A stretch of DNA of 64,000 nucleotides from an uncultured bacterium (GTDB taxonomy: Bacteria > Omnitrophota > Gorgyraeia > Kaelpiales > Kaelpiaceae): positions 13,526-77,525 of the forward strand of contig CBEUCN010000001.1 of the NCBI GenBank assembly GCA_965541635.1. Direction: 5' to 3'. How positions within the stretch are numbered: position 1 is the first letter of the stretch; every line of letters begins with the position of its first letter. The position numbers and the translations under genes were made by a program. Shown one piece after another: positions 1 through 64,000 of the stretch. A model generated the notes under the pieces. It did no database searches. It saw only the letters and a list, made by a program, of their open reading frames with translations, and was not told where the DNA came from.

Positions 1-417
1 TAAAATATTAATTTTATTTTTAAAACCTAAAAAATGCAAGTCTTTTTCTTCTATACTGGTAAGAATTGTAACTGCAAGCATTAACGGACGTCTGTCTTTG
101 GAGTATTTGTCTAAAACTTTTCTGACTTCAGAAAGCATTCTTTTGCCTCCCAGAGCATGAACTGTAAACATTTTGATCCCAAACTTACATATCTTTTTTA
201 CAGTTTCTGCTACCTGTGTAGGAATATCATGGAGTTTCAAATCTAAAAAGACTTCACCCCCGTTTCTGTTGACCAGTTCTATAATCTGGAGACCATAAGG
301 AACAAATAGCCGAGGCCCTATTTTGAATATCTTCACAACCGAAGAAAGCCGTTTTATATACTTTTCTGCCTTATTAATACTATCCACATCAAGGGCGACA
401 ATAATCCTATCAGTCAT
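1..417 (-). CDS. pyrF: orotidine 5'-phosphate decarboxylase (3' part runs out of the window)
   Basis: Manual translation of the minus strand from the ATG at 417-415 gives MTDRIIVALDVDS...FLDLKLHDIPTQVA, the OMP decarboxylase signature. It lies 2 nt after the pyrD stop. Not in the ORF track because it is truncated. Confidence 0.8.
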   Translation of the reverse strand, partial: MTDRIIVALDVDSINKAEKYIKRLSSVVKIFKIGPRLFVPYGLQIIELVNRNGGEVFLDLKLHDIPTQVAETVKKICKFGIKMFTVHALGGKRMLSEVRKVLDKYSKDRRPLMLAVTILTSIEEKDLHFLGFKNKINIL

Positions 418-1348
418 CAACTTTCAAACTCCCAATTAACTGGGCATAACTCAGGTGATGATGAACAAGATAACTTTTTATTCCCAAGACAATCTCTAAA
501 GGTGCCCGAGGATTTATGAAATTAACTGTCCCTAGAGCAACAAATGTGGCACCACAGATTATATATTCCAAAGCATCCTCATAATCCATAATTCCACCAC
601 TGGCAATTATTGGTACTGTTTTCACGCTATTATAGACATCCCATAGTTTCTTCAAAGTCAACGGCTTAATAGCAGGGCCACTGAGTCCTCCCACAATATT
701 TGCTAGTTTAGGCCGGCGAGTCTCAATATCCACAGCCATTGCTGGATAGGTATTGGCAACCGTAATGCCATCAGCACCAGCATCCACAACCGCCTGGGCA
801 ACTGCGGTTATATCAGTAACATCAGGAGAAAGTTTAACTATAATTGGCTTAGTGGTGGATTCCCGCACTGCCTTCACCACCCCATAACTCATATAGGCAT
901 CTTGGGCAAATAAAAGATTTTCTTCCTTACTTCTCTCTAAGTTAGGACAGGAAATATTTATCTCAATAGCCGCAACATTTTCTTCTCTATCTAAATGAGA
1001 AGCAATGCCAGCATATTCTTCAATACTAAAGCCTGCGATACTAGTAATTATCGGAATCTGAAGTTCACTACTCAACTTAGGTAAAATCTTCTTTACATAG
1101 TAATAAATTCCTTCATTCTGCAATCCAATAGAATTAAGCATTCCACAATCAACCTCTGTAGTCCGAGGCATAGGATTACCTTCTCTCTTATCTAAGGTGA
1201 TTGTTTTAGTAACCACAGCACCACAGTGCTTAAATGGAAACACATCTGATATCACTTCATCATATTCCCAACATCCAGAAGCAATGATCACAGGATTCTG
1301 AAACTTTATACCCCAGCATTCCACAGTTAAATCTAAATTCTCTCCCAT
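410..1348 (-). CDS. pyrD: dihydroorotate dehydrogenase catalytic subunit (class 1B)
   Basis: The 312-aa ORF has a TIM-barrel DHOD signature (IIASGCWEY...NISCPN...IIASGGI) and follows pyrK. Confidence 0.9.
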   Translation of the reverse strand: MGENLDLTVECWGIKFQNPVIIASGCWEYDEVISDVFPFKHCGAVVTKTITLDKREGNPMPRTTEVDCGMLNSIGLQNEGIYYYVKKILPKLSSELQIPIITSIAGFSIEEYAGIASHLDREENVAAIEINISCPNLERSKEENLLFAQDAYMSYGVVKAVRESTTKPIIVKLSPDVTDITAVAQAVVDAGADGITVANTYPAMAVDIETRRPKLANIVGGLSGPAIKPLTLKKLWDVYNSVKTVPIIASGGIMDYEDALEYIICGATFVALGTVNFINPRAPLEIVLGIKSYLVHHHLSYAQLIGSLKVDD

Positions 1349-2166
1349 AGCACAATCTCCGGAGAAAATACCGGACCTTCTTTACATATTCTCAAAAGTC
1401 CTTTCTGAGTAGGCAAAACACATCCCCAGCAAAATCCCACCCCACAGGCAAAATGAGATTCAAATGAGAAGTAAGCAGAATTTTTAGATTTAATCTTTTC
1501 ATATATTGCCCTGAGCATCTCAATAGGGCCTGCAGAATAAATACAACCATTTATCTCCGATATAAACTCTGTAACTATCCCTTTCTTCCCTACACTACCA
1601 TCCTCAGTTATTAGTTCCACTTCTGTATTATCAGGTAAAAATTCACTAAATGCTTTAACTTCTTTACTCTTACTTCCAATGAAGAATTTTAAAGTTAGCA
1701 TGGTTTTCTCTTTAATAAGTTCTTTGGCTAGAAAATGTAATGGAGCAAATCCTGTTCCTCCAGAAATAAATATCACATTTTTTTTATCGGGTTGGGGGAA
1801 ATAATTACCCAAAGGGAATATCACATCCACAACATTTGATTTTTTAAGTGTAGTCATCTTATGAGTAACTTTACCCCGCAATTTATACAAAATTTTTATG
1901 TTTCCATCCTGATAATCAAATATACTGAATGGTCTTCTCAAAAACTGAACATCTTCATTTAAACTCAACTGCAAAAATTGCCCAGGCCTGACTTCGACAT
2001 TTTCGTTTGTTTCTAAAATCAAAAGAAAATGTTTTGGGGCTATTTCTTTATTGCAAATGACTTTTAATTTTTTACGAATGGCTTTCACCGCTGACACCCT
2101 GGACAATAGTATACAGACCTCCCCCCCACCTTCACCCGGTGAATCCTGTTGGGACAGAAAGAACAA
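1333..2166 (-). CDS. pyrK: dihydroorotate dehydrogenase electron-transfer subunit (FAD/NAD-binding, 2Fe-2S)
   Basis: PyrK-like ferredoxin-reductase fold with a C-terminal cysteine cluster (CGVGFCWGC). The true start is probably downstream of 2166, because the reported N-terminus overlaps the mutM 3' end by about 80 nt. Confidence 0.8.
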   Translation of the reverse strand: MFFLSQQDSPGEGGGEVCILLSRVSAVKAIRKKLKVICNKEIAPKHFLLILETNENVEVRPGQFLQLSLNEDVQFLRRPFSIFDYQDGNIKILYKLRGKVTHKMTTLKKSNVVDVIFPLGNYFPQPDKKNVIFISGGTGFAPLHFLAKELIKEKTMLTLKFFIGSKSKEVKAFSEFLPDNTEVELITEDGSVGKKGIVTEFISEINGCIYSAGPIEMLRAIYEKIKSKNSAYFSFESHFACGVGFCWGCVLPTQKGLLRICKEGPVFSPEIVLWERI

Positions 2167-2888
2167 AATTCTCCCTCTTTCCCATAAACCATATGTTCAT
2201 ACCTATATTTACCAGGATTTCCCCAGGCATCAAGATAAGTATCAATAGAAGAGCCTCCTGCTTTCAATGCTTTATTTAATATTTCCAGAATAGCATAATA
2301 AAGATTTTCTACTTCCTTATCTTTAAGTTCGGAACTTTTTCTAAAGGGACTTATCTTCGCTCTATACAGGATCTCATTGGCATATATATTACCGATACCA
2401 GCAATTATTCTCTGATCCATAAGAAAGTTATACATTTGCTTATTTCTTTTTTTCAAAAGAGATTTTAAAAGATAGGAATTGAATTTGGGAGATAGAGGGT
2501 CTACTCCCATTTCTTTTATTAATGGAACCTGTTCCGATTTTTTAACCAGATACCACTCACCCAGTTTCCTTTTATCCCGATAACATAAAAAACTATTATC
2601 AGCAAATATCAATTTAATACAAAAATTATCATTACTACCATAAACAATCTGTCCAGTCATCCTAAGATGTATCACAATCTTAAATCCGTTTGTTAATTCC
2701 AGTATTAAAAACTTACCTTTGCGGTGTATGTTTTTGATCCTGGACCTGATATTTTTCTTCCAGACTGGAATTGTCCGAGGTTTTTTTAAAATCTTTTTCT
2801 CTCTCACCTCGATATCCCTAATCCTTTTACCTACAATTAAACTCTGAAGATCATGTCTGATTGTTTCTACCTCTGGTAACTCTGGCAT
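2085..2888 (-). CDS. mutM: formamidopyrimidine-DNA glycosylase (Fpg/MutM)
   Basis: N-terminal MPELPEVE catalytic motif and a C-terminal zinc finger ([22 protein letters not shown]). It sits between carB and pyrK. Confidence 0.9.
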
Positions 2889-5800
2889 AACTTACTCCTT
2901 TGATTATGATATTCCTGTAATGACTTTACACTCAATTTACTGGTTAGTAAAGATTCTAAAGCATTTACTGTCGCCTGAGCACCAGGGATAGTGGTTACGA
3001 TAGGTATTCCATATTGAATGGCATGACTGCGAATCTTTACCTCATGCTCTCTGGGGACTTTACCGGAAGGAGTATTTATTATCAACTGAATCTCGCGATT
3101 TTTTATCAAATCCAAAACATTGGGCCTTCCTTCTTGAATTTTATAAACAGTCTTTACATCTACCCCATGAGTATGTAAAACCTTGGCTGTTCCGGAAGTA
3201 GCAATTAAAGAAAATCCCAAATCTTTAAGTCTTTTGGCTATAAATACAATCTTTCTTTTATCTTTATTCTTTACACTTACGAAAATCTGACCTCTTTTAG
3301 GTAAATTCTGACCCGCCCCTATTTGAGATTTAAGGTAGGCTTTCCCGAATTCAGTATCAATACCCATAACCTCCCCTGTAGATTTCATCTCGGGGCCCAA
3401 AATTATATCCACTCCCGGGAATCTATTAAATGGAAATACCGATTCCTTAACTGCAACGTAATCTATATTAACCTCTGTTGTAAATCCCAATTCTTTAAGA
3501 CTCTTTCCAGTCATAACCTTGGCTGCTAATTTTGCTAAAGGAACACCTATGGCTTTACTCACAAATGGAATTGTCCTGGAAGCGCGGGGATTTACTTCCA
3601 GAACATATATATCATCCTCCTTCACTGCATACTGGACATTCATCAACCCCACGATGTTTAACTCCCTGGCCATGGCAATTGTATACTGTTTTATTTTACG
3701 AACAATCTCATCGGGAAGACTATATGGTGGTAGGACCATCGCTGAATCTCCAGAATGAACTCCAGCCTCTTCAATATGTTCCATAACTCCACCGATTACC
3801 TGATGCTTACCATCAGCTATCATATCAACATCAACCTCGATAGAATCCTCAAGATATTTATCTATAAGAACTGGATGCTCCTCAGATGCCTGAACAGCAA
3901 ATTTCATAAACCTTTCCAGATCACCATCATCGTAAACAATTTCCATTGCTCTTCCACCCAGAACATAAGAAGGACGTAAAAGCACAGGATATCCTATTTC
4001 ATGAGCAATTCTCTTCGCCTCCTCCAAATTAGTAGCGGTACCATTGGGAGGCTGTTTGATGCTTAATTTCTCCAGAAGTTGTTTGAATCTTTTACGATCC
4101 TCTGCCCTATCTATACTATCAGCAGAAGTGCCCAGAATATTTACTCCTGCCTCCCGAAGTGGTACTGAAAGGTTTAAAGGAGTTTGACCACCAAACTGAA
4201 CAATTATCCCTTCCGGTTTTTCTTGATAAATTATGTTAAGGACATCTTCTTTGGTCAGAGGCTCAAAATACAACTTATCAGCAGTATCATAATCAGTAGA
4301 GACTGTTTCCGGATTGGAATTTATCATTATGGTTTCATATCCCAGTTCTCGAAGAGCAAATACTGCATGCACGCAACAGTAATCAAATTCAATTCCCTGT
4401 CCAATTCTATTAGGTCCTCCTCCCAGAATAGCAATCTTTTTCCTTTTAGTTATTCTGGCTTCATTTTCCCGTTCATAGGTAGAATAATAATAAGGAGTAT
4501 AAGCCTCGAATTCTGCTGAACAGGTATCGACCAGTTTATATACACATTTTATATTATGACTCTCACGCAAAGTTCTTATTTCATCTTCACTTCTCCCCAG
4601 AATCCAGGCTAATTGACGGTCAGAAAATCCATATTGCTTTGCCTTATACATAACTTCTGAAGGCAATCCCTGATCGGAGAATAAATTGCGGGAATACCTC
4701 TCTTTAAGATACTCTCCAAAATCTACAATTTCTTTTATCTGAGCCAAAAACCATCTATCTATCTTTGTGAATTCATAAATCTCATCTATACTAATTCCTC
4801 TTTTTAATGCCTCTTTTATATAGAAGACTCTCTCGGCATTGGGAATGATAAGTTTTTTTCTTAACTCCTCATCATTAATTGTACTTTCTGCCTCTCTGCC
4901 ATCGTAACCTAAACCAAATCTCCCAATTTCCAGTGACCGCAAACCTTTCTGAAGTGCTTCCTTAAATGTTCTACCAATTGCCATCACCTCTCCTACTGAT
5001 TTCATTTGAGTAGTCAATGTGGAATCAGCCGAAGGGAATTTTTCAAATGCCCACCGTGGAATTTTTACAACGCAATAGTCTATTACCGGCTCGAATGATG
5101 CTGGAGTTTTTTTAGTAATATCATTAGGAATTTCATCCAGAGTATAACCAACAGCCAATTTAGCAGCAATCTTAGCAATGGGAAAACCTGTAGCCTTGGA
5201 AGCAAGTGCTGATGACCGCGAAACCCGGGGATTCATCTCTATTATAACCATACGACCATTGTCAGGGTGAATAGCAAACTGAATGTTGGAGCCACCGGTT
5301 TCAACACCAATTTCCCGAATACAGGCAATTGCTGCATCCCGCATTCTCTGATATTCCTTATCAGTTAATGTCTGAGCAGGAGCAACCGTTATGGAATCCC
5401 CGGTATGAATTCCCATGGGGTCAAAGTTCTCTATGGAACATATAATAACCACATTATCTTTGAGGTCACGCATTACCTCAAGTTCAAATTCCTTCCAGCC
5501 AATAACTGATTCTTCAATTAAAATTTCATTAATCATAGAAAGAGAAAGTCCTCTTTGGGCTATCTCCTCAAATTCCTCCCAGTTATAAGCCACTCCACCT
5601 CCAGTACCACCAAGGGTAAAACTGGGACGAATAATTACAGGAAATCCCAATTTTTCCGCTATTTCTTTTGCCTCATCCAAATTATAAGCCTTGCCACTTC
5701 GGGGAACTTCCAGACCTATCTTTTCCATTGCCTCCTTAAATAACTGGCGATCCTCAGCCTTACGTATTGCCTGTTCATTGGCTCCAATTAGTTTAACCTT

Positions 5801-6133
5801 ATGCTTCCTTAAAATACCTTCTTCTGCTGCCTTCACTGCTACATTTAAGGCTGTCTGCCCTCCCAGTGTAGGAAGCAGAGCATCAACTTTTTCTCTTTCC
5901 AGTATCTTATCCAATACCTCAACTGTGATGGGTTCAATATAAGTACGGTCAGCAAATTCCGGATCAGTCATAATGGTAGCAGGATTGGAGTTTAAAAGCA
6001 CAACCTCAAATCCTTCCTGTTTCAACGCCTTACAGGCCTGAGTCCCGGAGTAATCAAATTCACAGGCCTGTCCGATTACAATTGGACCAGAACCAATTAT
6101 CAAAATTTTTCTTATATCAGTCCTCTTAGGCAT
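2867..6133 (-). CDS. carB: carbamoyl-phosphate synthase large subunit
   Basis: The 1088-aa ORF has two ATP-grasp halves; the N-terminus is [33 protein letters not shown]. Confidence 0.95.
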
Positions 6134-7202
6134 TTTTTTTCACCAGATCTATAAACTCTTTAAATATATGCTTGGCATCATTAGGTCCTGGTCCTGCTTC
6201 TGGATGATACTGCACAGCCATTATTGGCATCTTTTTATGCCGGAAACCCTCCAGAGTTTTATCATAAAGATTTATATGAGTTATATGACAACAATCTGAA
6301 ATGGAATCAGGATCAACACAGAAACCATGATTCTGGGCAGTAATATCAATTTTACCCGTATTTAAATCCTTAACAGGATGATTGCCTCCGTGATGACCAA
6401 ATTTCAACTTATAAGTTTTTCCGCCAAGTGCAAGCCCCAGTATCTGATGACCAAGACATATCCCGAATATTGGTAACTTACCCAAAAGTTTTTTAAGTTC
6501 AGTTATAACATGAATAACTGCTGCTGGATCGCCCGGCCCATTGGAAACCAAAAGTCCCTGAGGTTTATCTTTAAGAATATCCTCACCACTGGAATGGACA
6601 GGATAAACTTTAACCCGGCAGTTATTTTTTGCCAGCATCTGGAGAATACTTCTCTTAACTCCACAATCCCAGACAGCAATCTCCACTTCTCCTTCTTCTT
6701 GAAAATAATAAGGCTGGGTACAACTTACCTCACAGGCTAAGTTTCTTCCCACCATCTGGGGGGACTGTAGAACACGCTCTAATAGTGATTGGGGATTTAA
6801 ATCCACACTGGAAATACCACCCCGCATTGCTCCCTTAATTCTTATTTTCCTGGTCAACTCTCTGGTATCAATTCCTTCAATTCCTGTAATTTTATATTTT
6901 TCCAGATAAGAGTGTAAATCCTCTTCTGCTCTCCAGTTGGAAACCAGTGGTGAAAGTTCCCGGACCACAAATCCCTCCACTTGAGGACGGACAGATTCTA
7001 TATCTTCAGAGTTAACACCATAATTTCCAATATGGGGATAAGTCATACATACAATCTGTCCTTTATAGGAAGGGTCGGTCAAAATCTCCTGATAACCGGT
7101 TATACTGGTATTGAAAACTACTTCTCCCAATTTTTCACCCGGATACCCAAACGCCCGTCCTTCAAAATAACTTCCATCCTCAAGAACAAGTATCGCCTTC
7201 AT
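6126..7202 (-). CDS. carA: carbamoyl-phosphate synthase small (glutaminase) subunit
   Basis: CPSase small-subunit N-domain plus a class-I glutamine amidotransferase domain (GICLGHQ). It is directly upstream of carB and overlaps it. Confidence 0.95.
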
Positions 7203-7203
7203 A

Positions 7204-8439
7204 TCAGAAAAGGCTCAATTGTTTCTCCCCACCCTTTTCCTGTTCTTGGTCGTCAAATACTTTTATCTTTCCATAAACCCCATCATATCCGGGCTCAATT
7301 TTCACATTACCATTCCTCACTCTGATTATCCCCTCCGCCAATTTAGAAGGCAAATTCTCTCTCAAAAAATCCTCCTCTATATGAAGTAGAATTTCCAGTT
7401 CTGACCCAAATCTCTGAATTAAACTTTTATATTCAGTTATCACTGACTGAGCATTTTTCTGAACACCTTTAGTCTCAGCAATTATTTCATCCAGAGGTAT
7501 TAAATTTTTAAAAGGGATTGCAGACTCAGGGACAACTCCTTCTTCTCTATCAGCAAGTTGTTCCACACGATGCATAACTCCAATTGTTAATGGCCTTTTG
7601 CATACCGGACAGATATTATTAAGTTTCATACTCTCTCTGGGCGAAAGTCTTATTCCACAATTGCGATGACCATCATAATGATATTTCCCCTCCTGAGGAT
7701 AAAATTCTATGGTATATAAAAACTTGCTTTTATCTTTATTCCTCATGGCAGTAATTATTTCCATATAATCAATCTTCGTATCCAGAACATTTGCCTCCCT
7801 ACCAATTCTGGAAGGGGAATGACTATCGGAATTGGAAACCAAAATATAAGAATCAAGTTTAGAAAGACGCCAGTTCATCGCAGGATCACTGGAAAGACCT
7901 GTTTCCAGAGCATATATATATTTGGTATAAGGACCAAAACATTCTTCAATATCATCAAATCCAGAGTTGGAGCCAAACAGACTGAACCAAGGAGTCCAAA
8001 TATGGCAGGGAATAATCATACAATCAGTGCTTATCCCCAGAATAATCTCCACCAAATCCTTTGCTGACAGTCCCAAAACCGGCCTACCATCAGCACTAAG
8101 ATTTCCAAATTTAGCCAGTTGGCTATTAATCTTTTCCACTATTTCAAATGATGGCGCCATTATCAAGTTGTGAATCTTGCGCAGTTTTCCTCCCTGAGAA
8201 TAAACATTGGAAACTTCAGCAGTGAGTATATAATGAATGCCCTTATATTCATAAATTCCATAACTTTTAGGTGTAAGTTTAGATTTTAACTCCTGAAGCC
8301 ACAAAAAATGAGTAAAATCTCCAGTGCCTAAAACATCTATCCCTTTAAGTTTAGCAAACTCACTGAGATGGTCCAAATCCATGTCCCTACTTGTAGCACG
8401 GCTGTATTTAGAATGAATGTGAAAATCAATTACTATCAT
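7204..8439 (-). CDS. PHP-domain nuclease, endonuclease Q-like (TIGR00375-type)
   Basis: N-terminal PHP metal site DFHIHSKYS...GTGDFTH, an internal CPVC zinc finger, and a C-terminal GYDGVYGKI motif resembling EndoQ. About 410 aa, similar in length to archaeal EndoQ. The call is from remembered motifs only. Confidence 0.55.
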   Translation of the reverse strand: MIVIDFHIHSKYSRATSRDMDLDHLSEFAKLKGIDVLGTGDFTHFLWLQELKSKLTPKSYGIYEYKGIHYILTAEVSNVYSQGGKLRKIHNLIMAPSFEIVEKINSQLAKFGNLSADGRPVLGLSAKDLVEIILGISTDCMIIPCHIWTPWFSLFGSNSGFDDIEECFGPYTKYIYALETGLSSDPAMNWRLSKLDSYILVSNSDSHSPSRIGREANVLDTKIDYMEIITAMRNKDKSKFLYTIEFYPQEGKYHYDGHRNCGIRLSPRESMKLNNICPVCKRPLTIGVMHRVEQLADREEGVVPESAIPFKNLIPLDEIIAETKGVQKNAQSVITEYKSLIQRFGSELEILLHIEEDFLRENLPSKLAEGIIRVRNGNVKIEPGYDGVYGKIKVFDDQEQEKGGEKQLSLF

Positions 8440-8884
8440 CTAAAATCTCCTGCAAATATTTATTAGCGAGGTCCCAGTGTGTTCCCTTCCAGAATATTTT
8501 TTTACATTTGGGACATTTATAAAACTCATTCTGAGTCTGGTAGACATATTGGGGAACTTTATCTTTAACCAGTTGCTTATCTACTTTTCTAATCTCAGCA
8601 TTGCAGTCGGTACATCTTGAAAACAGATTGTCAGGATTTATATCTAAACCAATTTTTTCTTTCAGTTCCCTTATCTGATCCTTAAGACAGTCGTAATGAA
8701 TAATAACTTTCTTCACTGCTGATTCCTGTGCGAGTTTTTTTCGCCGGGTGAGAATAATTCTATCTTCTTGGAGTGCTTTTACAATCAACGAACTGTCTCT
8801 TCCCCGAAAATAATAAGCATCATAACCCACTATTCTCAACCATCGACATAATCTGCCGAGTTCAGGAGTAAGGATAAATTTCAC
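8426..8884 (-). CDS. Mut7-C / DUF82 PIN-like RNase domain protein with a C-terminal zinc ribbon
   Basis: N-terminus MKFILTPELGRLCRWLRIVGYD is typical of PF01927. C-terminal CTDC...CPKC zinc ribbon. It overlaps the PHP gene start by 14 nt. Confidence 0.65.
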   Translation of the reverse strand: MKFILTPELGRLCRWLRIVGYDAYYFRGRDSSLIVKALQEDRIILTRRKKLAQESAVKKVIIHYDCLKDQIRELKEKIGLDINPDNLFSRCTDCNAEIRKVDKQLVKDKVPQYVYQTQNEFYKCPKCKKIFWKGTHWDLANKYLQEILDDSN

Positions 8885-9666
8885 TCTCCTGTATTTTGTT
8901 CTTTATTAGTTCTTACCTTCTGCTGTTTCTTCTCAAGAATCTGCCTTGCCTGATTTGTAGAATCAATTACATTTATCCCCTCTGGCTGCTTGAAAGTAAA
9001 CTCACTGGCAGGAATATCAATGTTTACCTTAACATCTTTGAGAACCTGATAAAACACTAAATTGCCATCGGAATCATAATATTCTGCTTTTCTCTGGAGA
9101 CCATCATTTATTCCTACCCAGATTTTTACTCGAGAAACATTCTGGGGTAAATCCATATTTTCTTTTCTGGCTTCACTCAACTGGCCTTCAAACACATATA
9201 CCTTTTCACCATCGAGGTTTTTTATTCCCAGATATTTTATATTTTCCTTTTGAACATCTGCCACAGGACTCTCTACCTTACTCTGTCCTTCCACCAAATC
9301 TTTAGCCTGAGGGAATTCTTTTTTCAGAGCTGCAAGGTCGACTTTAGATGCCAGTTTAAAAAACGGCATATACTGCCACATTGTTAAACCATCAGAATAC
9401 ATATACTGTTTGGTGCGGTCTTCTCCTTTCACTCCAATTTCCATCCGGAGTTTATCTGGCCTCACAAATTTTATCTCACCACTTAACTCCATTATCCCTC
9501 TTTCGGTTTGAAGAAATACCATCTCAATCTTTGCCTGATAGGATTTAAGATTCTTAATTTTGTTCTGAATGTCATTTAAAACCTTGGTAAGTTCATCTTC
9601 TTCTGCTTTACCCTGCAATCCCACCAGTAACAAACCTACGGCTAAAAGCGCTGCTAGTTTCTTCAT
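8881..9666 (-). CDS. exported LolA-like (outer-membrane lipoprotein carrier fold) protein
   Basis: Signal peptide MKKLAALLAVGLLLVGLQG followed by a beta-rich 240-aa domain resembling the LolA/DUF4292 family. It overlaps its neighbours by 4 nt on each side. Confidence 0.45.
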   Translation of the reverse strand: MKKLAALLAVGLLLVGLQGKAEEDELTKVLNDIQNKIKNLKSYQAKIEMVFLQTERGIMELSGEIKFVRPDKLRMEIGVKGEDRTKQYMYSDGLTMWQYMPFFKLASKVDLAALKKEFPQAKDLVEGQSKVESPVADVQKENIKYLGIKNLDGEKVYVFEGQLSEARKENMDLPQNVSRVKIWVGINDGLQRKAEYYDSDGNLVFYQVLKDVKVNIDIPASEFTFKQPEGINVIDSTNQARQILEKKQQKVRTNKEQNTGE

Positions 9667-10982
9667 GTCTCTTCCTCCTTGTGTTTAAAATTTTCCATAA
9701 CAAGTTTCCCCCCCGCAATTACATCTCTAATTCTGCCCTCAAACTGCCATCCTAAAAAAGGAGTATTTCTGCTACGGGAAATAATCTCACCTGAAGTATA
9801 TTCCCACTTGACCTTAGGATTAAAAATTACAACATCAGCCCTCATTCCTTCTTTAATCTCTCCACGATCATTTAATCCCAGAATTTTGGCAGGATTTAAA
9901 CTGAAACTGGCAATCAATCTTAAAGGATCAATTAACTCTTGCATTACCAGTTTCCAGCCAATAACAAACGCAGTCTCCAACCCAATTATTCCAAATTCTG
10001 CACTGGCAAACTCGCAATCCTTTTCTTCAGGAGAATGAGGAGCATGGTCAGTTGAGATGCAATCAATTATTCCTGAAGATAATCCAGAAATTAAAGCTTT
10101 CCTGTCATCTTCGGTGCGCAATGGGGGGTTCACCTTAGCATTTGTATTGTAACTGCCTATTGCCTGCTCATTCAAAATCAAATAATGGGGACAGGTATCC
10201 ACTGTAACTTTTAACCCTCTCTCCTTGGCTGTTTTTATTTCCTCCAGCCCTTTTTTGGTACTAAGATGGGTTATATGCAATCTGGCATTGCTCAACTCTG
10301 CCAGTTCTAAATCTCGTTTTATAGCCACAATCTCAGCAGTGGCTGGCATTCCTTTCAATCCCAACATGACTGAATAAGTCCCTTCATTCATCTCTCCATT
10401 CTTTGTCAATGATTTATCCTCACAGTGCTGAATTATAATAGTATCAAGCATCAAACTATATTCCAGAGCCCTACGCATCAACAAGGAATCCTCAACCCAG
10501 TTTCCATCATCAGAAAAACCTACACATCCTGCCTCCCTCATCCTTGCCATCTCAGTTAACTCCTTTCCCTGTCTTTCTTTAGTTATTGCTCCCACTGGCA
10601 AAATATCTATTAAATTCACCTCGTTACTTCTTTTACAAATATATCTTACCATACCAGGGTTATCGATTGCCGGTTGCGTATTGGGCATAACACATACAGT
10701 AGTAAAGCCTCCTTTTATGGCTGACAGGGAACCAGAATAAAAATCTTCCTCATCTTCTCTTCCCGGTTCCCGAAAATGAGCGTGCATATCTATAAATCCA
10801 GGTAGAACATAAAGGCCCTCAGCAGAGATTATTTTATCTGCTTTATCAGATATATTATCTGCAATTTTTGTAATTATACCGTCAGAAACAAGTATGTCCT
10901 TAGGCTTAAAATCCCAATTTTTAAAGTCAGCCACATTTCCGCCTTTAATTACTATCCTCAATCTTCCCTCCAGCGCCAGCAA
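9663..10982 (-). CDS. pyrC: dihydroorotase
   Basis: Amidohydrolase metal site FIDMHAHFREPG. Located between pyrB and carA in the pyr operon. The reported N-terminus overlaps the pyrB end by 38 nt, so the true start is probably later. Confidence 0.9.
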   Translation of the reverse strand: MLALEGRLRIVIKGGNVADFKNWDFKPKDILVSDGIITKIADNISDKADKIISAEGLYVLPGFIDMHAHFREPGREDEEDFYSGSLSAIKGGFTTVCVMPNTQPAIDNPGMVRYICKRSNEVNLIDILPVGAITKERQGKELTEMARMREAGCVGFSDDGNWVEDSLLMRRALEYSLMLDTIIIQHCEDKSLTKNGEMNEGTYSVMLGLKGMPATAEIVAIKRDLELAELSNARLHITHLSTKKGLEEIKTAKERGLKVTVDTCPHYLILNEQAIGSYNTNAKVNPPLRTEDDRKALISGLSSGIIDCISTDHAPHSPEEKDCEFASAEFGIIGLETAFVIGWKLVMQELIDPLRLIASFSLNPAKILGLNDRGEIKEGMRADVVIFNPKVKWEYTSGEIISRSRNTPFLGWQFEGRIRDVIAGGKLVMENFKHKEEET

Positions 10983-11934
10983 TTAAATACAAAACTGCCA
11001 TCCTTACTGCCAGGCCATTTGTAACCTGATTTAAAACCAAACTACATATACCTTTCTCCTCTAGCCCGGAATCTAAGATATCAGTGCTTAACTCTATCCC
11101 TCTATTCACCGGTCCAGGATGCAATATTAAAAGTCCTGGCCGGGCATATTTTAACAATTTTTTACGATCGATTCCAAAAAATTCTCTGTACTCTGCTATC
11201 GAAGGCAAAAGATTCTCATTTATCCTCTCTCTCTGAATACGGAGTACATTCAGGACATCAACCTCAGCCAGAACTTCTTTCAGGTCATAACATATTTTTA
11301 CTCCCAGATTCTGAAATTCCGACAATAGCATAGTAGAAGGTCCACACAGTATAACTTCTGCCCCCAGTTTTTTAAGCCCATATATATTTGACCTCGCTAC
11401 CCGAGAATGAACAATATCTCCCACAATTCCCACTTTAAGTCCTTCTATCCTACCCTTATTCTCCAGAATGGTAAACATATCCAGCAATGCCTGCGTGGGA
11501 TGCTCATGAATACCATCTCCTGCATTTATTACTCCTGCTGAGACACATCGGGAAAGATAATGAGGTGCTCCGGAAGCAGAATGTCTAATGACTATTATAT
11601 CCACACTCATGGCTTCGATATTTCTCGCAGTATCTTTAAGATTTTCACCTTTTTGCACACTGGATGTGGACACCGCAAAACTTACAGTATCAGCAGAAAG
11701 CCTTTTGGCTGCCAGTTCAAATGACATCTTCGTCCTGGTAGAAGGTTCAAAGAATAATAATACCACAGTCTTACCTCTCAAAGCCGGAACTTTCTTTATG
11801 GGACGGGTGGATATTTCTTTAAACGCCTGGGCAAGTTCCAAAATATATTCTATTTCCTCTTTCTCCAGTTCCTGAAGGCCCAAGAGATGTTTTCTACTCC
11901 ATTTTACCTGTTTATCCAGAAGACTTTCGGGCAT
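10945..11934 (-). CDS. pyrB: aspartate carbamoyltransferase catalytic subunit
   Basis: STRTKMSFE carbamoyl-phosphate-binding motif and HPTQALLD. Confidence 0.95.
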
Positions 11935-12475
11935 CTGTCATCTCCAGCAACACCACTTCATCTTCGCCATCTATTTCTTTCACCCTTACTTCCACAAATT
12001 CATCAAGAGAGGTGGGAATATTCTTCCCCACATAATCTGCTCGTATAGGTAATTCCCTATGTCCCCTATCTATAAGAACCGCCAATTGAATTGCCCTCGG
12101 CCTTCCAAAATCTATCAATTCATCTAAAGCACACCTTACAGTCCTGCCAGTAAACAGAACATCATCTACAAGTATGATATTTTTTTCGTTAAGATCAAAG
12201 TTAAGCTCCGTACCCTTTACCTGAGGTTGTTCTGCAATGAGTGTGAGATCATCACGATAAAGCGTTATATCTAAAACTCCAAATGGGAGTTCTATTCCTT
12301 CTATTTCCTTTATATTATTACGAATACGAGAAGCGAGATAAACGCCCCTGGTTCTAATGCCTACAATTGCCAGTTCATTTAAATTCTTATTCCTTTCTAT
12401 AATCTCATGACTCAGCCTTCGCAAAGTGCGATGCATCTGATTGGCATCCAAAAGCTTAGCCTTTTCCCTTACCAT
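11912..12475 (-). CDS. pyrR: bifunctional pyrimidine operon regulator / uracil phosphoribosyltransferase PyrR
   Basis: N-terminus [26 protein letters not shown] aligns with B. subtilis PyrR; PRTase motif [13 protein letters not shown]. Confidence 0.9.
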
Positions 12476-12506
12476 ATTAAAAAATAAGCCCGTTTTTATT
12501 CGGGCT
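12476..12506 (-). terminator. intrinsic terminator / attenuator hairpin in the pyrR leader
   Basis: The minus strand reads GAAGCCCG-AATAAAAA-CGGGCTT followed by ATTTTTTAAT, then the pyrR ATG immediately after. Confidence 0.6.
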
Positions 12507-12540
12507 TCTCCAGGCCTGTTTTAATTTCACTTTAATTTCT

Positions 12541-12574
12541 ACCTCCCTTGCCAGCCTCACCGGACTGGCTTAAA
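12541..12574 (-). promoter_or_regulatory. PyrR-binding loop (anti-antiterminator) in the leader RNA
   Basis: The minus strand reads UUUAAGCCAGUCCGGUGAGGCUGGCAAGGGAGG. This matches the Bacillus PyrR binding-loop consensus (..UCC.G.GAGGCU.GCAAG..). It forms a hairpin GCCAG/CUGGC. Confidence 0.6.
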
Positions 12575-12584
12575 GGTTTTTGAA

Positions 12585-12612
12585 TTTATACCACGCCCTC
12601 CTCCTTATGTCA
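12585..12612 (-). promoter_or_regulatory. sigma70-type promoter of the pyr operon
   Basis: The minus strand reads TTGACA-17 nt-TATAAA. It lies about 30 nt upstream of the PyrR-binding loop and about 110 nt upstream of the pyrR ATG. Confidence 0.5.
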
Positions 12613-12737
12613 AATAATTTTTCTTAAAAGAAGAACAGTAAAGGCACATGGTATACTTTTAATATGGAGTAGTAAAATTATCTTGCTTTAGTAAAGTAAT
12701 GAAAAAATAAAAGCCTTTGATAAAAATAAACACTGAC

Positions 12738-13580
12738 TTAATAGGTCTTGCTTTTCTTGTATTTTTGCAAAATGAAGTTTTCTTTATCCCGATACATTCT
12801 ATTTCTATTCTCCAGTTCCTCCCAATTCACTTCCTCTCCCGGGAATTCGGGACCCTCTATACAGGTAAATTTTGTCTCTCCCTTTACAGTTACTCTGCAG
12901 CAACCACACATTCCGGTCCCATCCACCATAAGAGCATTTAAGGAAACTATAATTTTGACTCCAAATATCTTACACAATTCCGTAACTTTTCTCATCATAG
13001 GAATAGGACCCACAGCATATACCAGATTATAACAATTTTTTCCAGCAAGTAATTCCTGAAGGATATCAGTAACCAATCCCTTTCTCCCATAAGAACCATC
13101 ATCAGTAACCACATACAGTTCATCTGATATCTCTCTTAACTCTTCCTCCAGAATTAAGAGTTCTTTAGTTCTTGTTCCTAAAATTGTTGTAATATGGTTA
13201 TTCACTGTTTTAAAACTGTTTGCCACTGGATATATTTCAGCAATTCCCACTCCTCCTCCTATCATAATCACATTGCCATAATATTTAATTTCAGTAGGAT
13301 TACCCAGAGGCCCTGCTACAGCAAACAGACTCTCCCCCACGTCTTTCTTTCCTAAAAGACGTGTGGTCAATCCTATTTCCTGAAAAATAACAGTTATGGT
13401 TCCTTTCTCAATTGATTTATCTACAACAGTCAAAGGAATTCTTTCTCCCTTTTCCTCCGCCATAATAATCACAAACTGTCCTGGTAAGACAGTGCGAGCT
13501 ATATCAGGAGCAAAAATTTCCATGCGAGTTATCTCTCTATCCTTAACAGTCACCAGCTTTTGCTTATTTAATATTTTCAT
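12738..13580 (-). CDS. NfnA/SudB/PyrK-family FAD-NAD(P)-binding oxidoreductase subunit with a 2Fe-2S site
   Basis: PGQFVIIMAEEKGERIPLTVVD...GTITVIFQEIG closely resembles the NfnA small subunit; C-terminal CGCCRV...C cluster. No GltD-like partner is adjacent. Confidence 0.6.
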   Translation of the reverse strand: MKILNKQKLVTVKDREITRMEIFAPDIARTVLPGQFVIIMAEEKGERIPLTVVDKSIEKGTITVIFQEIGLTTRLLGKKDVGESLFAVAGPLGNPTEIKYYGNVIMIGGGVGIAEIYPVANSFKTVNNHITTILGTRTKELLILEEELREISDELYVVTDDGSYGRKGLVTDILQELLAGKNCYNLVYAVGPIPMMRKVTELCKIFGVKIIVSLNALMVDGTGMCGCCRVTVKGETKFTCIEGPEFPGEEVNWEELENRNRMYRDKENFILQKYKKSKTY

Positions 13581-13631
13581 AAGTTGAAATTATAAATTAA
13601 AACCTTAGTCTCTACTAGTTTTTAAAATTTC

Positions 13632-16466
13632 TCATTTGCACAGATAAAAATAGGAGCAGTTCCTACATATGCGAGGGTCAGAATCATCAGGAACGAAAGG
13701 GACAGCAGGATTTAAAATTTCTGAAATTATAAACTCCAGAGCCTTCAGACATATGTTTATAACATCTTGCTCACTTCCCATGTCTTCTTTTTTAAACAAT
13801 TGAGTAAATTCGATATTTCTTAAACTGTAAAGAGCAGCATTTATCCTGCAGTCAGGGAATCTCTTTTTGACAAAATAATAATATAACGGCAATTGAAATG
13901 AATGTATCCTTTTCTTTATCTGTTCTCGAGTCATCTCCATTTCCTGAAGTTTACTCAACCTCTGAGGGGCAGATATAGAACCACCGGTTTTGTAATCTAT
14001 AATTAAAAGACTACCATCCTGAAGTTCTTCCAGTCTGTCTATCTTGCATATGAAATCAAAACTGCCTATTTCAAATTTTATCTTTCCTCCTATACTATCA
14101 TCTTCCAGGGAAATTATTCTTTTAATATCTTCACTTCTTCTGTGCTCGTTGTCCAAAAATCGTTGCAGGCGATGTTCCATTATATACTTTACCAGAAATG
14201 CTTCTGCCCCCATTCTCCGCTGATATTCGTGTTCAAAACGAGATTCAAACTCTTTAAAAAACTTCTCTTTAAATTTCTTGGTAATCTTTGGCCTTGTACC
14301 TATAAACTCTGCAAAACTGTCTTCCAAGAGTTTATGTAAAAACTTCCCGATATCAACAGCCTGAGGCTCTTCCAGAAGGTTCTCATTTTCTTTCACCTTT
14401 AATAGATACTGGTAATAGAACTGTAAAGGACAATTAAGATATATATCCAGACTGCTGGGAGAAAAAGTAAATTTACGTAGTCCCTGAATAATAAATTCTG
14501 ATTTTTCAATTTCAGCCTTCTTTTCTCGAACTTCAACCTGGTATCCGGCTCGCAGTTGAGTAACTACATTTAATTTTTTCTGTAGTCTTTCCTCCTCCCA
14601 TATTATTTCCTCAATAAATCTACTCCTTTCTTTATCAGGACGATCATCGTATATCAGATATACGGAACAGGCAGATTTAATTAGCCGACGGAAGTGATAG
14701 CGTTGAATCTCTTCCTCAACTTCCAGCCGATTCAATCCCAATTCCAACATAATCTGGCGGGGTATCAATGGTTCATACACTCTTAATTTAGGTAGAACTG
14801 TCTCATTGACATCTATTATTATTACATTTTTGAAACTCAATGCCCGGGTTTCATAAAGCCCAAGTATCTGCAATCCTTTGAGAGGAGAACCGAGAAAAGA
14901 AATCATCTCATTTTCCAGTTTATCTATAAAAATTTTAAATAACTCATCCTGAGGAAAAATTTCTTTTTTAAAATCCATTGTTTCCAGTTCATTTTTTATC
15001 TCATAAATTTTTTCTATTACCCGCGTATCGAGAGGAGATTTATAAATCAAACTTCTCTCCAAAAGAATCCTTAAAAACTCATCCAGAACCAATGCCAGTT
15101 GTTCAAAATTGGTCAACCCTTCCCAGATTCTAAATACTACCCGGTGTAATTCCTTAAGAACTTCTTCTAGTCTTTCGGGTTCAATTGTAATACCAATACG
15201 ATTTAATGTTGTTTGAACCCTGGGGTATAATGGTCTAAATTTTTCTATTTCATCCAGAGAAATAAATATACTTCCTGAGAAATCTGCTTCTTCTATTCCT
15301 AAAAGGGATTCTTCAATTTTATGAACTAAAACTCTGGCAACTGCCGGCTCATCATGAATCTTAAGATTTTTAATTAAGGGGTGGGTTATGACTTTAAGAT
15401 AATCACGGGCATAGTATTTTTCTCCATTCTTAGTCATTTGTGTTTTGAATATCGTCTCTATTAGTCTGGAAATGGTGCTTCTATTTACCGGATAGCCCAG
15501 AGAAACATTAAAATCTGTAAGAATCGGAGAAAGTTCCGAAAGCAAAGGCAATAAAGATTGTGCCTGAGGGAGAACTATTACTGTTTCATTGAAATTAAGT
15601 TTGTCTCTCTTTATAACTTCTCTAACCAGACCTGCTTGGGAATGAATATCAAATCCTCGCAGAATAGAGATCCGGGGCTTATTTTTTGGTTTGGGACTGG
15701 AAGGAATTGAAAAAGATAACTCCTTCCCCAGTTTTTCCAAAACAGGCCAGAGTTCTTCATCTTTTTGAAACATCAATACTGCCTTTTCTCTTTGCACGAG
15801 AGTTTTAAAAATATCAAGTTCAGTTTTATGAAGGTAATAAAATCCACAAAAGATGATGTTATCAAATTCTGAAAATTCCAATTCTGAAATCAATTGTGAT
15901 GCTTTAAGATGAACATATCCCGAGGAGAAAGATCTTTTATCTTCCATACGGTGATGAAATTCTTTTCGCAATGTTACAATAGATTCTAAAAGAACGTTGA
16001 TATCCTCAGGCACTTCATATCCAATTTCAGCACTCGCTTCTATCGTGGTTAGTGTACCATCATCCACTCTCTCTTTATCCAGTTCCTGAATGAACGACAA
16101 AATCTCTCTTGCCCAAGGTAAAAACTGATAGAATTTATCCCTTGTGATTAAGATATGAGGAATTTTCTCCTTACTTATTTGGTATAGCCAGTAGCAGAGT
16201 TCAAGGTCCGTGGCTATACTAAAAGATTCTTTCTTTGATACCAGATAATTAACGAATTCTTCTATAGAAAAACATTGGGGAGGATAAAAACTGGTTTTTA
16301 TCTTTTCAGCCAGTTTTTTCTTCAAGAAAAGAGCAGGTCTTTTGCCTCCAAAAACTACCGCCACCCTGCTGAAGTCATTAGAAGATTTTTCATACTTTTG
16401 CAATATATAATCTGCTAATGCCTGAATCATATCGTGATCAAAATTATAGACAATTACTCTATCCAT
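13632..16466 (-). CDS. addB: PD-(D/E)xK nuclease, AddB-like helicase-nuclease subunit
   Basis: The 944-aa ORF has a C-terminal RecB-family nuclease motif IIDYKTG and a Cys cluster (C..C...CRNCSYFYLC, iron-staple type). The N-terminal Walker A is degenerate. It lies directly downstream of the UvrD-like partner, with an 8-nt overlap. Confidence 0.7.
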   Translation of the reverse strand: MDRVIVYNFDHDMIQALADYILQKYEKSSNDFSRVAVVFGGKRPALFLKKKLAEKIKTSFYPPQCFSIEEFVNYLVSKKESFSIATDLELCYWLYQISKEKIPHILITRDKFYQFLPWAREILSFIQELDKERVDDGTLTTIEASAEIGYEVPEDINVLLESIVTLRKEFHHRMEDKRSFSSGYVHLKASQLISELEFSEFDNIIFCGFYYLHKTELDIFKTLVQREKAVLMFQKDEELWPVLEKLGKELSFSIPSSPKPKNKPRISILRGFDIHSQAGLVREVIKRDKLNFNETVIVLPQAQSLLPLLSELSPILTDFNVSLGYPVNRSTISRLIETIFKTQMTKNGEKYYARDYLKVITHPLIKNLKIHDEPAVARVLVHKIEESLLGIEEADFSGSIFISLDEIEKFRPLYPRVQTTLNRIGITIEPERLEEVLKELHRVVFRIWEGLTNFEQLALVLDEFLRILLERSLIYKSPLDTRVIEKIYEIKNELETMDFKKEIFPQDELFKIFIDKLENEMISFLGSPLKGLQILGLYETRALSFKNVIIIDVNETVLPKLRVYEPLIPRQIMLELGLNRLEVEEEIQRYHFRRLIKSACSVYLIYDDRPDKERSRFIEEIIWEEERLQKKLNVVTQLRAGYQVEVREKKAEIEKSEFIIQGLRKFTFSPSSLDIYLNCPLQFYYQYLLKVKENENLLEEPQAVDIGKFLHKLLEDSFAEFIGTRPKITKKFKEKFFKEFESRFEHEYQRRMGAEAFLVKYIMEHRLQRFLDNEHRRSEDIKRIISLEDDSIGGKIKFEIGSFDFICKIDRLEELQDGSLLIIDYKTGGSISAPQRLSKLQEMEMTREQIKKRIHSFQLPLYYYFVKKRFPDCRINAALYSLRNIEFTQLFKKEDMGSEQDVINICLKALEFIISEILNPAVPFVPDDSDPRICRNCSYFYLCK

Positions 16467-19400
16467 CTATTTCTTCTACAATTTTAGTATCAAGATATAA
16501 AATATATCCCCTAACTTTGTAACCAGGATAAATTCCTTTTATAATATCCATATACTCCTTAACCTGATCTCTGTATTCTGGAAGTGGTATACCAGTTTTA
16601 TACTCCACCACCCAGACTTCATTATCTTTTATAATTAATCTATCTATCCTTTTAGTTAATCCCTGACTATCCACTATCTCCTTTTCCTGATAAACTCTAC
16701 CACCATCCAAATAAAAAAATCTTCTAAACGCATTATCATCAACAATTCTGTCTATTAATTGCTTATATTCATTTAGTTGAGAAATATGCCGATACTGAAA
16801 TTTAAGTTGATTACAGGCAATTTCTAAAACTTGAGATTTCTCCTGAACCGAAAGATCAGAAATAAATGAAAGGATAAAATGTAAAATATTACCACGTTCG
16901 ATTTCTTGCCGAGATTTCAAGATATCTCTGGGAACAGATTCATCTTCCAAAAATTCAAACCAGTTCTTGTACTCACAGGGAGATATAAATATAACTTCAT
17001 CTGCTTTTTTCTTCTTACGAGAATAAATCCTTTTATTTCCTCTTTCCCAGTATTCCGGAGGAATGAGGTCAACCGCTATATTTTTCTTTCTTTTCCCACA
17101 GGGCAAAAATGCATAAAGTTCATACTGTGCTCGGGTAAATGCTACATATATAATATTGAGTTCATCAATGATACTCTGTTTATATTCCTCTTTATATATC
17201 TCTCTTATTTCAGGAGATAGAACAACATATTTCTTATCCAAGCGCAAGAGTCTGAGTTTGTCTTCGGATGGAGATACTACATAAGAAAAACTTCTTATAT
17301 CATTGCTTCTACCTGGTTTTATATCTAAATCTAAAAATGGAATTATAACCACAGGAAACTCCAATCCTTTTGCTTTGTGAATGGTAGTAACCCGGATAGC
17401 ATCGGATTCCGAAAATTTAAGATAAAAGACCTCCTCTTCTGTGGTCTCATAGAATTCCAGAAATTCCTCCAGGCTGGAATATTCTTCCTCTTTCTCCTTT
17501 AACAATTCCAGAAGATGCATCACAAATCCCTGATAATAAGGAAAGTTTTGCAATATTTTAAATTTATCAATGATACTTAATACCAGTTCATAAGTATCCA
17601 GAAATCCCACTGATTTAAAAAATTCTTCCAGATATTTACTCCATACTTCAGGATATTTAATACGGAAAGTACGATAAACATATTCACTACTTTTTTCTTC
17701 CAAGCCAGAACCGAATTCCAGTAAAAATTTTTCCAATTGTTTCCTATCCATTCCCGTGGCCTTTAAAAATATCCTTCCAGTTATGAATGTAACAAATGAA
17801 AGATTATCTATGGGAGATTTGAGGAATTTAAGGAAGGAGATTAATTCTTTAATGACAGGATTATTTTTTATATTTAAAGTTTTTTCTGACTGTACTGAAA
17901 ACCCGTCTTCCAGAAGCCAGTTACTTACATTCTCTACTTCATCATTTGACCGGCAAAGAATAGCAATATCGCTAAGAGTAAATTCTCTGGTGGTAGTATC
18001 GGAAATTATTTCAATAAGATGAGACCTTATTTTCTGTTCTCGTTCCTCTTTATCCTCTCCCTCAATTTTTATAATTTTTACATATCCATATTTATTTTCA
18101 GGCTTATATTCCTGACAGGCAGTACTGAAAACATCCAAAATTTCCTGATAATCATAATATGAAAAATTACCAGAAAGACTATTATCTCCAAATTTCTGAA
18201 CTAAAAATCGTTCTAAATTTTCTCGAGAGAATATAGTGTTGTTGAATTTTACTATTTCCTGCTGACTGCGATAATTTACTGTAAGTTGTTCTTCCTTGAC
18301 ATTAAAATCTTTTAAAATTTTCTTAAGGTGATCAAATAATTTCACCTCTCCACCCCGCCAGCGATATATTGCCTGTTTCTTATCTCCAACATAAAATAAA
18401 GTGCCTCCAGAAGAAAGGGCTTCTTCAATCATTAAAAATAGATTTTCCCATTGCAAACCACTGGTATCCTGAAACTCATCTATCAAAAAATGTCGGAAGC
18501 GAGTGGCAAGACGATAGTAAATCTCCGGCACCGAGAATTCTTTTCCAAATAGAGTATTTGCTTTGCGGTTTAACTCCTGTAAAAACATCAATTCCTCTTT
18601 TTGAGCCCGGGCTTCAAATATTTGATATACAAGTTGAAATATATCAATGTAGCAATTAAAAACTGCCTGAGCCTCGGCTGCTGCCATCTTGCTTATTTTA
18701 TTTCTCAATTCCTGCCAGTCCTTTTCCAACTGGGGTGAAACCATAACTGCTCTTTTTACAGGAGGATATTCATAAACAAATGTTTTCTTCCTAGAATTTT
18801 TACCAGTCATGGTGGCAAAATCAAAAACCTCTTCTTCCTGTTCACAGAAATTAGCCAGAGAGTTAGTGAATGTCCCGTTTAATAGTGAGGCATATTTATT
18901 GTAAAATTGAGTAACTAATTTTTTTATCTCTCTTTTGCCCTCCAGAATATAATGAGCATCATATTCAAATTTTCTGAACCCCTTACTGTAGATGTTTATT
19001 TGATAAAACAGTGAATTTAAAAGATTTAAAATATCTCTCTTGGGGAACCAGTTTTCTTTATTCTCTATGTAAACATACTGCCGGAGAAAATCGTAAAAAA
19101 TCTCTCTTATCTTCTGATCTTTGTCTGCCCTATCAATACATTCATCCAGACTGTAAATAAGCAATTGCCTAAAACTTTCCTGAAGTTTAAAATTTGCGGG
19201 CAGTCCTAATCGAAAAGCACATCCTGAAAGAAGAAGATATACAAAACTATCTATGGTCTGAATCTGAAAGAAATTATAATTATGAATTATATAATCAACT
19301 ATCTGGAGAGCAAACCTGCGGGCTTGGATTGTATCCAGTTCAATTTTAGATAAAATCTGTTCCCGTTCATTTTCATTCTGAAACGAATCTAAGGCTATTT

Positions 19401-19614
19401 TCTTTAAAAATTCCAGAATTCGTTCCTTCATTTCTCGGGCTGCCATGTTGGTAAAAGTTATAGCCAAAATAGTTTTTATTACCTCAGGGTGAGAGTCCTT
19501 CTGGAATAATAATTGAACATAACGATGAGCAAGTGCATAGGTCTTACCAGAACCAGCAGAGGCATCTACTATTCTAACCTCAGGAGATGAAATTAGAGAT
19601 TTAGTTTCGGTCAT
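16459..19614 (-). CDS. addA: UvrD/Rep-family helicase with C-terminal RecB-type nuclease, AddA-like
   Basis: Walker A DASAGSGKTYAL at the N-terminus and a C-terminal nuclease VVEYKTG; 1051 aa. Confidence 0.75.
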   Translation of the reverse strand: MTETKSLISSPEVRIVDASAGSGKTYALAHRYVQLLFQKDSHPEVIKTILAITFTNMAAREMKERILEFLKKIALDSFQNENEREQILSKIELDTIQARRFALQIVDYIIHNYNFFQIQTIDSFVYLLLSGCAFRLGLPANFKLQESFRQLLIYSLDECIDRADKDQKIREIFYDFLRQYVYIENKENWFPKRDILNLLNSLFYQINIYSKGFRKFEYDAHYILEGKREIKKLVTQFYNKYASLLNGTFTNSLANFCEQEEEVFDFATMTGKNSRKKTFVYEYPPVKRAVMVSPQLEKDWQELRNKISKMAAAEAQAVFNCYIDIFQLVYQIFEARAQKEELMFLQELNRKANTLFGKEFSVPEIYYRLATRFRHFLIDEFQDTSGLQWENLFLMIEEALSSGGTLFYVGDKKQAIYRWRGGEVKLFDHLKKILKDFNVKEEQLTVNYRSQQEIVKFNNTIFSRENLERFLVQKFGDNSLSGNFSYYDYQEILDVFSTACQEYKPENKYGYVKIIKIEGEDKEEREQKIRSHLIEIISDTTTREFTLSDIAILCRSNDEVENVSNWLLEDGFSVQSEKTLNIKNNPVIKELISFLKFLKSPIDNLSFVTFITGRIFLKATGMDRKQLEKFLLEFGSGLEEKSSEYVYRTFRIKYPEVWSKYLEEFFKSVGFLDTYELVLSIIDKFKILQNFPYYQGFVMHLLELLKEKEEEYSSLEEFLEFYETTEEEVFYLKFSESDAIRVTTIHKAKGLEFPVVIIPFLDLDIKPGRSNDIRSFSYVVSPSEDKLRLLRLDKKYVVLSPEIREIYKEEYKQSIIDELNIIYVAFTRAQYELYAFLPCGKRKKNIAVDLIPPEYWERGNKRIYSRKKKKADEVIFISPCEYKNWFEFLEDESVPRDILKSRQEIERGNILHFILSFISDLSVQEKSQVLEIACNQLKFQYRHISQLNEYKQLIDRIVDDNAFRRFFYLDGGRVYQEKEIVDSQGLTKRIDRLIIKDNEVWVVEYKTGIPLPEYRDQVKEYMDIIKGIYPGYKVRGYILYLDTKIVEEIDG

Positions 19615-19626
19615 CTTTAAAAGGAA

Positions 19627-19698
19627 CCCACTAACAAACTAACCAACTAGTCAACTACCCAACTAACAAACCAACCAACTAGCAAACTAACCAATTAT
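19627..19698. repeat. 16-bp periodic tandem repeat (about 4.5 units) directly upstream of the addA start
   Basis: The plus strand reads CAAACTAACCAACTAG / TCAACTACCCAACTAA / CAAACCAACCAACTAG / CAAACTAACCAATTAT at an exact 16-nt period. It fills the 72-nt gap between the DUF1805-like stop and the addA ATG and extends into the last codons of the upstream ORF. Confidence 0.75.
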
Positions 19699-19977
19699 CT
19701 CAATAACTTCGGTAATTGGCTGTCCTTTATAAATTCCAAGTCTGTGTGCATTCTTACTACAGGACTCCACATTTCCTTTCAATGCCTGAGATATTGTATT
19801 AACTCCACTAATCCTTACCGCCACCTCCCCCAATTTTTCAGCAGTATCCATATCCAGATATCCACACATTATATATCCTTTGCTTCCCTTTATTACAATT
19901 AAATTTCTGGAGAAAAGTTTAAGTTGAAATGCTTCCACTTGCTTTTTGCCAATCTTCAATTTACGATAAACAAACAT
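19687..19977 (-). CDS. small conserved protein, possibly DUF1805 (YunC-like)
   Basis: 96 aa; the IVIKGSKGYIMCGYLDMD...AVRISGVNT pattern is recalled as DUF1805-like. Low certainty. Confidence 0.35.
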   Translation of the reverse strand: MFVYRKLKIGKKQVEAFQLKLFSRNLIVIKGSKGYIMCGYLDMDTAEKLGEVAVRISGVNTISQALKGNVESCSKNAHRLGIYKGQPITEVIEIIG

Positions 19978-20044
19978 TTTTAAAGTTATTTTACTTTAAA
20001 ACTTAAGGATTATAAACAAAAATACCAGTTTTCTATAAATAGAA

Positions 20045-21355
20045 TTAATGTCCGAAAATTATTGCCTTTTGAGTAATAAAACTACCAGCAATACAGGCAG
20101 TTAACAGACAGGCTAAAGTTGCTGCCAACAGTGCCCGCCATGAAACCTTTACTATATCAGCGGTTCTTTCCGGTACAAGTGCAGAAATTCCACCCACAAA
20201 TATAGCCATGGAAGCAATATGTGCAAATCCACATAAAGCATAGGCAATTATAACGGCTGAACGGGGGCTAGTAAATAATCCCTGAGTTATCGCTTCATTT
20301 AGATGCTGATAGGAAACAACTTCAGTAAGCACAAGTCTTTCTCCAATGATCTTACCTGCCAGAGCACAATCCTTAACTGGAATGCCAATTATTAAACTTA
20401 AAGGAAAAAATAAATATCCCAAGATATTACTCAGTGTCCAGTTAAAACGCCAATTAAATAGCATATTGAGTTTTTCTCCTATAAATCCCAAGAATAAATC
20501 TACCAGAGAAACCAGTCCCAAAATAGCAATCAAAAGAGCCACTATTCCCACGATAACTTTCACTCCTGCATTGGCTCCATTTATTATCGCTACAAAAAGA
20601 GAATTTTCTTTCTCATAGAATGGCTTTATATCCTTGCCCAAAGTTTTAGGGACTTCTGTTTCTGGTAATAAAAGTTTGGAAATTACTATAGCAGCAGGCG
20701 CAGATAAAACCGAAGCCGAAATTAAATGCCCCGCTATACTTGGGAACTGCTGCTTAAGCGTAAAAACATAAAGAGCAAGAACATTAGAAGCCACTGTAGC
20801 CATACCAGCAGTTAAAACCGTACACAGTTCAGAAACAGTCATATTTCTGAGATAGGGTCTGATTGTAAATGCCGATTCAATCCCCACAAAAATATTACTG
20901 GCAGAAGCCAAAGATTCTGCCCCAGATATCCTCATCAAACGTGAAAATAATCTGCTAAAAAATTTAATAATAACAGGCAGAATATTGAAGTAATAAAGAA
21001 TGGACATCAAACTGGAAAAGAAGATAATGGTAGGAAATGCCTGAAAGGCAAGAATAAATCCTAAAGAAGTCTCACCCTGAGGCCCCTTTTCGCCAGGGGC
21101 AAGAGCAAGTCTTCCAAATACAAATTTGGCACCAGCAGTTGCTGAATCTAAAATTTTAACCACAAAATTATTCATCGCCACAAACAACTTAGTCCCAGCA
21201 GGGATAATAAACAGGAAAACAGCAAATCCCAACTGGAGAAATATCCCCCACAATACCAGCTTCCAATTTACTGCCTTTCTATTTGCAGAAAGAAACCAAG
21301 AAATGATTATTAAAACCAAAATTCCAGAGAGACTTACTAGATTATAAATACTCAT
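20045..21355 (-). CDS. nupC: concentrative nucleoside transporter (NupC/CNT family)
   Basis: The 436-aa polytopic membrane protein has NupC-like N-terminal (LVLWGIFLQLGFAVF...) and C-terminal regions. Confidence 0.8.
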   Translation of the reverse strand: MSIYNLVSLSGILVLIIISWFLSANRKAVNWKLVLWGIFLQLGFAVFLFIIPAGTKLFVAMNNFVVKILDSATAGAKFVFGRLALAPGEKGPQGETSLGFILAFQAFPTIIFFSSLMSILYYFNILPVIIKFFSRLFSRLMRISGAESLASASNIFVGIESAFTIRPYLRNMTVSELCTVLTAGMATVASNVLALYVFTLKQQFPSIAGHLISASVLSAPAAIVISKLLLPETEVPKTLGKDIKPFYEKENSLFVAIINGANAGVKVIVGIVALLIAILGLVSLVDLFLGFIGEKLNMLFNWRFNWTLSNILGYLFFPLSLIIGIPVKDCALAGKIIGERLVLTEVVSYQHLNEAITQGLFTSPRSAVIIAYALCGFAHIASMAIFVGGISALVPERTADIVKVSWRALLAATLACLLTACIAGSFITQKAIIFGH

Positions 21356-21358
21356 ACC

Positions 21359-22471
21359 TCAGGTAGTGAGATGGTGCTTTTCCAGTTCGCGATAGGCTTT
21401 ATCTGTCAAATCTATTGCTTTCTCAGTCTCAGCCCAAGAAATCAGATGGCGCATTCCTTCTCCAAACTTAATTCTGGGTTCAAACCCCAAAACATTTCTT
21501 ATCTTTGAAATATCTGCATAGCAATGTCTAATATCGCCAATGCGATAACGACTAAGGACATTCACTCCTACATCACTTCCAAGCAAAGAAATGATAGTAT
21601 AGGCAATCTCTATTATCCTGGTTGGTTTTCCACTCCCGACATTAAAAATTTCATAATCAGCCTGAGAGTTTTCCATAGCCAGAATATTGGCAGTTATCAA
21701 ATCATCTATATAGATAAAATCTCTACTCTGTTTCCCATCTTCAAACACTAGAGGTGGCTTATTGTTTTTTACTCGCGATAGAAAAATTGCTGCTACTCCA
21801 GTATAAGGATTGGAAAGCGACTGCCTAGGTCCATAGACATTAAAATAGCGCAAAGCAACCGTGGGTATTTTGTATGCTTTTCCTACAATAAGGCACATCT
21901 CTTCCTGAACCCGTTTATTGGAAGCATATATCGATGATGGATATAATGGTTTATTTTCAGGAGTGGGAATGGGTTTAATTTTTTTATTACAGTTGGGGCA
22001 ATACAGTTCCCAATCTTTCCTTTTCAATTGTTTTTGTTCCCTTTTCTGGGGATAGACGACCCCACAGTTCTTACACTTATATGCTCCCTCTCCATATATT
22101 GACATGCTGGAAGCTACAATTAATTTCTTAACTTTATTTCTAGTATTAACCAATACATCCAGAAGTACTGCAGTCCCTGTTAGGTTATGGGAGGTATATT
22201 TTTCTATCTGGTACATTGATTGCCCCACTCCCACCTGAGAAGCAAGATGAAAAATTACTTCTACACCACGTATTGCTTTCTTAAGACTATCTTTGTCTCT
22301 GATATCCGCAAAAATATATTCTGCATTTTTATTTAGATATTGAGGTTTTTTCCCATGATGAACCTGGTACTCTAATAAATCATAGACTTTAACTTTATAA
22401 CCATCATTAACCAGTCTATCTACTAAATGAGAGCCAATAAAACCACATCCTCCAGTTACAAGTACTTTCAT
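21359..22471 (-). CDS. NAD-dependent sugar epimerase/dehydratase (SDR) with an internal zinc-ribbon insertion
   Basis: Rossmann GGCGFIGSH, catalytic YASNK, and an inserted CKNCGVVYPQK...YCPNCNKK zinc ribbon located just before the YxxxK motif. Confidence 0.75.
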   Translation of the reverse strand: MKVLVTGGCGFIGSHLVDRLVNDGYKVKVYDLLEYQVHHGKKPQYLNKNAEYIFADIRDKDSLKKAIRGVEVIFHLASQVGVGQSMYQIEKYTSHNLTGTAVLLDVLVNTRNKVKKLIVASSMSIYGEGAYKCKNCGVVYPQKREQKQLKRKDWELYCPNCNKKIKPIPTPENKPLYPSSIYASNKRVQEEMCLIVGKAYKIPTVALRYFNVYGPRQSLSNPYTGVAAIFLSRVKNNKPPLVFEDGKQSRDFIYIDDLITANILAMENSQADYEIFNVGSGKPTRIIEIAYTIISLLGSDVGVNVLSRYRIGDIRHCYADISKIRNVLGFEPRIKFGEGMRHLISWAETEKAIDLTDKAYRELEKHHLTT

Positions 22472-22537
22472 AATTGGAAAATAATTTTTTATAAAATAAT
22501 AAAATCAACTCTGGTAATTATCAATAAAATTTCTGTC

Positions 22538-23539
22538 CTAAATGTGAAACTCAATTATATCTTTATCCTGAAGAATATAATCACGAGGAACTCTCTGACC
22601 ATCAAATTTTGCGGACCCCCATATGCGAGCATACTTTAGTTTCCGAGAGAAATCCTTATGGAGTTTTTCAGCAGCATCAATAACTCTTGCTCCTTGAGGT
22701 AAAATTAAAGGATCATTTAAATCCGCAGGCTGTCCTGGTTGTTTGGTATAAACTCTGATTATTCCCAGATTTTCAAATATGTATTTTTTAAATTCATTTA
22801 AATTTCTTCCCTGCTGGATAGATACTAAAATTAATGTCCAGGCTTGACCAAGTTTATTTTTTAAAACTTCACATCTCTGCTCCCCACCTGGGGTATCAAT
22901 CTTGTTCCCACATATAATAGTCTTTTTAAGCACCGGACCTTCCAGTTCTTCATGTTCATCTTCTTTCTGTAGGATGTCACTTTTAAGGTAGATGTTTTGG
23001 GATTGTAAATAATTTTTAATATTTACAAACTCATCCCAGAAATTATCATGAGATAAATCCACAATAAAAACAACCAGATCCGAACTTCTAACAATTTCTC
23101 TTTGCCACCAAGGGACTTCTTCATTAGCAAATGGAGGCAAATCTATTATCTGAATTTGAACATCCTCATAAGGCATCATACCTATGTTGGGCTGAGTGGT
23201 GGTAAAAGGATAATCTGCTATTTCCGGTTGAGCATTGGTTATCATTTTAAGTAACGAAGATTTTCCGCAATTAGGAGGACCAATCAAAACCACCCGGCCT
23301 GCTCCTTCCTTTTTAGGAAGAATAAATCCCACGCCTCTTCTTTTCTGCTTCTGAATTTGTAGTTCTTCTTTTAACTGGGCAATTTTTCTCTTTATATCTG
23401 CCTGAAGTTTATCAGTCCCTTTGTGTTTGGGCATTACTGCATACATTTCTTTAAGAGCAGAAATCTTTTCTTCCAGAGTTTTAGACTCTCTATACTTCTG
23501 ATAAGCGGCGTGATATTGTGGTGGCAAATTCGCAGGCAT
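22538..23539 (-). CDS. DRG/Obg-family GTPase with a C-terminal TGS domain
   Basis: The N-terminal coiled region, G1 [26 protein letters not shown] and the C-terminal TGS beta-grasp (RVYTK...IIEFHI) parallel the DRG architecture. Confidence 0.7.
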
Positions 23540-23545
23540 ATTTAA

Positions 23546-23574
23546 ATTATAAATTCAGATCGTTTAAAAAACAA
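23546..23574 (-). promoter_or_regulatory. candidate promoter for the DRG-like GTPase gene
   Basis: The minus strand reads TTGTTT-17 nt-TATAAT, ending 6 nt before the ATG at 23539. This would give a near-leaderless transcript. Matches of this quality are common by chance in AT-rich DNA. Confidence 0.25.
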
Positions 23575-23642
23575 GTATTGTAACATCCTGACTATCAATC
23601 ACAACCATCTTCCACCGCGTAGGTGGACAGGAGGTCCGTTGG

Positions 23643-23864
23643 TTAAATAAGAAGAACCAGAAAAGAAACAACAATAATTGCAACTAATATTATCATCCAC
23701 TTAGGGAAAGATGACTTAGCAATTTTATTACCGCAATAATAGCATAATAAAGCATCATAGGGTATGAGATTTTTACAATGAGGGCACTCCACCATGTGAT
23801 TGAAATCCAGATTTTCTGGTTCTTCAGTTACTTCCTGATAGTCAAAATAATCCTCAACCATCAT
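23643..23864 (-). CDS. small zinc-ribbon protein with a C-terminal transmembrane helix
   Basis: 73 aa with CPHC...CYYC and a hydrophobic tail MIILVAIIVVSFLVLLI. It overlaps the LOG-family gene by 4 nt. Confidence 0.5.
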   Translation of the reverse strand: MMVEDYFDYQEVTEEPENLDFNHMVECPHCKNLIPYDALLCYYCGNKIAKSSFPKWMIILVAIIVVSFLVLLI

Positions 23865-24337
23865 TCTGTTAATAATTCAAACACCTTATTCACAGCTTCT
23901 TCAGGGGTAGAGACATAAATTACATTTTTATCTTGTTCTCCATCGTAAACAAGTTCCCATGATTTTAATGCAACTATTGGCTTTTTGTACAGAAGAGCAA
24001 ATGCAATTTCAGTGAGAGTTCCATAGGCTCCATCAATAGCTATTATCACATCACTGTTTAATACTACTAATAAATTCCTTGCTTCTCCTAACCCAGTGAC
24101 TATTGGAATATCAATATATGGATTGGCATCATAAACACTTCTGGTAGGAAGGATACCTATGGTTTTACCTCCTGCTCGTTTTGCTCCCTTACATACTGCC
24201 TCCATTACTCCCCCCATTCCCCCACATACAATTATTCCTCCCCGAGAAGCGACAAGGTTCCCCACTATTTCTGCTATATTTAAAATTGATTTATCAGCGA
24301 TACTTCCTCCAATTACTCCTATACGAGGATTTATCAT
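23861..24337 (-). CDS. LOG-family / TIGR00725 Rossmann-fold nucleotide-binding protein (putative nucleotide 5'-monophosphate phosphoribohydrolase)
   Basis: GGSIAD...VCGGMGGVMEAV...DGAYGTLTE, matching the LOG GGxG / PGGxGTxxE pattern. Confidence 0.7.
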   Translation of the reverse strand: MINPRIGVIGGSIADKSILNIAEIVGNLVASRGGIIVCGGMGGVMEAVCKGAKRAGGKTIGILPTRSVYDANPYIDIPIVTGLGEARNLLVVLNSDVIIAIDGAYGTLTEIAFALLYKKPIVALKSWELVYDGEQDKNVIYVSTPEEAVNKVFELLTE

Positions 24338-25240
24338 TTATTTATATCCTAACCGATTTAAAGCCATACTATCTCTTCTCCATTTTTCATACACCTTTAC
24401 CCAAAGGTCAAGAAAAACCCTTCTCCCTAAAAATCTTTCTATTTCCATTCGGGCTTTGGTTCCTATTTTTTTAAGCATTTTTCCATCATGACCTATAATT
24501 ATTTTCTTTTGACTGGGGCGCTCCACATATATTATGGCTTTAATATAAATTAGATTTTTTTCTTCCCTTTCTTTAAACTCATCCACTACTACTGCCACTG
24601 AATGAGGAATCTCTTCATAAGTATTTTCCAGAATTTTTTCTCTTATTAACTCTGCGACATGAAATTTTTGCGGTTTATCACTTAATTGATCCTGAGGATA
24701 TAACGGAGGTGATTGAGGAAGAAATTCTACAATTTTTTGAAGCAAAAGGTCCGTATTTTCTCCCTCGAGAGCACTTATGGGAATATACTCATCAAACTCA
24801 GCAATCTTCCTGACCTCATCTAGAATGGGAAGTAATTCTGGTTTGTTTATAGCATCTATTTTGTTCACCACCAAGGTCTTCTTCTTTTCATACTCACTTA
24901 CCAACTCCAAAAGATGTCTATCTTCAGGTTCTATGCCAGTGGTGGCATCAAGCATAACTAAAATTACATCTGCATCTTCCAGCGATGATTCTGCCTCTCT
25001 CACCATATATTTTCCTAAAAGATGTTTGGGCTCATGAATCCCAGGAGTATCTACAAATATTATCTGATAATTATCCTGATTTAAAATGGCAAGAATTCTG
25101 TTCCTGGTAGTCTGAGGTTTAGGGGAAATAATAGAAATTTTTTCTCCCAGATACCTGTTTATAAGCGTAGATTTACCCACATTGGGTTTACCCACAACGG
25201 CTACTAACCCCGCCTTGAAATTATCGAATCTTTGCTCCAT
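24338..25240 (-). CDS. era: GTPase Era
   Basis: G1 GKPNVGKSTL, DTPG, NKID, plus a C-terminal KH domain. Confidence 0.95.
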   Translation of the reverse strand: MEQRFDNFKAGLVAVVGKPNVGKSTLINRYLGEKISIISPKPQTTRNRILAILNQDNYQIIFVDTPGIHEPKHLLGKYMVREAESSLEDADVILVMLDATTGIEPEDRHLLELVSEYEKKKTLVVNKIDAINKPELLPILDEVRKIAEFDEYIPISALEGENTDLLLQKIVEFLPQSPPLYPQDQLSDKPQKFHVAELIREKILENTYEEIPHSVAVVVDEFKEREEKNLIYIKAIIYVERPSQKKIIIGHDGKMLKKIGTKARMEIERFLGRRVFLDLWVKVYEKWRRDSMALNRLGYK

Positions 25241-25541
25241 TTTCTACTCTTCTATCCGGAATCAAAAGAGATACTCCCTGAGAATCCTGAGCAGCAAGAA
25301 GCATACCTTCACTTTTCACTCCTCTAATTATTGCTGGTTGTAGATTTTTTATAACCACAATCTGCCTTCCTTTCAGTTCCTCTTTAGAATAGTAAGACTT
25401 AATACCTGCCACTAGTTCTCTCTCTTCATTTCCCAATGTTACTTTCAATACATACAGCTTATCAGCATTGGGATGGTCATTTACTTCTGTAATTTCACCA
25501 ATAACTAACTCCATCTTCTGAAAATCATCAAAACTTATCAT
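25221..25541 (-). CDS. tRNA-binding (EMAP/CsaA-like OB-fold) domain protein
   Basis: GEITEVNDHPNADKLYVLKV...SEGMLLAA is typical of the PF01588 tRNA-binding domain. Confidence 0.75.
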   Translation of the reverse strand: MISFDDFQKMELVIGEITEVNDHPNADKLYVLKVTLGNEERELVAGIKSYYSKEELKGRQIVVIKNLQPAIIRGVKSEGMLLAAQDSQGVSLLIPDRRVENGAKIR

Positions 25542-26056
25542 CTGTTCCTCCTTTCTTTAATTAAACTTCTCACATCTTCTTCACTCCAAATCATAATTCC
25601 ATTTTCTTTTAATAATGCTGCAGTAACTCCGTCACCCGGTTTTAATCTGCCTCTGAAACTGCCATCATAAATCCAATCCTTTCCACATGATGGACTGCGG
25701 GCTTTAAGTACAGCATAGTTTATTTTATTTTCTTTGACAATTTTCAAAACTTTATTTGCTCCTGTTATAAAAAAACTTGTTACATCCTCACCCTTTTCAT
25801 TGATAACAATGGCATCTCCTGCAAGCACTGCTTTACCATCACCGTTTTTAATCTCGCTCCGAAAACGAGGAGAACTAAGTCCACCTAACATTTCAGGGCA
25901 GACATCTATTATTTTTCTGCCAGAAATAAATTCTAAAACCCATCTATTTTTTCTATGATTACCATCATAAGCACATTTTTTACCGATAAGACAGGAACTA
26001 ACCAGAATTTTATCACCGCTGTTGGGGAGGGAGACAAGTTTTATGTTTTTTGACAT
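25538..26056 (-). CDS. DUF523 family protein (TudS-like, putative thio-nucleobase desulfurase)
   Basis: ILVSSCLIGKKCAYDGNH...SPSCG Cys pattern of DUF523. The reported start overlaps the PilZ gene by 44 nt, so the true start may lie downstream. Confidence 0.6.
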   Translation of the reverse strand: MSKNIKLVSLPNSGDKILVSSCLIGKKCAYDGNHRKNRWVLEFISGRKIIDVCPEMLGGLSSPRFRSEIKNGDGKAVLAGDAIVINEKGEDVTSFFITGANKVLKIVKENKINYAVLKARSPSCGKDWIYDGSFRGRLKPGDGVTAALLKENGIMIWSEEDVRSLIKERRNR

Positions 26057-26378
26057 ACTCGGCTATTTTGGCTCGATCACTTCTCTTCATTCTGTTAAAA
26101 AAAATTGCTACACGATAATGATTAAGACGCGTCTGGGGATGCTCTGGTTCTACTCTCACAACTATTCCCTCACACTCTATTTTGCGGCTTCTTTTTCCTT
26201 GAGGAAGAAGCATCAAAATCTTTAACCTCGTCATTACCGGTATGTAATCATCTACTTCACAATATAGACCTCCACAACTTAAATTTATACTCTGAGTGAT
26301 AAAGTCTGCCTCCTCTCCAAATAATTTGATTGGGAGTTGAGCAGAAATACGGAAATATTTCCTTCTTTCTTCCACCAT
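26013..26378 (-). CDS. PilZ-domain protein (c-di-GMP receptor-like)
   Basis: RRKYFR (RxxxR) and NLSCGG (D/NxSxGG) motifs in a 121-aa protein. Confidence 0.7.
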   Translation of the reverse strand: MVEERRKYFRISAQLPIKLFGEEADFITQSINLSCGGLYCEVDDYIPVMTRLKILMLLPQGKRSRKIECEGIVVRVEPEHPQTRLNHYRVAIFFNRMKRSDRAKIAEYVKKHKTCLPPQQR

Positions 26379-26452
26379 GGGATTTATTTTAAAACATTCT
26401 CTTTAATTTTTCACCTCAATTTTTCTTTACTCCTGTAACTCATAACTACCTT

Positions 26453-26525
26453 CGCCCCCTGGGAGAATCGAACTCCCATCCCAGGCTCCGGAGGCCCGTG
26501 CTTTATCCCATTAAGCTAAGGGGGC
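26453..26525 (-). tRNA. tRNA-Arg (anticodon CCG)
   Basis: A 73-nt cloverleaf was built by hand. Acceptor GCCCCCU/AGGGGGC, D-stem GCUU/AAGC, anticodon stem CGGGC/GCCUG, loop CUCCGGA, T-arm GGGAG-UUCGAUU-CUCCC, discriminator G. No CCA is encoded. Confidence 0.85.
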
Positions 26526-26533
26526 TATCATTA

Positions 26534-27004
26534 CTATTTTAACCGCATGATTATTTCCAGTAAACTCTTTCTTCTGGCTTTGGGGATTTGCACCTCGACT
26601 ATACTATTCTGATAGAAACCGCACCCCACTACATTACCATCATAATTTAAAGCTACATATCCAGGAGTCAATTCCTGATTATAGATTATTCTGCCCCGCA
26701 ATAAAATCTCTTTAAGATCACCGAGGTTTAAATTCACAATATTTCTGGTTATTCTGTGGCCAAGATAAATCAATCCCCAGGAAGTTGGTTTTAAACTTTT
26801 TCCTAACTTCCGAACAAACGGGAATCCCAAACTGGAAATCTTATCCTCAAATGCCACATCAAGATTTAAAATAACAGGATTTATAATCCATCCCTTATCT
26901 TTTCTAAAGAATATAGTGTGTTCTATCCAGAAAGATTCCGGAATACCAAACCTCCTTAAGAAATAGTCTTTAACCTCCTCAAGATAATTTTCTGAGTTTT
27001 GCAA
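26534..27004 (-). CDS. C-terminal (RNA-binding/PUA-like) portion of a split NOL1/NOP2/Sun RNA m5C methyltransferase gene
   Basis: This frame opens only 26 nt before the methyltransferase-domain ORF ends, and the reported start codon is TTG. It would fuse in frame with 26979..27869 by removing one A in an AGAAAAT run. Confidence 0.5.
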   Translation of the reverse strand: MQNSENYLEEVKDYFLRRFGIPESFWIEHTIFFRKDKGWIINPVILNLDVAFEDKISSLGFPFVRKLGKSLKPTSWGLIYLGHRITRNIVNLNLGDLKEILLRGRIIYNQELTPGYVALNYDGNVVGCGFYQNSIVEVQIPKARRKSLLEIIMRLK

Positions 27005-27869
27005 TATAGACTCCTCCGGAATTTAAGTGATGAGGATATATCCGCACAGTATTGACGAGATCAGAATGAAGATTTTTGTTCTGCCACTTAGTTATTCCGG
27101 GAGCATGAGGTATACTAAGATCTATTTTTTCTATTTTTACATTTCGCCTGTTTATAACATAGTCTATTACCATCTCATTCTCTTCTGGCGCCAAGGTACA
27201 AGTAGAATAAACCAAAATCCCTCCTGGCTGTAATATATCTATCGCCCTCTGAATAAGTCCCTTCTGAATCCCTGAAATGTTGCGGATAAATCCTGGTTCT
27301 GCTCCTTTCAGTCTTCTGGGATCTTTACGCATATTTCCTTCTCCGGAACAGGGAGCATCAAGTAATATTTTGTCAAATTTAACCTTGTTTGGGAAAAATA
27401 ATCCATTGTAATTGGTAACTACAGCAGAGGTAACACCCATTCTATAAATATTGGAAAGTAATGCCCGCATTCGTTGAAAACCAATATCATTTGCCCATAT
27501 TACTGCCTTGTTTCTGGATAACTGAGCAATAAAAGTGGTCTTACCACCAGGAGCAGCACAGAGATCAAGGATTTTTTCTTCAGGCTGGGGATCTAAAACC
27601 AAAACAGGAATAAATGAACTTGCCTCCTGAATATAATAATACCCAAGCCAATGCTCCACAGTTTTAGAAATATCATGATTAGATACTATTTCATAGCCAT
27701 AATCACAAAAATCAAACCTGTGAAACTTCCATCCCTGTTTGGTAAATATTTCTTCCAAGTGGTGAGGAGAAATTTTTATACTATTAACCCGTAGAGTCTT
27801 AGGAAGCGGTTGATAACAGAAACGAAGAAATTCTTCCCACTCAGGAATTATTTCCCGATATCGCTCCAT
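26979..27869 (-). CDS. NOL1/NOP2/Sun-family RNA (cytosine-C5)-methyltransferase catalytic domain (RsmB/RsmF/Trm4-like), apparently frameshifted
   Basis: SAM site DLCAAPGGKT; catalytic motifs LLDAPCSGEG and TCTL; ends ...GGVYIAKLRKLS. Confidence 0.8.
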   Translation of the reverse strand: MERYREIIPEWEEFLRFCYQPLPKTLRVNSIKISPHHLEEIFTKQGWKFHRFDFCDYGYEIVSNHDISKTVEHWLGYYYIQEASSFIPVLVLDPQPEEKILDLCAAPGGKTTFIAQLSRNKAVIWANDIGFQRMRALLSNIYRMGVTSAVVTNYNGLFFPNKVKFDKILLDAPCSGEGNMRKDPRRLKGAEPGFIRNISGIQKGLIQRAIDILQPGGILVYSTCTLAPEENEMVIDYVINRRNVKIEKIDLSIPHAPGITKWQNKNLHSDLVNTVRIYPHHLNSGGVYIAKLRKLS

Positions 27870-27874
27870 TAAGA

Positions 27875-28507
27875 TTATTCACTAACAGGAAGAGTAATTA
27901 ATTCTATTTCTGAAGGCAGGTTGGATTTAAAGATTTTAAGATCCTGCTCAGACCCTACAATTTTACCATAATGCATGGGAATTACCTTAGTAGCTTTCAT
28001 AATTCTGGCTGCCTGAGATGCTTCTTTTGCATTCATGGTATAGGTACCACCGATTGGCAATAGTGCTATATCTGGCTGTAATCCTTCCATCTCAGGGATT
28101 AAATCAGTATCTCCAAGATGATAAATTTTACTGTCTCCCAGATAAATAATATATCCTACCCAGTTATTGGATCGGGGATGAAATTGTTTATTTATATTAT
28201 ATGCTGGAACTGCCTGGAATTTAATCCCCAAAACTTCGTTTTCTTCTCCCGGCTTAACACATATATATTCACAATCAGACGGGATTTTATCTCTAATATC
28301 CTCAGGGCCTACAACATAAGTTCCTTTCTTTGATATTTTTTCTATATCCTGAAGGGAGAAATGGTCAAAATGAGAATGGGTTACAAATATAATATCTGCA
28401 GGTTTAGGATTTTTAATCTCCCAGGGATCGATATATATTACCTTATCATCGAATGTAATCCTGAAACTGGCATGTCCCAACCATTCAATATTGCCAGAAG
28501 CCAACAT
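27875..28507 (-). CDS. MBL-fold metal-dependent hydrolase (UPF0173-like)
   Basis: HSHFDH metal-binding motif and a beta-lactamase fold. Strong Shine-Dalgarno AAGGAGG 8 nt upstream. Confidence 0.75.
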   Translation of the reverse strand: MLASGNIEWLGHASFRITFDDKVIYIDPWEIKNPKPADIIFVTHSHFDHFSLQDIEKISKKGTYVVGPEDIRDKIPSDCEYICVKPGEENEVLGIKFQAVPAYNINKQFHPRSNNWVGYIIYLGDSKIYHLGDTDLIPEMEGLQPDIALLPIGGTYTMNAKEASQAARIMKATKVIPMHYGKIVGSEQDLKIFKSNLPSEIELITLPVSE

Positions 28508-28510
28508 TAT

Positions 28511-28675
28511 TCATCCCTCCTTCTTTGCTTCCTGTTTCTGCTTAGCATCAAAAGCCTGCCAGCATCTCTTATTACAGAAATAGTTACCATTGCGATAATA
28601 CCACTTTTTCTTACTCAACTTCTTATTGCAATTTTTACAATTAGTTGGTTTTTTTCCCTCTTTTGGTTTAGCCAT
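28511..28675 (-). CDS. 54-aa zinc-ribbon protein with a TRASH/YHS-like pattern (not in the ORF track)
   Basis: Manual translation gives MAKPKEGKKPTNCKNCNKKLSKKKWYYRNGNYFCNKRCWQAFDAKQKQEAKKEG, a C-x2-C-x17-C-x3-C pattern with YFC..C...F. The ATG overlaps the stop of the upstream ORF by 8 nt. The stop lies 3 nt before the MBL start and inside its Shine-Dalgarno sequence. Confidence 0.55.
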   Translation of the reverse strand: MAKPKEGKKPTNCKNCNKKLSKKKWYYRNGNYFCNKRCWQAFDAKQKQEAKKEG

Positions 28676-29630
28676 TTTCTCCTCCCCATTCTTGCTGTTG
28701 CTCTTCCGCTCTCACTTTGACTTCAGAAAGGATATCCTGTGCCTCGTCAATTAATCTTCCAGTTCTTAAAATTATGTATTTGGGCTGATCATTTTTATTA
28801 TAAGAAATCAATTTTACACTTACAGAAATCTTGGAAGTTTGAGGTCCTTGAGGTTTAACCTCAAAATTATAAACAACTCTTCTTTCCTGAAGCGCCCGAA
28901 AATCAGCAAATAACTGGTCTCCAATTCCCATCGGTGCCAGTTTGAACCCTGTAAGTGTTCCCTGCAAACGATTGGACTGAGTAACTATAATTTTATGTTC
29001 ATCCAGAACATCACGAAGTTTGTAAAATGTTATATCCTTGTCAGCATACACATCTATATTCATTTCGGGACCTTCTAGTTTAGAAACCGTTATAATCTCT
29101 TCTAAACTTCGAGGAGGGGCTTTTACTCCTGAAACTTCCTCTCCTTCCTCTCGAAACATTTTTCTAAAAGGCTGGGTCAATTTAGCCCACCATCCTCTCC
29201 TTTTTTTAACGGAAGAAGGAGTTTTCTCCTTTCTGGGGACCTCTCTACCAGATACCGCTGACGGCTGAGGAGTAATTTTTGCAGATGGAGTAAAAGGATA
29301 GATAGTAATTACATCTCCTTCTTTAAGTGAGACTCCCTCCATCAGTTCTAAAATATCACAGGCAGAAATATTATCTTTAACTTTTACCACTTCAATTTTA
29401 CCTATCTCAGCCCCATTTTTAACTATTGCAAAGTCCATTCCAGCAGTTAAGCCATGAATCTTCCCCTGATCTATAACTATAAAATTATATTGTTTATTAT
29501 ATTTTATAATTTTAACTGCCTGGACTTCTTGAGCATAGGGAATTAAACAAATACTCCCTACTATTATTAAACACCAAATTGTTCCTTTAACAAACCTCTT
29601 ATACACAAGATTTATTCTATCATTATGCAT
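28668..29630 (-). CDS. hypothetical membrane-anchored/exported protein
   Basis: 320 aa. N-terminal signal-anchor GTIWCLIIVGSICLIPYA, a small beta-rich domain, a Pro/Ser/Lys-rich linker, and a C-terminal domain of unknown family. No motif I can recognise. Confidence 0.5.
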   Translation of the reverse strand: MHNDRINLVYKRFVKGTIWCLIIVGSICLIPYAQEVQAVKIIKYNKQYNFIVIDQGKIHGLTAGMDFAIVKNGAEIGKIEVVKVKDNISACDILELMEGVSLKEGDVITIYPFTPSAKITPQPSAVSGREVPRKEKTPSSVKKRRGWWAKLTQPFRKMFREEGEEVSGVKAPPRSLEEIITVSKLEGPEMNIDVYADKDITFYKLRDVLDEHKIIVTQSNRLQGTLTGFKLAPMGIGDQLFADFRALQERRVVYNFEVKPQGPQTSKISVSVKLISYNKNDQPKYIILRTGRLIDEAQDILSEVKVRAEEQQQEWGGENG

Positions 29631-29637
29631 TCTATTT

Positions 29638-30576
29638 TCAAGTTCCTAATTTAATACCAGGTGCAATTTTATATCCCGAAAGAAACTCTTTTACTGTCAT
29701 CCGTCTACGAGATTCCAACTGCAATTCCTTAATTGCTAAAGTATTCTTCCCACAAGCAACTTTAAACTCATCACGACCAACTTCTACTATCTCTCCTGGC
29801 TCACCTTTGCAATTAACCTCTACTACCTCTGCCCAGAATATTTTTAAAAGTTTATCCTCAAGATAAGTATAGGCTCCTGGCCAGGGTTGAGCTCCCCTGA
29901 TAAGATTATAAATCTCAAAAGCAGTCTTCTCCCAGTTTATTAAACCGTCTTCTTTTTTAAGCCTGGGAGCATAACTAGGAATCCCTGTTTGGGACTGAAG
30001 ATGGTATTTATTTTCAGCAATCATATTTAATGTCTTAGGTAATAATTCTTTTCCTAAATCACTAAGTTTAGCCTCCAGAGTTATAGCAGTGTCAAAAGGA
30101 GATATTTCACATTTTGCCTGAGATATTATCTCTCCAGCATCCATTTTTTCATTCATTCTGAAAATTGTAACTCCAGTAATCTTCTCCCCATTTATAATAG
30201 CCCAGTTTATCGGTGCTGCTCCCCGATATTTAGGTAAAAGTGAAGCATGAATGTTAATTGCAAATATTTCTGGTATTTTAAGAAGATCTTCTTTAAAAAT
30301 CTGTCCATAGGCGGCAGTAACAAATAGACTAGGATTAAACCTTTTTATAATCTGAATAAATTCAGAGGAGTTTACATTTTGAGGTTGAAAAACAGGCACA
30401 GTTATTTTGTTTGTAAGACAATAATCTTTAACCGCTGTAGATAACATCTTATATCCCCGTCCTCCTTTTCTGTCCGGCTGGGTAACAACTGCAACTAAAT
30501 CATAAATGTTTTGATTACAAAGAAAATCAAGAATGGGAATTGCAAATTTACCAGAACCAAAGAATATTATCCGCAT
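29638..30576 (-). CDS. fmt: methionyl-tRNA formyltransferase
   Basis: N-terminus MRIIFFGSGKFAIPIL, formyltransferase N and C domains, and a position downstream of def. Confidence 0.95.
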   Translation of the reverse strand: MRIIFFGSGKFAIPILDFLCNQNIYDLVAVVTQPDRKGGRGYKMLSTAVKDYCLTNKITVPVFQPQNVNSSEFIQIIKRFNPSLFVTAAYGQIFKEDLLKIPEIFAINIHASLLPKYRGAAPINWAIINGEKITGVTIFRMNEKMDAGEIISQAKCEISPFDTAITLEAKLSDLGKELLPKTLNMIAENKYHLQSQTGIPSYAPRLKKEDGLINWEKTAFEIYNLIRGAQPWPGAYTYLEDKLLKIFWAEVVEVNCKGEPGEIVEVGRDEFKVACGKNTLAIKELQLESRRRMTVKEFLSGYKIAPGIKLGT

Positions 30577-31052
30577 TTATTGAAATATATTTTAAGCAAT
30601 TTCTTTCTTTGCCGAAATGGGATGTGATGGATAAATAATTTACCATTGAGGTGATCTACCTCATGCTGAATAATTCTGGCCAGAAGTCCTGTGGCCTTTA
30701 TAGCTTGCTTTTTTCCATTTATATTTAATCCTTCTACTACTACAGTATTGGCCCTTTTAACAATAGCAGAAATTCCTGGCAAGCTGAGACATCCCTCGAC
30801 ATCTTCAATCCAGCCTCTCTTCTCCACTATTCTGGGATTGAATAACACCAACATATCCTCTCTTTTCATAGAAGGAGAAGCCACAAACACACTTTTACTT
30901 ACTCCTACCTGATTGGCAGCCAGCCCCACTCCTTCATTCTCCAGCATAGTTTCAATCATCTCCCGGACAAGATTTAGTTCCTCCTCCCCTATCTCTTTCA
31001 CCTTGGCAGTCTTCTTTTTCAACACTGGATCAGGATAGGTAACTATTTTCAT
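30567..31052 (-). CDS. def: peptide deformylase
   Basis: GVGLAANQVG, EGCLS, HEVDHLNG motifs. Confidence 0.95.
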   Translation of the reverse strand: MKIVTYPDPVLKKKTAKVKEIGEEELNLVREMIETMLENEGVGLAANQVGVSKSVFVASPSMKREDMLVLFNPRIVEKRGWIEDVEGCLSLPGISAIVKRANTVVVEGLNINGKKQAIKATGLLARIIQHEVDHLNGKLFIHHIPFRQRKKLLKIYFNKCG

Positions 31053-31055
31053 CCC

Positions 31056-33047
31056 TTAATCCTCATAAGGATTTACATCTACAATTAGTTTTACCCCTTC
31101 AAACTGTATTTTAAAACCTATAATGTTATATAATAGACGCAATGTAGAGGCAAGATTTTTAGATTTTATGACTAAATCCCAACGATATTCTCCTCTCAAC
31201 TTTGGAACTGGATGAGGAGCAGGCCCTAAAATTTCAAATTCTTTACCTGCGAATTCCTGCAACAACTGTTGGATTTTATATGCAACCTGTTCTACCTTTC
31301 TCTCTTTCTTATGCCTACACTCCAGTTTTATAAGTTCACTAAATGGAGGAAGCCCCAGAATTCTTCTTCGCTCTATCTCCTGATGGTAAAAGGAAACATA
31401 ATCCTGCCGGAGTGAAGTCTGAATTGTGTAATGCTGGGGATTATAGGTTTGAATAAGGACTCTTCCCTTTCCCCTGCCTCTACCTGATCTTCCTGCTACC
31501 TGAGTAAGAAGAGAAAAAGTTTTCTCACCGGCTCGGAAGTCTATTATATTTAAACTTAAATCAGCAAGAATAACTCCCACCAGATCAACATTAGGAAAAT
31601 CATGCCCTTTAGCAATTATCTGAGTTCCAACTAAAACATCAATTTTATGGTCCCGAAATTCCTGGATAATCTTCTCTAATATCCCCCTTTTTCGTACAGC
31701 ATCAGAATCAAGCCGAGCAGCTGTAATACCAGAGAATAACTTATGAAGTTCACTAATTACCTTCTGAGTACCAAATCCTCGATATACGAGATAGCGAGAC
31801 TGACACTGAGGACAGATAGATAATCGCTCACTGTGATAATTACAATGATGGCAAATAAGTATTTTTCTCTGAGAATGATAAGTGAGTGCAATTTCACATC
31901 GAGGACATTTAGCCACATACCCACACTTAAGACAGACCAGGGAAGTTGAAAATCCTCGTCGATTAAGAAATAGCATCGCCTGAGATTTATTATTCACTAC
32001 TCTCTCAAGTTCAACTTTTAAAGGTTGAGAAAATACCACCGGCTTCAATCTCCTTCTTTTTTGTAGGCGTAAGTCAATTATTTCTACCTCAGGAAGTCTT
32101 TTCTTTTTAATTCTATGGGGAAGTTCCAGAAGTATATAGTCTCCACGCTGGGCTTTATAATAAGACTCCAGACTTGGAGTTGCTGAACCTAAAATCACCG
32201 GACATTTAAAAGTTCGGGCACGAAAAATTGCCAAGTCACGAACATGATAACGAGGACGCTCATCCTGCTTATAGCTGGAATCGTGCTCCTCATCAATTAT
32301 AATCACTCCCAGATCAGAAAAAGGAGCAAATATTGCCGAGCGTGTGCCGATACATATCTTGCTAATTCCATCTTTAATCTTTTTCCACTCCTGAAACCTC
32401 TGGGCTTCTGTAAGGCCACTATGGAATACTGAAATTTCTACTTTTGGGAAACGATTCTTAAATCTGGATATTGTTTGGGGAGAAAGTGCTATTTCCGGAA
32501 CTAAAACCAAGGCTGATTTATTTTTACGGATAGCAAGTTCTACAGTTTGTAAATACACCTCAGTCTTACCAGAAGCAGTAACTCCAAACAGTAAAAATAC
32601 ATTAAAATCGTCAAATTTTTTTCTAATAGTTGCCAATGCTTTCTCCTGAGCAGGGGTTAATTTTTTGGGCCTACGGAATTTCACATCAGGCTTTATAGTT
32701 ATCTGCTTGCGGGGAGTAACTGATTTTTTTCCTTTACGAAGTACACCAGGAAGAGCAGTTTCTATACATTCTCCCCAGCCTGAATAATAATGAATTGCCA
32801 TCCACCAAGTTAACCGCAATATATCTGGATTGATAATCGGTTCACTATCAATAATTTCTATTATCTCTTTTAATTCTTGTGACAGTTGCTTTTCAATTAC
32901 GTCTACCACATATCCTGTTTTTATTTGATTGCGAAACGGTGCCCTAACTCTGATACCTGCAACAATATTATTACCTGAAAGATTTTCAGGGATACGATAA
33001 TAAAATGTTTTATCTACGGGCAAACCAAAGGCAACCTCAACAATCAT
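31056..33047 (-). CDS. priA: primosomal protein N' (replication restart helicase PriA)
   Basis: Walker A GVTASGKTEV, DEEH box, a Cys-rich zinc-binding insertion (CLKCGYV...CPRC...CHHC...CPQC), and a C-terminal helicase domain. Confidence 0.9.
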   Translation of the reverse strand: MIVEVAFGLPVDKTFYYRIPENLSGNNIVAGIRVRAPFRNQIKTGYVVDVIEKQLSQELKEIIEIIDSEPIINPDILRLTWWMAIHYYSGWGECIETALPGVLRKGKKSVTPRKQITIKPDVKFRRPKKLTPAQEKALATIRKKFDDFNVFLLFGVTASGKTEVYLQTVELAIRKNKSALVLVPEIALSPQTISRFKNRFPKVEISVFHSGLTEAQRFQEWKKIKDGISKICIGTRSAIFAPFSDLGVIIIDEEHDSSYKQDERPRYHVRDLAIFRARTFKCPVILGSATPSLESYYKAQRGDYILLELPHRIKKKRLPEVEIIDLRLQKRRRLKPVVFSQPLKVELERVVNNKSQAMLFLNRRGFSTSLVCLKCGYVAKCPRCEIALTYHSQRKILICHHCNYHSERLSICPQCQSRYLVYRGFGTQKVISELHKLFSGITAARLDSDAVRKRGILEKIIQEFRDHKIDVLVGTQIIAKGHDFPNVDLVGVILADLSLNIIDFRAGEKTFSLLTQVAGRSGRGRGKGRVLIQTYNPQHYTIQTSLRQDYVSFYHQEIERRRILGLPPFSELIKLECRHKKERKVEQVAYKIQQLLQEFAGKEFEILGPAPHPVPKLRGEYRWDLVIKSKNLASTLRLLYNIIGFKIQFEGVKLIVDVNPYED

Positions 33048-33640
33048 TTTTTACCAGGAATGGGCAGATTAAGTTCTGTCAAAACTTTTTTCATGTCTTC
33101 CCAGGCAAGTTTTTTTGCTTTAGGATTGAGTAAAAGATATGCGGGATGAAAAGACGCAATTACTTTTCTTCCTCGAAAGTAAAGAATTTGCCCATGCATT
33201 TTGGTAATAGAAAATTGGGGGCCAAATAGAGCAATTCCAGCAATTCTTCCCAGAAGCACCAGTATTTCCGGATTTATAATCTCTATCTGAAAAAATAAAT
33301 ACGGCAGACAATTTTCTATTTCCTGAGGATAAGGATCTCTATTGCCAGGAGGGTGACATTTCAAAATATTTGCTATATACACCTGGTCTCGCGATAAGCC
33401 CATGGCTTGAATTATTTTAGTAAGCAACTGACCCGATTTACCAACAAAAGGTTTCCCCTGAATATCTTCTTGCTCTCCCGGGGCTTCTCCAATAAACATT
33501 ATCCTGGCATCTAAATTCCCCTCACCAACTACAGGATTTCTGCGGATAAAAGCCAGGGAACATCTTTTGCATTTTTTTATTTTATGTTCTAAGGCTTTTA
33601 TATAAATTTCTTTCTGGGATGAAAGCATTCTCACATTCAT
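33044..33640 (-). CDS. uracil-DNA glycosylase, family 4 (Fe-S type)
   Basis: GEGNLDARIMFIGEAPG and HPAYLL motifs; Cys residues for a 4Fe-4S cluster (CKRC...C...C). Confidence 0.85.
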   Translation of the reverse strand: MNVRMLSSQKEIYIKALEHKIKKCKRCSLAFIRRNPVVGEGNLDARIMFIGEAPGEQEDIQGKPFVGKSGQLLTKIIQAMGLSRDQVYIANILKCHPPGNRDPYPQEIENCLPYLFFQIEIINPEILVLLGRIAGIALFGPQFSITKMHGQILYFRGRKVIASFHPAYLLLNPKAKKLAWEDMKKVLTELNLPIPGKK

Positions 33641-34191
33641 TTCAAAATTATGTTTTTTACAGCATCATAAAGGTTATAAGCAACATACTCAGGAATTATA
33701 GAAAATCTTCCAAGTTCAGAAACACTCGTTTTACCGCTAAGAACGAGTATTGACAAAATAGAAAAATTTCTGGCAGTGTGAATATCTCTCTCCTGGTCAC
33801 CAACAAAAAATATTTTATCCTTTTTCAATCCCGAATATTTCTGCCATACTATCTCAAGATTGCCAGTTTTGGGTTTACGACAATTGCAATTATCTTCAGA
33901 GCGATGGATACAATAAAAAACTCCTTTTATTTTTATTCCCTTCTGGTTCAATATCTCTAACATATACTCAGTAACATCCTGTAACTGTTGAACAGTAAAT
34001 ATTCCCTTGGCAACTCCTGCCTGATTGGAAATAATATAGACATCATAATTGTTTTCCACCAGCATTTTAAGACCATTTATGGCATCGGAAATAAACTGGA
34101 ATTCCTGGGGAGATGTAACATAATCTCTGCCAAATTTAGATGGCTCCACATTTATAACACCGTCTCTATCCAGAAATATTGGGCGCCCCAT
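33637..34191 (-). CDS. gmhB: D-glycero-D-manno-heptose 1,7-bisphosphate phosphatase (HAD-IIIA)
   Basis: FLDRDGVIN HAD motif I and a zinc-binding C.H...C.C pattern typical of GmhB. Confidence 0.75.
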   Translation of the reverse strand: MGRPIFLDRDGVINVEPSKFGRDYVTSPQEFQFISDAINGLKMLVENNYDVYIISNQAGVAKGIFTVQQLQDVTEYMLEILNQKGIKIKGVFYCIHRSEDNCNCRKPKTGNLEIVWQKYSGLKKDKIFFVGDQERDIHTARNFSILSILVLSGKTSVSELGRFSIIPEYVAYNLYDAVKNIILK

Positions 34192-34193
34192 TT

Positions 34194-35228
34194 TTAGAAA
34201 AGGTTAATGTTATTTTTTACCCAGATATAAAGCCGCCTGATCCCCTCCCGATAATCAATTTTTGGCTTCCAGTTCAATTTCTTGCTTACACAAGAAATAT
34301 CTGAAACATATACCTTCTGGTCATAAAGTCTCCAGTTATCAAATCTGATTTTAAATCTAATCTTGAAATTATTTTCCACAAATTTAATATATTCCAGAAG
34401 AGAAATGGAATTTTCAATCCCCCCGCCAATATTGAATACTCCAGAATCAATACTGGAATTGTAAAATTTATCAAATGCTTCCACCAGATCCGAAATATAA
34501 AGGACATCTCTTACCTGTTTGCCATTCCCATAAATTGTAATCTCTCTATTTTTCAACCCGGAAATAAGAAACCAAGCCAACCAGCCCTGGTCTTCAAATC
34601 CAAATTGGCGGGTTCCATAAATGCAACTCATCCTGAAAACTGCACTTTTAATCTTATATACTGCTCCATATTCCTGAGTATATATATCTCCCACATATTT
34701 GCTTACTCCGTAAGGAGTATGAGGAGTAAGATCTATACCTACCTGTTCGTTAATCGCTTTGATATCCCGAAATTCATACCGGCTGTTGCACTTTCTTATT
34801 TTAAACTGTGACACTCTGGCTCCATATACTTTATTGGTGGAACAATAAATGAATGTTGCCTGCGGACAGTACTTACGGACAAATTCCAGAATATTAAATG
34901 TAGCCAAAGCATTGAGGGAAAAATCCTCTTGAGGATTTTTTAATGAAAATCCCACTCCTGGTTGAGCAGCTGTATGAATCACAAGGTCAAATTTCTGTTT
35001 GCGTAATCTAGAAAAAGTCTCAGGATACCTGAGATCGGCCTTTATTCTGTGAATATTTTTATATCTGACAAGATATTCCCAGTTATATTCCACTGATTTC
35101 TTCCGACTTTTAAACAATTGTGAACGAATTAAATTATCAATTCCATAAACCTCTGCTCCCTTTAAAGCATAATATTCTGCACAATGAGAGCCAACAAAAC
35201 CTGCTACCCCCGTTATCAATACTTTCAT
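34194..35228 (-). CDS. NAD-dependent epimerase/dehydratase family protein (nucleotide-sugar modifying)
   Basis: N-terminal Rossmann ITGVAGFVGSH and an SDR extended-family fold. Confidence 0.75.
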   Translation of the reverse strand: MKVLITGVAGFVGSHCAEYYALKGAEVYGIDNLIRSQLFKSRKKSVEYNWEYLVRYKNIHRIKADLRYPETFSRLRKQKFDLVIHTAAQPGVGFSLKNPQEDFSLNALATFNILEFVRKYCPQATFIYCSTNKVYGARVSQFKIRKCNSRYEFRDIKAINEQVGIDLTPHTPYGVSKYVGDIYTQEYGAVYKIKSAVFRMSCIYGTRQFGFEDQGWLAWFLISGLKNREITIYGNGKQVRDVLYISDLVEAFDKFYNSSIDSGVFNIGGGIENSISLLEYIKFVENNFKIRFKIRFDNWRLYDQKVYVSDISCVSKKLNWKPKIDYREGIRRLYIWVKNNINLF

Positions 35229-35243
35229 TTTAACTTCTCCCGC

Positions 35244-36143
35244 TTAGTTATTACGGATTTTAAGATACTTAGTCAGTTCTATGAGAAACTCCGAATTGGG
35301 AAGAGCTTTAAGACTTACTATTGCCTTCTGAATATAATCATTTAAACTCTTCAAGGTTTTTTTCTTCCCACATACCTGCACATAATTAGGTCTTCTTTCC
35401 TTGGTTAATGACAATTTTCCAGATATTGCAGGTTTGTTTTCAACGGCTATTAAATCATCACTTATTTGAAATGCCTTGCCAAAACAAGTAGCAAAATTCA
35501 TAATCTCTTTTTTCTCTTGGGATGAAAACCCTGCCAGGGAAGAAGCAATATCAACACTGATTTCAAATAAACTTGCAGTCTTTTTAGCATGGATTTCTTC
35601 TATTTCTTTAAGTTTTAATTCCTGATTACTTTTAAACAAGTCAAGAAACTGGCCTACCATAATACCCTCTTTACCCAATAAGGAAAAAGTTTTCCGACAC
35701 AGACGGAGTTTTTCTTCTAAAGAAGAAATACGAGAAATTATTTCTGTAACAATAAGAGCAAGTCCCTCTAGTAATAGTGACTGAGCAACCAAAATAGTGA
35801 TTGCTTCTCCATATACTTTATGTAAAGCAGGTTTACCCCTTCTTAACAAAGCATCATCCATGGAGGGAAGGTCATCAAGGAGTAAAGTGGAAGTATGAAT
35901 CATTTCAATTCCAGCAGCAGGATCAAGCATGATTTCCAAAGGTTGAGATTTCATCTCAGCAATAGCAAGCATTATAATTGCTCTTAATCTTTTGCCACCA
36001 TTAAACATTGCATACCAGGTGGCTTCATGTAATTTAACGGGCTCCTCACAATAAGGGAGGACAAGTTTCAAATACTCATCAATTAATTCCTTCTTTTTTT
36101 TCAATATTTTTTTTAAATCCATAACATCACCCCTTTTTAACAT
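35244..36143 (-). CDS. polyprenyl diphosphate synthase (FPP/GGPP synthase family)
   Basis: First Asp-rich motif LLLDDLPSMDDALLRRG; second motif FQISDDLIA. Confidence 0.85.
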   Translation of the reverse strand: MLKRGDVMDLKKILKKKKELIDEYLKLVLPYCEEPVKLHEATWYAMFNGGKRLRAIIMLAIAEMKSQPLEIMLDPAAGIEMIHTSTLLLDDLPSMDDALLRRGKPALHKVYGEAITILVAQSLLLEGLALIVTEIISRISSLEEKLRLCRKTFSLLGKEGIMVGQFLDLFKSNQELKLKEIEEIHAKKTASLFEISVDIASSLAGFSSQEKKEIMNFATCFGKAFQISDDLIAVENKPAISGKLSLTKERRPNYVQVCGKKKTLKSLNDYIQKAIVSLKALPNSEFLIELTKYLKIRNN

Positions 36144-37017
36144 ATTGAAATAGAAATTTATTTAATGCCTGTTCCCAAGCAGGCATAGGTAGGCAGGTAA
36201 ATTTCTGAAATTTGTCACAATTTAGAGCAGAAAATAACGGTCTTTTGGCATCTTGGGGAATCTGATTTAAACTTACTCCCACCACTGAATTGGTATCATA
36301 ATTTAAAATACGGGCAACTTCCATTGCCAGATCATATCGGGAACAATTCCCTTGATTTACAAGATGATATATTCCATATATAGAATCAGTTTGTGGTATG
36401 CGCACTTTCTTCAAAAATGTTTTCAATGCCCAAGCAAAATCATCCACATAGGTAGGAGAAATTATTTGGTCATTAGCAACTGTAACTTTTTCTTTTGCAG
36501 CTAATTTTTGAATACACATGGTAATAAAATTATCTTTGTATTCTCCGAATAGAAAACTTGTCCTGAAAATAAAATATTCTTCCATAAAATATGAAACATA
36601 TCTTTCTCCTCCCAGTTTGGATATTCCATAAACATTTATTGGCTGAGGTTCATCCTCCTCCGTATAGGGAAGATTTTTCTCTCCATCAAACACATAATCA
36701 GTACTTATATAAATGAAAGCAGAATGAATTTTGGAACCATACCAGCTAAGATTCCGAGTACCAATAGTATTCACATCATGAGCAAGTTTAGGCTCACGTT
36801 CACAGAAATCAACATCGGTTATAGCTGCGGAATGAATTATAAGCTCGGGACGGTAGTGATTTATCAATTCTGCAACCTGATTTTCATCTCTAAGGTCACA
36901 ACTTATAGTGTTGTTCTTTCCAGAAAGAGAAACTGGAATTATTTCATATTCCTCATCAAGAAACTTCCAAATAGCCTGTCCCAAAAGACCTGTTGCTCCT
37001 GTTAACAACACTTTCAT
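36127..37017 (-). CDS. rfbD: dTDP-4-dehydrorhamnose reductase
   Basis: LTGATGLLG Rossmann and STDYVFDG motifs typical of RmlD. Confidence 0.85.
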   Translation of the reverse strand: MKVLLTGATGLLGQAIWKFLDEEYEIIPVSLSGKNNTISCDLRDENQVAELINHYRPELIIHSAAITDVDFCEREPKLAHDVNTIGTRNLSWYGSKIHSAFIYISTDYVFDGEKNLPYTEEDEPQPINVYGISKLGGERYVSYFMEEYFIFRTSFLFGEYKDNFITMCIQKLAAKEKVTVANDQIISPTYVDDFAWALKTFLKKVRIPQTDSIYGIYHLVNQGNCSRYDLAMEVARILNYDTNSVVGVSLNQIPQDAKRPLFSALNCDKFQKFTCLPMPAWEQALNKFLFQYVKKG

Positions 37018-37469
37018 CTATTTACTCTACTCCAGTCATAGGCTATTTCTTTACTATAGGGATCGAGGCGATACTCATCAGGCTTTTTGTGATTATAGGG
37101 ATAATCAGGAACATTTAAAACAATTGCCTCTTCATTTCCAATACATTTTATACCGTGATAAACTCCCGGAGGAACCTGAACAATCATTGGTCTTGCTTCT
37201 CCCATTGCGAATTCCATTATTTGAGAAAAACTTCGGGAATTTTTGCGGTTATCATAAAGAACAAGTTTTACATTTCCTTTTATGCAGCAGAGATTATCAG
37301 TTTGCTTTTTATGAAGATGCCAAGCTTTGATTATTCCAGGATAAATCGTGGTTATATATACCTGGCCGAACTTTTTAAAGAGTTTATCATCAGCCCTTAA
37401 AATCTCTAATAATCTACCCCGATCATCAAGATAAAACTTTAATTCCTTTACTTTGACCCCAACTATCAT
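37014..37469 (-). CDS. cupin-fold dTDP-sugar epimerase/isomerase (RmlC/FdtA-like)
   Basis: A 151-aa cupin with W-H-x-H pattern (KAWHLHKKQTD). It sits between rmlD and ugd. The exact activity is uncertain. Confidence 0.55.
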   Translation of the reverse strand: MIVGVKVKELKFYLDDRGRLLEILRADDKLFKKFGQVYITTIYPGIIKAWHLHKKQTDNLCCIKGNVKLVLYDNRKNSRSFSQIMEFAMGEARPMIVQVPPGVYHGIKCIGNEEAIVLNVPDYPYNHKKPDEYRLDPYSKEIAYDWSRVNR

Positions 37470-38809
37470 TTCCTCATTTGAGATTTAACTCCTGAAGGCA
37501 GGGGCTTTCCAAAGCCATAATATATGAATTCTTTTTCTTGTAAATTATAAGAAGAATAAATATTTCTACCATCAACAATAAATGGAAGTCTCATCTTTTT
37601 TCTCATAAGGGTAAAATCCACATTTCTGAATTCTTCCCACTCCGTAACAATAAGCAAACAATCAGCATCGTGGATAGCCTGGTATTTATCTTGGACATAA
37701 TCTATTCTGCTATCATCAAATACAGTTTTTAAATTCTCCATTGCCTGAGGGTCATAAATACTCACTTTTGCTCCTTCAGTTATTAACTGGTCAATTATAT
37801 CAATTGCTGGAGCTCCACGAATATCATCGGTATCGGGCTTGAATGCTACTCCCCAGATTGCAATTTTCTTATCTTTAATAATCCACAGCACATCTTTAAT
37901 TTTTTGAATCACAAGTTTCCTCTGCTCATCATTTATTCTTTTTACTTCCTTAAGAAGCCGAAAATCATATCCTAAACTTTCAGATATATGGATAAAAGCA
38001 TCAATATCTTTAGGGAAACAACTTCCTCCAAATCCTATCCCCGCATTTAGAAATTCTCGCCCAATTCTTTTATCCAGCCCCATTCCTTCAGCAACTTTCT
38101 CCACATCTGCTCCTACCTTCTCACAAATTCTGGATATGGCATTAATAAATGATATTTTCATAGCCAAAAAGGAATTAGAAGCATGTTTTATAAGTTCTGC
38201 ACTCTTTATATCTGTAACTACAATAGGTGCATTTAAAGATTTGTATATCTCCATTAAAATTCTCTTGGCCTTCTCACTGTCAATACCAATAACAATGCGA
38301 TCAGGATTCATAAAATCATGAATTGCAGACCCTTCTCGTAGAAACTCGGGATTGGATGCAACATCAAATGGCACATTCTTTCTAACATAAAGTTTAATGG
38401 TATTTTTTACCTTTTCTCCGGTCTCTACAGGAACAGTTGACTTCTCCACTATCAATTTATAACTCTCCATAAGAGAAGCGATTTCCCGAGCAACGTTTTC
38501 CACATAACTTAAATCCGCTTCTCCATTTTCTCGAGGAGGAGTTCCGACAGCAATAAAAATTACCTCTCCATGATTTACTGCTTCTTCCATAGAACCTGTA
38601 AAGAAAAGTCTATCTTCAGCCATACTCTGTAATACCATCTCCTCCAGGCCGGGCTCATAAATCGGGATTTTGCCTTTGGAAAGCAAATCTATTTTACTGG
38701 GATTATTATCCATACAACAGACTTTATGCCCAAGGTATGCCAAACAAGCAGCAGTTACCAACCCTACATGTCCAGCTCCGATGACTGAAATATTATAAAT
38801 TTTATCCAT
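37466..38809 (-). CDS. ugd: UDP-glucose/GDP-mannose 6-dehydrogenase family protein
   Basis: N-terminal GAGHVGLVTAACLA Rossmann; catalytic Cys region GFGGSCFPKD. Confidence 0.9.
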   Translation of the reverse strand: MDKIYNISVIGAGHVGLVTAACLAYLGHKVCCMDNNPSKIDLLSKGKIPIYEPGLEEMVLQSMAEDRLFFTGSMEEAVNHGEVIFIAVGTPPRENGEADLSYVENVAREIASLMESYKLIVEKSTVPVETGEKVKNTIKLYVRKNVPFDVASNPEFLREGSAIHDFMNPDRIVIGIDSEKAKRILMEIYKSLNAPIVVTDIKSAELIKHASNSFLAMKISFINAISRICEKVGADVEKVAEGMGLDKRIGREFLNAGIGFGGSCFPKDIDAFIHISESLGYDFRLLKEVKRINDEQRKLVIQKIKDVLWIIKDKKIAIWGVAFKPDTDDIRGAPAIDIIDQLITEGAKVSIYDPQAMENLKTVFDDSRIDYVQDKYQAIHDADCLLIVTEWEEFRNVDFTLMRKKMRLPFIVDGRNIYSSYNLQEKEFIYYGFGKPLPSGVKSQMRK

Positions 38810-38851
38810 TATTCCCTCGGGATAATAATATATTTAAATTATACCAAAAAA

Positions 38852-39727
38852 CTAAACAATCACAACCTCTTTCGGTTGTTCCCAGAAGGGAGAAAAGCAG
38901 AACCACTGATCGGGATAATTTACAACATATTTTTCAATTATGTGAGTAACCTCTGCTACCACCTGAGGGATCTCTCGGAAACTGTAATTCCGAAATTCGA
39001 TAATTTTTTCCATAACCACCTTATAATCAAATCCTTGCATGAGAGCCACCCCAAAAACCATTGGCACTCTTGCTCTCAAAGCCAGTAAAAATGGGGCTTT
39101 GGGAATATAAACTATCCTGCCAAATAATCGTGCAGGATAATAATTTAAAGTAAAATCACGATCGCATAAAAGGGCAATCAGTTTCTTATATTTGAGAAGG
39201 TTAAGGCAGGTTGTAAAAGAATCTTTAAATGGTAGTTCATGGATCCTAAGATTTTTTCGCTGACGATTAAAGATTTTTTCCACATATTTCACAGAATGTT
39301 CTAAGGCCACTGCTGATATATCATATCCCAGATGAGCAAGATAACCACCTCCTATCTCCCAGTTCCCAAGATGAATAGTTAAAATTACTACCCCTCCTGA
39401 AGAGCAGGAAAGGGCGGTATTTATCAGATTAATATTCTCGCCCCTGAGATGGTTTTGAAAAAATTCTCTGTCATTATTTTTTACTTTTAGAAAATCTATA
39501 AGATAACGGGAAAAATTATAAAAGGTATTTATCGTGAATTTCTCATTATATTGAGAATTCAAAATTATTTTTAGATTATCTTTTATTATCTTGCGAGTTT
39601 TGAAAGCAAATAGATAATAAATAAACGACAGTATTCTGGATATAGGAAATAAAACTCGGCGAGGTAACACCCTGATAAAAAAACAACAGACACCATAAAT
39701 TGTGCTCCAGAAAATCTCAGTAATCAT
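38852..39727 (-). CDS. lipid A biosynthesis (Kdo2-lipid IVA) acyltransferase family, LpxL/HtrB-like
   Basis: Membrane N-terminus and HLGNWE (HX4D/E) acyltransferase motif. Confidence 0.7.
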   Translation of the reverse strand: MITEIFWSTIYGVCCFFIRVLPRRVLFPISRILSFIYYLFAFKTRKIIKDNLKIILNSQYNEKFTINTFYNFSRYLIDFLKVKNNDREFFQNHLRGENINLINTALSCSSGGVVILTIHLGNWEIGGGYLAHLGYDISAVALEHSVKYVEKIFNRQRKNLRIHELPFKDSFTTCLNLLKYKKLIALLCDRDFTLNYYPARLFGRIVYIPKAPFLLALRARVPMVFGVALMQGFDYKVVMEKIIEFRNYSFREIPQVVAEVTHIIEKYVVNYPDQWFCFSPFWEQPKEVVIV

Positions 39728-40857
39728 TTTTTACTAATAATCGACAACGCTTCCTGGGCTATTTTTAAAGAAGCGTCAGGATGTCCGTGTTTACGAGCAT
39801 TAAGAGCCATGATTTTCAATTTATCTCTGTTAACAAGCAAATCTTTCACAAGAACTGGGAGATCAATTATGCGGTCACACTTTATTGCTGCTCCTACCTT
39901 AAGTAAGAACTCAGTATTACTTCTCTCCTGCCCTGGAAGAGGATTAAAAATCACCATTGGCAGTCCCTTGGCTAAGGCTTCCGCAGTAGTAATTCCTCCC
40001 GGTTTTGAAATTAAAATATCAGCCACCGTCATCAGTTCCCAGACGTTGTCCACATATCCATAAACCAGCATTTTCTTTTTTCTACTCCATTTTTTTTCTC
40101 TCCTTTTCAGAAATCTATAAAGCTTCTTATTAACACCAGCCAGCACTATTATCTGAAAAGGAATATCTATTCTGTAAAGGAAAGAGACTATCTGCTTAAT
40201 ATTCCCTAAACCCCGTCCTCCTCCCATAACTAAAATTATAGGGAGATCAGGGTCAAGTCCCAGATTCTTAACTATCTTTGCCTTATCCTGTGAAAGAGCA
40301 AACTCCGGCTTTATGGGAATTCCCAAAATTTTTATTTTTTCCTCTGCTATCCCATTATTAATCATCTTGTGTTTAGACAACTCATCAGGCACAATATACC
40401 TATCAACAGTATCATAAAACCAAAAAGAATGAGCAACATAATCAGTTAAAACACCAATCACTGAGGTTTCCAAACCATAGTATTTCTTCAAATCTGCAAC
40501 CATCCCACAAGGGAAAGCCTGAGTGCAAATAATTATATCTGGCTGGTATTCAACAATAAGATTTAATAATTTCCGGGAATTATATTTATGAATCAGAGAT
40601 TTCAACTTCTGAGTACGGCGAACAACATTGGGATTGTCATAAAGATATTCCCAGACTTCAGGCCGTTTCCGAATCAATTGCATATAGGTCTTATGAACTA
40701 TACGATTCATTACTGGATTAGTATAATTAAAAGCGTCTATACAGTGAGTATATGCTCGTGGATTTACAATCTCAATTGCTCTCTGAATGGAAACAGCTGC
40801 TTTATGGTGACCAGAATGAGGAGTGATATAAAACAGAAGAATACGAGGTTCATCCAC
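39724..40857 (-). CDS. diacylglycerol glycosyltransferase (MGDG synthase / UgtP-like, GT28)
   Basis: The C-terminal ISKPGGITTAEALAKGLPMVIFNPLPGQE...GAAI aligns closely with B. subtilis UgtP. Confidence 0.75.
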   Translation of the reverse strand: MDEPRILLFYITPHSGHHKAAVSIQRAIEIVNPRAYTHCIDAFNYTNPVMNRIVHKTYMQLIRKRPEVWEYLYDNPNVVRRTQKLKSLIHKYNSRKLLNLIVEYQPDIIICTQAFPCGMVADLKKYYGLETSVIGVLTDYVAHSFWFYDTVDRYIVPDELSKHKMINNGIAEEKIKILGIPIKPEFALSQDKAKIVKNLGLDPDLPIILVMGGGRGLGNIKQIVSFLYRIDIPFQIIVLAGVNKKLYRFLKRREKKWSRKKKMLVYGYVDNVWELMTVADILISKPGGITTAEALAKGLPMVIFNPLPGQERSNTEFLLKVGAAIKCDRIIDLPVLVKDLLVNRDKLKIMALNARKHGHPDASLKIAQEALSIISKK

Positions 40858-40858
40858 C

Positions 40859-42016
40859 TTAAAGACTCCTCATAAAATCTTCAATTCTATCAATTGCTTT
40901 TTTTAGGATATCAAAATCAACAGTATATGCCATTCTTACATAATTATCATTATCTCCAGGACCAAATGCTACACCGGGAACAACTGCAACTTTTTTCTCT
41001 TTAAGAAGTCGTACTGCAAATTCCCGCGATGAAAGTCCAGTTTTTTTAATATTTACATATACATAAAATGCTCCCTGAGGATACACAAAATCAAGTTCCA
41101 TATCTCTTAATCGCTCCACAATGTAATCTCTCCTTCGCCTGTATTCCAGGCACATATCCCGCACCGCAGATTCTCCCCGCAGGATTGCTTCTATTCCAGC
41201 CATCTGACTGAGTATAGGGGCACATAGCATTGTATATTGATGAATTTTATTCATAGCAGAAATAATCTCCTTAGGACCACAGGCAAATCCCAATCGCCAT
41301 CCAGTCATTGCAAATGCCTTGGAAAATCCATTAAGATAAATAGTTCGCAATTTCATACCAGGTAAAGACGTCAAAGGAACATGTTCCTGATCATAAGTAA
41401 GTTCAGCATATATTTCGTCACTTATAACTATAAGGTCTTTATCCTTTATCACCTTAACTAAAGCCCTCAATTCCTCCCGACTATAGGTAACCCCTGTAGG
41501 ATTACTGGGGTAGTTCAATACTAAAATTTTTGTTCGGGGAGAAATACTGGAAATTAGTAATTCCGGGGTTAATTTGAAACCACAGTTGGCAGTAGAAATA
41601 TATCGGGGCTTACCTTCAGCCAATACTGCTACTGGATAATAAGAAACATAACAAGGTTGAGGAATAAGAACTTCCTCTCCAGGATTAACCAGTGCTCTTA
41701 TTGCCAGATCATAAGCCTCAGATACACCTACTGTAATTAGAATTTCATCATCGGGATCATACTTCAGATTAAATCTTCTTTTCAAATATTGGGCTATGGC
41801 TTTTCTTAACTGAGGAAGTCCCTGATTGGAAGTATAGGAAGTATATCCCTGTTCCAAACCATAAATTCCTGCTTCCCGAATATGCCAGGGGGTTACAAAG
41901 TCTGGCTCTCCAATTCCCAGTGAGATTATATTCTTCATCCCCAGAACAAGGTCAAAAAATTCTCTGATACCCGAGGGTTCAATACGATTTACTCTGTAAG
42001 CAATTTTTTCCTTCAT
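40859..42016 (-). CDS. class I/II pyridoxal-phosphate aminotransferase (aspartate aminotransferase-like)
   Basis: NPTGV and SKAFAMTGWRLGF (the Lys-PLP region). Confidence 0.85.
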   Translation of the reverse strand: MKEKIAYRVNRIEPSGIREFFDLVLGMKNIISLGIGEPDFVTPWHIREAGIYGLEQGYTSYTSNQGLPQLRKAIAQYLKRRFNLKYDPDDEILITVGVSEAYDLAIRALVNPGEEVLIPQPCYVSYYPVAVLAEGKPRYISTANCGFKLTPELLISSISPRTKILVLNYPSNPTGVTYSREELRALVKVIKDKDLIVISDEIYAELTYDQEHVPLTSLPGMKLRTIYLNGFSKAFAMTGWRLGFACGPKEIISAMNKIHQYTMLCAPILSQMAGIEAILRGESAVRDMCLEYRRRRDYIVERLRDMELDFVYPQGAFYVYVNIKKTGLSSREFAVRLLKEKKVAVVPGVAFGPGDNDNYVRMAYTVDFDILKKAIDRIEDFMRSL

Positions 42017-42495
42017 AGAGTTATAGTCTGACGATGGTTCTCTTTGCTTTTGGTTAAAATAAACCCATCCTGTTTGTATTTCTTAAGTAAAAAATGAGTA
42101 ACAGTCCCTTTCACTCCCTCAAGGGGAGCAAGTTTTTCAGCCACAAACTGAGCCACTTTATGAATATCTTCTCCCTCCACAATGAGAAGAAGGTCATAAG
42201 TACCAGAAACCAAGAAACAGGTTACAACTTCTGGGAATTTATAAATTCTTTCTGCTATGTAATCAAATCCCTGATTTCGTTTAGGAGTGACCTGAACTTC
42301 AATTATTGCTCTTACAGGCTTAAAGGATTTCACCTTCTCTTCATTTATAATAGTCTTGTATCCTAAAATGACACCATCCTTCTCTAACTTCTGAATATTT
42401 TTACTAATTTCCTTCACATCTTTTTTCAGAATTTTTGCGATATCCTCAGCAGTTAACCGAGCATTTTCCCTCAGCATTTCAATAATCTCTTTCAT
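42013..42495 (-). CDS. Lrp/AsnC-family transcriptional regulator
   Basis: N-terminal helix-turn-helix (LRENARLTAEDIAKIL) plus a C-terminal RAM domain. Confidence 0.85.
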   Translation of the reverse strand: MKEIIEMLRENARLTAEDIAKILKKDVKEISKNIQKLEKDGVILGYKTIINEEKVKSFKPVRAIIEVQVTPKRNQGFDYIAERIYKFPEVVTCFLVSGTYDLLLIVEGEDIHKVAQFVAEKLAPLEGVKGTVTHFLLKKYKQDGFILTKSKENHRQTITL

Positions 42496-42504
42496 TTCTC
42501 CACC

Positions 42505-42741
42505 TCACTGTTTTTGAATAATTGCAATTACTTCGTTAGGTTTTATTGTTTCTCCCTCGGAAGCCAATTGTTTTTTTAAAATACCCGAACAGGGAGCAAG
42601 AATATTAAAAACTGCTTTTTCAGTTGCTACTTCTACCAAATCCTGCCCTTCGTTAACTTTGTCTCCCTCCTTAAAATGCCAGTAACTTACTGTAACTTTT
42701 TCCACATCTTCAAAATCAGGAACTCTTACCTCTATCTCCAT
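42505..42741 (-). CDS. free-standing lipoyl/biotinyl-attachment domain protein
   Basis: 78 aa with EGDKVNEGQDLVEVATEKAVFNI and a conserved Lys in a TEKA context. Confidence 0.7.
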   Translation of the reverse strand: MEIEVRVPDFEDVEKVTVSYWHFKEGDKVNEGQDLVEVATEKAVFNILAPCSGILKKQLASEGETIKPNEVIAIIQKQ

Positions 42742-42755
42742 ATCCTACCTCCTTG

Positions 42756-43532
42756 TTAAATGGAGAGATAATCAGGACAGAAAATCTGTTTATTGAGTAA
42801 AATTTCTGCAGTCTTTATTGCTTTGATTAATTCTTCATCCAGAGGATCAAGGATAGCAGAATCAAGACCACAGGCAAGCGCCATCACTACAAAAGTTCTG
42901 TTTATCAGTGATCTTTCCTTTGCTCCTTGCGAGACATTAGAAAGTCCCACCACTGTATGAGGAGCAGGCTCAGAGATTAACTTTATCTCTCTCAACACTC
43001 GCAATACCTCAGGACAATGGTCCTGAGCAACATTTACAGGAAGTAAAACGGGATCAATGTAAATATTGGTAACAGGAAATTCCAGTTCCTGAGCATAACT
43101 AATTATTTTTACTGCCAATTCCAATCTGCTATCTGCATCTTTAGGCACTCCTCCCTTATCAATTGTAAGAGCAATGATTTTAGCATTGTAATCCTTTGCC
43201 AGTGGAAATAGAACCTGAAGTTTATACTCCTCAGCAGTGGTAGAATTTATAATTACTGGATTTTTAATCTCTGGTAATGATTTTTGAATTATTTCCACAC
43301 TGGGAGAATCAATAACTAAAGTGGTATCAGTAACTTCCTGAATAGTATTAATTAACCAGATCATATCCTGTAATGGCTGAGAAGAAGCAGGACCAACATT
43401 TATATCTAACGCATCACAACCTCGATTTATCTGAATTTGGGCTAACTTGTGAATAAATTTTTTGTCATGAGACTTGATAGCCTTAGCAACATCTTTAAAC
43501 ATACCATTAATTCTCTCGCCAATGATGAACAT
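42756..43532 (-). CDS. acsE: methyltetrahydrofolate:corrinoid/iron-sulfur protein methyltransferase
   Basis: N-terminus MFIIGERING and a pterin-binding TIM-barrel fold. Confidence 0.85.
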   Translation of the reverse strand: MFIIGERINGMFKDVAKAIKSHDKKFIHKLAQIQINRGCDALDINVGPASSQPLQDMIWLINTIQEVTDTTLVIDSPSVEIIQKSLPEIKNPVIINSTTAEEYKLQVLFPLAKDYNAKIIALTIDKGGVPKDADSRLELAVKIISYAQELEFPVTNIYIDPVLLPVNVAQDHCPEVLRVLREIKLISEPAPHTVVGLSNVSQGAKERSLINRTFVVMALACGLDSAILDPLDEELIKAIKTAEILLNKQIFCPDYLSI

Positions 43533-44533
43533 CAGAGAATGATTTCCTCCCGGGACATTAAATCTTCAATAATATCCTGAAGTCTAATAATTGAAGAGGG
43601 ATGATTGAGGACTAAAATATCTGCTCCTGCCTGAAGATAAGCAATAGAAGTGACAACCTCCCAGAATACGCCTCTTTTACTCAACTGACCCCATTCTGGC
43701 ATCTCCTCTTCAGTTGCCCTGGCCTCTTTTGTCTTCCAGACTTCCCACCCCACAAAACTTATCATCGGTTGGGCAAGAAGTTTATCTCCCTGTAGGGCTG
43801 CTAATCGCGTCCGTTCCATAATAGAATAAGTGTATTCTAACCCATATCCTAAACCGGCAGTGGCGTGGTGAATAACAATCTTCTCCAAAGGAAATCCCAT
43901 ATCAGAAATAAGGATATTTAATTGTTTACACAGATTTATATCTATCGGAGTCTCAGCGATAAGGGAATGACCATTACTTATACACGATGCTACTACACTT
44001 TTATAATTACTTTCCAGAGCCATACCAATGAGACAATTTTCACCCTGAGCAGCAGAACTGACTTCAAATAGTAAATCCTGATCCCTTTCTGGATCTCCAC
44101 ATCCTACAATTATTAATGGAACCTTAACAACTTTTAAAATTTTCTCCACAATCTCAGCACATTCCTTACAGGATTTATCACCCCAATCAGGATGAGCACC
44201 TATAAATCTCAAACACAAAAGGTCAAAACCATAATCTTCAACACATTTTTTTGCCCAATCCACAGGATTATTCAATGCACTCCCAAAAGCCTTAGACAAC
44301 TGTTGAGGATACTCCTGAGGTTTAATATCCAGAATTTCAATAGCGAGATGAGGAGCATTGGGCATCTCACCTTCAAAGTGTAAAAATGGCATACAGTTCT
44401 GTCCCCCTACTTTGATAACTTTCTCCCTTGTCCCACCATTATCAGGAGTAGCACCTATTTCCAGTTGGTAGACTTTACCCGACCATTTTTGAACTGCCAG
44501 TTTTAAGATTTCATCATCCATGGTATTCTTCAT
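43532..44533 (-). CDS. acsD: corrinoid/iron-sulfur protein small subunit (CdhD/AcsD)
   Basis: A 333-aa TIM-barrel CFeSP delta-subunit-like sequence. It sits next to acsE and cooC. Confidence 0.8.
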   Translation of the reverse strand: MKNTMDDEILKLAVQKWSGKVYQLEIGATPDNGGTREKVIKVGGQNCMPFLHFEGEMPNAPHLAIEILDIKPQEYPQQLSKAFGSALNNPVDWAKKCVEDYGFDLLCLRFIGAHPDWGDKSCKECAEIVEKILKVVKVPLIIVGCGDPERDQDLLFEVSSAAQGENCLIGMALESNYKSVVASCISNGHSLIAETPIDINLCKQLNILISDMGFPLEKIVIHHATAGLGYGLEYTYSIMERTRLAALQGDKLLAQPMISFVGWEVWKTKEARATEEEMPEWGQLSKRGVFWEVVTSIAYLQAGADILVLNHPSSIIRLQDIIEDLMSREEIIL

Positions 44534-45284
44534 TTCCCACCCCCATTTTTAAAATTTTTTCTTTTATGATTATATCAAACTTTTCCATAAAATTTCCATC
44601 CCAAAATTCAAATATATCATCCCCCCGTTCATAGAGTTGCAGAAGAGTTTGAGAAAACGGCAAAGTAAGAAATGGCAAAAGTTGATTTTTGAATATGAAA
44701 TCCTGAATATAAGAAGCAGGCTCCCTTCGAATTTTATTTATGACATAAAGATATTGGTTAACCTTTAACCCAATATGATTAATAATTTCTTTTACCTTCA
44801 ATAATGTATTTAAAGAACTTACGTTCGGCTCCGATACCAGAATCAAAAGGTCAATTTCTCCGGCAGTTTTTCTACTGAGATGCTCCAATCCGGCTTCGGC
44901 ATCAAATATTACATAGGGATAGTTTTTTGCAAATTGTTTAACTATTTCTCTAAGAATATCATTTACCGCACAATAACAGCCAGGCCCTTCCGGTGCTCCC
45001 ATAACCACTAAGTCAAAATGTTCTTCTTCAACAAGAATATCCTGAAATTCCATCTTTAAAATATCAACCTTACTTACTCCCCTACTTGTTCGGGTCTTGA
45101 ACTCTTCTACAATATCTGAAACTGTACGAGTATAATTAACCCCCAAAAGAATATTGAGATTGGCATTGGGATCAGCGTCTATTACCAGAATAGGACCTTT
45201 ACCATATTCTATAAGTTTTCTGACCATCATTGCTGAAACTATTGTTTTGCCCACTCCACCCTTACCTGCTACTGCTATTTTCAT
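44514..45284 (-). CDS. cooC: CO dehydrogenase/acetyl-CoA synthase nickel-insertion ATPase CooC/AcsF
   Basis: Deviant Walker A AGKGGVGKT of a MinD/ParA-type ATPase. Confidence 0.85.
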   Translation of the reverse strand: MKIAVAGKGGVGKTIVSAMMVRKLIEYGKGPILVIDADPNANLNILLGVNYTRTVSDIVEEFKTRTSRGVSKVDILKMEFQDILVEEEHFDLVVMGAPEGPGCYCAVNDILREIVKQFAKNYPYVIFDAEAGLEHLSRKTAGEIDLLILVSEPNVSSLNTLLKVKEIINHIGLKVNQYLYVINKIRREPASYIQDFIFKNQLLPFLTLPFSQTLLQLYERGDDIFEFWDGNFMEKFDIIIKEKILKMGVGNEEYHG

Positions 45285-47176
45285 TTTTGTAACCTCTCCT
45301 TTACTGAAGGAAATTTATTAATATCAGTATGAGGCAAAAACAGCGCGCTGGAATAGTTATTTAAAAATTCAGGAACATTACTGAGTTCAAGATTTGTAAC
45401 CATCTCTGAAATATCTTGTGCTCTCCGACGAGCAGATTGAGAACAGAGACAAAGCCTTGCCCCCTGAATACTGGTGTTGCCTAAAAATTTAAACCTGTTG
45501 CGAGGAATATCTGGCAGTAGTCCAATTATTACTGCTTTTTCAACATCCAGGTATGTACCAAGTCCACCTGCAATGTAAAAATTATGGATATCCTGAACAT
45601 TTAATCCCATTTTTTCAAGTAAAACCTCAATTCCAAGATATATTGCAGCCTTGGAGTAAATGACATTTTTAATATCGCTTTGAGTTATAGCAATATCTTT
45701 TCCAGTTTTGCTCTCGCTTCCTCTTACCACCACATATTCCAGTTCTCCATATTCATTGGTTCTTATTCGGGATGAACTTCCAGGAATAAAATTTCCATTT
45801 TTATCTATAATTTTATTTAAAAATAACTCTGCAATTAATTCCACTATACCCGTCCCACAAATTCCAATTGGTTTCTCCTGCGAAATTGTAGTATAAGTTA
45901 ACTTATCATTAACAATTGATATTTTCTGGATTGCTCCTGCCATTGCTCGCACTCCACAACTTAGTCCTCCTCCTTCAAAACAAGGTCCGGCACTGGTAGA
46001 ACAGGATATCAACCATTCCTTATTCCCCAGCACCACCTCTCCATTAGTCCCAAGATCAACCAACAACGACAACTCCTCTCCTCTATCCATCCCTGAGGCT
46101 AAAATTCCAGCCACAATATCAGAGCCTACAAAACTCCTTATTCCGGGCATAATGATAACTACACCCAGAGGGTTAATATCTATCCCTGCCTGATGGCTAT
46201 GTAAAATAAGTTCCGATTTGAACACGGGAGTATAAGGATACCTCCGGATAAAATTAGGAGGCAAGCCCAGAACAAGATGAACCATAGTGGTATTTCCAGA
46301 AATTAATATAGCATTGATTTCGGAGGGAGAAATATCCATCTCCTGACATATCCTGGCAATTAACTCATTTATTGTCTCCAAAGCGAGGTTTTTTAATTCC
46401 TGAAGTCCCTGTTCTTCCTCACCCACAATTATTCTGGAAATTATATCCTCAGCAATTAAAATTTGACGATTGTATTCTGCCTTGGTATTTAATGTCTTAC
46501 CGCAAGATAAATCCAGAAGATGAACAACAACGGTGGTAGTGCCAAGGTCACATGCCAACACAAAACTACCCCTTTTATCTTTTTCTCCAGAAATATCCAA
46601 AACAAAATTATCAAAGTAAGTTAGTTTTATATCCCAGTCCGAATTCCTAAGAATAAATGGAAGTTTCTTTAAAATTTCTATTGGGATATTAACTTTTTTT
46701 TCCATTGCCTGCTGTATCCTTTCCAGATCAGGAAGATTGTTTTCCAATTGTGGCTTTTCCAATCTTAAATACTCCACTTTAATGATTGGATCCAGAGGAT
46801 AAAATTTATCTCCCAGACTTTCTTCTTTTACAACATCCTCCTCAATTATATCCAATCCCGCTTTAACCACCTGAGGTTTAACCTCCAGAGACTCAGAAGG
46901 AATTTCCACCACCAAGTCACTACGAGGGTAAGTTTGACAGGCAAGAACATAGCCCTGTTGTATCTCCTGAGACCTAAGATTAAATGTACTTTTGGTCTCA
47001 TATTCTCCTGAAATTATTTTTAGTTTACACTTGCCACATAACCCTTTCCCACCACAACTATTTCTGAGATTTATACGCATTTTTATTGCAGCATTTAAAA
47101 GATCAGTATTAGAAGAAACTTCTATATCTTTATCTTCGGGTAAAAATTTAACTTTAAATTTTTTTAATTTTTCCAT
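45281..47176 (-). CDS. reductive activator of corrinoid proteins (RACo; 2Fe-2S ferredoxin + ASKHA ATPase)
   Basis: N-terminal plant-type ferredoxin Cys motif CGGKGLCGKCK followed by a DUF4445/ASKHA domain. Confidence 0.8.
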   Translation of the reverse strand: MEKLKKFKVKFLPEDKDIEVSSNTDLLNAAIKMRINLRNSCGGKGLCGKCKLKIISGEYETKSTFNLRSQEIQQGYVLACQTYPRSDLVVEIPSESLEVKPQVVKAGLDIIEEDVVKEESLGDKFYPLDPIIKVEYLRLEKPQLENNLPDLERIQQAMEKKVNIPIEILKKLPFILRNSDWDIKLTYFDNFVLDISGEKDKRGSFVLACDLGTTTVVVHLLDLSCGKTLNTKAEYNRQILIAEDIISRIIVGEEEQGLQELKNLALETINELIARICQEMDISPSEINAILISGNTTMVHLVLGLPPNFIRRYPYTPVFKSELILHSHQAGIDINPLGVVIIMPGIRSFVGSDIVAGILASGMDRGEELSLLVDLGTNGEVVLGNKEWLISCSTSAGPCFEGGGLSCGVRAMAGAIQKISIVNDKLTYTTISQEKPIGICGTGIVELIAELFLNKIIDKNGNFIPGSSSRIRTNEYGELEYVVVRGSESKTGKDIAITQSDIKNVIYSKAAIYLGIEVLLEKMGLNVQDIHNFYIAGGLGTYLDVEKAVIIGLLPDIPRNRFKFLGNTSIQGARLCLCSQSARRRAQDISEMVTNLELSNVPEFLNNYSSALFLPHTDINKFPSVKERLQK

Positions 47177-48486
47177 ATTTGTTTTAAAAACTTAGGTATT
47201 CCTGACGCTTCCTTGGGACCTACAATTACTTCCCATCCCGTTGTTTCTTCCAACTTCCCACTGAGAATAGCAACGTATCCCGGAATTATCAATTTGCGGT
47301 GACTTACCAATCTCTCCAAATTTTCCCTTTGCATCCACTGGGCTATAACTTGTTCGTTAAATTTATCTGCTGCCCAAGCAGTAAGAACCGACATCCCTTC
47401 CGTGTCCACCACTAACAGATAGGAAGCAATCTTACTATTTTCTATCTCTGGTGCCACAGTATAGTAGGTAAGAGAAAAATTGGTAGTTACCAGTATAGGA
47501 GAATCTTTACCGGGAGTTCCAATAGAATATACTTTTGGCTCTACTGTTACCGGTTTTTGAGGGTCAGTATAGATATTGAACCTTAAAGTGACCAAAGCAT
47601 TCCAGAACGCTCTATCCATACAACTGGAAATTACCATATCGCTATATTTGCATACCCCCAGAGAGATAAAAGCAAGTTGTTTAAATATATCTTCATCTTC
47701 TACTAAAGTCAAAATAGGAAAGGAAGCAAACTTTTTCCCTTTTACTATTGCTAATCTTCTCTGAATAGTATTAAACTGTAAAAGATGGCTGAGGTTGGAA
47801 GTAACAAGATGTAAGATTACCTCCTTAAATCCCGAATTATAGATATTTTCTGCCTTTTTTAGCAAAGGTTGAACCTGTGTATCAGAGATAACTATGGGCA
47901 GGTTTTTATTTTTAGCAATATCTATTATCTCATTGACATCTCCCAAATAGTAAATAACTGGCCTTGCCTGCTGCAATTCATCAATAGCACCAGCAAGATT
48001 CTCAACCGAATGTGAAATCAACATTAATGGAAATCCATTTACATTACCAAGTTTTACTGCTTTAATGAATTGTTGATATTTGCCGTTATCTCTAACTGCT
48101 AAAAAATCAATTGTAAATGTCTCGCCCACGCGTGGTATTTTTAACTCTTTAATATATTTAATTTTCTTCTCCAGTTGGGAATCATCACAACTTATAATTA
48201 TTCCAAATGGTGCAGGGTTATAAAACTTCTTCTCATGACGAAAAAGTACTAAATCTCCTCCTACTTTCAGTTCTTTTTCTTTACTATTAAAAATTATTGT
48301 TCTCATAGGTGGTTCAGAGAGTTCATTCAACTTTTGCTTTGCTTCTTCAGTTATAAAAGGACATCGAGAAAGTTCAATCTGTTTGGCAGCCAGTTTCATA
48401 GCAAAAGCCAAACATGTAGGAAGACCACATTTTTTACAATTGGTCTTAGGCAGATATTTGTAAATTTCCAGTGCTGATAAAGCCAT
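47164..48486 (-). CDS. acsC: corrinoid/iron-sulfur protein large subunit (CdhE/AcsC)
   Basis: N-terminal 4Fe-4S motif CKKCGLPTCLAFA plus TIM-barrel and corrinoid-binding domains. Confidence 0.85.
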   Translation of the reverse strand: MALSALEIYKYLPKTNCKKCGLPTCLAFAMKLAAKQIELSRCPFITEEAKQKLNELSEPPMRTIIFNSKEKELKVGGDLVLFRHEKKFYNPAPFGIIISCDDSQLEKKIKYIKELKIPRVGETFTIDFLAVRDNGKYQQFIKAVKLGNVNGFPLMLISHSVENLAGAIDELQQARPVIYYLGDVNEIIDIAKNKNLPIVISDTQVQPLLKKAENIYNSGFKEVILHLVTSNLSHLLQFNTIQRRLAIVKGKKFASFPILTLVEDEDIFKQLAFISLGVCKYSDMVISSCMDRAFWNALVTLRFNIYTDPQKPVTVEPKVYSIGTPGKDSPILVTTNFSLTYYTVAPEIENSKIASYLLVVDTEGMSVLTAWAADKFNEQVIAQWMQRENLERLVSHRKLIIPGYVAILSGKLEETTGWEVIVGPKEASGIPKFLKQIWKN

Positions 48487-48487
48487 C

Positions 48488-49135
48488 TCATCCTCCTATT
48501 TCAGTTATAATAACTTTTCCACAATATCGTTTACCTTCTGGGGTAAGCATTCCCTTTTTGAGTGCCTTAAAAGTTATAGTATAGTCTGCCTTTATAGCCT
48601 CACCCATTACTTTACCACTATCACAATTAAGTCCAGTAGGTATATCAACAGCAAGTTTGGGTATTTTTACCAAGTTCAAAATTTCCACCAATTCTTTCAA
48701 TGGTGAACGCAGTTTCCCTTTCGCTCCTGTTCCCAGTAATCCATCAATAATGAATCTGGCACCTTTTAATTCCTCTATAATTCGCTTCCCTACGATTCTT
48801 TTATCTACATGTTTAATCTTAATTGCCATATTGTGAATTATCCTCAATTCTACAGCAGTTTCAGGTTTAAGTTTTAAGATATTGCCAACCATATACACAA
48901 CTACTTTCCTTTCTGCCAAAAATAAATGACGAGCAGCGACCAGACTATCCCCACCATTGTAACCTGTGCCAGCGAATATTATTATCTTGTCTCTGACTTT
49001 AGTTTTGGCTTTTACAAACTCAGCAACATTTCTACCAGCGTTTTCCATTAAAACCAACCGAGGAATACCTAAATAATAAATAGCCCTGCGATCTGCTCCT
49101 ATAGCCTGCTTTGTGGAAACTATCTCAGTTACCAT
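48488..49135 (-). CDS. NAD(P)H-hydrate epimerase (YjeF N-terminal domain only)
   Basis: YjeF_N fold with GTGYNGGDSLVAARHL. Confidence 0.75.
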   Translation of the reverse strand: MVTEIVSTKQAIGADRRAIYYLGIPRLVLMENAGRNVAEFVKAKTKVRDKIIIFAGTGYNGGDSLVAARHLFLAERKVVVYMVGNILKLKPETAVELRIIHNMAIKIKHVDKRIVGKRIIEELKGARFIIDGLLGTGAKGKLRSPLKELVEILNLVKIPKLAVDIPTGLNCDSGKVMGEAIKADYTITFKALKKGMLTPEGKRYCGKVIITEIGG

Positions 49136-50102
49136 AGAGGATAATTTTATCCCTTATCCCCGGAGATGTCCAGATATCTATATGACCATTGGTCTTTCGG
49201 ATTATAACTCCTTCCAGTTGAGGACGATTCACAATGACCTTTCTACCCTCTTCCCATCCCAGAACAAACACTGCTGTTGCCCAGGCATCTGCTTGAATAC
49301 AGGTAGGAGCAATTATGGTTACACTTTCTAACTTATTATCTACAGGATAACCTGTGCGAGGATCAATAAGGTGTCCATATCTTTTCCCCCGCCACCAAAT
49401 ACAATTTTCATAGTTACCAGAAGTTGCTATTCCAACATCAGTAACACTGATTTCAGCAATCAGCCTCTCTTTATGTATGGGGTCCCTGATGCCTATTCTC
49501 CAATTTTTACCATTAGGACCTTTCCCAAAACAATATATATCTCCTCCAATTTCAACCATAGCATTTTTTATCCCTGATTTCTTTAGAAAATCTGCCACCA
49601 AATCTATACCATATCCTTTGGCTATTCCACTTAATTGTAGTTTCATCCCTTTTTTCTTTAAAAATACCTTACAATTTTCAACTTCCAATTCCCTCCAATT
49701 CACCAGTTGTTTTATTTTCTTCACATCCTGGCTGGAAGGAGGAAATTGTTTACAATTTCTAAAATTCCAGAGATCAATCAGAGGCCCAATTGTAGGGTCG
49801 AATGCAGAATCCGACTGCTGGGCTATTTCCACGGCTTTTTTTATAACAAAACACAATTGTGGCGATACTTTTACTGCACGTATGCCGGCATTTTTATTTA
49901 TCTCTGCTATCTTATTTCCTAAGGCATAACTGGAAAACTGATTCTCAACAGCAGTCAAAATCTTTTCTATTCCTGTTTTTAAATTTTGGGGTATTTTCTT
50001 ATCACAAATTTTAACCTGATAATAAGTATGCATGGTATCACCATTAATCACAAAAAGTTCAGAATGAAAAAGAAGTGATAATAGAAATAAGATGATTAAC
50101 AT
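49125..50102 (-). CDS. apbE: FAD:protein FMN transferase (ApbE family)
   Basis: N-terminal signal/lipobox-like region; ApbE motifs AFDPTIG...GIAKGYG. Confidence 0.85.
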   Translation of the reverse strand: MLIILFLLSLLFHSELFVINGDTMHTYYQVKICDKKIPQNLKTGIEKILTAVENQFSSYALGNKIAEINKNAGIRAVKVSPQLCFVIKKAVEIAQQSDSAFDPTIGPLIDLWNFRNCKQFPPSSQDVKKIKQLVNWRELEVENCKVFLKKKGMKLQLSGIAKGYGIDLVADFLKKSGIKNAMVEIGGDIYCFGKGPNGKNWRIGIRDPIHKERLIAEISVTDVGIATSGNYENCIWWRGKRYGHLIDPRTGYPVDNKLESVTIIAPTCIQADAWATAVFVLGWEEGRKVIVNRPQLEGVIIRKTNGHIDIWTSPGIRDKIILYGN

Positions 50103-50722
50103 TTCAAATAGAATGGTAGAGAGAGCAATTCTGTAGAAAGATCCACATTTTTAACTATAACTGATGAAGAAAAACTTAATCGCACAGGGGCAAAGTTGAG
50201 TAATGCCTTCACTCCCGCTGATACCATTTTTTCCGCAACATCAGGAGCAGATTCAGCAGGAACAGCAATAATTCCAATCTTAATCCTGTGTTTTAAAATC
50301 ACTTCTCTCATTTTCTTGTGAGAATATATTTTTACTCGTTGAATCTTTTTTCCAATTTTTTGAGGGTCAGAATCAAAAGCACAACAAATATCAAATCCTG
50401 CTTCTCTAAATCCTCGATAAGAAAGTAAAGCAGTTCCCAAATGTCCTACACCGGCTAAAGCCACTTTCCACACTCGACGGTGAAGCTTAAGAATTTTTTT
50501 AAGATTGGTTATCAAAATGCTGACATTGTATCCTCTACCCACTTCTCCGAATTGTCCAAAATAACTGAGATCTTTTCTTAACTGCGCAGAATCAACTCCG
50601 CATAATTTACCCATTTCCTGTGAAGATATAAATACTTTCTTCTCTCTAGCAACTTTTTCCAAAGTTCTAAGATATAGTGCCAGACGATAAATCGTAGTTT
50701 TGGGAATTTTTTCTTTATGCAT
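50096..50722 (-). CDS. rex: redox-sensing transcriptional repressor Rex
   Basis: Winged-helix N-terminus (TIYRLALYLR) plus a Rossmann NADH-sensing domain (GAGHLGTAL). Confidence 0.85.
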   Translation of the reverse strand: MHKEKIPKTTIYRLALYLRTLEKVAREKKVFISSQEMGKLCGVDSAQLRKDLSYFGQFGEVGRGYNVSILITNLKKILKLHRRVWKVALAGVGHLGTALLSYRGFREAGFDICCAFDSDPQKIGKKIQRVKIYSHKKMREVILKHRIKIGIIAVPAESAPDVAEKMVSAGVKALLNFAPVRLSFSSSVIVKNVDLSTELLSLPFYLKC

Positions 50723-51806
50723 ATTCTAATATTCGAGGAATATCTACATATTGCGCTACCATTTCCTTAATGAGTTTGATTTTATCAACATCACAGGGAC
50801 GAAGTTTAACACTTAAATCATGTAATTTAGAAACTGTGCTATATGTGTCATCCTCAGAAATTAATAGAGGGATCCTAACTTTTTTTATCATATTAAGTAT
50901 CCTATTATCTGGAACTATTCCACCAGTAAGCAAAATCCCTGCAATACTGGCTTGAGAATCAGTATCGGAAATCAAGTGAGATCCAATGGCCGCTAAAATT
51001 ATATCTTCTCTATCTCCCGGAGTCACCACCAGAGTATTTTTATGAATGTATTTTAGAGCTTCATGGGGCTCCATTGCTCCAATAATTATTTTCTCCACCA
51101 GATTTGATTTTTTATCCTCACCAGCAAGAAATGGCAATTGCATCTCCTCTGATATCTGTTCTATAGTTGGTGCTGAAAGTATAGGATTATAAGGTATAAT
51201 ACCCAGTTCATTAATATTGTGCCTTTTCAAACCCAATTTTACAATCTTTGCAATCTTTTCATACTTATCTTTAAGCACTTTATTTATTATTACTCCTAAG
51301 CAATGAGCTTTTTCCTTCTCAAACAATGCTCGGTTTAATATAATTTCATCAATCGGTCTTCCAATTCCCCCTGATGAAATCAAAATTACCTTGGCTGCAA
51401 GCATTTTGGCCACGCGAGCATTGGAATGATCAAATACTGACCCTACTCCAGCGTGACCAGTTCCTTCTATTATTACCAGATCAGAATTAGCAGTTATCCT
51501 TTCAAATGATTCCATTATCTGGGCAGAAATCTTCTCAGGATCAGGATTCTGAATATATCTTTCAGTAAACCCCCGTTCAACAGCCACAGGGTTAAGATCC
51601 TTTAATGGTACTGTAAAATTACATACCTTTTCAATTAAAACGGAATCTTCATCTACTTTATATCCTTCTTCTACCAGATATCTCTGTCCTATAGGTTTTA
51701 TAAATCCAATTTTAGGAAAATGTTCTTTAAGATTGAGTATCAAGCCCAGAGCAATGGTGGTTTTACCATCGTTCTGGCGGGTAGCAGCAATAAATAATTT
51801 CTTCAT
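50715..51806 (-). CDS. CobQ/MinD-type P-loop + DRTGG domain protein (Pta N-terminal-like)
   Basis: N-terminal ATRQNDGKTT P-loop; C-terminal DRTGG-like region (VVTPGDRED). Confidence 0.55.
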   Translation of the reverse strand: MKKLFIAATRQNDGKTTIALGLILNLKEHFPKIGFIKPIGQRYLVEEGYKVDEDSVLIEKVCNFTVPLKDLNPVAVERGFTERYIQNPDPEKISAQIMESFERITANSDLVIIEGTGHAGVGSVFDHSNARVAKMLAAKVILISSGGIGRPIDEIILNRALFEKEKAHCLGVIINKVLKDKYEKIAKIVKLGLKRHNINELGIIPYNPILSAPTIEQISEEMQLPFLAGEDKKSNLVEKIIIGAMEPHEALKYIHKNTLVVTPGDREDIILAAIGSHLISDTDSQASIAGILLTGGIVPDNRILNMIKKVRIPLLISEDDTYSTVSKLHDLSVKLRPCDVDKIKLIKEMVAQYVDIPRILEYA

Positions 51807-52756
51807 AATTCAAACACTCGGAATTTCATTCCCTTTTCCAATCCTTTTACGATTTTATACACACATAAATTATAAGGTAAATTCAAACCTAACTTTTTCC
51901 CTTCTGCAATCACAGCACCATTAATAGCATCTATTTCAGTTTTGTGATTTTTCAGAATATCCTGAAGCATGGAAGAAATATTATTCTTAGTTAAGGTGCA
52001 TACCTGTTCTACCTTTTGCCAGGGGTCATCATATATCAATTTTATTCCTTTTAATTCTGCCACCTGCAAAGCTTCATTCACAAGATTGTGCATTATCTCT
52101 CTTATTACAGGAATTTCCACCAATTTTCCATTTCTGTAATTAGTTATTGCGGTTAAAGCATTTATTCCTACATTTATTATCAATTTACTCCAGATTACAC
52201 TTTCAATATCTTTATAAATAACAGTATCAATTCCTGAGTTATCAAACGCGTTTTTAATTTTAATTAAAAATTTATGGATTTTAGAAAAATTTTCAGCAAT
52301 GTAAGACCCCAGAATGGTTTCTCCCTTACCAGCATGCCTAACGGTACTGATATTAATGCGGGTAGCCCCCTGATTGGTAACTCCCAGAATAATCCTGTGA
52401 GGCAAAATATATTTTGCTATAATTTCGGCGTTACCCAGCCCATTTTGAATGGAAAGAAGATAACAATTTCTACCAACAATAGAGACAATCCTTCTAACTG
52501 CAGCCTGAGTATCATAACTTTTAACTGCTAAAATTATTAACTCTGGAGGAGGAATCTTTTCAGGATCGGTTGTTATATTTACATCTGTTAATTGGATTCT
52601 TTCTCCCGTAAGAGATATAAAATTGATACCACTCTCTGAAAGTAATCGTGCTCGCCGCTTATTTTTATCTATAAGATATACCTCGTTACCCCCTACACGC
52701 AGCAGGCTATAAAACAATAATCCTAAAGCACCAGGACCAACAATTGCTATTCTCAT
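51803..52756 (-). CDS. panE: 2-dehydropantoate 2-reductase family (PanE/ApbA)
   Basis: N-terminal IAIVGPGALG Rossmann and a ketopantoate reductase C-domain. Confidence 0.8.
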   Translation of the reverse strand: MRIAIVGPGALGLLFYSLLRVGGNEVYLIDKNKRRARLLSESGINFISLTGERIQLTDVNITTDPEKIPPPELIILAVKSYDTQAAVRRIVSIVGRNCYLLSIQNGLGNAEIIAKYILPHRIILGVTNQGATRINISTVRHAGKGETILGSYIAENFSKIHKFLIKIKNAFDNSGIDTVIYKDIESVIWSKLIINVGINALTAITNYRNGKLVEIPVIREIMHNLVNEALQVAELKGIKLIYDDPWQKVEQVCTLTKNNISSMLQDILKNHKTEIDAINGAVIAEGKKLGLNLPYNLCVYKIVKGLEKGMKFRVFEL

Positions 52757-53184
52757 TCCTGTTTGTGGTAACTGGCATGAGCAGTGGTATAAATTCCTCC
52801 TCGAACGTTAAATTCGCCTATAACTTCAAGTTTAATGGGATCAAGAACTTTAACCAGATCTTCCAGAATTTTATTCACCACATGCTCATGAAAAATCCTT
52901 ACCTGTCTGTAAGACAGAAGATAATATTTCAAAGACTTCAATTCAATACATAACTTATTGGGAATATATTTAATAGTAATCTTAGCAAAATCTGGAAGTC
53001 CGGAAAATGGACACAGACATGTAAATTCAGAAGTAGTATGTTCCATAACTATCTGTCTGTGAGGATATTCATAGGGAAAAGTAACTAAAATAGAAGAATC
53101 AATTACTTCGGGACCAAATGTCTCTCCAGTTGCCTTCCTAGCCTTTTGCTCCAATTCCGAAGGGACTCTATCTTCATAAACCAT
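52753..53184 (-). CDS. queF: NADPH-dependent 7-cyano-7-deazaguanine reductase
   Basis: EFTCLCPFSGLPDF (the QueF catalytic Cys motif); 143 aa, unimodular type. Confidence 0.85.
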   Translation of the reverse strand: MVYEDRVPSELEQKARKATGETFGPEVIDSSILVTFPYEYPHRQIVMEHTTSEFTCLCPFSGLPDFAKITIKYIPNKLCIELKSLKYYLLSYRQVRIFHEHVVNKILEDLVKVLDPIKLEVIGEFNVRGGIYTTAHASYHKQE

Positions 53185-53190
53185 ATCAAT

Positions 53191-54012
53191 TCACCTCACT
53201 TCTAAAATAAGTGACCTATCTATTCTAAGCCTTCCTTTTCTGCCAGAAATTTGCACTTCCAGAGTTACAGAAGATTGATCTTGAGAAATAATTCTACCTT
53301 TAAAGAGATATCCATTTCTTAAAGTTACCATTACAGGACATTGGGGTAATTGTTGAAACACCTGCTCCTGAGATTTGGAAGAACCAGTAATATATCTTGT
53401 AACCACACCTTTAAATCTCTGCAATAAAGAAGCCAATTTAGTGTGATAAACAAAATATCCTGCCATCGCTATTATAATTCCAACAATCAAAATCTTTGTT
53501 ACAAATATTCTTAATTTTATAATCGGGATTTTCCTAATATCAGTTATGCTCCCCTTTTTTCTTTTCTTCTTGGAAAAGTACATTGCTTTGTCAGCAAGAG
53601 ATATCAGTTGCTTGGGATTATTGCCATCGTAAGGATAAGATGCAATTCCATAACTGGCAGAAAGTTTATACAATCGATTCCCAGATAAAAACGGTCTTCT
53701 GTAAAGATGGCGATTACATAGTTTGAAAATATTTGTAACTGCGCGTTTATCTCTCTTAGGAAATACCACTAAAAATTCATCTCCTCCCAATCTAAAGATT
53801 TTACCCAAAGCACCGATAGTCAATTTTAAGGTGCTGGCAACATATTTTAGAATTTCATCTCCAAAAGCATGTCCATATTTATCATTATATTTTTTAAATC
53901 CATTGAGATCGATTAGGCCTACAGTAAATGGCGTATTTTCATTTATAAGTTTATTAAGATAAGGGATAAGTTCCTCACGAGTATAAAATCCAGTAAGAAT
54001 ATCTTCCTTCAT
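53191..54012 (-). CDS. GGDEF-domain diguanylate cyclase with a C-terminal TM helix and small beta-rich tail domain
   Basis: RLGGDEF active site, then the hydrophobic segment ILIVGIIIAMAGYFVY, then a 75-aa tail. Confidence 0.8.
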   Translation of the reverse strand: MKEDILTGFYTREELIPYLNKLINENTPFTVGLIDLNGFKKYNDKYGHAFGDEILKYVASTLKLTIGALGKIFRLGGDEFLVVFPKRDKRAVTNIFKLCNRHLYRRPFLSGNRLYKLSASYGIASYPYDGNNPKQLISLADKAMYFSKKKRKKGSITDIRKIPIIKLRIFVTKILIVGIIIAMAGYFVYHTKLASLLQRFKGVVTRYITGSSKSQEQVFQQLPQCPVMVTLRNGYLFKGRIISQDQSSVTLEVQISGRKGRLRIDRSLILEVR

Positions 54013-54014
54013 AT

Positions 54015-54200
54015 TCAGAATCTAATAAAGAAATCTACAAAGGGATTTTGCCACTCTTTGGTCATTTTCTTCAATTGATATCGCAGAACTAATATTACAG
54101 CACCTATAAATATGAGAAGAAAGGAGACAATCAAAGAAAGCAATTGAGGATAAATGGCAATCAATATTCCTGCAATTATCAATACAATTCCTACAAGCAT
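54015..54200 (-). CDS. small two-helix membrane protein
   Basis: 61 aa, almost entirely hydrophobic. Preferred over the Cys-rich alternative-frame ORF 54022..54234. Confidence 0.35.
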   Translation of the reverse strand: MLVGIVLIIAGILIAIYPQLLSLIVSFLLIFIGAVILVLRYQLKKMTKEWQNPFVDFFIRF

Positions 54201-54202
54201 CT

Positions 54203-54910
54203 TTACCTCCCCTGTTTTTTATTATTATATACACAAAACCTGGAAATTAAAATGCTTAATTCCAGAAGAACTATTAAAGGTAAAGCCAGAAGTAACTGAC
54301 TGAGAACATCAGGAGGTGTAAGGACAGCAGAGACAATAAAATTCAACAGATAAATCTCTCTTCTCCTGTGTCGAAGAAATTCCAGACTGATTACTCCCAC
54401 ACATACTCCCGCAACAAGAACGATTGGCAATTGGGAAAGAATTACTAATATTAAAAATAATGTAAAGAAAACTGAAACATAATTATTCACAGTTATCTGA
54501 GGCAAAATCTCAGGAATAGTAAATTTGATAAGAAATTTTAAGATATATGGAAATACAAAAAATTTATAAACAAAAATACAACTAATAAACAAACATAATG
54601 AAAGAAATAGAAACAAAACTGCCTGTTTAACTTTGAAAATTGCAGACTGAATAAATTTAAACAATTGGTAAAGAGCAACTGGATAACACAGTATCATTGC
54701 CGAATAAAATGCTAATTTCAATCTCACCAATAACACTTCTGCAGGATGAATAAAAATCAAAGAAATAGAATTATTTTTTATCCATTCTAAAATTTTCTGA
54801 GATTGAGAAAGGGATATCAAAAATATAACAACAAAAATTATTCCCACATAAATAATTCTTAGGCGTAGTTCCTCCAGATGGTCAAGGAAGGAAAACTCAT
54901 TTTTACTCAT
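54203..54910 (-). CDS. tatC: twin-arginine translocase subunit TatC
   Basis: N-terminus FLDHLEELRLRII plus six TM segments. Confidence 0.85.
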   Translation of the reverse strand: MSKNEFSFLDHLEELRLRIIYVGIIFVVIFLISLSQSQKILEWIKNNSISLIFIHPAEVLLVRLKLAFYSAMILCYPVALYQLFKFIQSAIFKVKQAVLFLFLSLCLFISCIFVYKFFVFPYILKFLIKFTIPEILPQITVNNYVSVFFTLFLILVILSQLPIVLVAGVCVGVISLEFLRHRRREIYLLNFIVSAVLTPPDVLSQLLLALPLIVLLELSILISRFCVYNNKKQGR

Positions 54911-55080
54911 TCAGATTCTTTATCCTGATGATTTTCTTTTTCCAGTTCTCGAGAAACCTTTCGAAATTCTCTCAGAGCTTTAGCCAAAGACCTTCCCAAT
55001 TCTGGCAGTCTCTTAGCACCAAATAGTAAAAGCAGGATTAACAATATTAATAAAAGTTCACCGCCTCCTATCCGGAACAT
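54907..55080 (-). CDS. tatA: twin-arginine translocase subunit TatA/E (not in the ORF track)
   Basis: Manual translation gives MFRIGGGELLLILLILLLLFGAKRLPELGRSLAKALREFRKVSRELEKENHQDKESE. The stop overlaps the tatC ATG (ATGA). The start overlaps the comEC 3' end by 13 nt. Confidence 0.8.
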   Translation of the reverse strand: MFRIGGGELLLILLILLLLFGAKRLPELGRSLAKALREFRKVSRELEKENHQDKESE

Positions 55081-56477
55081 TGAACACCTCCTGTGTTTGT
55101 TTTGATTATAACACTCATAAAGTATATCCCCGCAAATAAAAATCCATATATCATAATAACTGCTTTTGCAGTAACGGGGGGTAATTTTATACAGGCATAA
55201 TTTTTATTAGATATAAATTCCATAATTTTAAAAAAGAAAAATAGAAAAGGATAAGATGCAGTTGCAAAAAACTGAGCCAGTGGGAAAGCAACAAGAGAAG
55301 AAAACAGAGAGCAAAATCCCATACTTAAAATTAAAGTAAATACGGGAACTAACACAAAATTTACTGGGAATTGGAAAACAGTAAATCTTTTCCAGTAATA
55401 CCATATAAGGGGAGAAGTAAAAATCCAGGCTGAAAAAATAACTTTAATATAATTAGAAATTTTCCCTTTAATAGAATAAGGCTGAAAGGATGGAAATAAT
55501 TTCAACACTAAACAAATTCCAACCACAGCAATAAAAGATAATTGAAAACTTACCTGATAAATAGCAGCCGGATCTAAAAATAAAATTATAATAGCAGCCA
55601 GTATAATCAGATTGAAAATATTTATCTCTCTATAAAATAGACTGAAATAAAGATAAACCACAGCCATTATTGTTGCCCTCATTACTGGAGGCCTGCCGGC
55701 AGTAAGAATAAGATATAGAACCGAAATCAGAATTAATAAAATACTTCTTGCCCTCTTTTTGATACCAGAAATCTTAAAGATGAAGTGGAAGAAGAAAAGT
55801 ATAAGTCCAACATGAAGCCCACTTATAGCCAGAATATGAGCAAGCCCTGCTCTCTGGACATTATGCCGAATAGTTTTTAAATTTTCTCTATCTCCTATCG
55901 TAATTGCTTTCACAAACCCTGCAAACTCATAAGGATATAATTCATCTATCATCTGTGAAAAATATCTTTTTAATTGATAAATGTATTTTTTAATTGAAAA
56001 ATGAGACCCTATTATTTGAAAATCTTCTAAAAAGAAATATATATTTTTTCCTATCTTCCTAAAATTACCCCTAGCGGTTATTATCTGTCCTGGTTGAATT
56101 TTTTCATTTTTGGGAGCACAAATTTTAATATTGAAATCTTTGCCTAAAACATTACCAGTAAACATAATCTTATCTTCTATAGTAGTGGGGATAGAATTTA
56201 TCTTAAAACTGATATAACTAAGCCCATTTCTTCTCCAGACATCCAGAACTTTTCTGGTAGTAGTAACTTTTATACCAGCAATCATTCCCAGAGCAGCAAA
56301 TAATAAACATAAAAATAAATAAAATATACTTTTTCTGCGCACAAGAAAGCCAGCAATTAGAGATATTGTTCCTATTATAAAAACTAACTCCAGTTTTACA
56401 TCTATAAACTGCACTATTACAAGACCTGAGAGATAAGAGACAAATATTACAAATAGAAGATAAGAAAAAGGAGGCAT
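55068..56477 (-). CDS. comEC: ComEC/Rec2-family DNA uptake channel protein (membrane domains only, no C-terminal MBL domain)
   Basis: A 469-aa polytopic membrane protein with the DUF4131 + competence region pattern. It lies downstream of comEA. Confidence 0.7.
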   Translation of the reverse strand: MPPFSYLLFVIFVSYLSGLVIVQFIDVKLELVFIIGTISLIAGFLVRRKSIFYLFLCLLFAALGMIAGIKVTTTRKVLDVWRRNGLSYISFKINSIPTTIEDKIMFTGNVLGKDFNIKICAPKNEKIQPGQIITARGNFRKIGKNIYFFLEDFQIIGSHFSIKKYIYQLKRYFSQMIDELYPYEFAGFVKAITIGDRENLKTIRHNVQRAGLAHILAISGLHVGLILFFFHFIFKISGIKKRARSILLILISVLYLILTAGRPPVMRATIMAVVYLYFSLFYREINIFNLIILAAIIILFLDPAAIYQVSFQLSFIAVVGICLVLKLFPSFQPYSIKGKISNYIKVIFSAWIFTSPLIWYYWKRFTVFQFPVNFVLVPVFTLILSMGFCSLFSSLVAFPLAQFFATASYPFLFFFFKIMEFISNKNYACIKLPPVTAKAVIMIYGFLFAGIYFMSVIIKTNTGGVQCSG

Positions 56478-56478
56478 T

Positions 56479-56838
56479 TTATATCTTAAAATATTTCCGT
56501 AACTTCTGGAATTTTCTCTCTCCGATACCTTTTATCTCTTTTAACTGATGTAACCTCTGAAACTTACCATGAAATTGCCTATATTCTATAATTCTTTGAG
56601 CAGTAACAGGACCAATACCTGGAACCTGTAGTAACTGGGTGTAAGTGGCAGAATTGATATCCAGAGGAAATAAAACATCTTCCTCGTGGTTATTTTGAAC
56701 CTCTAATGCTATATTTTTAAGATTGAATACCTTAAGGCTGAAAACTGAAAACAAACACAAACCCAGAAATAGAATTAGATACTTTTCATGGGTGGTTAAG
56801 TAAATGTTATTTAAAAAATTCCATTTTAGCCTGGGCAT
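56479..56838 (-). CDS. comEA: competence protein ComEA (helix-hairpin-helix DNA receptor)
   Basis: N-terminal TM followed by DINSATYTQLLQVPGIGPVTAQRIIEYR (tandem HhH). Confidence 0.85.
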   Translation of the reverse strand: MPRLKWNFLNNIYLTTHEKYLILFLGLCLFSVFSLKVFNLKNIALEVQNNHEEDVLFPLDINSATYTQLLQVPGIGPVTAQRIIEYRQFHGKFQRLHQLKEIKGIGERKFQKLRKYFKI

Positions 56839-56842
56839 TGTT

Positions 56843-59299
56843 TTATATTACAATATTAACGATTTTATTTTTGACCACTATAAACTTCTTTACTGGATTT
56901 TGTCCTATTTTTTCTCTAATTTTTTCGTCTTTAAATATAATTTTTTTCACAATATCATCATCAGCATTATAAGGAACTTTAATTTTTGCCCGCAATTTCC
57001 CATTTATTTGAACTGGCAATTCTATCTCCTCCTGAATTAATGCCCGCTGTTCATATTCTGGCCATGATGCAGTTTCCATCACAGAACCAGTTTTACTGAG
57101 TTTATTCCATAATTCCTCTGCTATGTGAGGAACAAAAGGATAAATGAGCACCACCAGTCTCTCCAAAGTCTCCAAAATAACCTCTTTGCTCACATCTTTA
57201 GTGGTCAAACGCTCATTAAGAAAGTTGCACAATTCCATTATAGAACTAATGGCTGTATTAAACTTAAAGCCCCCTTCCATATCATCAGTCACTTTCTTAA
57301 TTGTATAATTTAATCTCCTGTGCAATTCTTTTTCCATCTTCTCATTTCCGTTCTCAGTGCTATAGGTAAATGCATTGTGATAAATTCTCCACAGTCTATT
57401 AAGAAATCTATATGCTCCTTCTACTCCTCTATCTGACCATTCAGCATCTTTTTCAGGAGGACCAATAAATAAAATATAGAGCCTCATGGTATCAGTTCCA
57501 TATTTCTGAATCAACTCATCAGGAGAGACCACATTGCCTTTAGATTTAGACATTTTGGCTCCATCTTTAATTATCATTCCTTGAGTAAATAAGCGTGCAA
57601 ATGGCTCTTTAAAATTTAATAGTTTAAGGTCATAAAAAACTTTAGTAATAAATCTGGAATACAAAAGATGAAGAATAGCATGTTCTACTCCTCCAATATA
57701 CTGATCAACTGGAAGCCAGTAGTTAACAATTTGAGAATCAAATGCTTTTTTATCATCACCAGGAGTAAGATATCTCAAAAAGTACCAGGAGGAATCAACA
57801 AATGTATCCATAGTATCCACTTCTCTGCGAGCAGAATGTCCACATCGAGGACAGACAGTATTTACAAATTCCTCACAACTCCTTAAAGGTGATTCTCCTG
57901 TAGGTTTGAATTCCACATTTTCAGGTAACATAACCGGTAACTCTTCTTCAGGGACGGGAACTGTGCCACACTCTGGGCAGTAAATTATGGGTATGGGAGC
58001 ACCCCAGTAGCGCTGTCGAGAAATCAACCAATCTCTCAATTTATACTGCACACTTCTTTTCCCAATACCATTTTTTTCCATATAGTCTGCAATTCTCTCC
58101 TTAGCCTCTTCCGAACTTAATCCATTAAACTGACCGGAATTAATCACAATCCCCTCTTGTTCATAAGCCTGTTGCAGATTGTCTTCCTTAAGGCTACCTT
58201 CTGGATTCTGAATAACAATTGTGATGGGAAGATTATACTTTTTGGCAAATTCAAAATCTCTCTGGTCATGAGCAGGAACAGCCATAATTGCTCCACTACC
58301 GTACTCCATCAAAACATAATTAGATGTATAAATCGGTATTTTTTTACCAGTCATAGGATTTATAGCATACTTACCAATAAATACTCCCTCTTTTTCCAGT
58401 TCTCCCAGTTCTCGTTTCCTTCTTCCTATCTTTCGCATTTTTTCTACAAAATCTTTCAACTGTTGAGAAGCCTCACCCTTAGTTATCATCTCTTCTATAT
58501 AGGGATGTTCCGGAGCAAGAACCAGATAAGTGGCACCAAAAATTGTATCCACTCTGGTAGTGAAACATGAAATTATTCTGTCTTCGCCATCTATTGGGAA
58601 ATTAATTTCTACTCCTTGAGATTTCCCAATCCAGTTTCTCTGCATAATCTTTACCTTCTCTGGCCAGTGTTCCAGAAGTTGTAAATCCTCAAGTAATCTT
58701 TCAGCGTAAGCAGTGATTTTGAAAAACCACTGTTCCATCATCCTCTCTTCTACTTCCGTAGAGCATCTTTCACACTTGCCATCGATAACCTGCTCATTTG
58801 CCAGCACAGTCTTACACGAGGGACAAAAATTCACCCCTGCCTTCTTTTTATAAGCAAGTCCATTTTCATAAAGTTTTAAAAATATCCACTGCGTCCATTT
58901 ATAATAATCAGGATTACAAGAAGTAACCTCCTTATCCCAGTCATATCCAATTCCCCAAGAATAAAGTTGCTGTTTGATCCGGGAAATATTCCTGAATGTC
59001 CAGATTTTGGGATGAATACCGTGTTTTATAGCCTGGTTCTCAGCCGGAAGTCCAAAGGCATCCCAGCCCATAGGCGAAAGAACTAAATAACCTCGCAATT
59101 TTTTATAACGAGCAACAGCATCGCCAATAATATAATTACGCGCATGTCCCACATGAAGTTCAGAAGAGGGATAAGGAAACATCACCAGACAGTAATATTT
59201 AGGTTTGGTTCTGTCATTGACATCTACATAAAATAGTCGTTTCTGCTCCCAGTATTTTTGCCATTTGGTCTCAAATTGCTGCGGTTTATATTCTTCCAT
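56843..59299 (-). CDS. leuS: leucyl-tRNA synthetase
   Basis: HVGHARNY (HIGH), KMSKS and a CP1 editing domain; 818 aa. Confidence 0.95.
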   Translation of the reverse strand: MEEYKPQQFETKWQKYWEQKRLFYVDVNDRTKPKYYCLVMFPYPSSELHVGHARNYIIGDAVARYKKLRGYLVLSPMGWDAFGLPAENQAIKHGIHPKIWTFRNISRIKQQLYSWGIGYDWDKEVTSCNPDYYKWTQWIFLKLYENGLAYKKKAGVNFCPSCKTVLANEQVIDGKCERCSTEVEERMMEQWFFKITAYAERLLEDLQLLEHWPEKVKIMQRNWIGKSQGVEINFPIDGEDRIISCFTTRVDTIFGATYLVLAPEHPYIEEMITKGEASQQLKDFVEKMRKIGRRKRELGELEKEGVFIGKYAINPMTGKKIPIYTSNYVLMEYGSGAIMAVPAHDQRDFEFAKKYNLPITIVIQNPEGSLKEDNLQQAYEQEGIVINSGQFNGLSSEEAKERIADYMEKNGIGKRSVQYKLRDWLISRQRYWGAPIPIIYCPECGTVPVPEEELPVMLPENVEFKPTGESPLRSCEEFVNTVCPRCGHSARREVDTMDTFVDSSWYFLRYLTPGDDKKAFDSQIVNYWLPVDQYIGGVEHAILHLLYSRFITKVFYDLKLLNFKEPFARLFTQGMIIKDGAKMSKSKGNVVSPDELIQKYGTDTMRLYILFIGPPEKDAEWSDRGVEGAYRFLNRLWRIYHNAFTYSTENGNEKMEKELHRRLNYTIKKVTDDMEGGFKFNTAISSIMELCNFLNERLTTKDVSKEVILETLERLVVLIYPFVPHIAEELWNKLSKTGSVMETASWPEYEQRALIQEEIELPVQINGKLRAKIKVPYNADDDIVKKIIFKDEKIREKIGQNPVKKFIVVKNKIVNIVI

Positions 59300-60133
59300 T
59301 TATACCTCCCTTCCAGTTATCAGATATTTTACCTTATTTAAATTAACAATGTCATCCTTTTCATTCTTTTTTGGAGTTTCCAAAATTAAAGGAAGATTTC
59401 CTACTACTGGATGGGCAAGAAAATTTCTGAAACCATCTTCTCCAATATATCCCTTACCAATATGATGATGTCTATCTTTTTTAGCCCCAAGGGGATAATA
59501 GGAATCATTGAGATGAATTAACTTCAATCTTTCTCTGCCAATGCTTTCATCTAGACGAGTAAAAATTTCATTCACAATTTCAGAGTCCCTGATATCGTAT
59601 CCTGCTGAAAAAAGATGAGCAGTATCCAGACAAATTCCAATTTTTTTTATTCTGGTTGTTATCCATAATATATCATCTAAAGACGCTCCCAGTTTATTTC
59701 CCTCTCCAGCAGTATTTTCTAAAATAATTTCTACTTCGGCGTGAGTAACTATTTCCTTGAGGGCAGTATAAAACAATTTCAGGCCTGTTTTTTTATCAGG
59801 ATGAGAGCCGAAGTGAATAACATAATAATTAGCCCCCAGTTTACTGGCAATTTTAAGGTCTTGAGTCACTATTCTAATGGAATTGACCCGAATTTTTTTA
59901 CTGGGAGAGCACAGATTTACGATATATCCAGCATGAATAAAATAAGGAAATATACCTCTTGCAGTTATGAATTCTCTCAGAGTTTTAATTTCATTACAAT
60001 CAAACCTCCTCATATTATATCCCCGGGGGTTACGGATAAAACTCTGAAATGTATTAATTTTAAACTTTTCAATATCTTTTATGACATGATTAAGTCCTCT
60101 CGCTATTGAAAGATGAACACCAAGACGAAGCAT
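59300..60133 (-). CDS. nfo: endonuclease IV (AP endonuclease family 2)
   Basis: TIM-barrel AP-endonuclease metal-site pattern (HxxYxxN...HLND). Confidence 0.85.
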   Translation of the reverse strand: MLRLGVHLSIARGLNHVIKDIEKFKINTFQSFIRNPRGYNMRRFDCNEIKTLREFITARGIFPYFIHAGYIVNLCSPSKKIRVNSIRIVTQDLKIASKLGANYYVIHFGSHPDKKTGLKLFYTALKEIVTHAEVEIILENTAGEGNKLGASLDDILWITTRIKKIGICLDTAHLFSAGYDIRDSEIVNEIFTRLDESIGRERLKLIHLNDSYYPLGAKKDRHHHIGKGYIGEDGFRNFLAHPVVGNLPLILETPKKNEKDDIVNLNKVKYLITGREV

Positions 60134-60141
60134 TTACCAAC

Positions 60142-60789
60142 TTAAAAGATATTTAAATCAGGAATACGAAGTTTCTGTCTGATTCCGTATAGAGTCTTAT
60201 TTATTACTATGTGAGTAAATATGGAGATAACTATCTTCCTGGGGTTAGTTACATTGGTAAATTCTCTATCAAGGTTGAGTCGAACCCTTCGGGCTCGTGG
60301 TGGGTTCTGGCTATAATCAATAGAAATTATTTCTCCCAATCTTAGGTGCATTTTCTCTATAAAAATTCCTTTCCTTTTTAATATGCCTTTTCTCCTCTGC
60401 CTTTTCTTCTTTTTTATTTTAGAAATGTTTAACTGCTGCTTTTCGTTTTTGATAACATAAATGGTTCCAACATCAATAAAAAATTTACTGAGATATAATT
60501 TGCCTAACAGCAGTTTTTTAAGATTAATATCCAGCATTAAGGAATTAATTTCTGCAAGTGTTTCTTTTTTGAATCCTTGAGGATTTAAAACTTCAATTCC
60601 AGTAAGATTAATATATCCCTTTTGAAGTTCAGAATCCACCTTAGCAATCTTTATCCTTACATTGGTATTTTTGGAAACAAAATAAGGTAATGCAAATTTT
60701 AATATCTGATCCTGGAGGAAATAAAACAATACCATGAGAATGATTACAATCAGAATAAGTTTTTTAATTAAAGACCTTATCAACCTCAC
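60142..60789 (-). CDS. hypothetical membrane-anchored protein (possibly AsmA/DUF748-like)
   Basis: N-terminal TM helix followed by a Lys/Arg-rich beta-rich region. Its start overlaps the msbA-like stop by 4 nt. Confidence 0.4.
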   Translation of the reverse strand: MRLIRSLIKKLILIVIILMVLFYFLQDQILKFALPYFVSKNTNVRIKIAKVDSELQKGYINLTGIEVLNPQGFKKETLAEINSLMLDINLKKLLLGKLYLSKFFIDVGTIYVIKNEKQQLNISKIKKKKRQRRKGILKRKGIFIEKMHLRLGEIISIDYSQNPPRARRVRLNLDREFTNVTNPRKIVISIFTHIVINKTLYGIRQKLRIPDLNIF

Positions 60790-62591
60790 TTTCCACCTCC
60801 TACATCTTGGAATTGATAGCGATAGTATTTACAATAGAGACCATTCCTGGCTAAAAGCTCCTCATGCCTACCTTCCTCTACAATTTTTCCATCCTCCATT
60901 ACCACAATTCTATCCGCCCGGCGAGCAGTTGATAATCGATGAGCAATTAAAAATACTGTGCGATTTTCAATCAATCTTTGAATTGCTTCCTGAACTTTAA
61001 TTTCAGAATCAGCATCTAACTGTGCTGTGGCTTCATCCAGGATAAGAATGGGAGGATTTTTCAAAACCGCACGAGCAATTGCAATTCTCTGCTTTTCTCC
61101 TCCCGAAAGTTTTACTCCCCGCTCCCCTACAATGGTATTATAACCGGCAGGTAAATTCATAATAAATTCATGAGCATTGGCTATCTTTGCTGCCTGCTCT
61201 ACTTCTTCCTGGGATTTATCCTTCATGCCATAGGCGATATTATTGAAAACGGTATCATTAAAAAGCACAGGTTCCTGAGTTACAAGACCAATATATCTTC
61301 TCAAAGAATCAATCTTTACGTCTCTAATATCAATCCCGTCAATTAAAATTCTGCCTTTAGTAGGATCATAAAATCTCAACAGCAAACTCAAAAGTGTTGT
61401 TTTTCCGGCCCCACTTGGTCCTACCAGACATATAATTTCTCCCATAGTTACCTTCAAGTTGATTCCCTTTAATACAAATTCCTGTTCATATTTAAACCAG
61501 ACATCTTCAAACACTATATCTTGCTTGGGATAAGGGAGCTCAATTGCTGAAGGCTTCTCTTTTACTGTTGGCTCCTTTTCAATTATTTCAAATACCCTTT
61601 CCACAGCCGCCATAGCAACCTGATTAAAATTATATACCTTCAAAAGTCTCTTAACTGGTTTCATCAAAGCCATAAGTGCTCCCAGAAAATAAACAAAAAC
61701 ACCAAACGACATCTTACCTTGAATTACTTCCCTTCCCCCTATAACCAGAACCAGCACCCCTCCTGCTCCGGCAATAAATTCTGTTGCTGGATTTAAAAAC
61801 AATGTCCGGCGCATAGATTTCAATATTAATTTATAGAAATCTCTACTCAAAGCCTTGAAACGCTCAACTTCCTCTTTCTCCATGGAGTAAGCCTTAAGTA
61901 TATTCATAGATATAAAAGCCTCCTGCATTCTGGAATTAAGGTCTGCCATTTTGCTTTGAATCTGTCTGGAAATTTTCCGAAGGCGTTTACCCAGTTTTAA
62001 TAATGGCCAACTAATTCCGGGTAAAAATACCAAAACAAATAATGCCAGTTTAAAATTAATAAAAAGAACTATACCCAGATAGAGTAACAATTGAAAACTA
62101 TAATATACCGAATCAGCAATGCCCTCAGTAAAAGCATGTCTTATAACATAAATATCATAAGTCAACCGGGAAACGAGTTCTCCCACTCTGGTGTTGGAAA
62201 AGAAATCCAAGGACATATGCTGGATTTTTGTAAACAACTGATCCCGGAGGTCTCTTATCACTCTCTGTCCTACCACCTCCATCAGTAACCGCTGAACATA
62301 AAAAGTAAGTCCCTTTATTAAAATAAGAATGAGAACAATTATTGCCACTGCTATAAGCAAAGGTTGAGGCTCCATAGAGTTAACTTTATCTATCAGTTGC
62401 TTGAGAAACTGCGGGAGCCGGCCATTAGGAAATACAATAGGATGATTATTAAGAACTTTATCTGATATTGGAATCAACATTCCCAGAGAAATCCCGTCAG
62501 TGAGAGTAGAGAAGAACATAAAGAATATGGCAGATATTAACAACCACTTATAATTTTTGGCTATCCTGAGGACTTTTTTATATAATTTCAT
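60786..62591 (-). CDS. msbA: ABC transporter permease/ATPase, MsbA-like lipid exporter
   Basis: Six-TM domain plus Walker A GPSGAGKTT, signature LSGGEKQRIAIARA, Walker B ILILDEATA. Confidence 0.8.
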   Translation of the reverse strand: MKLYKKVLRIAKNYKWLLISAIFFMFFSTLTDGISLGMLIPISDKVLNNHPIVFPNGRLPQFLKQLIDKVNSMEPQPLLIAVAIIVLILILIKGLTFYVQRLLMEVVGQRVIRDLRDQLFTKIQHMSLDFFSNTRVGELVSRLTYDIYVIRHAFTEGIADSVYYSFQLLLYLGIVLFINFKLALFVLVFLPGISWPLLKLGKRLRKISRQIQSKMADLNSRMQEAFISMNILKAYSMEKEEVERFKALSRDFYKLILKSMRRTLFLNPATEFIAGAGGVLVLVIGGREVIQGKMSFGVFVYFLGALMALMKPVKRLLKVYNFNQVAMAAVERVFEIIEKEPTVKEKPSAIELPYPKQDIVFEDVWFKYEQEFVLKGINLKVTMGEIICLVGPSGAGKTTLLSLLLRFYDPTKGRILIDGIDIRDVKIDSLRRYIGLVTQEPVLFNDTVFNNIAYGMKDKSQEEVEQAAKIANAHEFIMNLPAGYNTIVGERGVKLSGGEKQRIAIARAVLKNPPILILDEATAQLDADSEIKVQEAIQRLIENRTVFLIAHRLSTARRADRIVVMEDGKIVEEGRHEELLARNGLYCKYYRYQFQDVGGGK

Positions 62592-62598
62592 CTGGAAG

Positions 62599-63843
62599 TT
62601 ATCCTTTAAGTTTCTGATAAAATCTCTCTCTGGTTGCTAAGTTTACTCTTGCCCGCAAATAAAGTCCACCGTTTTTTGAACACAATTCAACAATTTTATC
62701 CTCAGGCAGAAGTTTAACAAGATGAATCTTATCCTTGGGCAAGTATATTTGTAACCAGGACTCATAATCTGCAAGAAATTCCTTAATCCTGTATTGCAAT
62801 TCATCTATCCCCCATCCTTTTAACGCTGATATAAAAATTGCCTGAGGATAGTTATATTTTAAAGATTCGATTCTATGAGCAGGCAACAAATCAATTTTAT
62901 TCACAACTGTAATAACTGGAATCTCTCTGGCTCCAATCTCCTTTAACACATTATATACTGCAGTTTCTCTCTTTTTATACAGAGGATGACTTACATCCAA
63001 AATATGAAGTACCAAATTTGCTGAACAAACTTCCTCCAAAGTGGCTTTAAATGCCTCTATCAAATGATGGGGCAGTTCGTTCAAAAATCCCACAGTATCC
63101 AGAAGCAGAATTTTCTGTCTTCCTGAAAGATAATAAATTCGAGATACAGGATCAAGGGTAGTAAACATGGCATTGGATGAAGGTTGATTGGCAGTAGTTA
63201 ATCTATTCAATAATGTGGTTTTGCCAGCATTAGTATAACCTACAAGAGCAACGACAGGAATCTCATTACTTTGCCTTCTCTTACGCAAGGCGTCTCTTCT
63301 CTTCCTTATCTCCTGCAGTTCCTGTAATAATTTATCAATTCTTTTTCTAATTCTCCTCCTGTCTATCTCCAGTTTTTTCTCTCCTGGTCCTCTGGTTCCA
63401 ATTCCTCCTCCCAGACGAGAAAGCAAAATTCCTTTTCCCTTTAACCTTGGAAGCAAATACTGCAGTTGCGCCAATTCCACCTGAAGTTTCCCTTCCGAAC
63501 CTCGAGCATGATGAGCAAAAACATCTAGTATTAACTGAGTGCGATCAATGGTTTTTATACCAACCTCATCTTCTATATTCAACTGCTGAGCAGGAGAAAG
63601 GTCATGGGAAAATATTATCACCTCACTTTGTGCATTGTGAGCCTTTTCTCTGATTTCCTCTATTTTACCCTTTCCGAGATAATAGCGGGGATTAGGCTGT
63701 TTAAGTTTAACTATCAATTCTCCCACTATCTCACAGCCAGTTGAAGATACTAATTCTCTCATCTCTTCTGCTTTATCCTGAGCAATCCAGATATCTTTTT
63801 TCCTCTCTTCTACAACTGTTACTACAAATGCCTTTTCCTTCAT
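62599..63843 (-). CDS. hflX: GTPase HflX
   Basis: HflX N-terminal domain plus the G domain (GYTNAGKTTLLN, DTVGF, NKID). Confidence 0.9.
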   Translation of the reverse strand: MKEKAFVVTVVEERKKDIWIAQDKAEEMRELVSSTGCEIVGELIVKLKQPNPRYYLGKGKIEEIREKAHNAQSEVIIFSHDLSPAQQLNIEDEVGIKTIDRTQLILDVFAHHARGSEGKLQVELAQLQYLLPRLKGKGILLSRLGGGIGTRGPGEKKLEIDRRRIRKRIDKLLQELQEIRKRRDALRKRRQSNEIPVVALVGYTNAGKTTLLNRLTTANQPSSNAMFTTLDPVSRIYYLSGRQKILLLDTVGFLNELPHHLIEAFKATLEEVCSANLVLHILDVSHPLYKKRETAVYNVLKEIGAREIPVITVVNKIDLLPAHRIESLKYNYPQAIFISALKGWGIDELQYRIKEFLADYESWLQIYLPKDKIHLVKLLPEDKIVELCSKNGGLYLRARVNLATRERFYQKLKG

Positions 63844-64000
63844 GAAATAATTCCCGATTCTTTCATTATATAACTTACCACTTCATTTCCACTCTTAAAA
63901 TTGTCAAGATTTATCCATTTTATCCGCTTATCCCGCCGCAACCAGGAAATTTGTCTTTTGGCGTATCTGCGGGTATTGCGTTTGGTCAACCGAATAGCCT
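63840..64000 (-). CDS. miaA: tRNA dimethylallyltransferase, C-terminal end (5' part lies outside the window)
   Basis: Manual translation gives ...AIRLTKRNTRRYAKRQISWLRRDKRIKW... The TGA stop overlaps the hflX ATG. Confidence 0.65.
   Translation of the reverse strand, partial: AIRLTKRNTRRYAKRQISWLRRDKRIKWINLDNFKSGNEVVSYIMKESGIIS

Follow-up and report, generated by a model that had tools for sequence, protein, structure and literature searches.

A de novo pyrimidine biosynthesis operon of Candidatus Omnitrophota with embedded endoQ and fpg base-damage repair genes

When a 64-kb stretch of DNA (the window) from an uncultured Candidatus Omnitrophota bacterium was analyzed, one cluster was found to be a de novo pyrimidine biosynthesis operon in which endoQ and fpg, two genes for the repair of base damage in DNA, are embedded. 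The gene order, entirely on the minus strand, is pyrR-pyrB-pyrC-lolA-mut7C-endoQ-carA-carB-fpg-pyrK-pyrD-pyrF, and it includes four non-pyr genes (lolA-like, mut7C, endoQ and fpg). Our overall reading, to which we give a probability of about 0.6, is that of a PyrR-attenuated Omnitrophota pyr operon with an ancestral endoQ and further passengers, in which Fpg and EndoQ would track pyrimidine demand. The open reading frames, their strand and their overlaps were all recovered at the positions given in an earlier note on this DNA, and profile searches bore out the gene identities that it had proposed.

The first gene, pyrR (11912-12475), codes for the regulator of the pyr operon, a bifunctional protein that is also a uracil phosphoribosyltransferase (NF003549, 253.8 bits, cutoff 138). 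It is followed by pyrB (10945-11934; aspartate carbamoyltransferase; NF002032, 391.8 bits, cutoff 263) and pyrC (9663-10982; dihydroorotase; TIGR00857, 454 bits, cutoff 279), whose real start may be a few codons further in than the TTG at 10982. The small and large subunits of carbamoyl-phosphate synthase are encoded by carA (6126-7202; TIGR01368, 497.7 bits) and carB (2867-6133; NF003671, 1746.8 bits). The dihydroorotate dehydrogenase electron-transfer subunit is encoded by pyrK (1333-2088), which matched NF000798 with an E-value of 3e-49 and 167.8 bits, under the cutoff of 219. The pyrK reading frame extends to 2166, and the start is most likely the GTG at 2088 because the gene was called with 251 aa in L081, a relative at 94 % identity; from this start pyrK overlaps fpg by 4 nt. 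The cluster continues with pyrD (410-1348; dihydroorotate dehydrogenase catalytic subunit; NF005574, 340.9 bits) and reaches the window edge within pyrF (1-417; OMP decarboxylase; NF001273, E-value 1e-38 for the partial protein). Since pyrF is followed by pyrE in three relatives (L081, L083 and L084), pyrE is expected past the edge.

The leader of the operon agrees with the PyrR control that the earlier note had put forward. A sigma-70-like promoter was recognized on the minus strand as a consensus match at 12585-12613, with TTGACA (12613-12608), a 17-nt spacer and TATAAA (12590-12585). Downstream of it, a PyrR-binding hairpin (anti-antiterminator; 12541-12577, minus strand; CCUUUAAGCCAGUCCGGUGAGGCUGGCAAGG) was predicted from an RF00515 match and the minimum-free-energy fold. 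The RF00515 match spans 12478-12580 and scored 48.3 bits (E-value 1.4e-5), under the gathering score of 54. An attenuator terminator was predicted by a terminator scan and the fold at 12478-12507 on the same strand, with a 7-bp GC-rich stem (AAGCCCG...CGGGCUU) and a U-run; it ends 3 nt upstream of the pyrR start codon and is conserved in the leaders of L081, L083 and L084. A strict PyrR-loop motif recovered the hairpin ahead of pyrR in only 9 of 24 related loci, with compensatory changes in the stem, and the leader of a further relative (L085) gave a weak RF00515 match. Transcription would start at this single promoter and pass one PyrR attenuator in the leader. At high UMP/UTP, PyrR would bind the hairpin, the terminator would fold and transcription would end; when pyrimidines are scarce, read-through into the operon would be expected.

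In Bacillus subtilis, the pyr operon (pyrR-pyrP-pyrB-pyrC-pyrAA-pyrAB-pyrK-pyrD-pyrF-pyrE) is under PyrR attenuation at three attenuators. The Omnitrophota operon shares with it the order pyrR, pyrB, pyrC, carA, carB, pyrK, pyrD, pyrF, the tight or overlapping genes, the PyrR regulator / uracil phosphoribosyltransferase, and a leader in which a PyrR hairpin precedes an intrinsic terminator. It differs in that the leader attenuator, whose RF00515 score is slightly under the gathering threshold, is the only one detected, in that pyrP is absent, and in the four embedded genes.

Within the cluster, genes overlap at 9663-9666, 8881-8884, 8426-8439 and 2867-2888, a 1-nt gap is present at 7203, and fpg overlaps both of its neighbors, carB and pyrK. 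The earlier note had taken such overlaps as a sign of translational coupling and co-transcription. Outside this cluster the window has 47 gene junctions, of which 23 overlap and 35 are at 10 nt or less, and every gene is on the minus strand; about 97 % of the window is coding, on one strand throughout. Gene overlaps are the norm of this genome and were not upheld as evidence of functional coupling. Co-transcription, and hence co-expression under PyrR, is likely from the sequence, because the junctions overlap or abut, promoter-like matches show no excess over shuffled sequence (43 against 40.7 +/- 7.7), and a terminator scan gave no strong or convincing internal terminator, with none between pyrC and carA. 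The abutting or overlapping start and stop codons would favor coupled translation of the twelve genes.

The endoQ gene (7204-8439) encodes a bacterial-type endonuclease Q. It matched TIGR00375 (E-value 2e-54, score under the curated cutoff) and, over residues 5-396 and thus in full length, the P. furiosus enzyme PfuEndoQ (5zb8; E-value 6e-53), including the PHP, Zn-binding and C-terminal helical domains. When the protein was aligned with this characterized EndoQ, as the earlier note had advised, its metal ligands (H7, H9, E75, H90, H146, D205 and H207), wedge residue (W151) and pocket residues (T149, E179, G181, L182 and N203) were found to match the published P. furiosus residues (PMC5961232). 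With H9 set aside, all of these are invariant among 26 homologues. Because catalytic and lesion-pocket residues are intact, EndoQ is a credible candidate for a lesion-specific DNA nuclease, and it would be expected to nick 5' of dU, dI and AP sites. The extreme C-terminus is QLSLF (7207-7221, minus strand), preceded by an acidic linker. This pentapeptide, read from the sequence, has the canonical form of bacterial beta-clamp-binding motifs (consensus QL[S/D]LF / QxxLF; PMC12309361). A C-terminal Q[LM][SDTEN][LF]F was found in 26 of 28 clade loci (see below for the clade), and QxxLF in 67 of 85 EndoQ loci. Archaeal EndoQ has an analogous C-terminal PIP motif, through which it binds PCNA (PMC4858679, PMC5961232). 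With this predicted clamp motif, EndoQ probably acts on clamp-loaded DNA that is replicating or freshly replicated. The protein thus resembles the known enzymes (P. furiosus 5ZB8 and 7K30-33; Bacillus pumilus) in all three domains, in its active-site and pocket residues and in its terminal sliding-clamp peptide. It differs in the bacterial QLSLF in place of the archaeal PIP box, in a first Zn ligand that is His and not Cys (H258-C261-C277-C280), in its TIGR00375 score and in its location within a pyr operon.

The second repair gene, fpg/mutM (2085-2888), encodes a formamidopyrimidine-DNA glycosylase, with an equivalog-level match to TIGR00577 (273 bits, cutoff 203). When compared with Lactococcus lactis Fpg (PDB 1tdz; E-value 1e-55), the N-terminal PELPEVE with its Pro-Glu, the RKGKFL lysine of the catalytic region, the H2TH domain and the C-terminal CxxC...CxxC zinc finger were all kept. 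To judge from these residues the enzyme is apparently intact, and the sole difference from L. lactis Fpg is the genomic position between carB and pyrK.

The product of mut7C (8426-8884; 152 aa) belongs to the Mut7-C family (PF01927, 143.7 bits) and consists of a small alpha/beta domain and a 4-Cys zinc ribbon with invariant C91, C94, C124 and C127. The Asp after strand 1 is the sole active-site residue conserved family-wide in Mut7-C (PMC5499597); here Thr6 takes its place and the 'LTRD' Asp is also lost. The AF2 model (pLDDT 90.6) had one meaningful PDB match, the C-terminal domain of C. elegans MUT-7 (8q66), which binds RNA and was used as the negative control when nuclease activity was assayed (PMC11347159). 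The zinc ribbon, the Pfam match and the predicted fold are shared with that domain. The operon-embedded Omnitrophota proteins differ from the family in having Thr or Ser for the Asp after strand 1 and a variable 'LTRD' Asp, and the gene is coupled to endoQ, in contrast to stand-alone prokaryotic MUT7-C. This zinc-ribbon protein is probably non-catalytic and binds nucleic acid without cutting it; an active RNase was not supported, given the Thr substitution and the model, which is unlike PIN nucleases.

The lolA-like gene (8881-9666) encodes an exported LolA-fold protein with a signal peptide (MKKLAALLAVGLLLVGLQGKA). Its matches to DUF2092 (35.8 bits) and LolA (30.6 bits) are over the Pfam gathering scores, and its TIGR00547 score (56.7) is under the equivalog cutoff of 112. 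The top Foldseek PDB matches of the AF2 model (pLDDT 75.9) are genuine LolA structures (E-value 4e-13), and the 94 %-identical homologue is named LolA at NCBI. Compared with LolA of E. coli (1IWL) and Y. pestis (4KI3), the protein has about 60 additional residues and ends in a charged C-terminal tail, and it is encoded within a pyr operon. It is probably an ordinary LolA, a periplasmic lipoprotein carrier / envelope chaperone, which explains these matches best; a special role for the exported protein was not supported.

The layout is rare among pyr operons, as the earlier note had supposed: in a metagenome sample of 80 pyrC loci, only 3 have endoQ downstream. The search for related loci started from EndoQ, and the arrangement pyrR-pyrB-pyrC-endoQ...pyrK-pyrD-pyrF was present in about 24 of 80 EndoQ loci, counts that speak for endoQ-bearing loci and not for all Omnitrophota pyr operons. 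These loci form one clade in a neighbor-joining tree of EndoQ, and EndoQ loci outside the clade showed no association with pyr genes. The operon is common to relatives at 94, 76, 69 and 68 % EndoQ identity and to the complete genome CP070780.1, which speaks against a recent random insertion. Because 27 of the 29 members of this Omnitrophota EndoQ clade (window counted) keep endoQ directly after pyrC, this slot is old and vertically inherited. The lineage ancestor would have gained endoQ there, and fpg, Mut7-C and lolA would be further passengers of differing age. Each recurs patchily but in a fixed slot: fpg precedes pyrK, Mut7-C precedes endoQ and the LolA gene follows pyrC. Many clade members carry both repair genes, endoQ and fpg, in different slots of the operon.

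The earlier note had also grouped the LolA-like protein, Mut7-C and EndoQ into a nuclease module, whose PIN-like RNase and secreted protein could be an uncharacterized sub-system. In the window and its closest relatives the three genes do lie side by side and overlap, and Mut7-C directly precedes endoQ in 10 of the 29 clade members, which come from several subclades. However, they do not travel together, as EndoQ is constant in the clade while Mut7-C occurs in those 10 members and LolA-like protein in 7. Mut7-C lacks the conserved Asp and fits the MUT-7 domain, the LolA-like protein would be in another compartment (the periplasm) than the DNA enzymes, and PADLOC gave no defence-system match for any of the three proteins. 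Such a sub-system is highly improbable and largely refuted for the trio. Transcription of the inserted genes from internal promoters of their own, outside PyrR control and with no consequence of the operon context, is unlikely. Consensus promoter-like hexamers do occur in the cluster, among them those upstream of endoQ at 8839-8810 and 8784-8757, and in some relatives endoQ adjoins a gap of about 100 nt or a tRNA gene; against this, such matches are no commoner than in shuffles, and each inserted gene of the window overlaps the gene upstream of it by 4-22 nt, with no terminator from pyrC to carA.

A weightier alternative, though one we hold only tentatively, is that no functional or regulatory logic lies behind the repair genes, Mut7-C and lolA, which were inserted once, as passengers, into a long, co-directional and very compact array. 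They would be kept since loss or movement would disrupt an essential operon, and PyrR dependence would be tolerated, not selected. It is consistent with the dense one-strand coding and overlaps at half of the junctions, and with a monophyletic linkage that does not recur convergently in other phyla. In other Omnitrophota the same operon holds clearly unrelated genes (PEMT/ICMT-like, flavodoxin-like, YjbQ, TauE and radical SAM) and even a tRNA, and sublineages freely lost Mut7-C, lolA, fpg and even carAB. However, two base-lesion repair enzymes in two slots of one operon are beyond the expectation for random passengers, the EndoQ slot is kept while other passengers vary, and more nucleotide-related extras recur, SLOG cluster4 in 8 loci in particular. 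The pyr-endoQ linkage arose once and could persist just by being trapped in a conserved operon. The sequences themselves show the gene identities, the conserved active sites, the leader elements and the gene order kept across the clade, whereas co-transcription, clamp binding, enzymatic activity and any selective advantage of the linkage are inferences. It is plausible that base repair has been tied adaptively to the supply of pyrimidines. If the reading of a PyrR-attenuated operon with ancestral endoQ is true, the amounts of EndoQ and Fpg in these bacteria would follow pyrimidine demand.

When the open reading frames of the operon were mapped, twelve minus-strand genes were obtained whose coordinates and overlaps agree exactly with those of the earlier note, in the order pyrR-pyrB-pyrC-lolA-mut7C-endoQ-carA-carB-fpg-pyrK-pyrD-pyrF. 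Profile searches supported the families named there, including those of the four inserted genes (LolA-like, Mut7-C, EndoQ and Fpg), and confirmed the identities of pyrR (11912-12475, minus strand; NF003549, 253.8 bits against a cutoff of 138), pyrB, pyrC, carA, carB, pyrK, pyrD and pyrF, the last of which is truncated by the window edge.

A candidate promoter matching TTGACA-17-TATAAA was found by sequence match at 12613-12585 on the minus strand. In the leader a putative PyrR-binding hairpin (RF00515, 48.3 bits, E 1.4e-5, slightly short of the gathering score, 54) is followed by a terminator, GC-rich and with a U-run, which ends 3 nt ahead of the pyrR ATG. At the Rfam gathering score no PyrR RNA was detected across 10 related loci, where tRNAs were the sole matches. 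Because Rfam was silent at threshold and the element is divergent, a motif scan and alignment were used for the relatives instead, and by these means the hairpin was found to be kept, with compensatory changes, in 9 of 24. No second attenuator was detected. Consensus matches to promoters or terminators inside the cluster were no commoner than chance, and therefore lead to no conclusion either way. A PyrR-loop motif at about 43555 (minus strand) was rejected as a chance match, since Rfam gave nothing at E ≤ 1 and the flanking genes encode CdhD and a pterin-binding enzyme. These CdhD-like and pterin-binding (methyltransferase-like) genes, at 42756-44533, suggest a Wood-Ljungdahl/acetyl-CoA synthase cluster in the window.

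The endoQ gene (7204-8439, minus strand; 411 aa) was assigned by homology to Pyrococcus furiosus EndoQ. TIGR00375 covered model positions 3-374 of 374 with a score below its cutoff (185.3 bits, E 2.2e-54; cutoff 326.6), and phmmer against the PDB aligned query residues 5-396 with residues 6-384 of the P. furiosus chain 5zb8_A (E 6.2e-53). Judged by its sequence, the protein is a full-length homologue of the P. furiosus enzyme, with predicted PHP, Zn-binding and C-terminal helical domains. All close homologues carry the precomputed Pfam assignment PF27218 (MJ0043_C); several are named 'endonuclease Q family protein' at NCBI, and others, including one that is 94 % identical, bear the older name 'DNA helicase UvrD'.

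The metal ligands, wedge and lesion pocket of P. furiosus EndoQ are conserved. The two-metal ligands of that enzyme (H8, H10, E76, H84, H139 and D193, plus H195; PMC5961232) all have counterparts in the window protein (H7, H9, E75, H90, H146, D205 and H207). Its lesion pocket and wedge are formed by T142, E167, L168, G169, L170, N191 and W144 (PMC5961232), for which the window protein has pocket residues T149, E179, G181, L182 and N203 and wedge residue W151. These positions and those of the metal ligands are on the list of invariant columns among 26 homologues. L168 is replaced by T180; in P. furiosus its contact is made via the main chain (PMC5961232). The zinc site of P. furiosus EndoQ is a C4 site (C249, C252, C268 and C271), whereas in the Omnitrophota type the first ligand is a histidine that is invariant in the 26 homologues (H258-x2-C261...C277-x2-C280 in alignment A1 of EndoQ; H258 at window 7660-7668), and an HCCC zinc site is plausible. 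The predicted activity, nicking 5' of dU, dI and AP sites, is the one expected of such a protein.

At its C-terminus EndoQ reads ...EKQLSLF, and the last five residues (QLSLF; 7207-7221, minus strand) fit the canonical bacterial clamp-binding motif, QL[S/D]LF or QxxLF (PMC12309361). Of 28 loci in the Omnitrophota clade of EndoQ, 26 have the ending Q[LM][SDTEN][LF]F, and across many bacterial phyla a QxxLF end was found in 67 of 85 EndoQ loci. PIP-like tails take its place in some loci with a DPANN archaeal label (QKSLDEFF in locus L063). Archaeal EndoQ binds PCNA through a C-terminal PIP box (PMC4858679, PMC5961232), and the putative beta-clamp motif of bacterial EndoQ mirrors this tail. No report of such a motif, or of a clamp interaction of bacterial EndoQ, was found in the literature searched, and the candidate motif appears to be undescribed there.

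The Mut7-C gene (8426-8884, minus strand) was securely placed in PF01927 (143.7 bits against a gathering score of 23.3), and all of the 29 sequences compared have the four cysteines of its zinc ribbon (C91, C94, C124 and C127). The earlier note took the product for a PIN-like RNase, a view we could not sustain. The first Asp after strand S1 is the sole active-site residue conserved across PF01927 (Matelska et al., PMC5499597). In the window protein this position is Thr6 (FILTPELG), and in the operon-embedded homologues it is Thr or Ser, while the distant family members P0141, P0161 and P0162 retain Asp (FLVDFMLG, FIADEMLG). The Asp of 'LTRD' is also missing. When the AF2 model (pLDDT 90.6) was compared with the PDB by Foldseek, the best match was 8q66_A, the C-terminal domain of Caenorhabditis elegans MUT-7 (probability 1.00, E 6e-3, TM-score normalised to the query 0.52), and no PIN nuclease was among the matches. 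The MUT-7 domain binds RNA and served in isolation as the negative control in nuclease assays (Busetto et al., PMC11347159). The lost Asp, together with a model that matches solely this RNA binder, leaves the RNase label unjustified.

The LolA-like gene (8881-9666, minus strand) exceeds the Pfam thresholds for both LolA (30.6 against 23.6) and DUF2092 (35.8 against 21.2), and scores 56.7 with the TIGR00547 equivalog (cutoff 112). Its product has a hydrophobic, signal-like N-terminus, as read by eye, and the top 25 Foldseek matches of its AF2 model (pLDDT 75.9) are all LolA structures (best E 4e-13); a 94 % identical homologue is named LolA at NCBI. From sequence and model it looks like the usual LolA of a diderm cell, which carries lipoproteins through the periplasm. 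The fpg gene (2085-2888, minus strand) was identified at equivalog level (TIGR00577, 273 against a cutoff of 203.3). Solved Fpg structures could be aligned with the protein over its whole length, and by comparison with 1tdz the catalytic N-terminus (Pro-Glu), the lysine region and the CxxC...CxxC zinc finger are intact. A defence or toxin system was also considered and rejected, as the PADLOC anti-phage component models gave no match for EndoQ, Mut7-C, the LolA-like protein or Fpg.

The closest EndoQ homologues (61-94 % identity) come, where the source is named, almost all from Candidatus Omnitrophota metagenome-assembled genomes. The order of the genes is unchanged, with pyrE included, in the relatives L081 (EndoQ 94 %; 13 genes) and L083 (76 %). 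L084 (69 %) keeps lolA-mut7C-endoQ and fpg and has a half-size carB plus YjbQ; L085, from Ca. Kaelpia imicola (68 %), keeps mut7C-endoQ-fpg and is without lolA and carAB; and L087, in the complete genome CP070780.1, reads pyrR-pyrB-pyrC-mut7C-endoQ-pyrK-pyrD-pyrF-pyrE. Among 80 genome loci, gathered via EndoQ alignment and hence subject to ascertainment bias, about 24 have endoQ directly 3' of pyrC within pyrR-pyrB-pyrC...pyrK-pyrD-pyrF. In a quick neighbour-joining tree of EndoQ, drawn without support values, these loci form a single clade.

In that clade pyrC lies immediately upstream of endoQ in 27 of the 29 members, the window counted; the exceptions are L018 and L029, the latter on a contig too short for judgement. 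As the linkage is common to relatives and nearly the whole clade, the recent random insertion that the earlier note had allowed for is ruled out. The other passengers are less constant: of the 29 members, 10 have Mut7-C, 7 have the LolA-like gene and at least 12 have fpg. Each of these genes keeps to a single slot and is scattered over several subclades. Presence in the ancestor with repeated loss accounts for this pattern most simply, and the window would then retain the fullest version of the operon.

Several variants were seen among the relatives. In L085 (8165-9463 of JAVCCL010000004.1) pyrC was called as two fragments of 209 and 131 aa with a gap between them, which may reflect a frameshift, a pseudogene or a misassembly; the rest of the operon is intact. 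In four loci (L013:10796-10867, L014:11185-11256, L015:7255-7326 and L020:6697-6768) endoQ is followed directly, on its own strand, by a tRNA gene. It splits the cluster of one subclade (pyrR-pyrB-pyrC-endoQ / tRNA / SLOG-carB-fpg-...-pyrK-pyrD-pyrF) and is absent from the window. In several Omnitrophota pyr clusters (L003:11868-13472, L008:11624-13210, L014:11673-13274, L020:6913-8478, L084:5911-7533 and others) carA is absent and carB is half-size, its product having about 530-540 aa and an MGS domain, unlike the window, where carA and carB are full-length. SLOG cluster4 (PF18306) is found immediately 3' of endoQ in 8 Omnitrophota pyr clusters (e.g. L003:11400-11864, L015:7285-7797); the SLOG cluster4 gene of the window (23861-24337, minus strand) adjoins an Era gene about 11 kb upstream of the operon. 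Also upstream of the pyr promoter are an AddB-like/UvrD-AddA-like helicase-nuclease pair (13632-19614), a NupC-type nucleoside transporter (20045-21355) and a 2-thiouracil desulfurase homologue (25538-26056). The proximity of these repair and nucleoside-related genes to the operon may be coincidental.

We also sampled pyrC independently of EndoQ. Downstream of pyrC, endoQ was found in 3 of 80 metagenome loci, two of them with Mut7-C, and the arrangement is indeed uncommon among pyr operons, as had been supposed; the sample spans many phyla (38-50 % identity) rather than Omnitrophota alone, and gives overall rarity, not the share of Omnitrophota pyr operons without endoQ. Outside the clade, no pyrimidine, dUTPase or UDG theme was found among EndoQ neighbours (56 non-pyr loci). 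The immediate neighbours there are heterogeneous (of 108 proteins, 70 occur only once, and the small clusters are due to related genomes), and recurrent EndoQ partners outside Omnitrophota were therefore rejected. From the low frequency in the pyrC sample, the single clade and the lack of a pyr theme outside it, we concluded that the endoQ-pyr linkage is rare overall, arose once and is lineage-specific.

In the mechanism that we propose, a single PyrR-attenuated transcript would span all twelve genes. Low UMP/UTP would cause read-through followed by coupled translation, EndoQ, Fpg, Mut7-C and LolA would be produced in step with the pyrimidine enzymes, and EndoQ, tethered to the beta clamp, would nick 5' of dU, dI and AP sites. 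To this mechanism, together with the overall description of the operon, we assign a probability of about 0.6. An adaptive coupling of repair to pyrimidine status is possible, with the odds running against it. The linkage is as compatible with selection as it is with entrapment in an operon that is essential. Two observations favour a real functional link: one operon has two base-lesion repair enzymes, independent of each other and in different slots, and EndoQ is retained near-universally whereas the occurrence of the other passengers varies. Against it stand the origin in a single event, the passengers that are unrelated to pyrimidine synthesis and the general compactness of the genome. Among such passengers, the pyr operons of other Omnitrophota have genes for a PEMT/ICMT-like membrane methyltransferase, a flavodoxin-like FMN reductase, YjbQ, TauE, a radical-SAM protein and SLOG cluster4. 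Of the 47 junctions in the remainder of the window, 23 overlap and 35 are ≤10 nt, and each of the 59 sizeable ORFs between 410 and 63843 is read from the minus strand (about 97 % coding, GC skew uniformly negative). The overlaps are thus not special to the pyr operon, and the stretch is extremely compact and co-directional.

Two stronger readings were weighed against these data. It is rather unlikely, in our estimate, that clamp-tethered repair of uracil, hypoxanthine and oxidised bases by EndoQ and Fpg was deliberately placed under the PyrR sensor, with a catalytically dead Mut7-C as a dedicated nucleic-acid-binding partner of EndoQ. The three-gene nuclease sub-system of LolA-like protein, Mut7-C and EndoQ, put forward in the earlier note, is hardly credible, given the patchy occurrence of Mut7-C and the LolA-like gene in the clade and the loss of the Mut7-C active-site Asp.

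All the parts (a B. subtilis-type PyrR operon, EndoQ, Fpg, LolA and Mut7-C) belong to known families or are close variants of their members. In practical terms the result is of modest value, as a lead from comparative genomics for a phylum that is uncultured. Literature searches on EndoQ with Omnitrophica, pyrimidine/operon, metagenome and clamp gave no earlier description of endoQ embedded in a pyr operon. Its conserved embedding in Omnitrophota pyr operons, often with fpg and mut7C, and the pairing of an active-site-degenerate Mut7-C with endoQ appear to be undescribed in the literature searched.

Reviews confine EndoQ to Euryarchaea and 'a few bacteria' (PMC8438529, PMC5961232). Homologues proved plentiful in uncultured bacteria, with at least 8000 protein clusters scored, all at E ≤ 1e-10, and over 596 genome loci under the labels Omnitrophota, Patescibacteria/CPR, Aminicenantes, WOR-3, Thermodesulfobacteriota and others. 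The taxon labels of many metagenome-assembled genomes are unreliable. That EndoQ is common in uncultured bacterial phyla, typically with a putative beta-clamp-binding end, holds whether or not the link between repair and pyrimidine synthesis is functional. If it is, the bacterium would tune base-damage repair to pyrimidine supply via an RNA attenuator, and a partner, and thus a role, would be indicated for the uncharacterised stand-alone Mut7-C proteins. Should the reading of deliberate PyrR control with a dedicated Mut7-C partner be true, repair capacity would rise just as pyrimidine pools run low and dUTP or damaged nucleotides are likeliest to be misincorporated; this would be a so far undescribed, direct regulatory link from pool sensing to base repair, and a first function would be assigned to the stand-alone Mut7-C proteins of prokaryotes.

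Follow-up and report, generated by a model that had tools for sequence, protein, structure and literature searches.

Gene arrangement at the locus

Downstream of priA, def and fmt, the window, that is, the whole 64-kb stretch of Omnitrophota DNA that was analyzed, encodes three proteins referred to here as X, ZnR and MBL, followed by an RNA methyltransferase split into two ORFs and a stand-alone PilZ protein (Table 1). Omnitrophota, a candidate phylum of uncultured and often ultra-small bacteria, may live as predators or depend on hosts, and to our knowledge their lineage-specific genes are almost entirely uncharacterized. Between 21.3 and 36.1 kb, every gene points in the same direction, in a long array with short gaps throughout.

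Table 1. Features of the locus, in order of transcription.
Feature	Position	Strand	Description
priA	31056-33047	minus	Pfam and ORF; upstream, co-directional
def	30567-31052	minus	Pfam and ORF; upstream, co-directional
fmt	29638-30576	minus	Pfam and ORF; upstream, co-directional
X	28668-29630	minus	320-aa ORF, predicted exported or membrane-anchored envelope protein
X/ZnR junction	28668-28687	minus	SD-like GGGGAGGAG 28687-28679, ZnR ATG 28675-28673, X stop TAA 28670-28668
ZnR	28511-28675	minus	54-aa ORF, C13-x2-C16-x17-C34-x3-C38
ZnR/MBL junction	28505-28522	minus	SD AAGGAGG 28522-28516, ZnR stop TGA 28513-28511, MBL ATG 28507-28505
MBL	27875-28507	minus	210-aa MBL-fold metal-dependent hydrolase, close to UPF0173 group
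RsmF/nop2p-type RNA m5C methyltransferase core	26979-27869	minus	296 aa, TIGR00446
PUA-like 156-aa ORF	26534-27004	minus	weak PF13636 match (RsmF C-terminal domain)
Stand-alone PilZ protein	26013-26378	minus	121 aa, PF07238

The X, ZnR and MBL ORFs lie exactly where the initial annotation had placed them, all on the minus strand, and both junctions read as it had described; the start of the small ORF overlaps the upstream stop, and its own stop lies between the SD and the ATG of the next gene. The ZnR ATG is found within GAAAATGGCTAA, so that X and ZnR overlap by 8 nt, and 3 nt separate ZnR from MBL. The SD for ZnR is encoded by conserved EWG codons at the C-terminus of X. In related loci (L001, L003, L004, L006, L009 and L037), X and ZnR either overlap as in the window or are separated by 1-5 nt, and the ZnR/MBL junction ranges from -8 to +5 nt, junction spacing being kept within these bounds in the seven loci measured. 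The tight or overlapping X-ZnR-MBL junctions of this lineage are compatible with translational coupling. A scan for promoters and terminators gave counts no different from shuffle level, and PADLOC defense-system models returned no match at E <= 0.01 for X, ZnR, MBL or PilZ. We also considered that X and ZnR might be fused by a programmed frameshift, and rejected this because X is predicted to be exported and because ZnR starts from an SD and ATG of its own and occurs mostly without X across lineages.

Conservation of the 54-codon ORF

Gene calling on the closest MAG (L004) passed over the ZnR ORF, which argues that the family is under-annotated. Between the window and L006, a relative of 72-92% identity, the 165-nt ORF differs at 25 nucleotides, 20 of them at codon position 3. 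Read in the ZnR frame, these changes correspond to 18 synonymous and 5 non-synonymous codons; the corresponding counts for the two remaining frames are 1/22 and 5/19. Comparison with L004 revealed eight differences and not a single amino-acid change (seven synonymous codons and a TGA-to-TAA change of the stop). Together with the conservation of the family, this codon-position pattern indicates that the 54-aa ORF is a genuine gene under purifying selection, as had been argued initially; the frame, whose conservation in relatives had been proposed as a check, is indeed kept there with mostly synonymous change.

A 45-aa core of ZnR is kept in 505 protein clusters (90% identity), none of which carries a Pfam domain. 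The named clusters all belong to Omnitrophota, the exceptions being short contigs that are probably mis-binned; the genome scan for ZnR relied on two peptide patterns, and the phyletic picture is thus incomplete.

Lineage-specific linkage to def-fmt

The initial annotation had interpreted the three genes as an insertion inside a def-fmt-sun operon, upstream of a sun/rsmB-like methyltransferase. Their synteny was borne out, with X-ZnR-MBL following fmt in 12 loci, all from one Omnitrophota lineage. The operon reading, although appealing, proved wrong and is corrected here. By profile scores, the methyltransferase is of the RsmF/nop2p type: it reaches 269.5 bits against TIGR00446 (cutoff 210) and contains the RsmF N-domain PF17125, whereas the RsmB model TIGR00563 yields 172 bits against a cutoff of 269 and aligns with the methyltransferase core only (profile positions 159-435). 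In the window, L004 and L006, the gene is split into two ORFs overlapping by 26 nt, the second of which starts at a TTG behind a GGAGGAG SD of its own and matches PF13636 below threshold (E 3.6e-4, 21 bits).

These three closest genomes are the only ones with the methyltransferase. Of the ten loci of the lineage whose sequence continues beyond MBL, seven (L001, L003, L009, L011, L014 and L016 among them) do not have it, and in these PilZ comes directly after MBL, which argues that the methyltransferase is itself the newcomer. The comparison thus indicates insertion of a split RsmF-like gene between MBL and PilZ in the window's genus only. With the def-fmt-rsmB(sun) operon of Proteobacteria and Firmicutes, the locus shares the priA-def-fmt order and a same-strand RNA m5C methyltransferase further downstream; unlike the enzyme of that operon, the one found here is RsmF/nop2p-type, split, without a NusB-like N-domain and missing from most of the lineage loci that continue beyond MBL. 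Adjacency of X to def and fmt is likewise confined to the window's lineage, and outside it, ZnR resides in ZnR-HIT-PilZ arrays far from def-fmt. As the linkage is lineage-specific, no functional tie to the translation-initiation genes is indicated.

Protein X and the MBL hydrolase

X matches no Pfam or NCBIfam family above threshold and has no match in a PDB sequence profile search. It begins with a hydrophobic helix, in agreement with its initial description as a signal-anchored protein of unassigned family. The structure prediction that had been suggested for it places this helix at residues 4-28. A beta-barrel resembling FlgT_C comes next (37-112); a basic linker predicted to be disordered (114-160) then leads to a helix-grip domain like that of BamC-N, with a terminal helix (162-319). 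At the sequence level, the BamC (NlpB) model PF06804 matches residues 199-288 weakly, with 12.1 bits (cutoff 25), and the model of the C-terminal barrel of FlgT, FlgT_C (PF16538), passes its threshold in a homologue of the barrel domain. Domains of the X barrel type also occur fused to secretins. X differs from BamC and FlgT in its domain order and disordered basic linker, it has a single helix-grip domain and no conserved lipobox cysteine, and generic SRPBCC folds score equal to or above BamC for this domain.

Narrow and broadened X HMMs, run on all six-frame ORFs of the ZnR loci, found no X within 7 kb of ZnR in 18 loci outside the lineage. The X-ZnR pair is also present in L012, one of three distant contexts (L012, L036 and L038) in which X re-associates with ZnR or MBL.

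MBL scores 108.8 bits against Lactamase_B_3 (PF13483, cutoff 24) and has an intact H-x-H-x-D-H motif (THSHFDH); profile and motif together identify it as a protein of the Lactamase_B_3 fold. Its PDB relatives are 3kl7, TM_1162 and Igni_1254 (E 1e-15 to 1e-26). The fold and the HxHxDH motif are common to MBL and the UPF0173 group, represented by the latter two, but with 123.5 bits it stays under the 144-bit cutoff of the UPF0173 equivalog NF001911.

Association with PilZ across Omnitrophota

The reproducible genomic partner of ZnR is a canonical single-domain PilZ protein. The window's copy scores 42.3 bits against PF07238 (cutoff 22.5) and has both characteristic motifs, RxxxR (as RRKYFR) and (D/N)xSxxG (as NLSCGG), which are aligned in 27 loci; profile and motifs mark it as a predicted c-di-GMP receptor. 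With gene order outside the lineage taken from homology-anchored mapping of loci, PilZ was found downstream of ZnR in 28 of 31 informative loci (15 ZnR-HIT-PilZ, four ZnR-PilZ and nine loci of the window's lineage), and the remaining three (L007, L015 and L018) have no PilZ near ZnR. Between the two lies a hydrolase gene, for HIT in 15 loci and for MBL in the window's lineage; a tblastn query with a HIT representative turned up no HIT gene anywhere in the window's 64 kb. In L038 and L039, the order is PilZ-Xlike-HhH_GPD-ZnR-HIT-PilZ. ZnR, hydrolase and PilZ are on the same strand across the phylum. Judged by gene order, the unit that recurs phylum-wide has ZnR as its conserved anchor, joined by a small hydrolase and a stand-alone PilZ protein. 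Literature searches combining Omnitrophota or TRASH with PilZ found nothing relevant.

We consider it doubtful, if far from absurd, that there is no functional unit here at all, X, ZnR and MBL being unrelated genes with overlaps due to compaction and synteny due to shared ancestry only. Such a reading is in line with the long co-directional array and its short gaps (21-36 kb), with the shuffle-level promoter and terminator counts, with the predicted export of X as opposed to ZnR and MBL, which have no signal sequences, and with the replaceability of the partners (HIT or MBL, X present or absent, HhH-GPD interposed in L038). It does not account well for the ZnR-(hydrolase)-PilZ order, which persists at 31-60% ZnR identity to the window while neighbors rearrange, nor for the repeated reunion of X with ZnR or MBL in the three distant contexts named above.

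The ZnR family

ZnR is strongly basic, with 17 K+R versus 4 D+E and a pI of 9.9, and the net charge of its 45-aa core ranges from +5 to +10 across the family. Members are recognized by the diagnostic motif C-x2-C...K-x-W-Y-Y-R-[ND]-G-x-[YF]-[FY]-C-x3-C, in which YYR is invariant and the preceding W near-invariant. The cysteine spacing is C-x2-C-x17-C-x3-C in the window and most relatives, with x16 in a few. Eight of 32 loci, representing eight lineages, keep the first cysteine (C13) only, the other three being replaced, and in these Cys-less forms the WYYR core is still there, the charge is still basic and the genes still lie in a HIT-PilZ context. The Kaelpia and Saelkia proteins (L003 and L014) carry long acidic tails of 150-200 aa.

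An AF2 model (pLDDT 78) predicts a beta-hairpin knuckle and a C-terminal helix, and Foldseek matches, all with weak scores, are to the TRASH domain of ZMYM5 (the top match), eL24/Rlp24 and LIM. Pfam and NCBIfam searches with the window's ZnR and 30 members returned sub-threshold zinc-finger noise only. Most members match the FCS-type model zf-FLZ (20/30, best E 1.4e-4; window 14.9 bits versus a cutoff of 23.4), followed by zf-FCS (PF06467; 4/30, E >= 0.016) and YHS (PF04945; 2/30, E >= 0.13), with HMBD and metallothionein models also among the weak matches. A PDB profile search additionally returned C2H2 arrays (for example Aart, E 1e-9), which were rejected as repeat artefacts, since they represent sums of weak '(E/K)KPxxCxxCxK' knuckle/C2H2-linker matches, each with E above 10. 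The closest bacterial model is the PP0621 family (NF041023), whose members are small and have their zinc ribbon at the C-terminus: 14 of 30 ZnR members match its C-terminal 34 positions (best E 1.4e-4), but the ribbon alone aligns, and the window's ZnR, with 16 bits, falls far under the 45-bit cutoff. A literature search on PP0621 found nothing useful.

The initial label 'TRASH/YHS-like' therefore stands at best in part. The predicted zinc knuckle may fit it at the fold level; spacing, profile thresholds and conservation of the four cysteines do not. With TRASH and MYM-type FCS fingers, including the eL24/Rlp24 N-domain, ZnR shares the four-cysteine knuckle and an aromatic-F-C-x3-C second half followed by a predicted helix. 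TRASH domains are spaced C-x2-C-x19-22-C-x3-C, compared with x17 in ZnR, and, unlike TRASH/FCS proteins, ZnR has the invariant YYR, the near-invariant W and a strongly basic composition, is confined to one bacterial phylum and can dispense with cysteines in some lineages. ZnR thus resembles TRASH/eL24 in its predicted fold alone and passes no family threshold; by its sequence features, it represents a new, previously unnamed family whose members, small and very basic zinc-ribbon proteins, occur across Omnitrophota. What was an unannotated 54-codon ORF thereby becomes a defined family, recognizable by a diagnostic motif, with about 500 clusters that include Cys-containing as well as Cys-less members.

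Metal handling in the style of TRASH/YHS proteins, with ZnR serving as metallochaperone or metal sensor for the neighboring peptide deformylase and the binuclear MBL hydrolase, strikes us as very improbable. The C-x2-C...C-x3-C pattern with its YFCxxxC signature, the top Foldseek match, the weak YHS, HMBD and metallothionein hits and the position of the window's ZnR between def and MBL speak for such a role. However, adjacency to def and MBL is limited to one lineage, the YHS matches are few and poor, the invariant residues are aromatic and basic rather than ligands, and a quarter of the loci have lost three cysteines with core, charge and HIT-PilZ context intact. The zinc is probably a structural staple, neither a sensed nor a trafficked ligand, because the eight lineages without three of the cysteines still keep YYR and the near-invariant W.

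A second possibility, which we rate as unlikely, is that ZnR belongs to the ribosome or its biogenesis as a lineage-specific protein, binding rRNA like the TRASH-like N-domain of eL24/Rlp24, its PilZ context being incidental. The very basic core is in keeping with this, as are the lineage neighbors def, fmt, RsmF, a tRNA-binding protein and Era. Cys-containing and Cys-less forms coexist in ZnR, which Makarova et al. in 2001 reportedly described as a hallmark of zinc-ribbon ribosomal proteins. Among these, L31, L33, L36, S14 and S18 have Cys-containing and Cys-less paralogues; they too are small basic zinc ribbons that lose cysteines without loss of the protein, but they have no sequence relationship to ZnR, whose forms are orthologues across lineages and not paralogues in one genome. 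In addition, Pfam, NCBIfam and PDB sequence profile searches found no match of ZnR to Ribosomal_L24e (eL24, PF01246) or any other ribosomal family, the fold scores are weak, the long acidic tails would be unusual for ribosomal proteins, and the translation-gene context is lineage-specific whereas the HIT-PilZ context is phylum-wide.

A candidate partner of a c-di-GMP receptor

We give about even credence to the reading that the locus is the form taken in one lineage by a recurrent Omnitrophota neighborhood in which ZnR acts with PilZ, and not a def-fmt-sun insertion. ZnR would be a small binding module operating through its basic, aromatic WYYR face; judging only from its charge and from the analogy with eL24, it most likely binds nucleic acid (probably RNA), with an acidic surface on a protein as the alternative. 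Its tails, variable and disordered, may tether it. Gene order suggests a functional link between ZnR and the PilZ receptor, and if the two work together, c-di-GMP would control what ZnR binds. X, as a periplasmic protein, and the hydrolase would be recurrent but replaceable companions. The partners of stand-alone PilZ proteins define c-di-GMP outputs, which makes ZnR a concrete, testable candidate.

The order of ZnR and PilZ could also be a matter of descent, inherited vertically as part of a backbone that rearranges slowly in small genomes.

A more specific version, which we regard as speculative and quite unlikely in its entirety, would have ZnR and PilZ form a phylum-specific c-di-GMP output module, with c-di-GMP-bound PilZ capturing or releasing ZnR as a basic, eL24/TRASH-like mini-protein directed at RNA (ribosome or mRNA) or the nucleoid, HIT or MBL turning over a nucleotide ligand and X serving as an envelope-side companion. 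If true, a second messenger would act directly on translation or chromosome organization in Omnitrophota.

A conserved small gene between X and the MBL-fold hydrolase

ZnR, a 54-aa zinc-ribbon ORF (MAKPKEGKKPTNCKNCNKKLSKKKWYYRNGNYFCNKRCWQAFDAKQKQEAKKEG; cysteine pattern C-x2-C-x17-C-x3-C), lies between X, a 320-aa ORF, and MBL, a 210-aa MBL-fold hydrolase. X and ZnR overlap by 8 nt at the X stop and the ZnR ATG, with GGGGAGGAG ahead of the ATG, and at the ZnR/MBL junction AAGGAGG is followed by the ZnR TGA and then the MBL ATG. The initial annotation had read these ORFs and junctions accurately from the sequence, including coordinates, cysteine pattern, overlap and Shine-Dalgarno (SD) motif. 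The C-terminal E-W-G codons of X (GAATGGGGAG...) double as the ZnR SD, an arrangement found at the matching site in the related loci L001, L003, L004, L006 and L009, so that this stretch would be under dual constraint. The true start of X may be not the ATG at 29630 but a GTG ten codons further on (about 29603), since homologues begin MKR... or MYTR.... A promoter-like TTGAAA-16-TAGAAT element with a TG extension was also seen, in a scan that was overall at chance level.

Genes and sequence features around ZnR (window positions)
Feature	Position	Strand
priA	31056-33047	minus
def	30567-31052	minus
fmt	29638-30576	minus
Promoter-like element	29641-29614	minus
X, 320 aa	28668-29630	minus
E-W-G codons of X/ZnR SD	28676-28690	minus
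ZnR, 54 aa	28511-28675	minus
MBL-fold hydrolase, 210 aa	27875-28507	minus
RsmF-like methyltransferase, both ORFs	26534-27869	minus
C5-methyltransferase	26979-27869	minus
156-aa ORF overlapping methyltransferase	26534-27004	minus
PilZ	26013-26378	minus
2-thiouracil desulfurase, tRNA-binding protein, Era	after PilZ, in that order	minus
73-aa Zn_ribbon_3 protein	23643-23864	minus
15-kb stretch, all genes on one strand	21359-36143	minus

Coding potential was assessed against the closest MAGs, L004 and L006, whose neighbouring proteins are 72-92% identical to those of the window. The 165-nt ZnR ORF differs from that of L004 at eight sites, amounting to seven synonymous codon changes and a TGA-to-TAA stop change, with no amino-acid change. 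Against L006 there are 25 differences, of which 20 fall on third positions; read in the ZnR frame, 18 codons change synonymously and 5 non-synonymously, as opposed to 1/22 and 5/19 in the other two frames. Relatives in which X is only 42-44% identical retain 54-56% identity to the window protein over the first 45 ZnR residues, including 20 invariant positions. This substitution bias and the conservation of the protein in relatives show that ZnR is a real gene, as initially proposed, and a conserved one.

A phylum-restricted family with a predicted TRASH/eL24-like fold

Scanning one genome per species for peptide patterns yielded 29 ZnR loci, all in Omnitrophota MAGs or in MAGs labelled 'uncultured Planctomycetia', which we re-read as Omnitrophota, their gene order matching. 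Searching the protein collection with a ZnR profile (E <= 1e-3) retrieved 505 clusters, every one named 'hypothetical protein', none with a Pfam domain and nearly all from Candidatus Omnitrophica. The family is phylum-restricted and unnamed, and we found no relevant literature. One member, P0046, is labelled Nitrososphaera sp. and lies on a 1.6-kb contig; P0001, a protein 98% identical to X, is labelled 'Thermoprotei archaeon' and lies on a contig under 4 kb. Both probably come from Omnitrophota, as fragments that were wrongly binned with archaeal MAGs.

In the AlphaFold2 model of ZnR (122-sequence alignment, pLDDT 78), a knuckle and a beta-hairpin are followed by a helix at the C-terminus. 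Its best Foldseek match was the ZMYM5 TRASH domain (E 0.14, probability 0.94, 29% identity), with many Rlp24/eL24 chains and LIM domains next in the ranking and no match at E <= 0.001. Among 30 ZnR members, zf-FLZ (20/30), LIM (16/30) and YHS (2/30) were matched below the Pfam threshold, which no zinc-finger match reached; the nearest NCBIfam model, the uncharacterised PP0621 family, matched 14/30 below cutoff. The predicted fold is thus TRASH/eL24-like, and the original 'TRASH/YHS-like' label is apt as a description of fold, not of family membership.

Among 30 loci, C13, W25, Y26, Y27 and R28 are invariant; in L038, a later locus, G replaces the W of WYYR. The core is basic, its net charge lying between +5 and +10 (pI 9.9 for the window ZnR). 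No tail is present in the window's genus; an acidic E/K/V-rich tail of 100-150 residues occurs in L003 (Ca. Kaelpia imicola) and L014 (Ca. Saelkia tenebricola) and in the related L001, L009 and L016, and GC-rich lineages have A/K/P/E-rich tails at either terminus. In eight loci (L024, L026, L028-L033), three of the four cysteines are replaced, for example NCAQTNARIRRKNWYYRNGQYFSSKAAAKAY, the first being retained; these Cys-less orthologues are otherwise unchanged, with the WYYR core and a downstream HIT hydrolase and PilZ (c-di-GMP receptor) gene retained. The cysteines are thus dispensable in some lineages, making a role in metal trafficking highly improbable. The split between Cys-less and Cys-containing forms resembles that known for zinc-ribbon ribosomal proteins, and both fold analogy and charge would suit a ribosomal protein; however, no sequence match supports this identity, and the translation-gene context is lineage-specific, def-fmt not being near ZnR outside the window's lineage, so that we consider it unlikely. 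ZnR would rather be a basic binding module with a structural zinc, its target most likely a nucleic acid, probably RNA, or else an acidic protein surface.

ZnR context is PilZ-centred across the phylum

Outside the window's lineage, the order ZnR-HIT-PilZ occurs in 15 loci with gaps of a few nucleotides, often with an alpha/beta hydrolase next; PilZ follows ZnR without HIT in four loci and is absent nearby in three. Upstream, another PilZ paralogue is frequently present in these loci. Counting in nine loci of the window's lineage, 28 of the 31 informative loci have a same-strand downstream PilZ orthologue. The RxxxR and (D/N)xSxxG motifs are conserved in the ZnR-linked PilZ proteins, and Pfam confirms HIT, HTH_17, AAA_22 (ExeA-like) and alpha/beta-hydrolase proteins as ZnR neighbours. 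The stable unit thus consists of ZnR, a small hydrolase and PilZ, in a context centred on PilZ. In the window's lineage, MBL fills the slot held elsewhere by HIT; it belongs to Lactamase_B_3, its HxHxDH motif is intact, and it comes close to the UPF0173 equivalog but scoring below its cutoff, with TM_1162, Igni_1254 and 3kl7 as solved relatives. In many of the Omnitrophota loci, ExeA-like AAA_22 genes are encoded 1-2.6 kb upstream of ZnR, on the other strand.

Because ZnR sits in a 15-kb one-strand array whose genes overlap or are separated by very short gaps, being neighbours in this genome says little by itself about a common function, and pure genome-packing coincidence keeps an appreciable, if minor, likelihood. 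No defence-system signature was found at the locus. On the reading we favour, ZnR would act together with the PilZ receptor, and both X and the hydrolase would be recurrent but exchangeable companions. The ZnR proteins form a small-protein family that had not been described, of a known class of fold, and the partner is unexpected and informative; this makes the family a real if modest lead, not a surprise.

Lineage-specific neighbours

Within one lineage, the trio adjacency is syntenic: fmt-X-ZnR-MBL is intact in the window, L001/L002, L003, L004, L006, L008, L009, L011, L014, L016 and L037, with junctions spanning -8 to +5 nt. PilZ directly follows MBL in L001, L003, L009, L011, L014 and L016. 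The methyltransferase pair, in turn, is confined to the window, L004 and L006. Its initial assignment as sun/rsmB-like is ruled out, as it fails the RsmB model (172 bits, cutoff 269), passes the nop2p model (269.5 bits, cutoff 210), and has an RsmF N-domain and no NusB-like domain. The gene consists of a 296-aa catalytic core and a 156-aa, C-terminal PUA-like part overlapping by 26 nt, and the latter starts at a TTG behind a separate GGAGGAG SD. L004 and L006 are split identically, which argues for a conserved two-piece gene, not an assembly error. Since no other Omnitrophota used as outgroup has a methyltransferase at this position, the parsimonious reading is that this split RsmF-like pair is a recent addition to an existing X-ZnR-MBL-PilZ array, and not that the trio was inserted into a def-fmt-sun operon. 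The original observation was confirmed, and its interpretation found support in part.

X matched no family in Pfam, NCBIfam or PDB profile searches, in line with its first description. Its AlphaFold2 model (pLDDT 69) begins with a hydrophobic helix at the N-terminus, continues with a beta-barrel (residues 37-112) and a basic linker that is disordered, and closes with a helix-grip domain bearing a terminal helix of some length. Profile searching of 1.8 billion representatives gave 627 matches, about 40 of them full-length. Without the rest of X, the barrel often forms the C-terminus of coiled-coil proteins, and Pfam names it FlgT_C there. In P0163 and P0164 an X-type barrel is fused to a secretin N-terminus (35% identity over 88 residues, hhalign probability 97.9%), which suggests that X is periplasmic. 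In both of these type II/III secretins the barrel stands ahead of the N0 domain. Distant X homologues rejoin the other genes in three contexts: X-ZnR in L012, X-MBL without an intervening ZnR in L036, and PilZ-X-HhH_GPD-ZnR-HIT-PilZ in L038/L039. In 18 loci, however, the 7 kb around ZnR contain no X.

A second small zinc-ribbon protein in the window, of 73 aa and unrelated to ZnR, combines Zn_ribbon_3 with a C-terminal hydrophobic segment and follows an SLOG/LDcluster4 gene, a position kept in the lineage.
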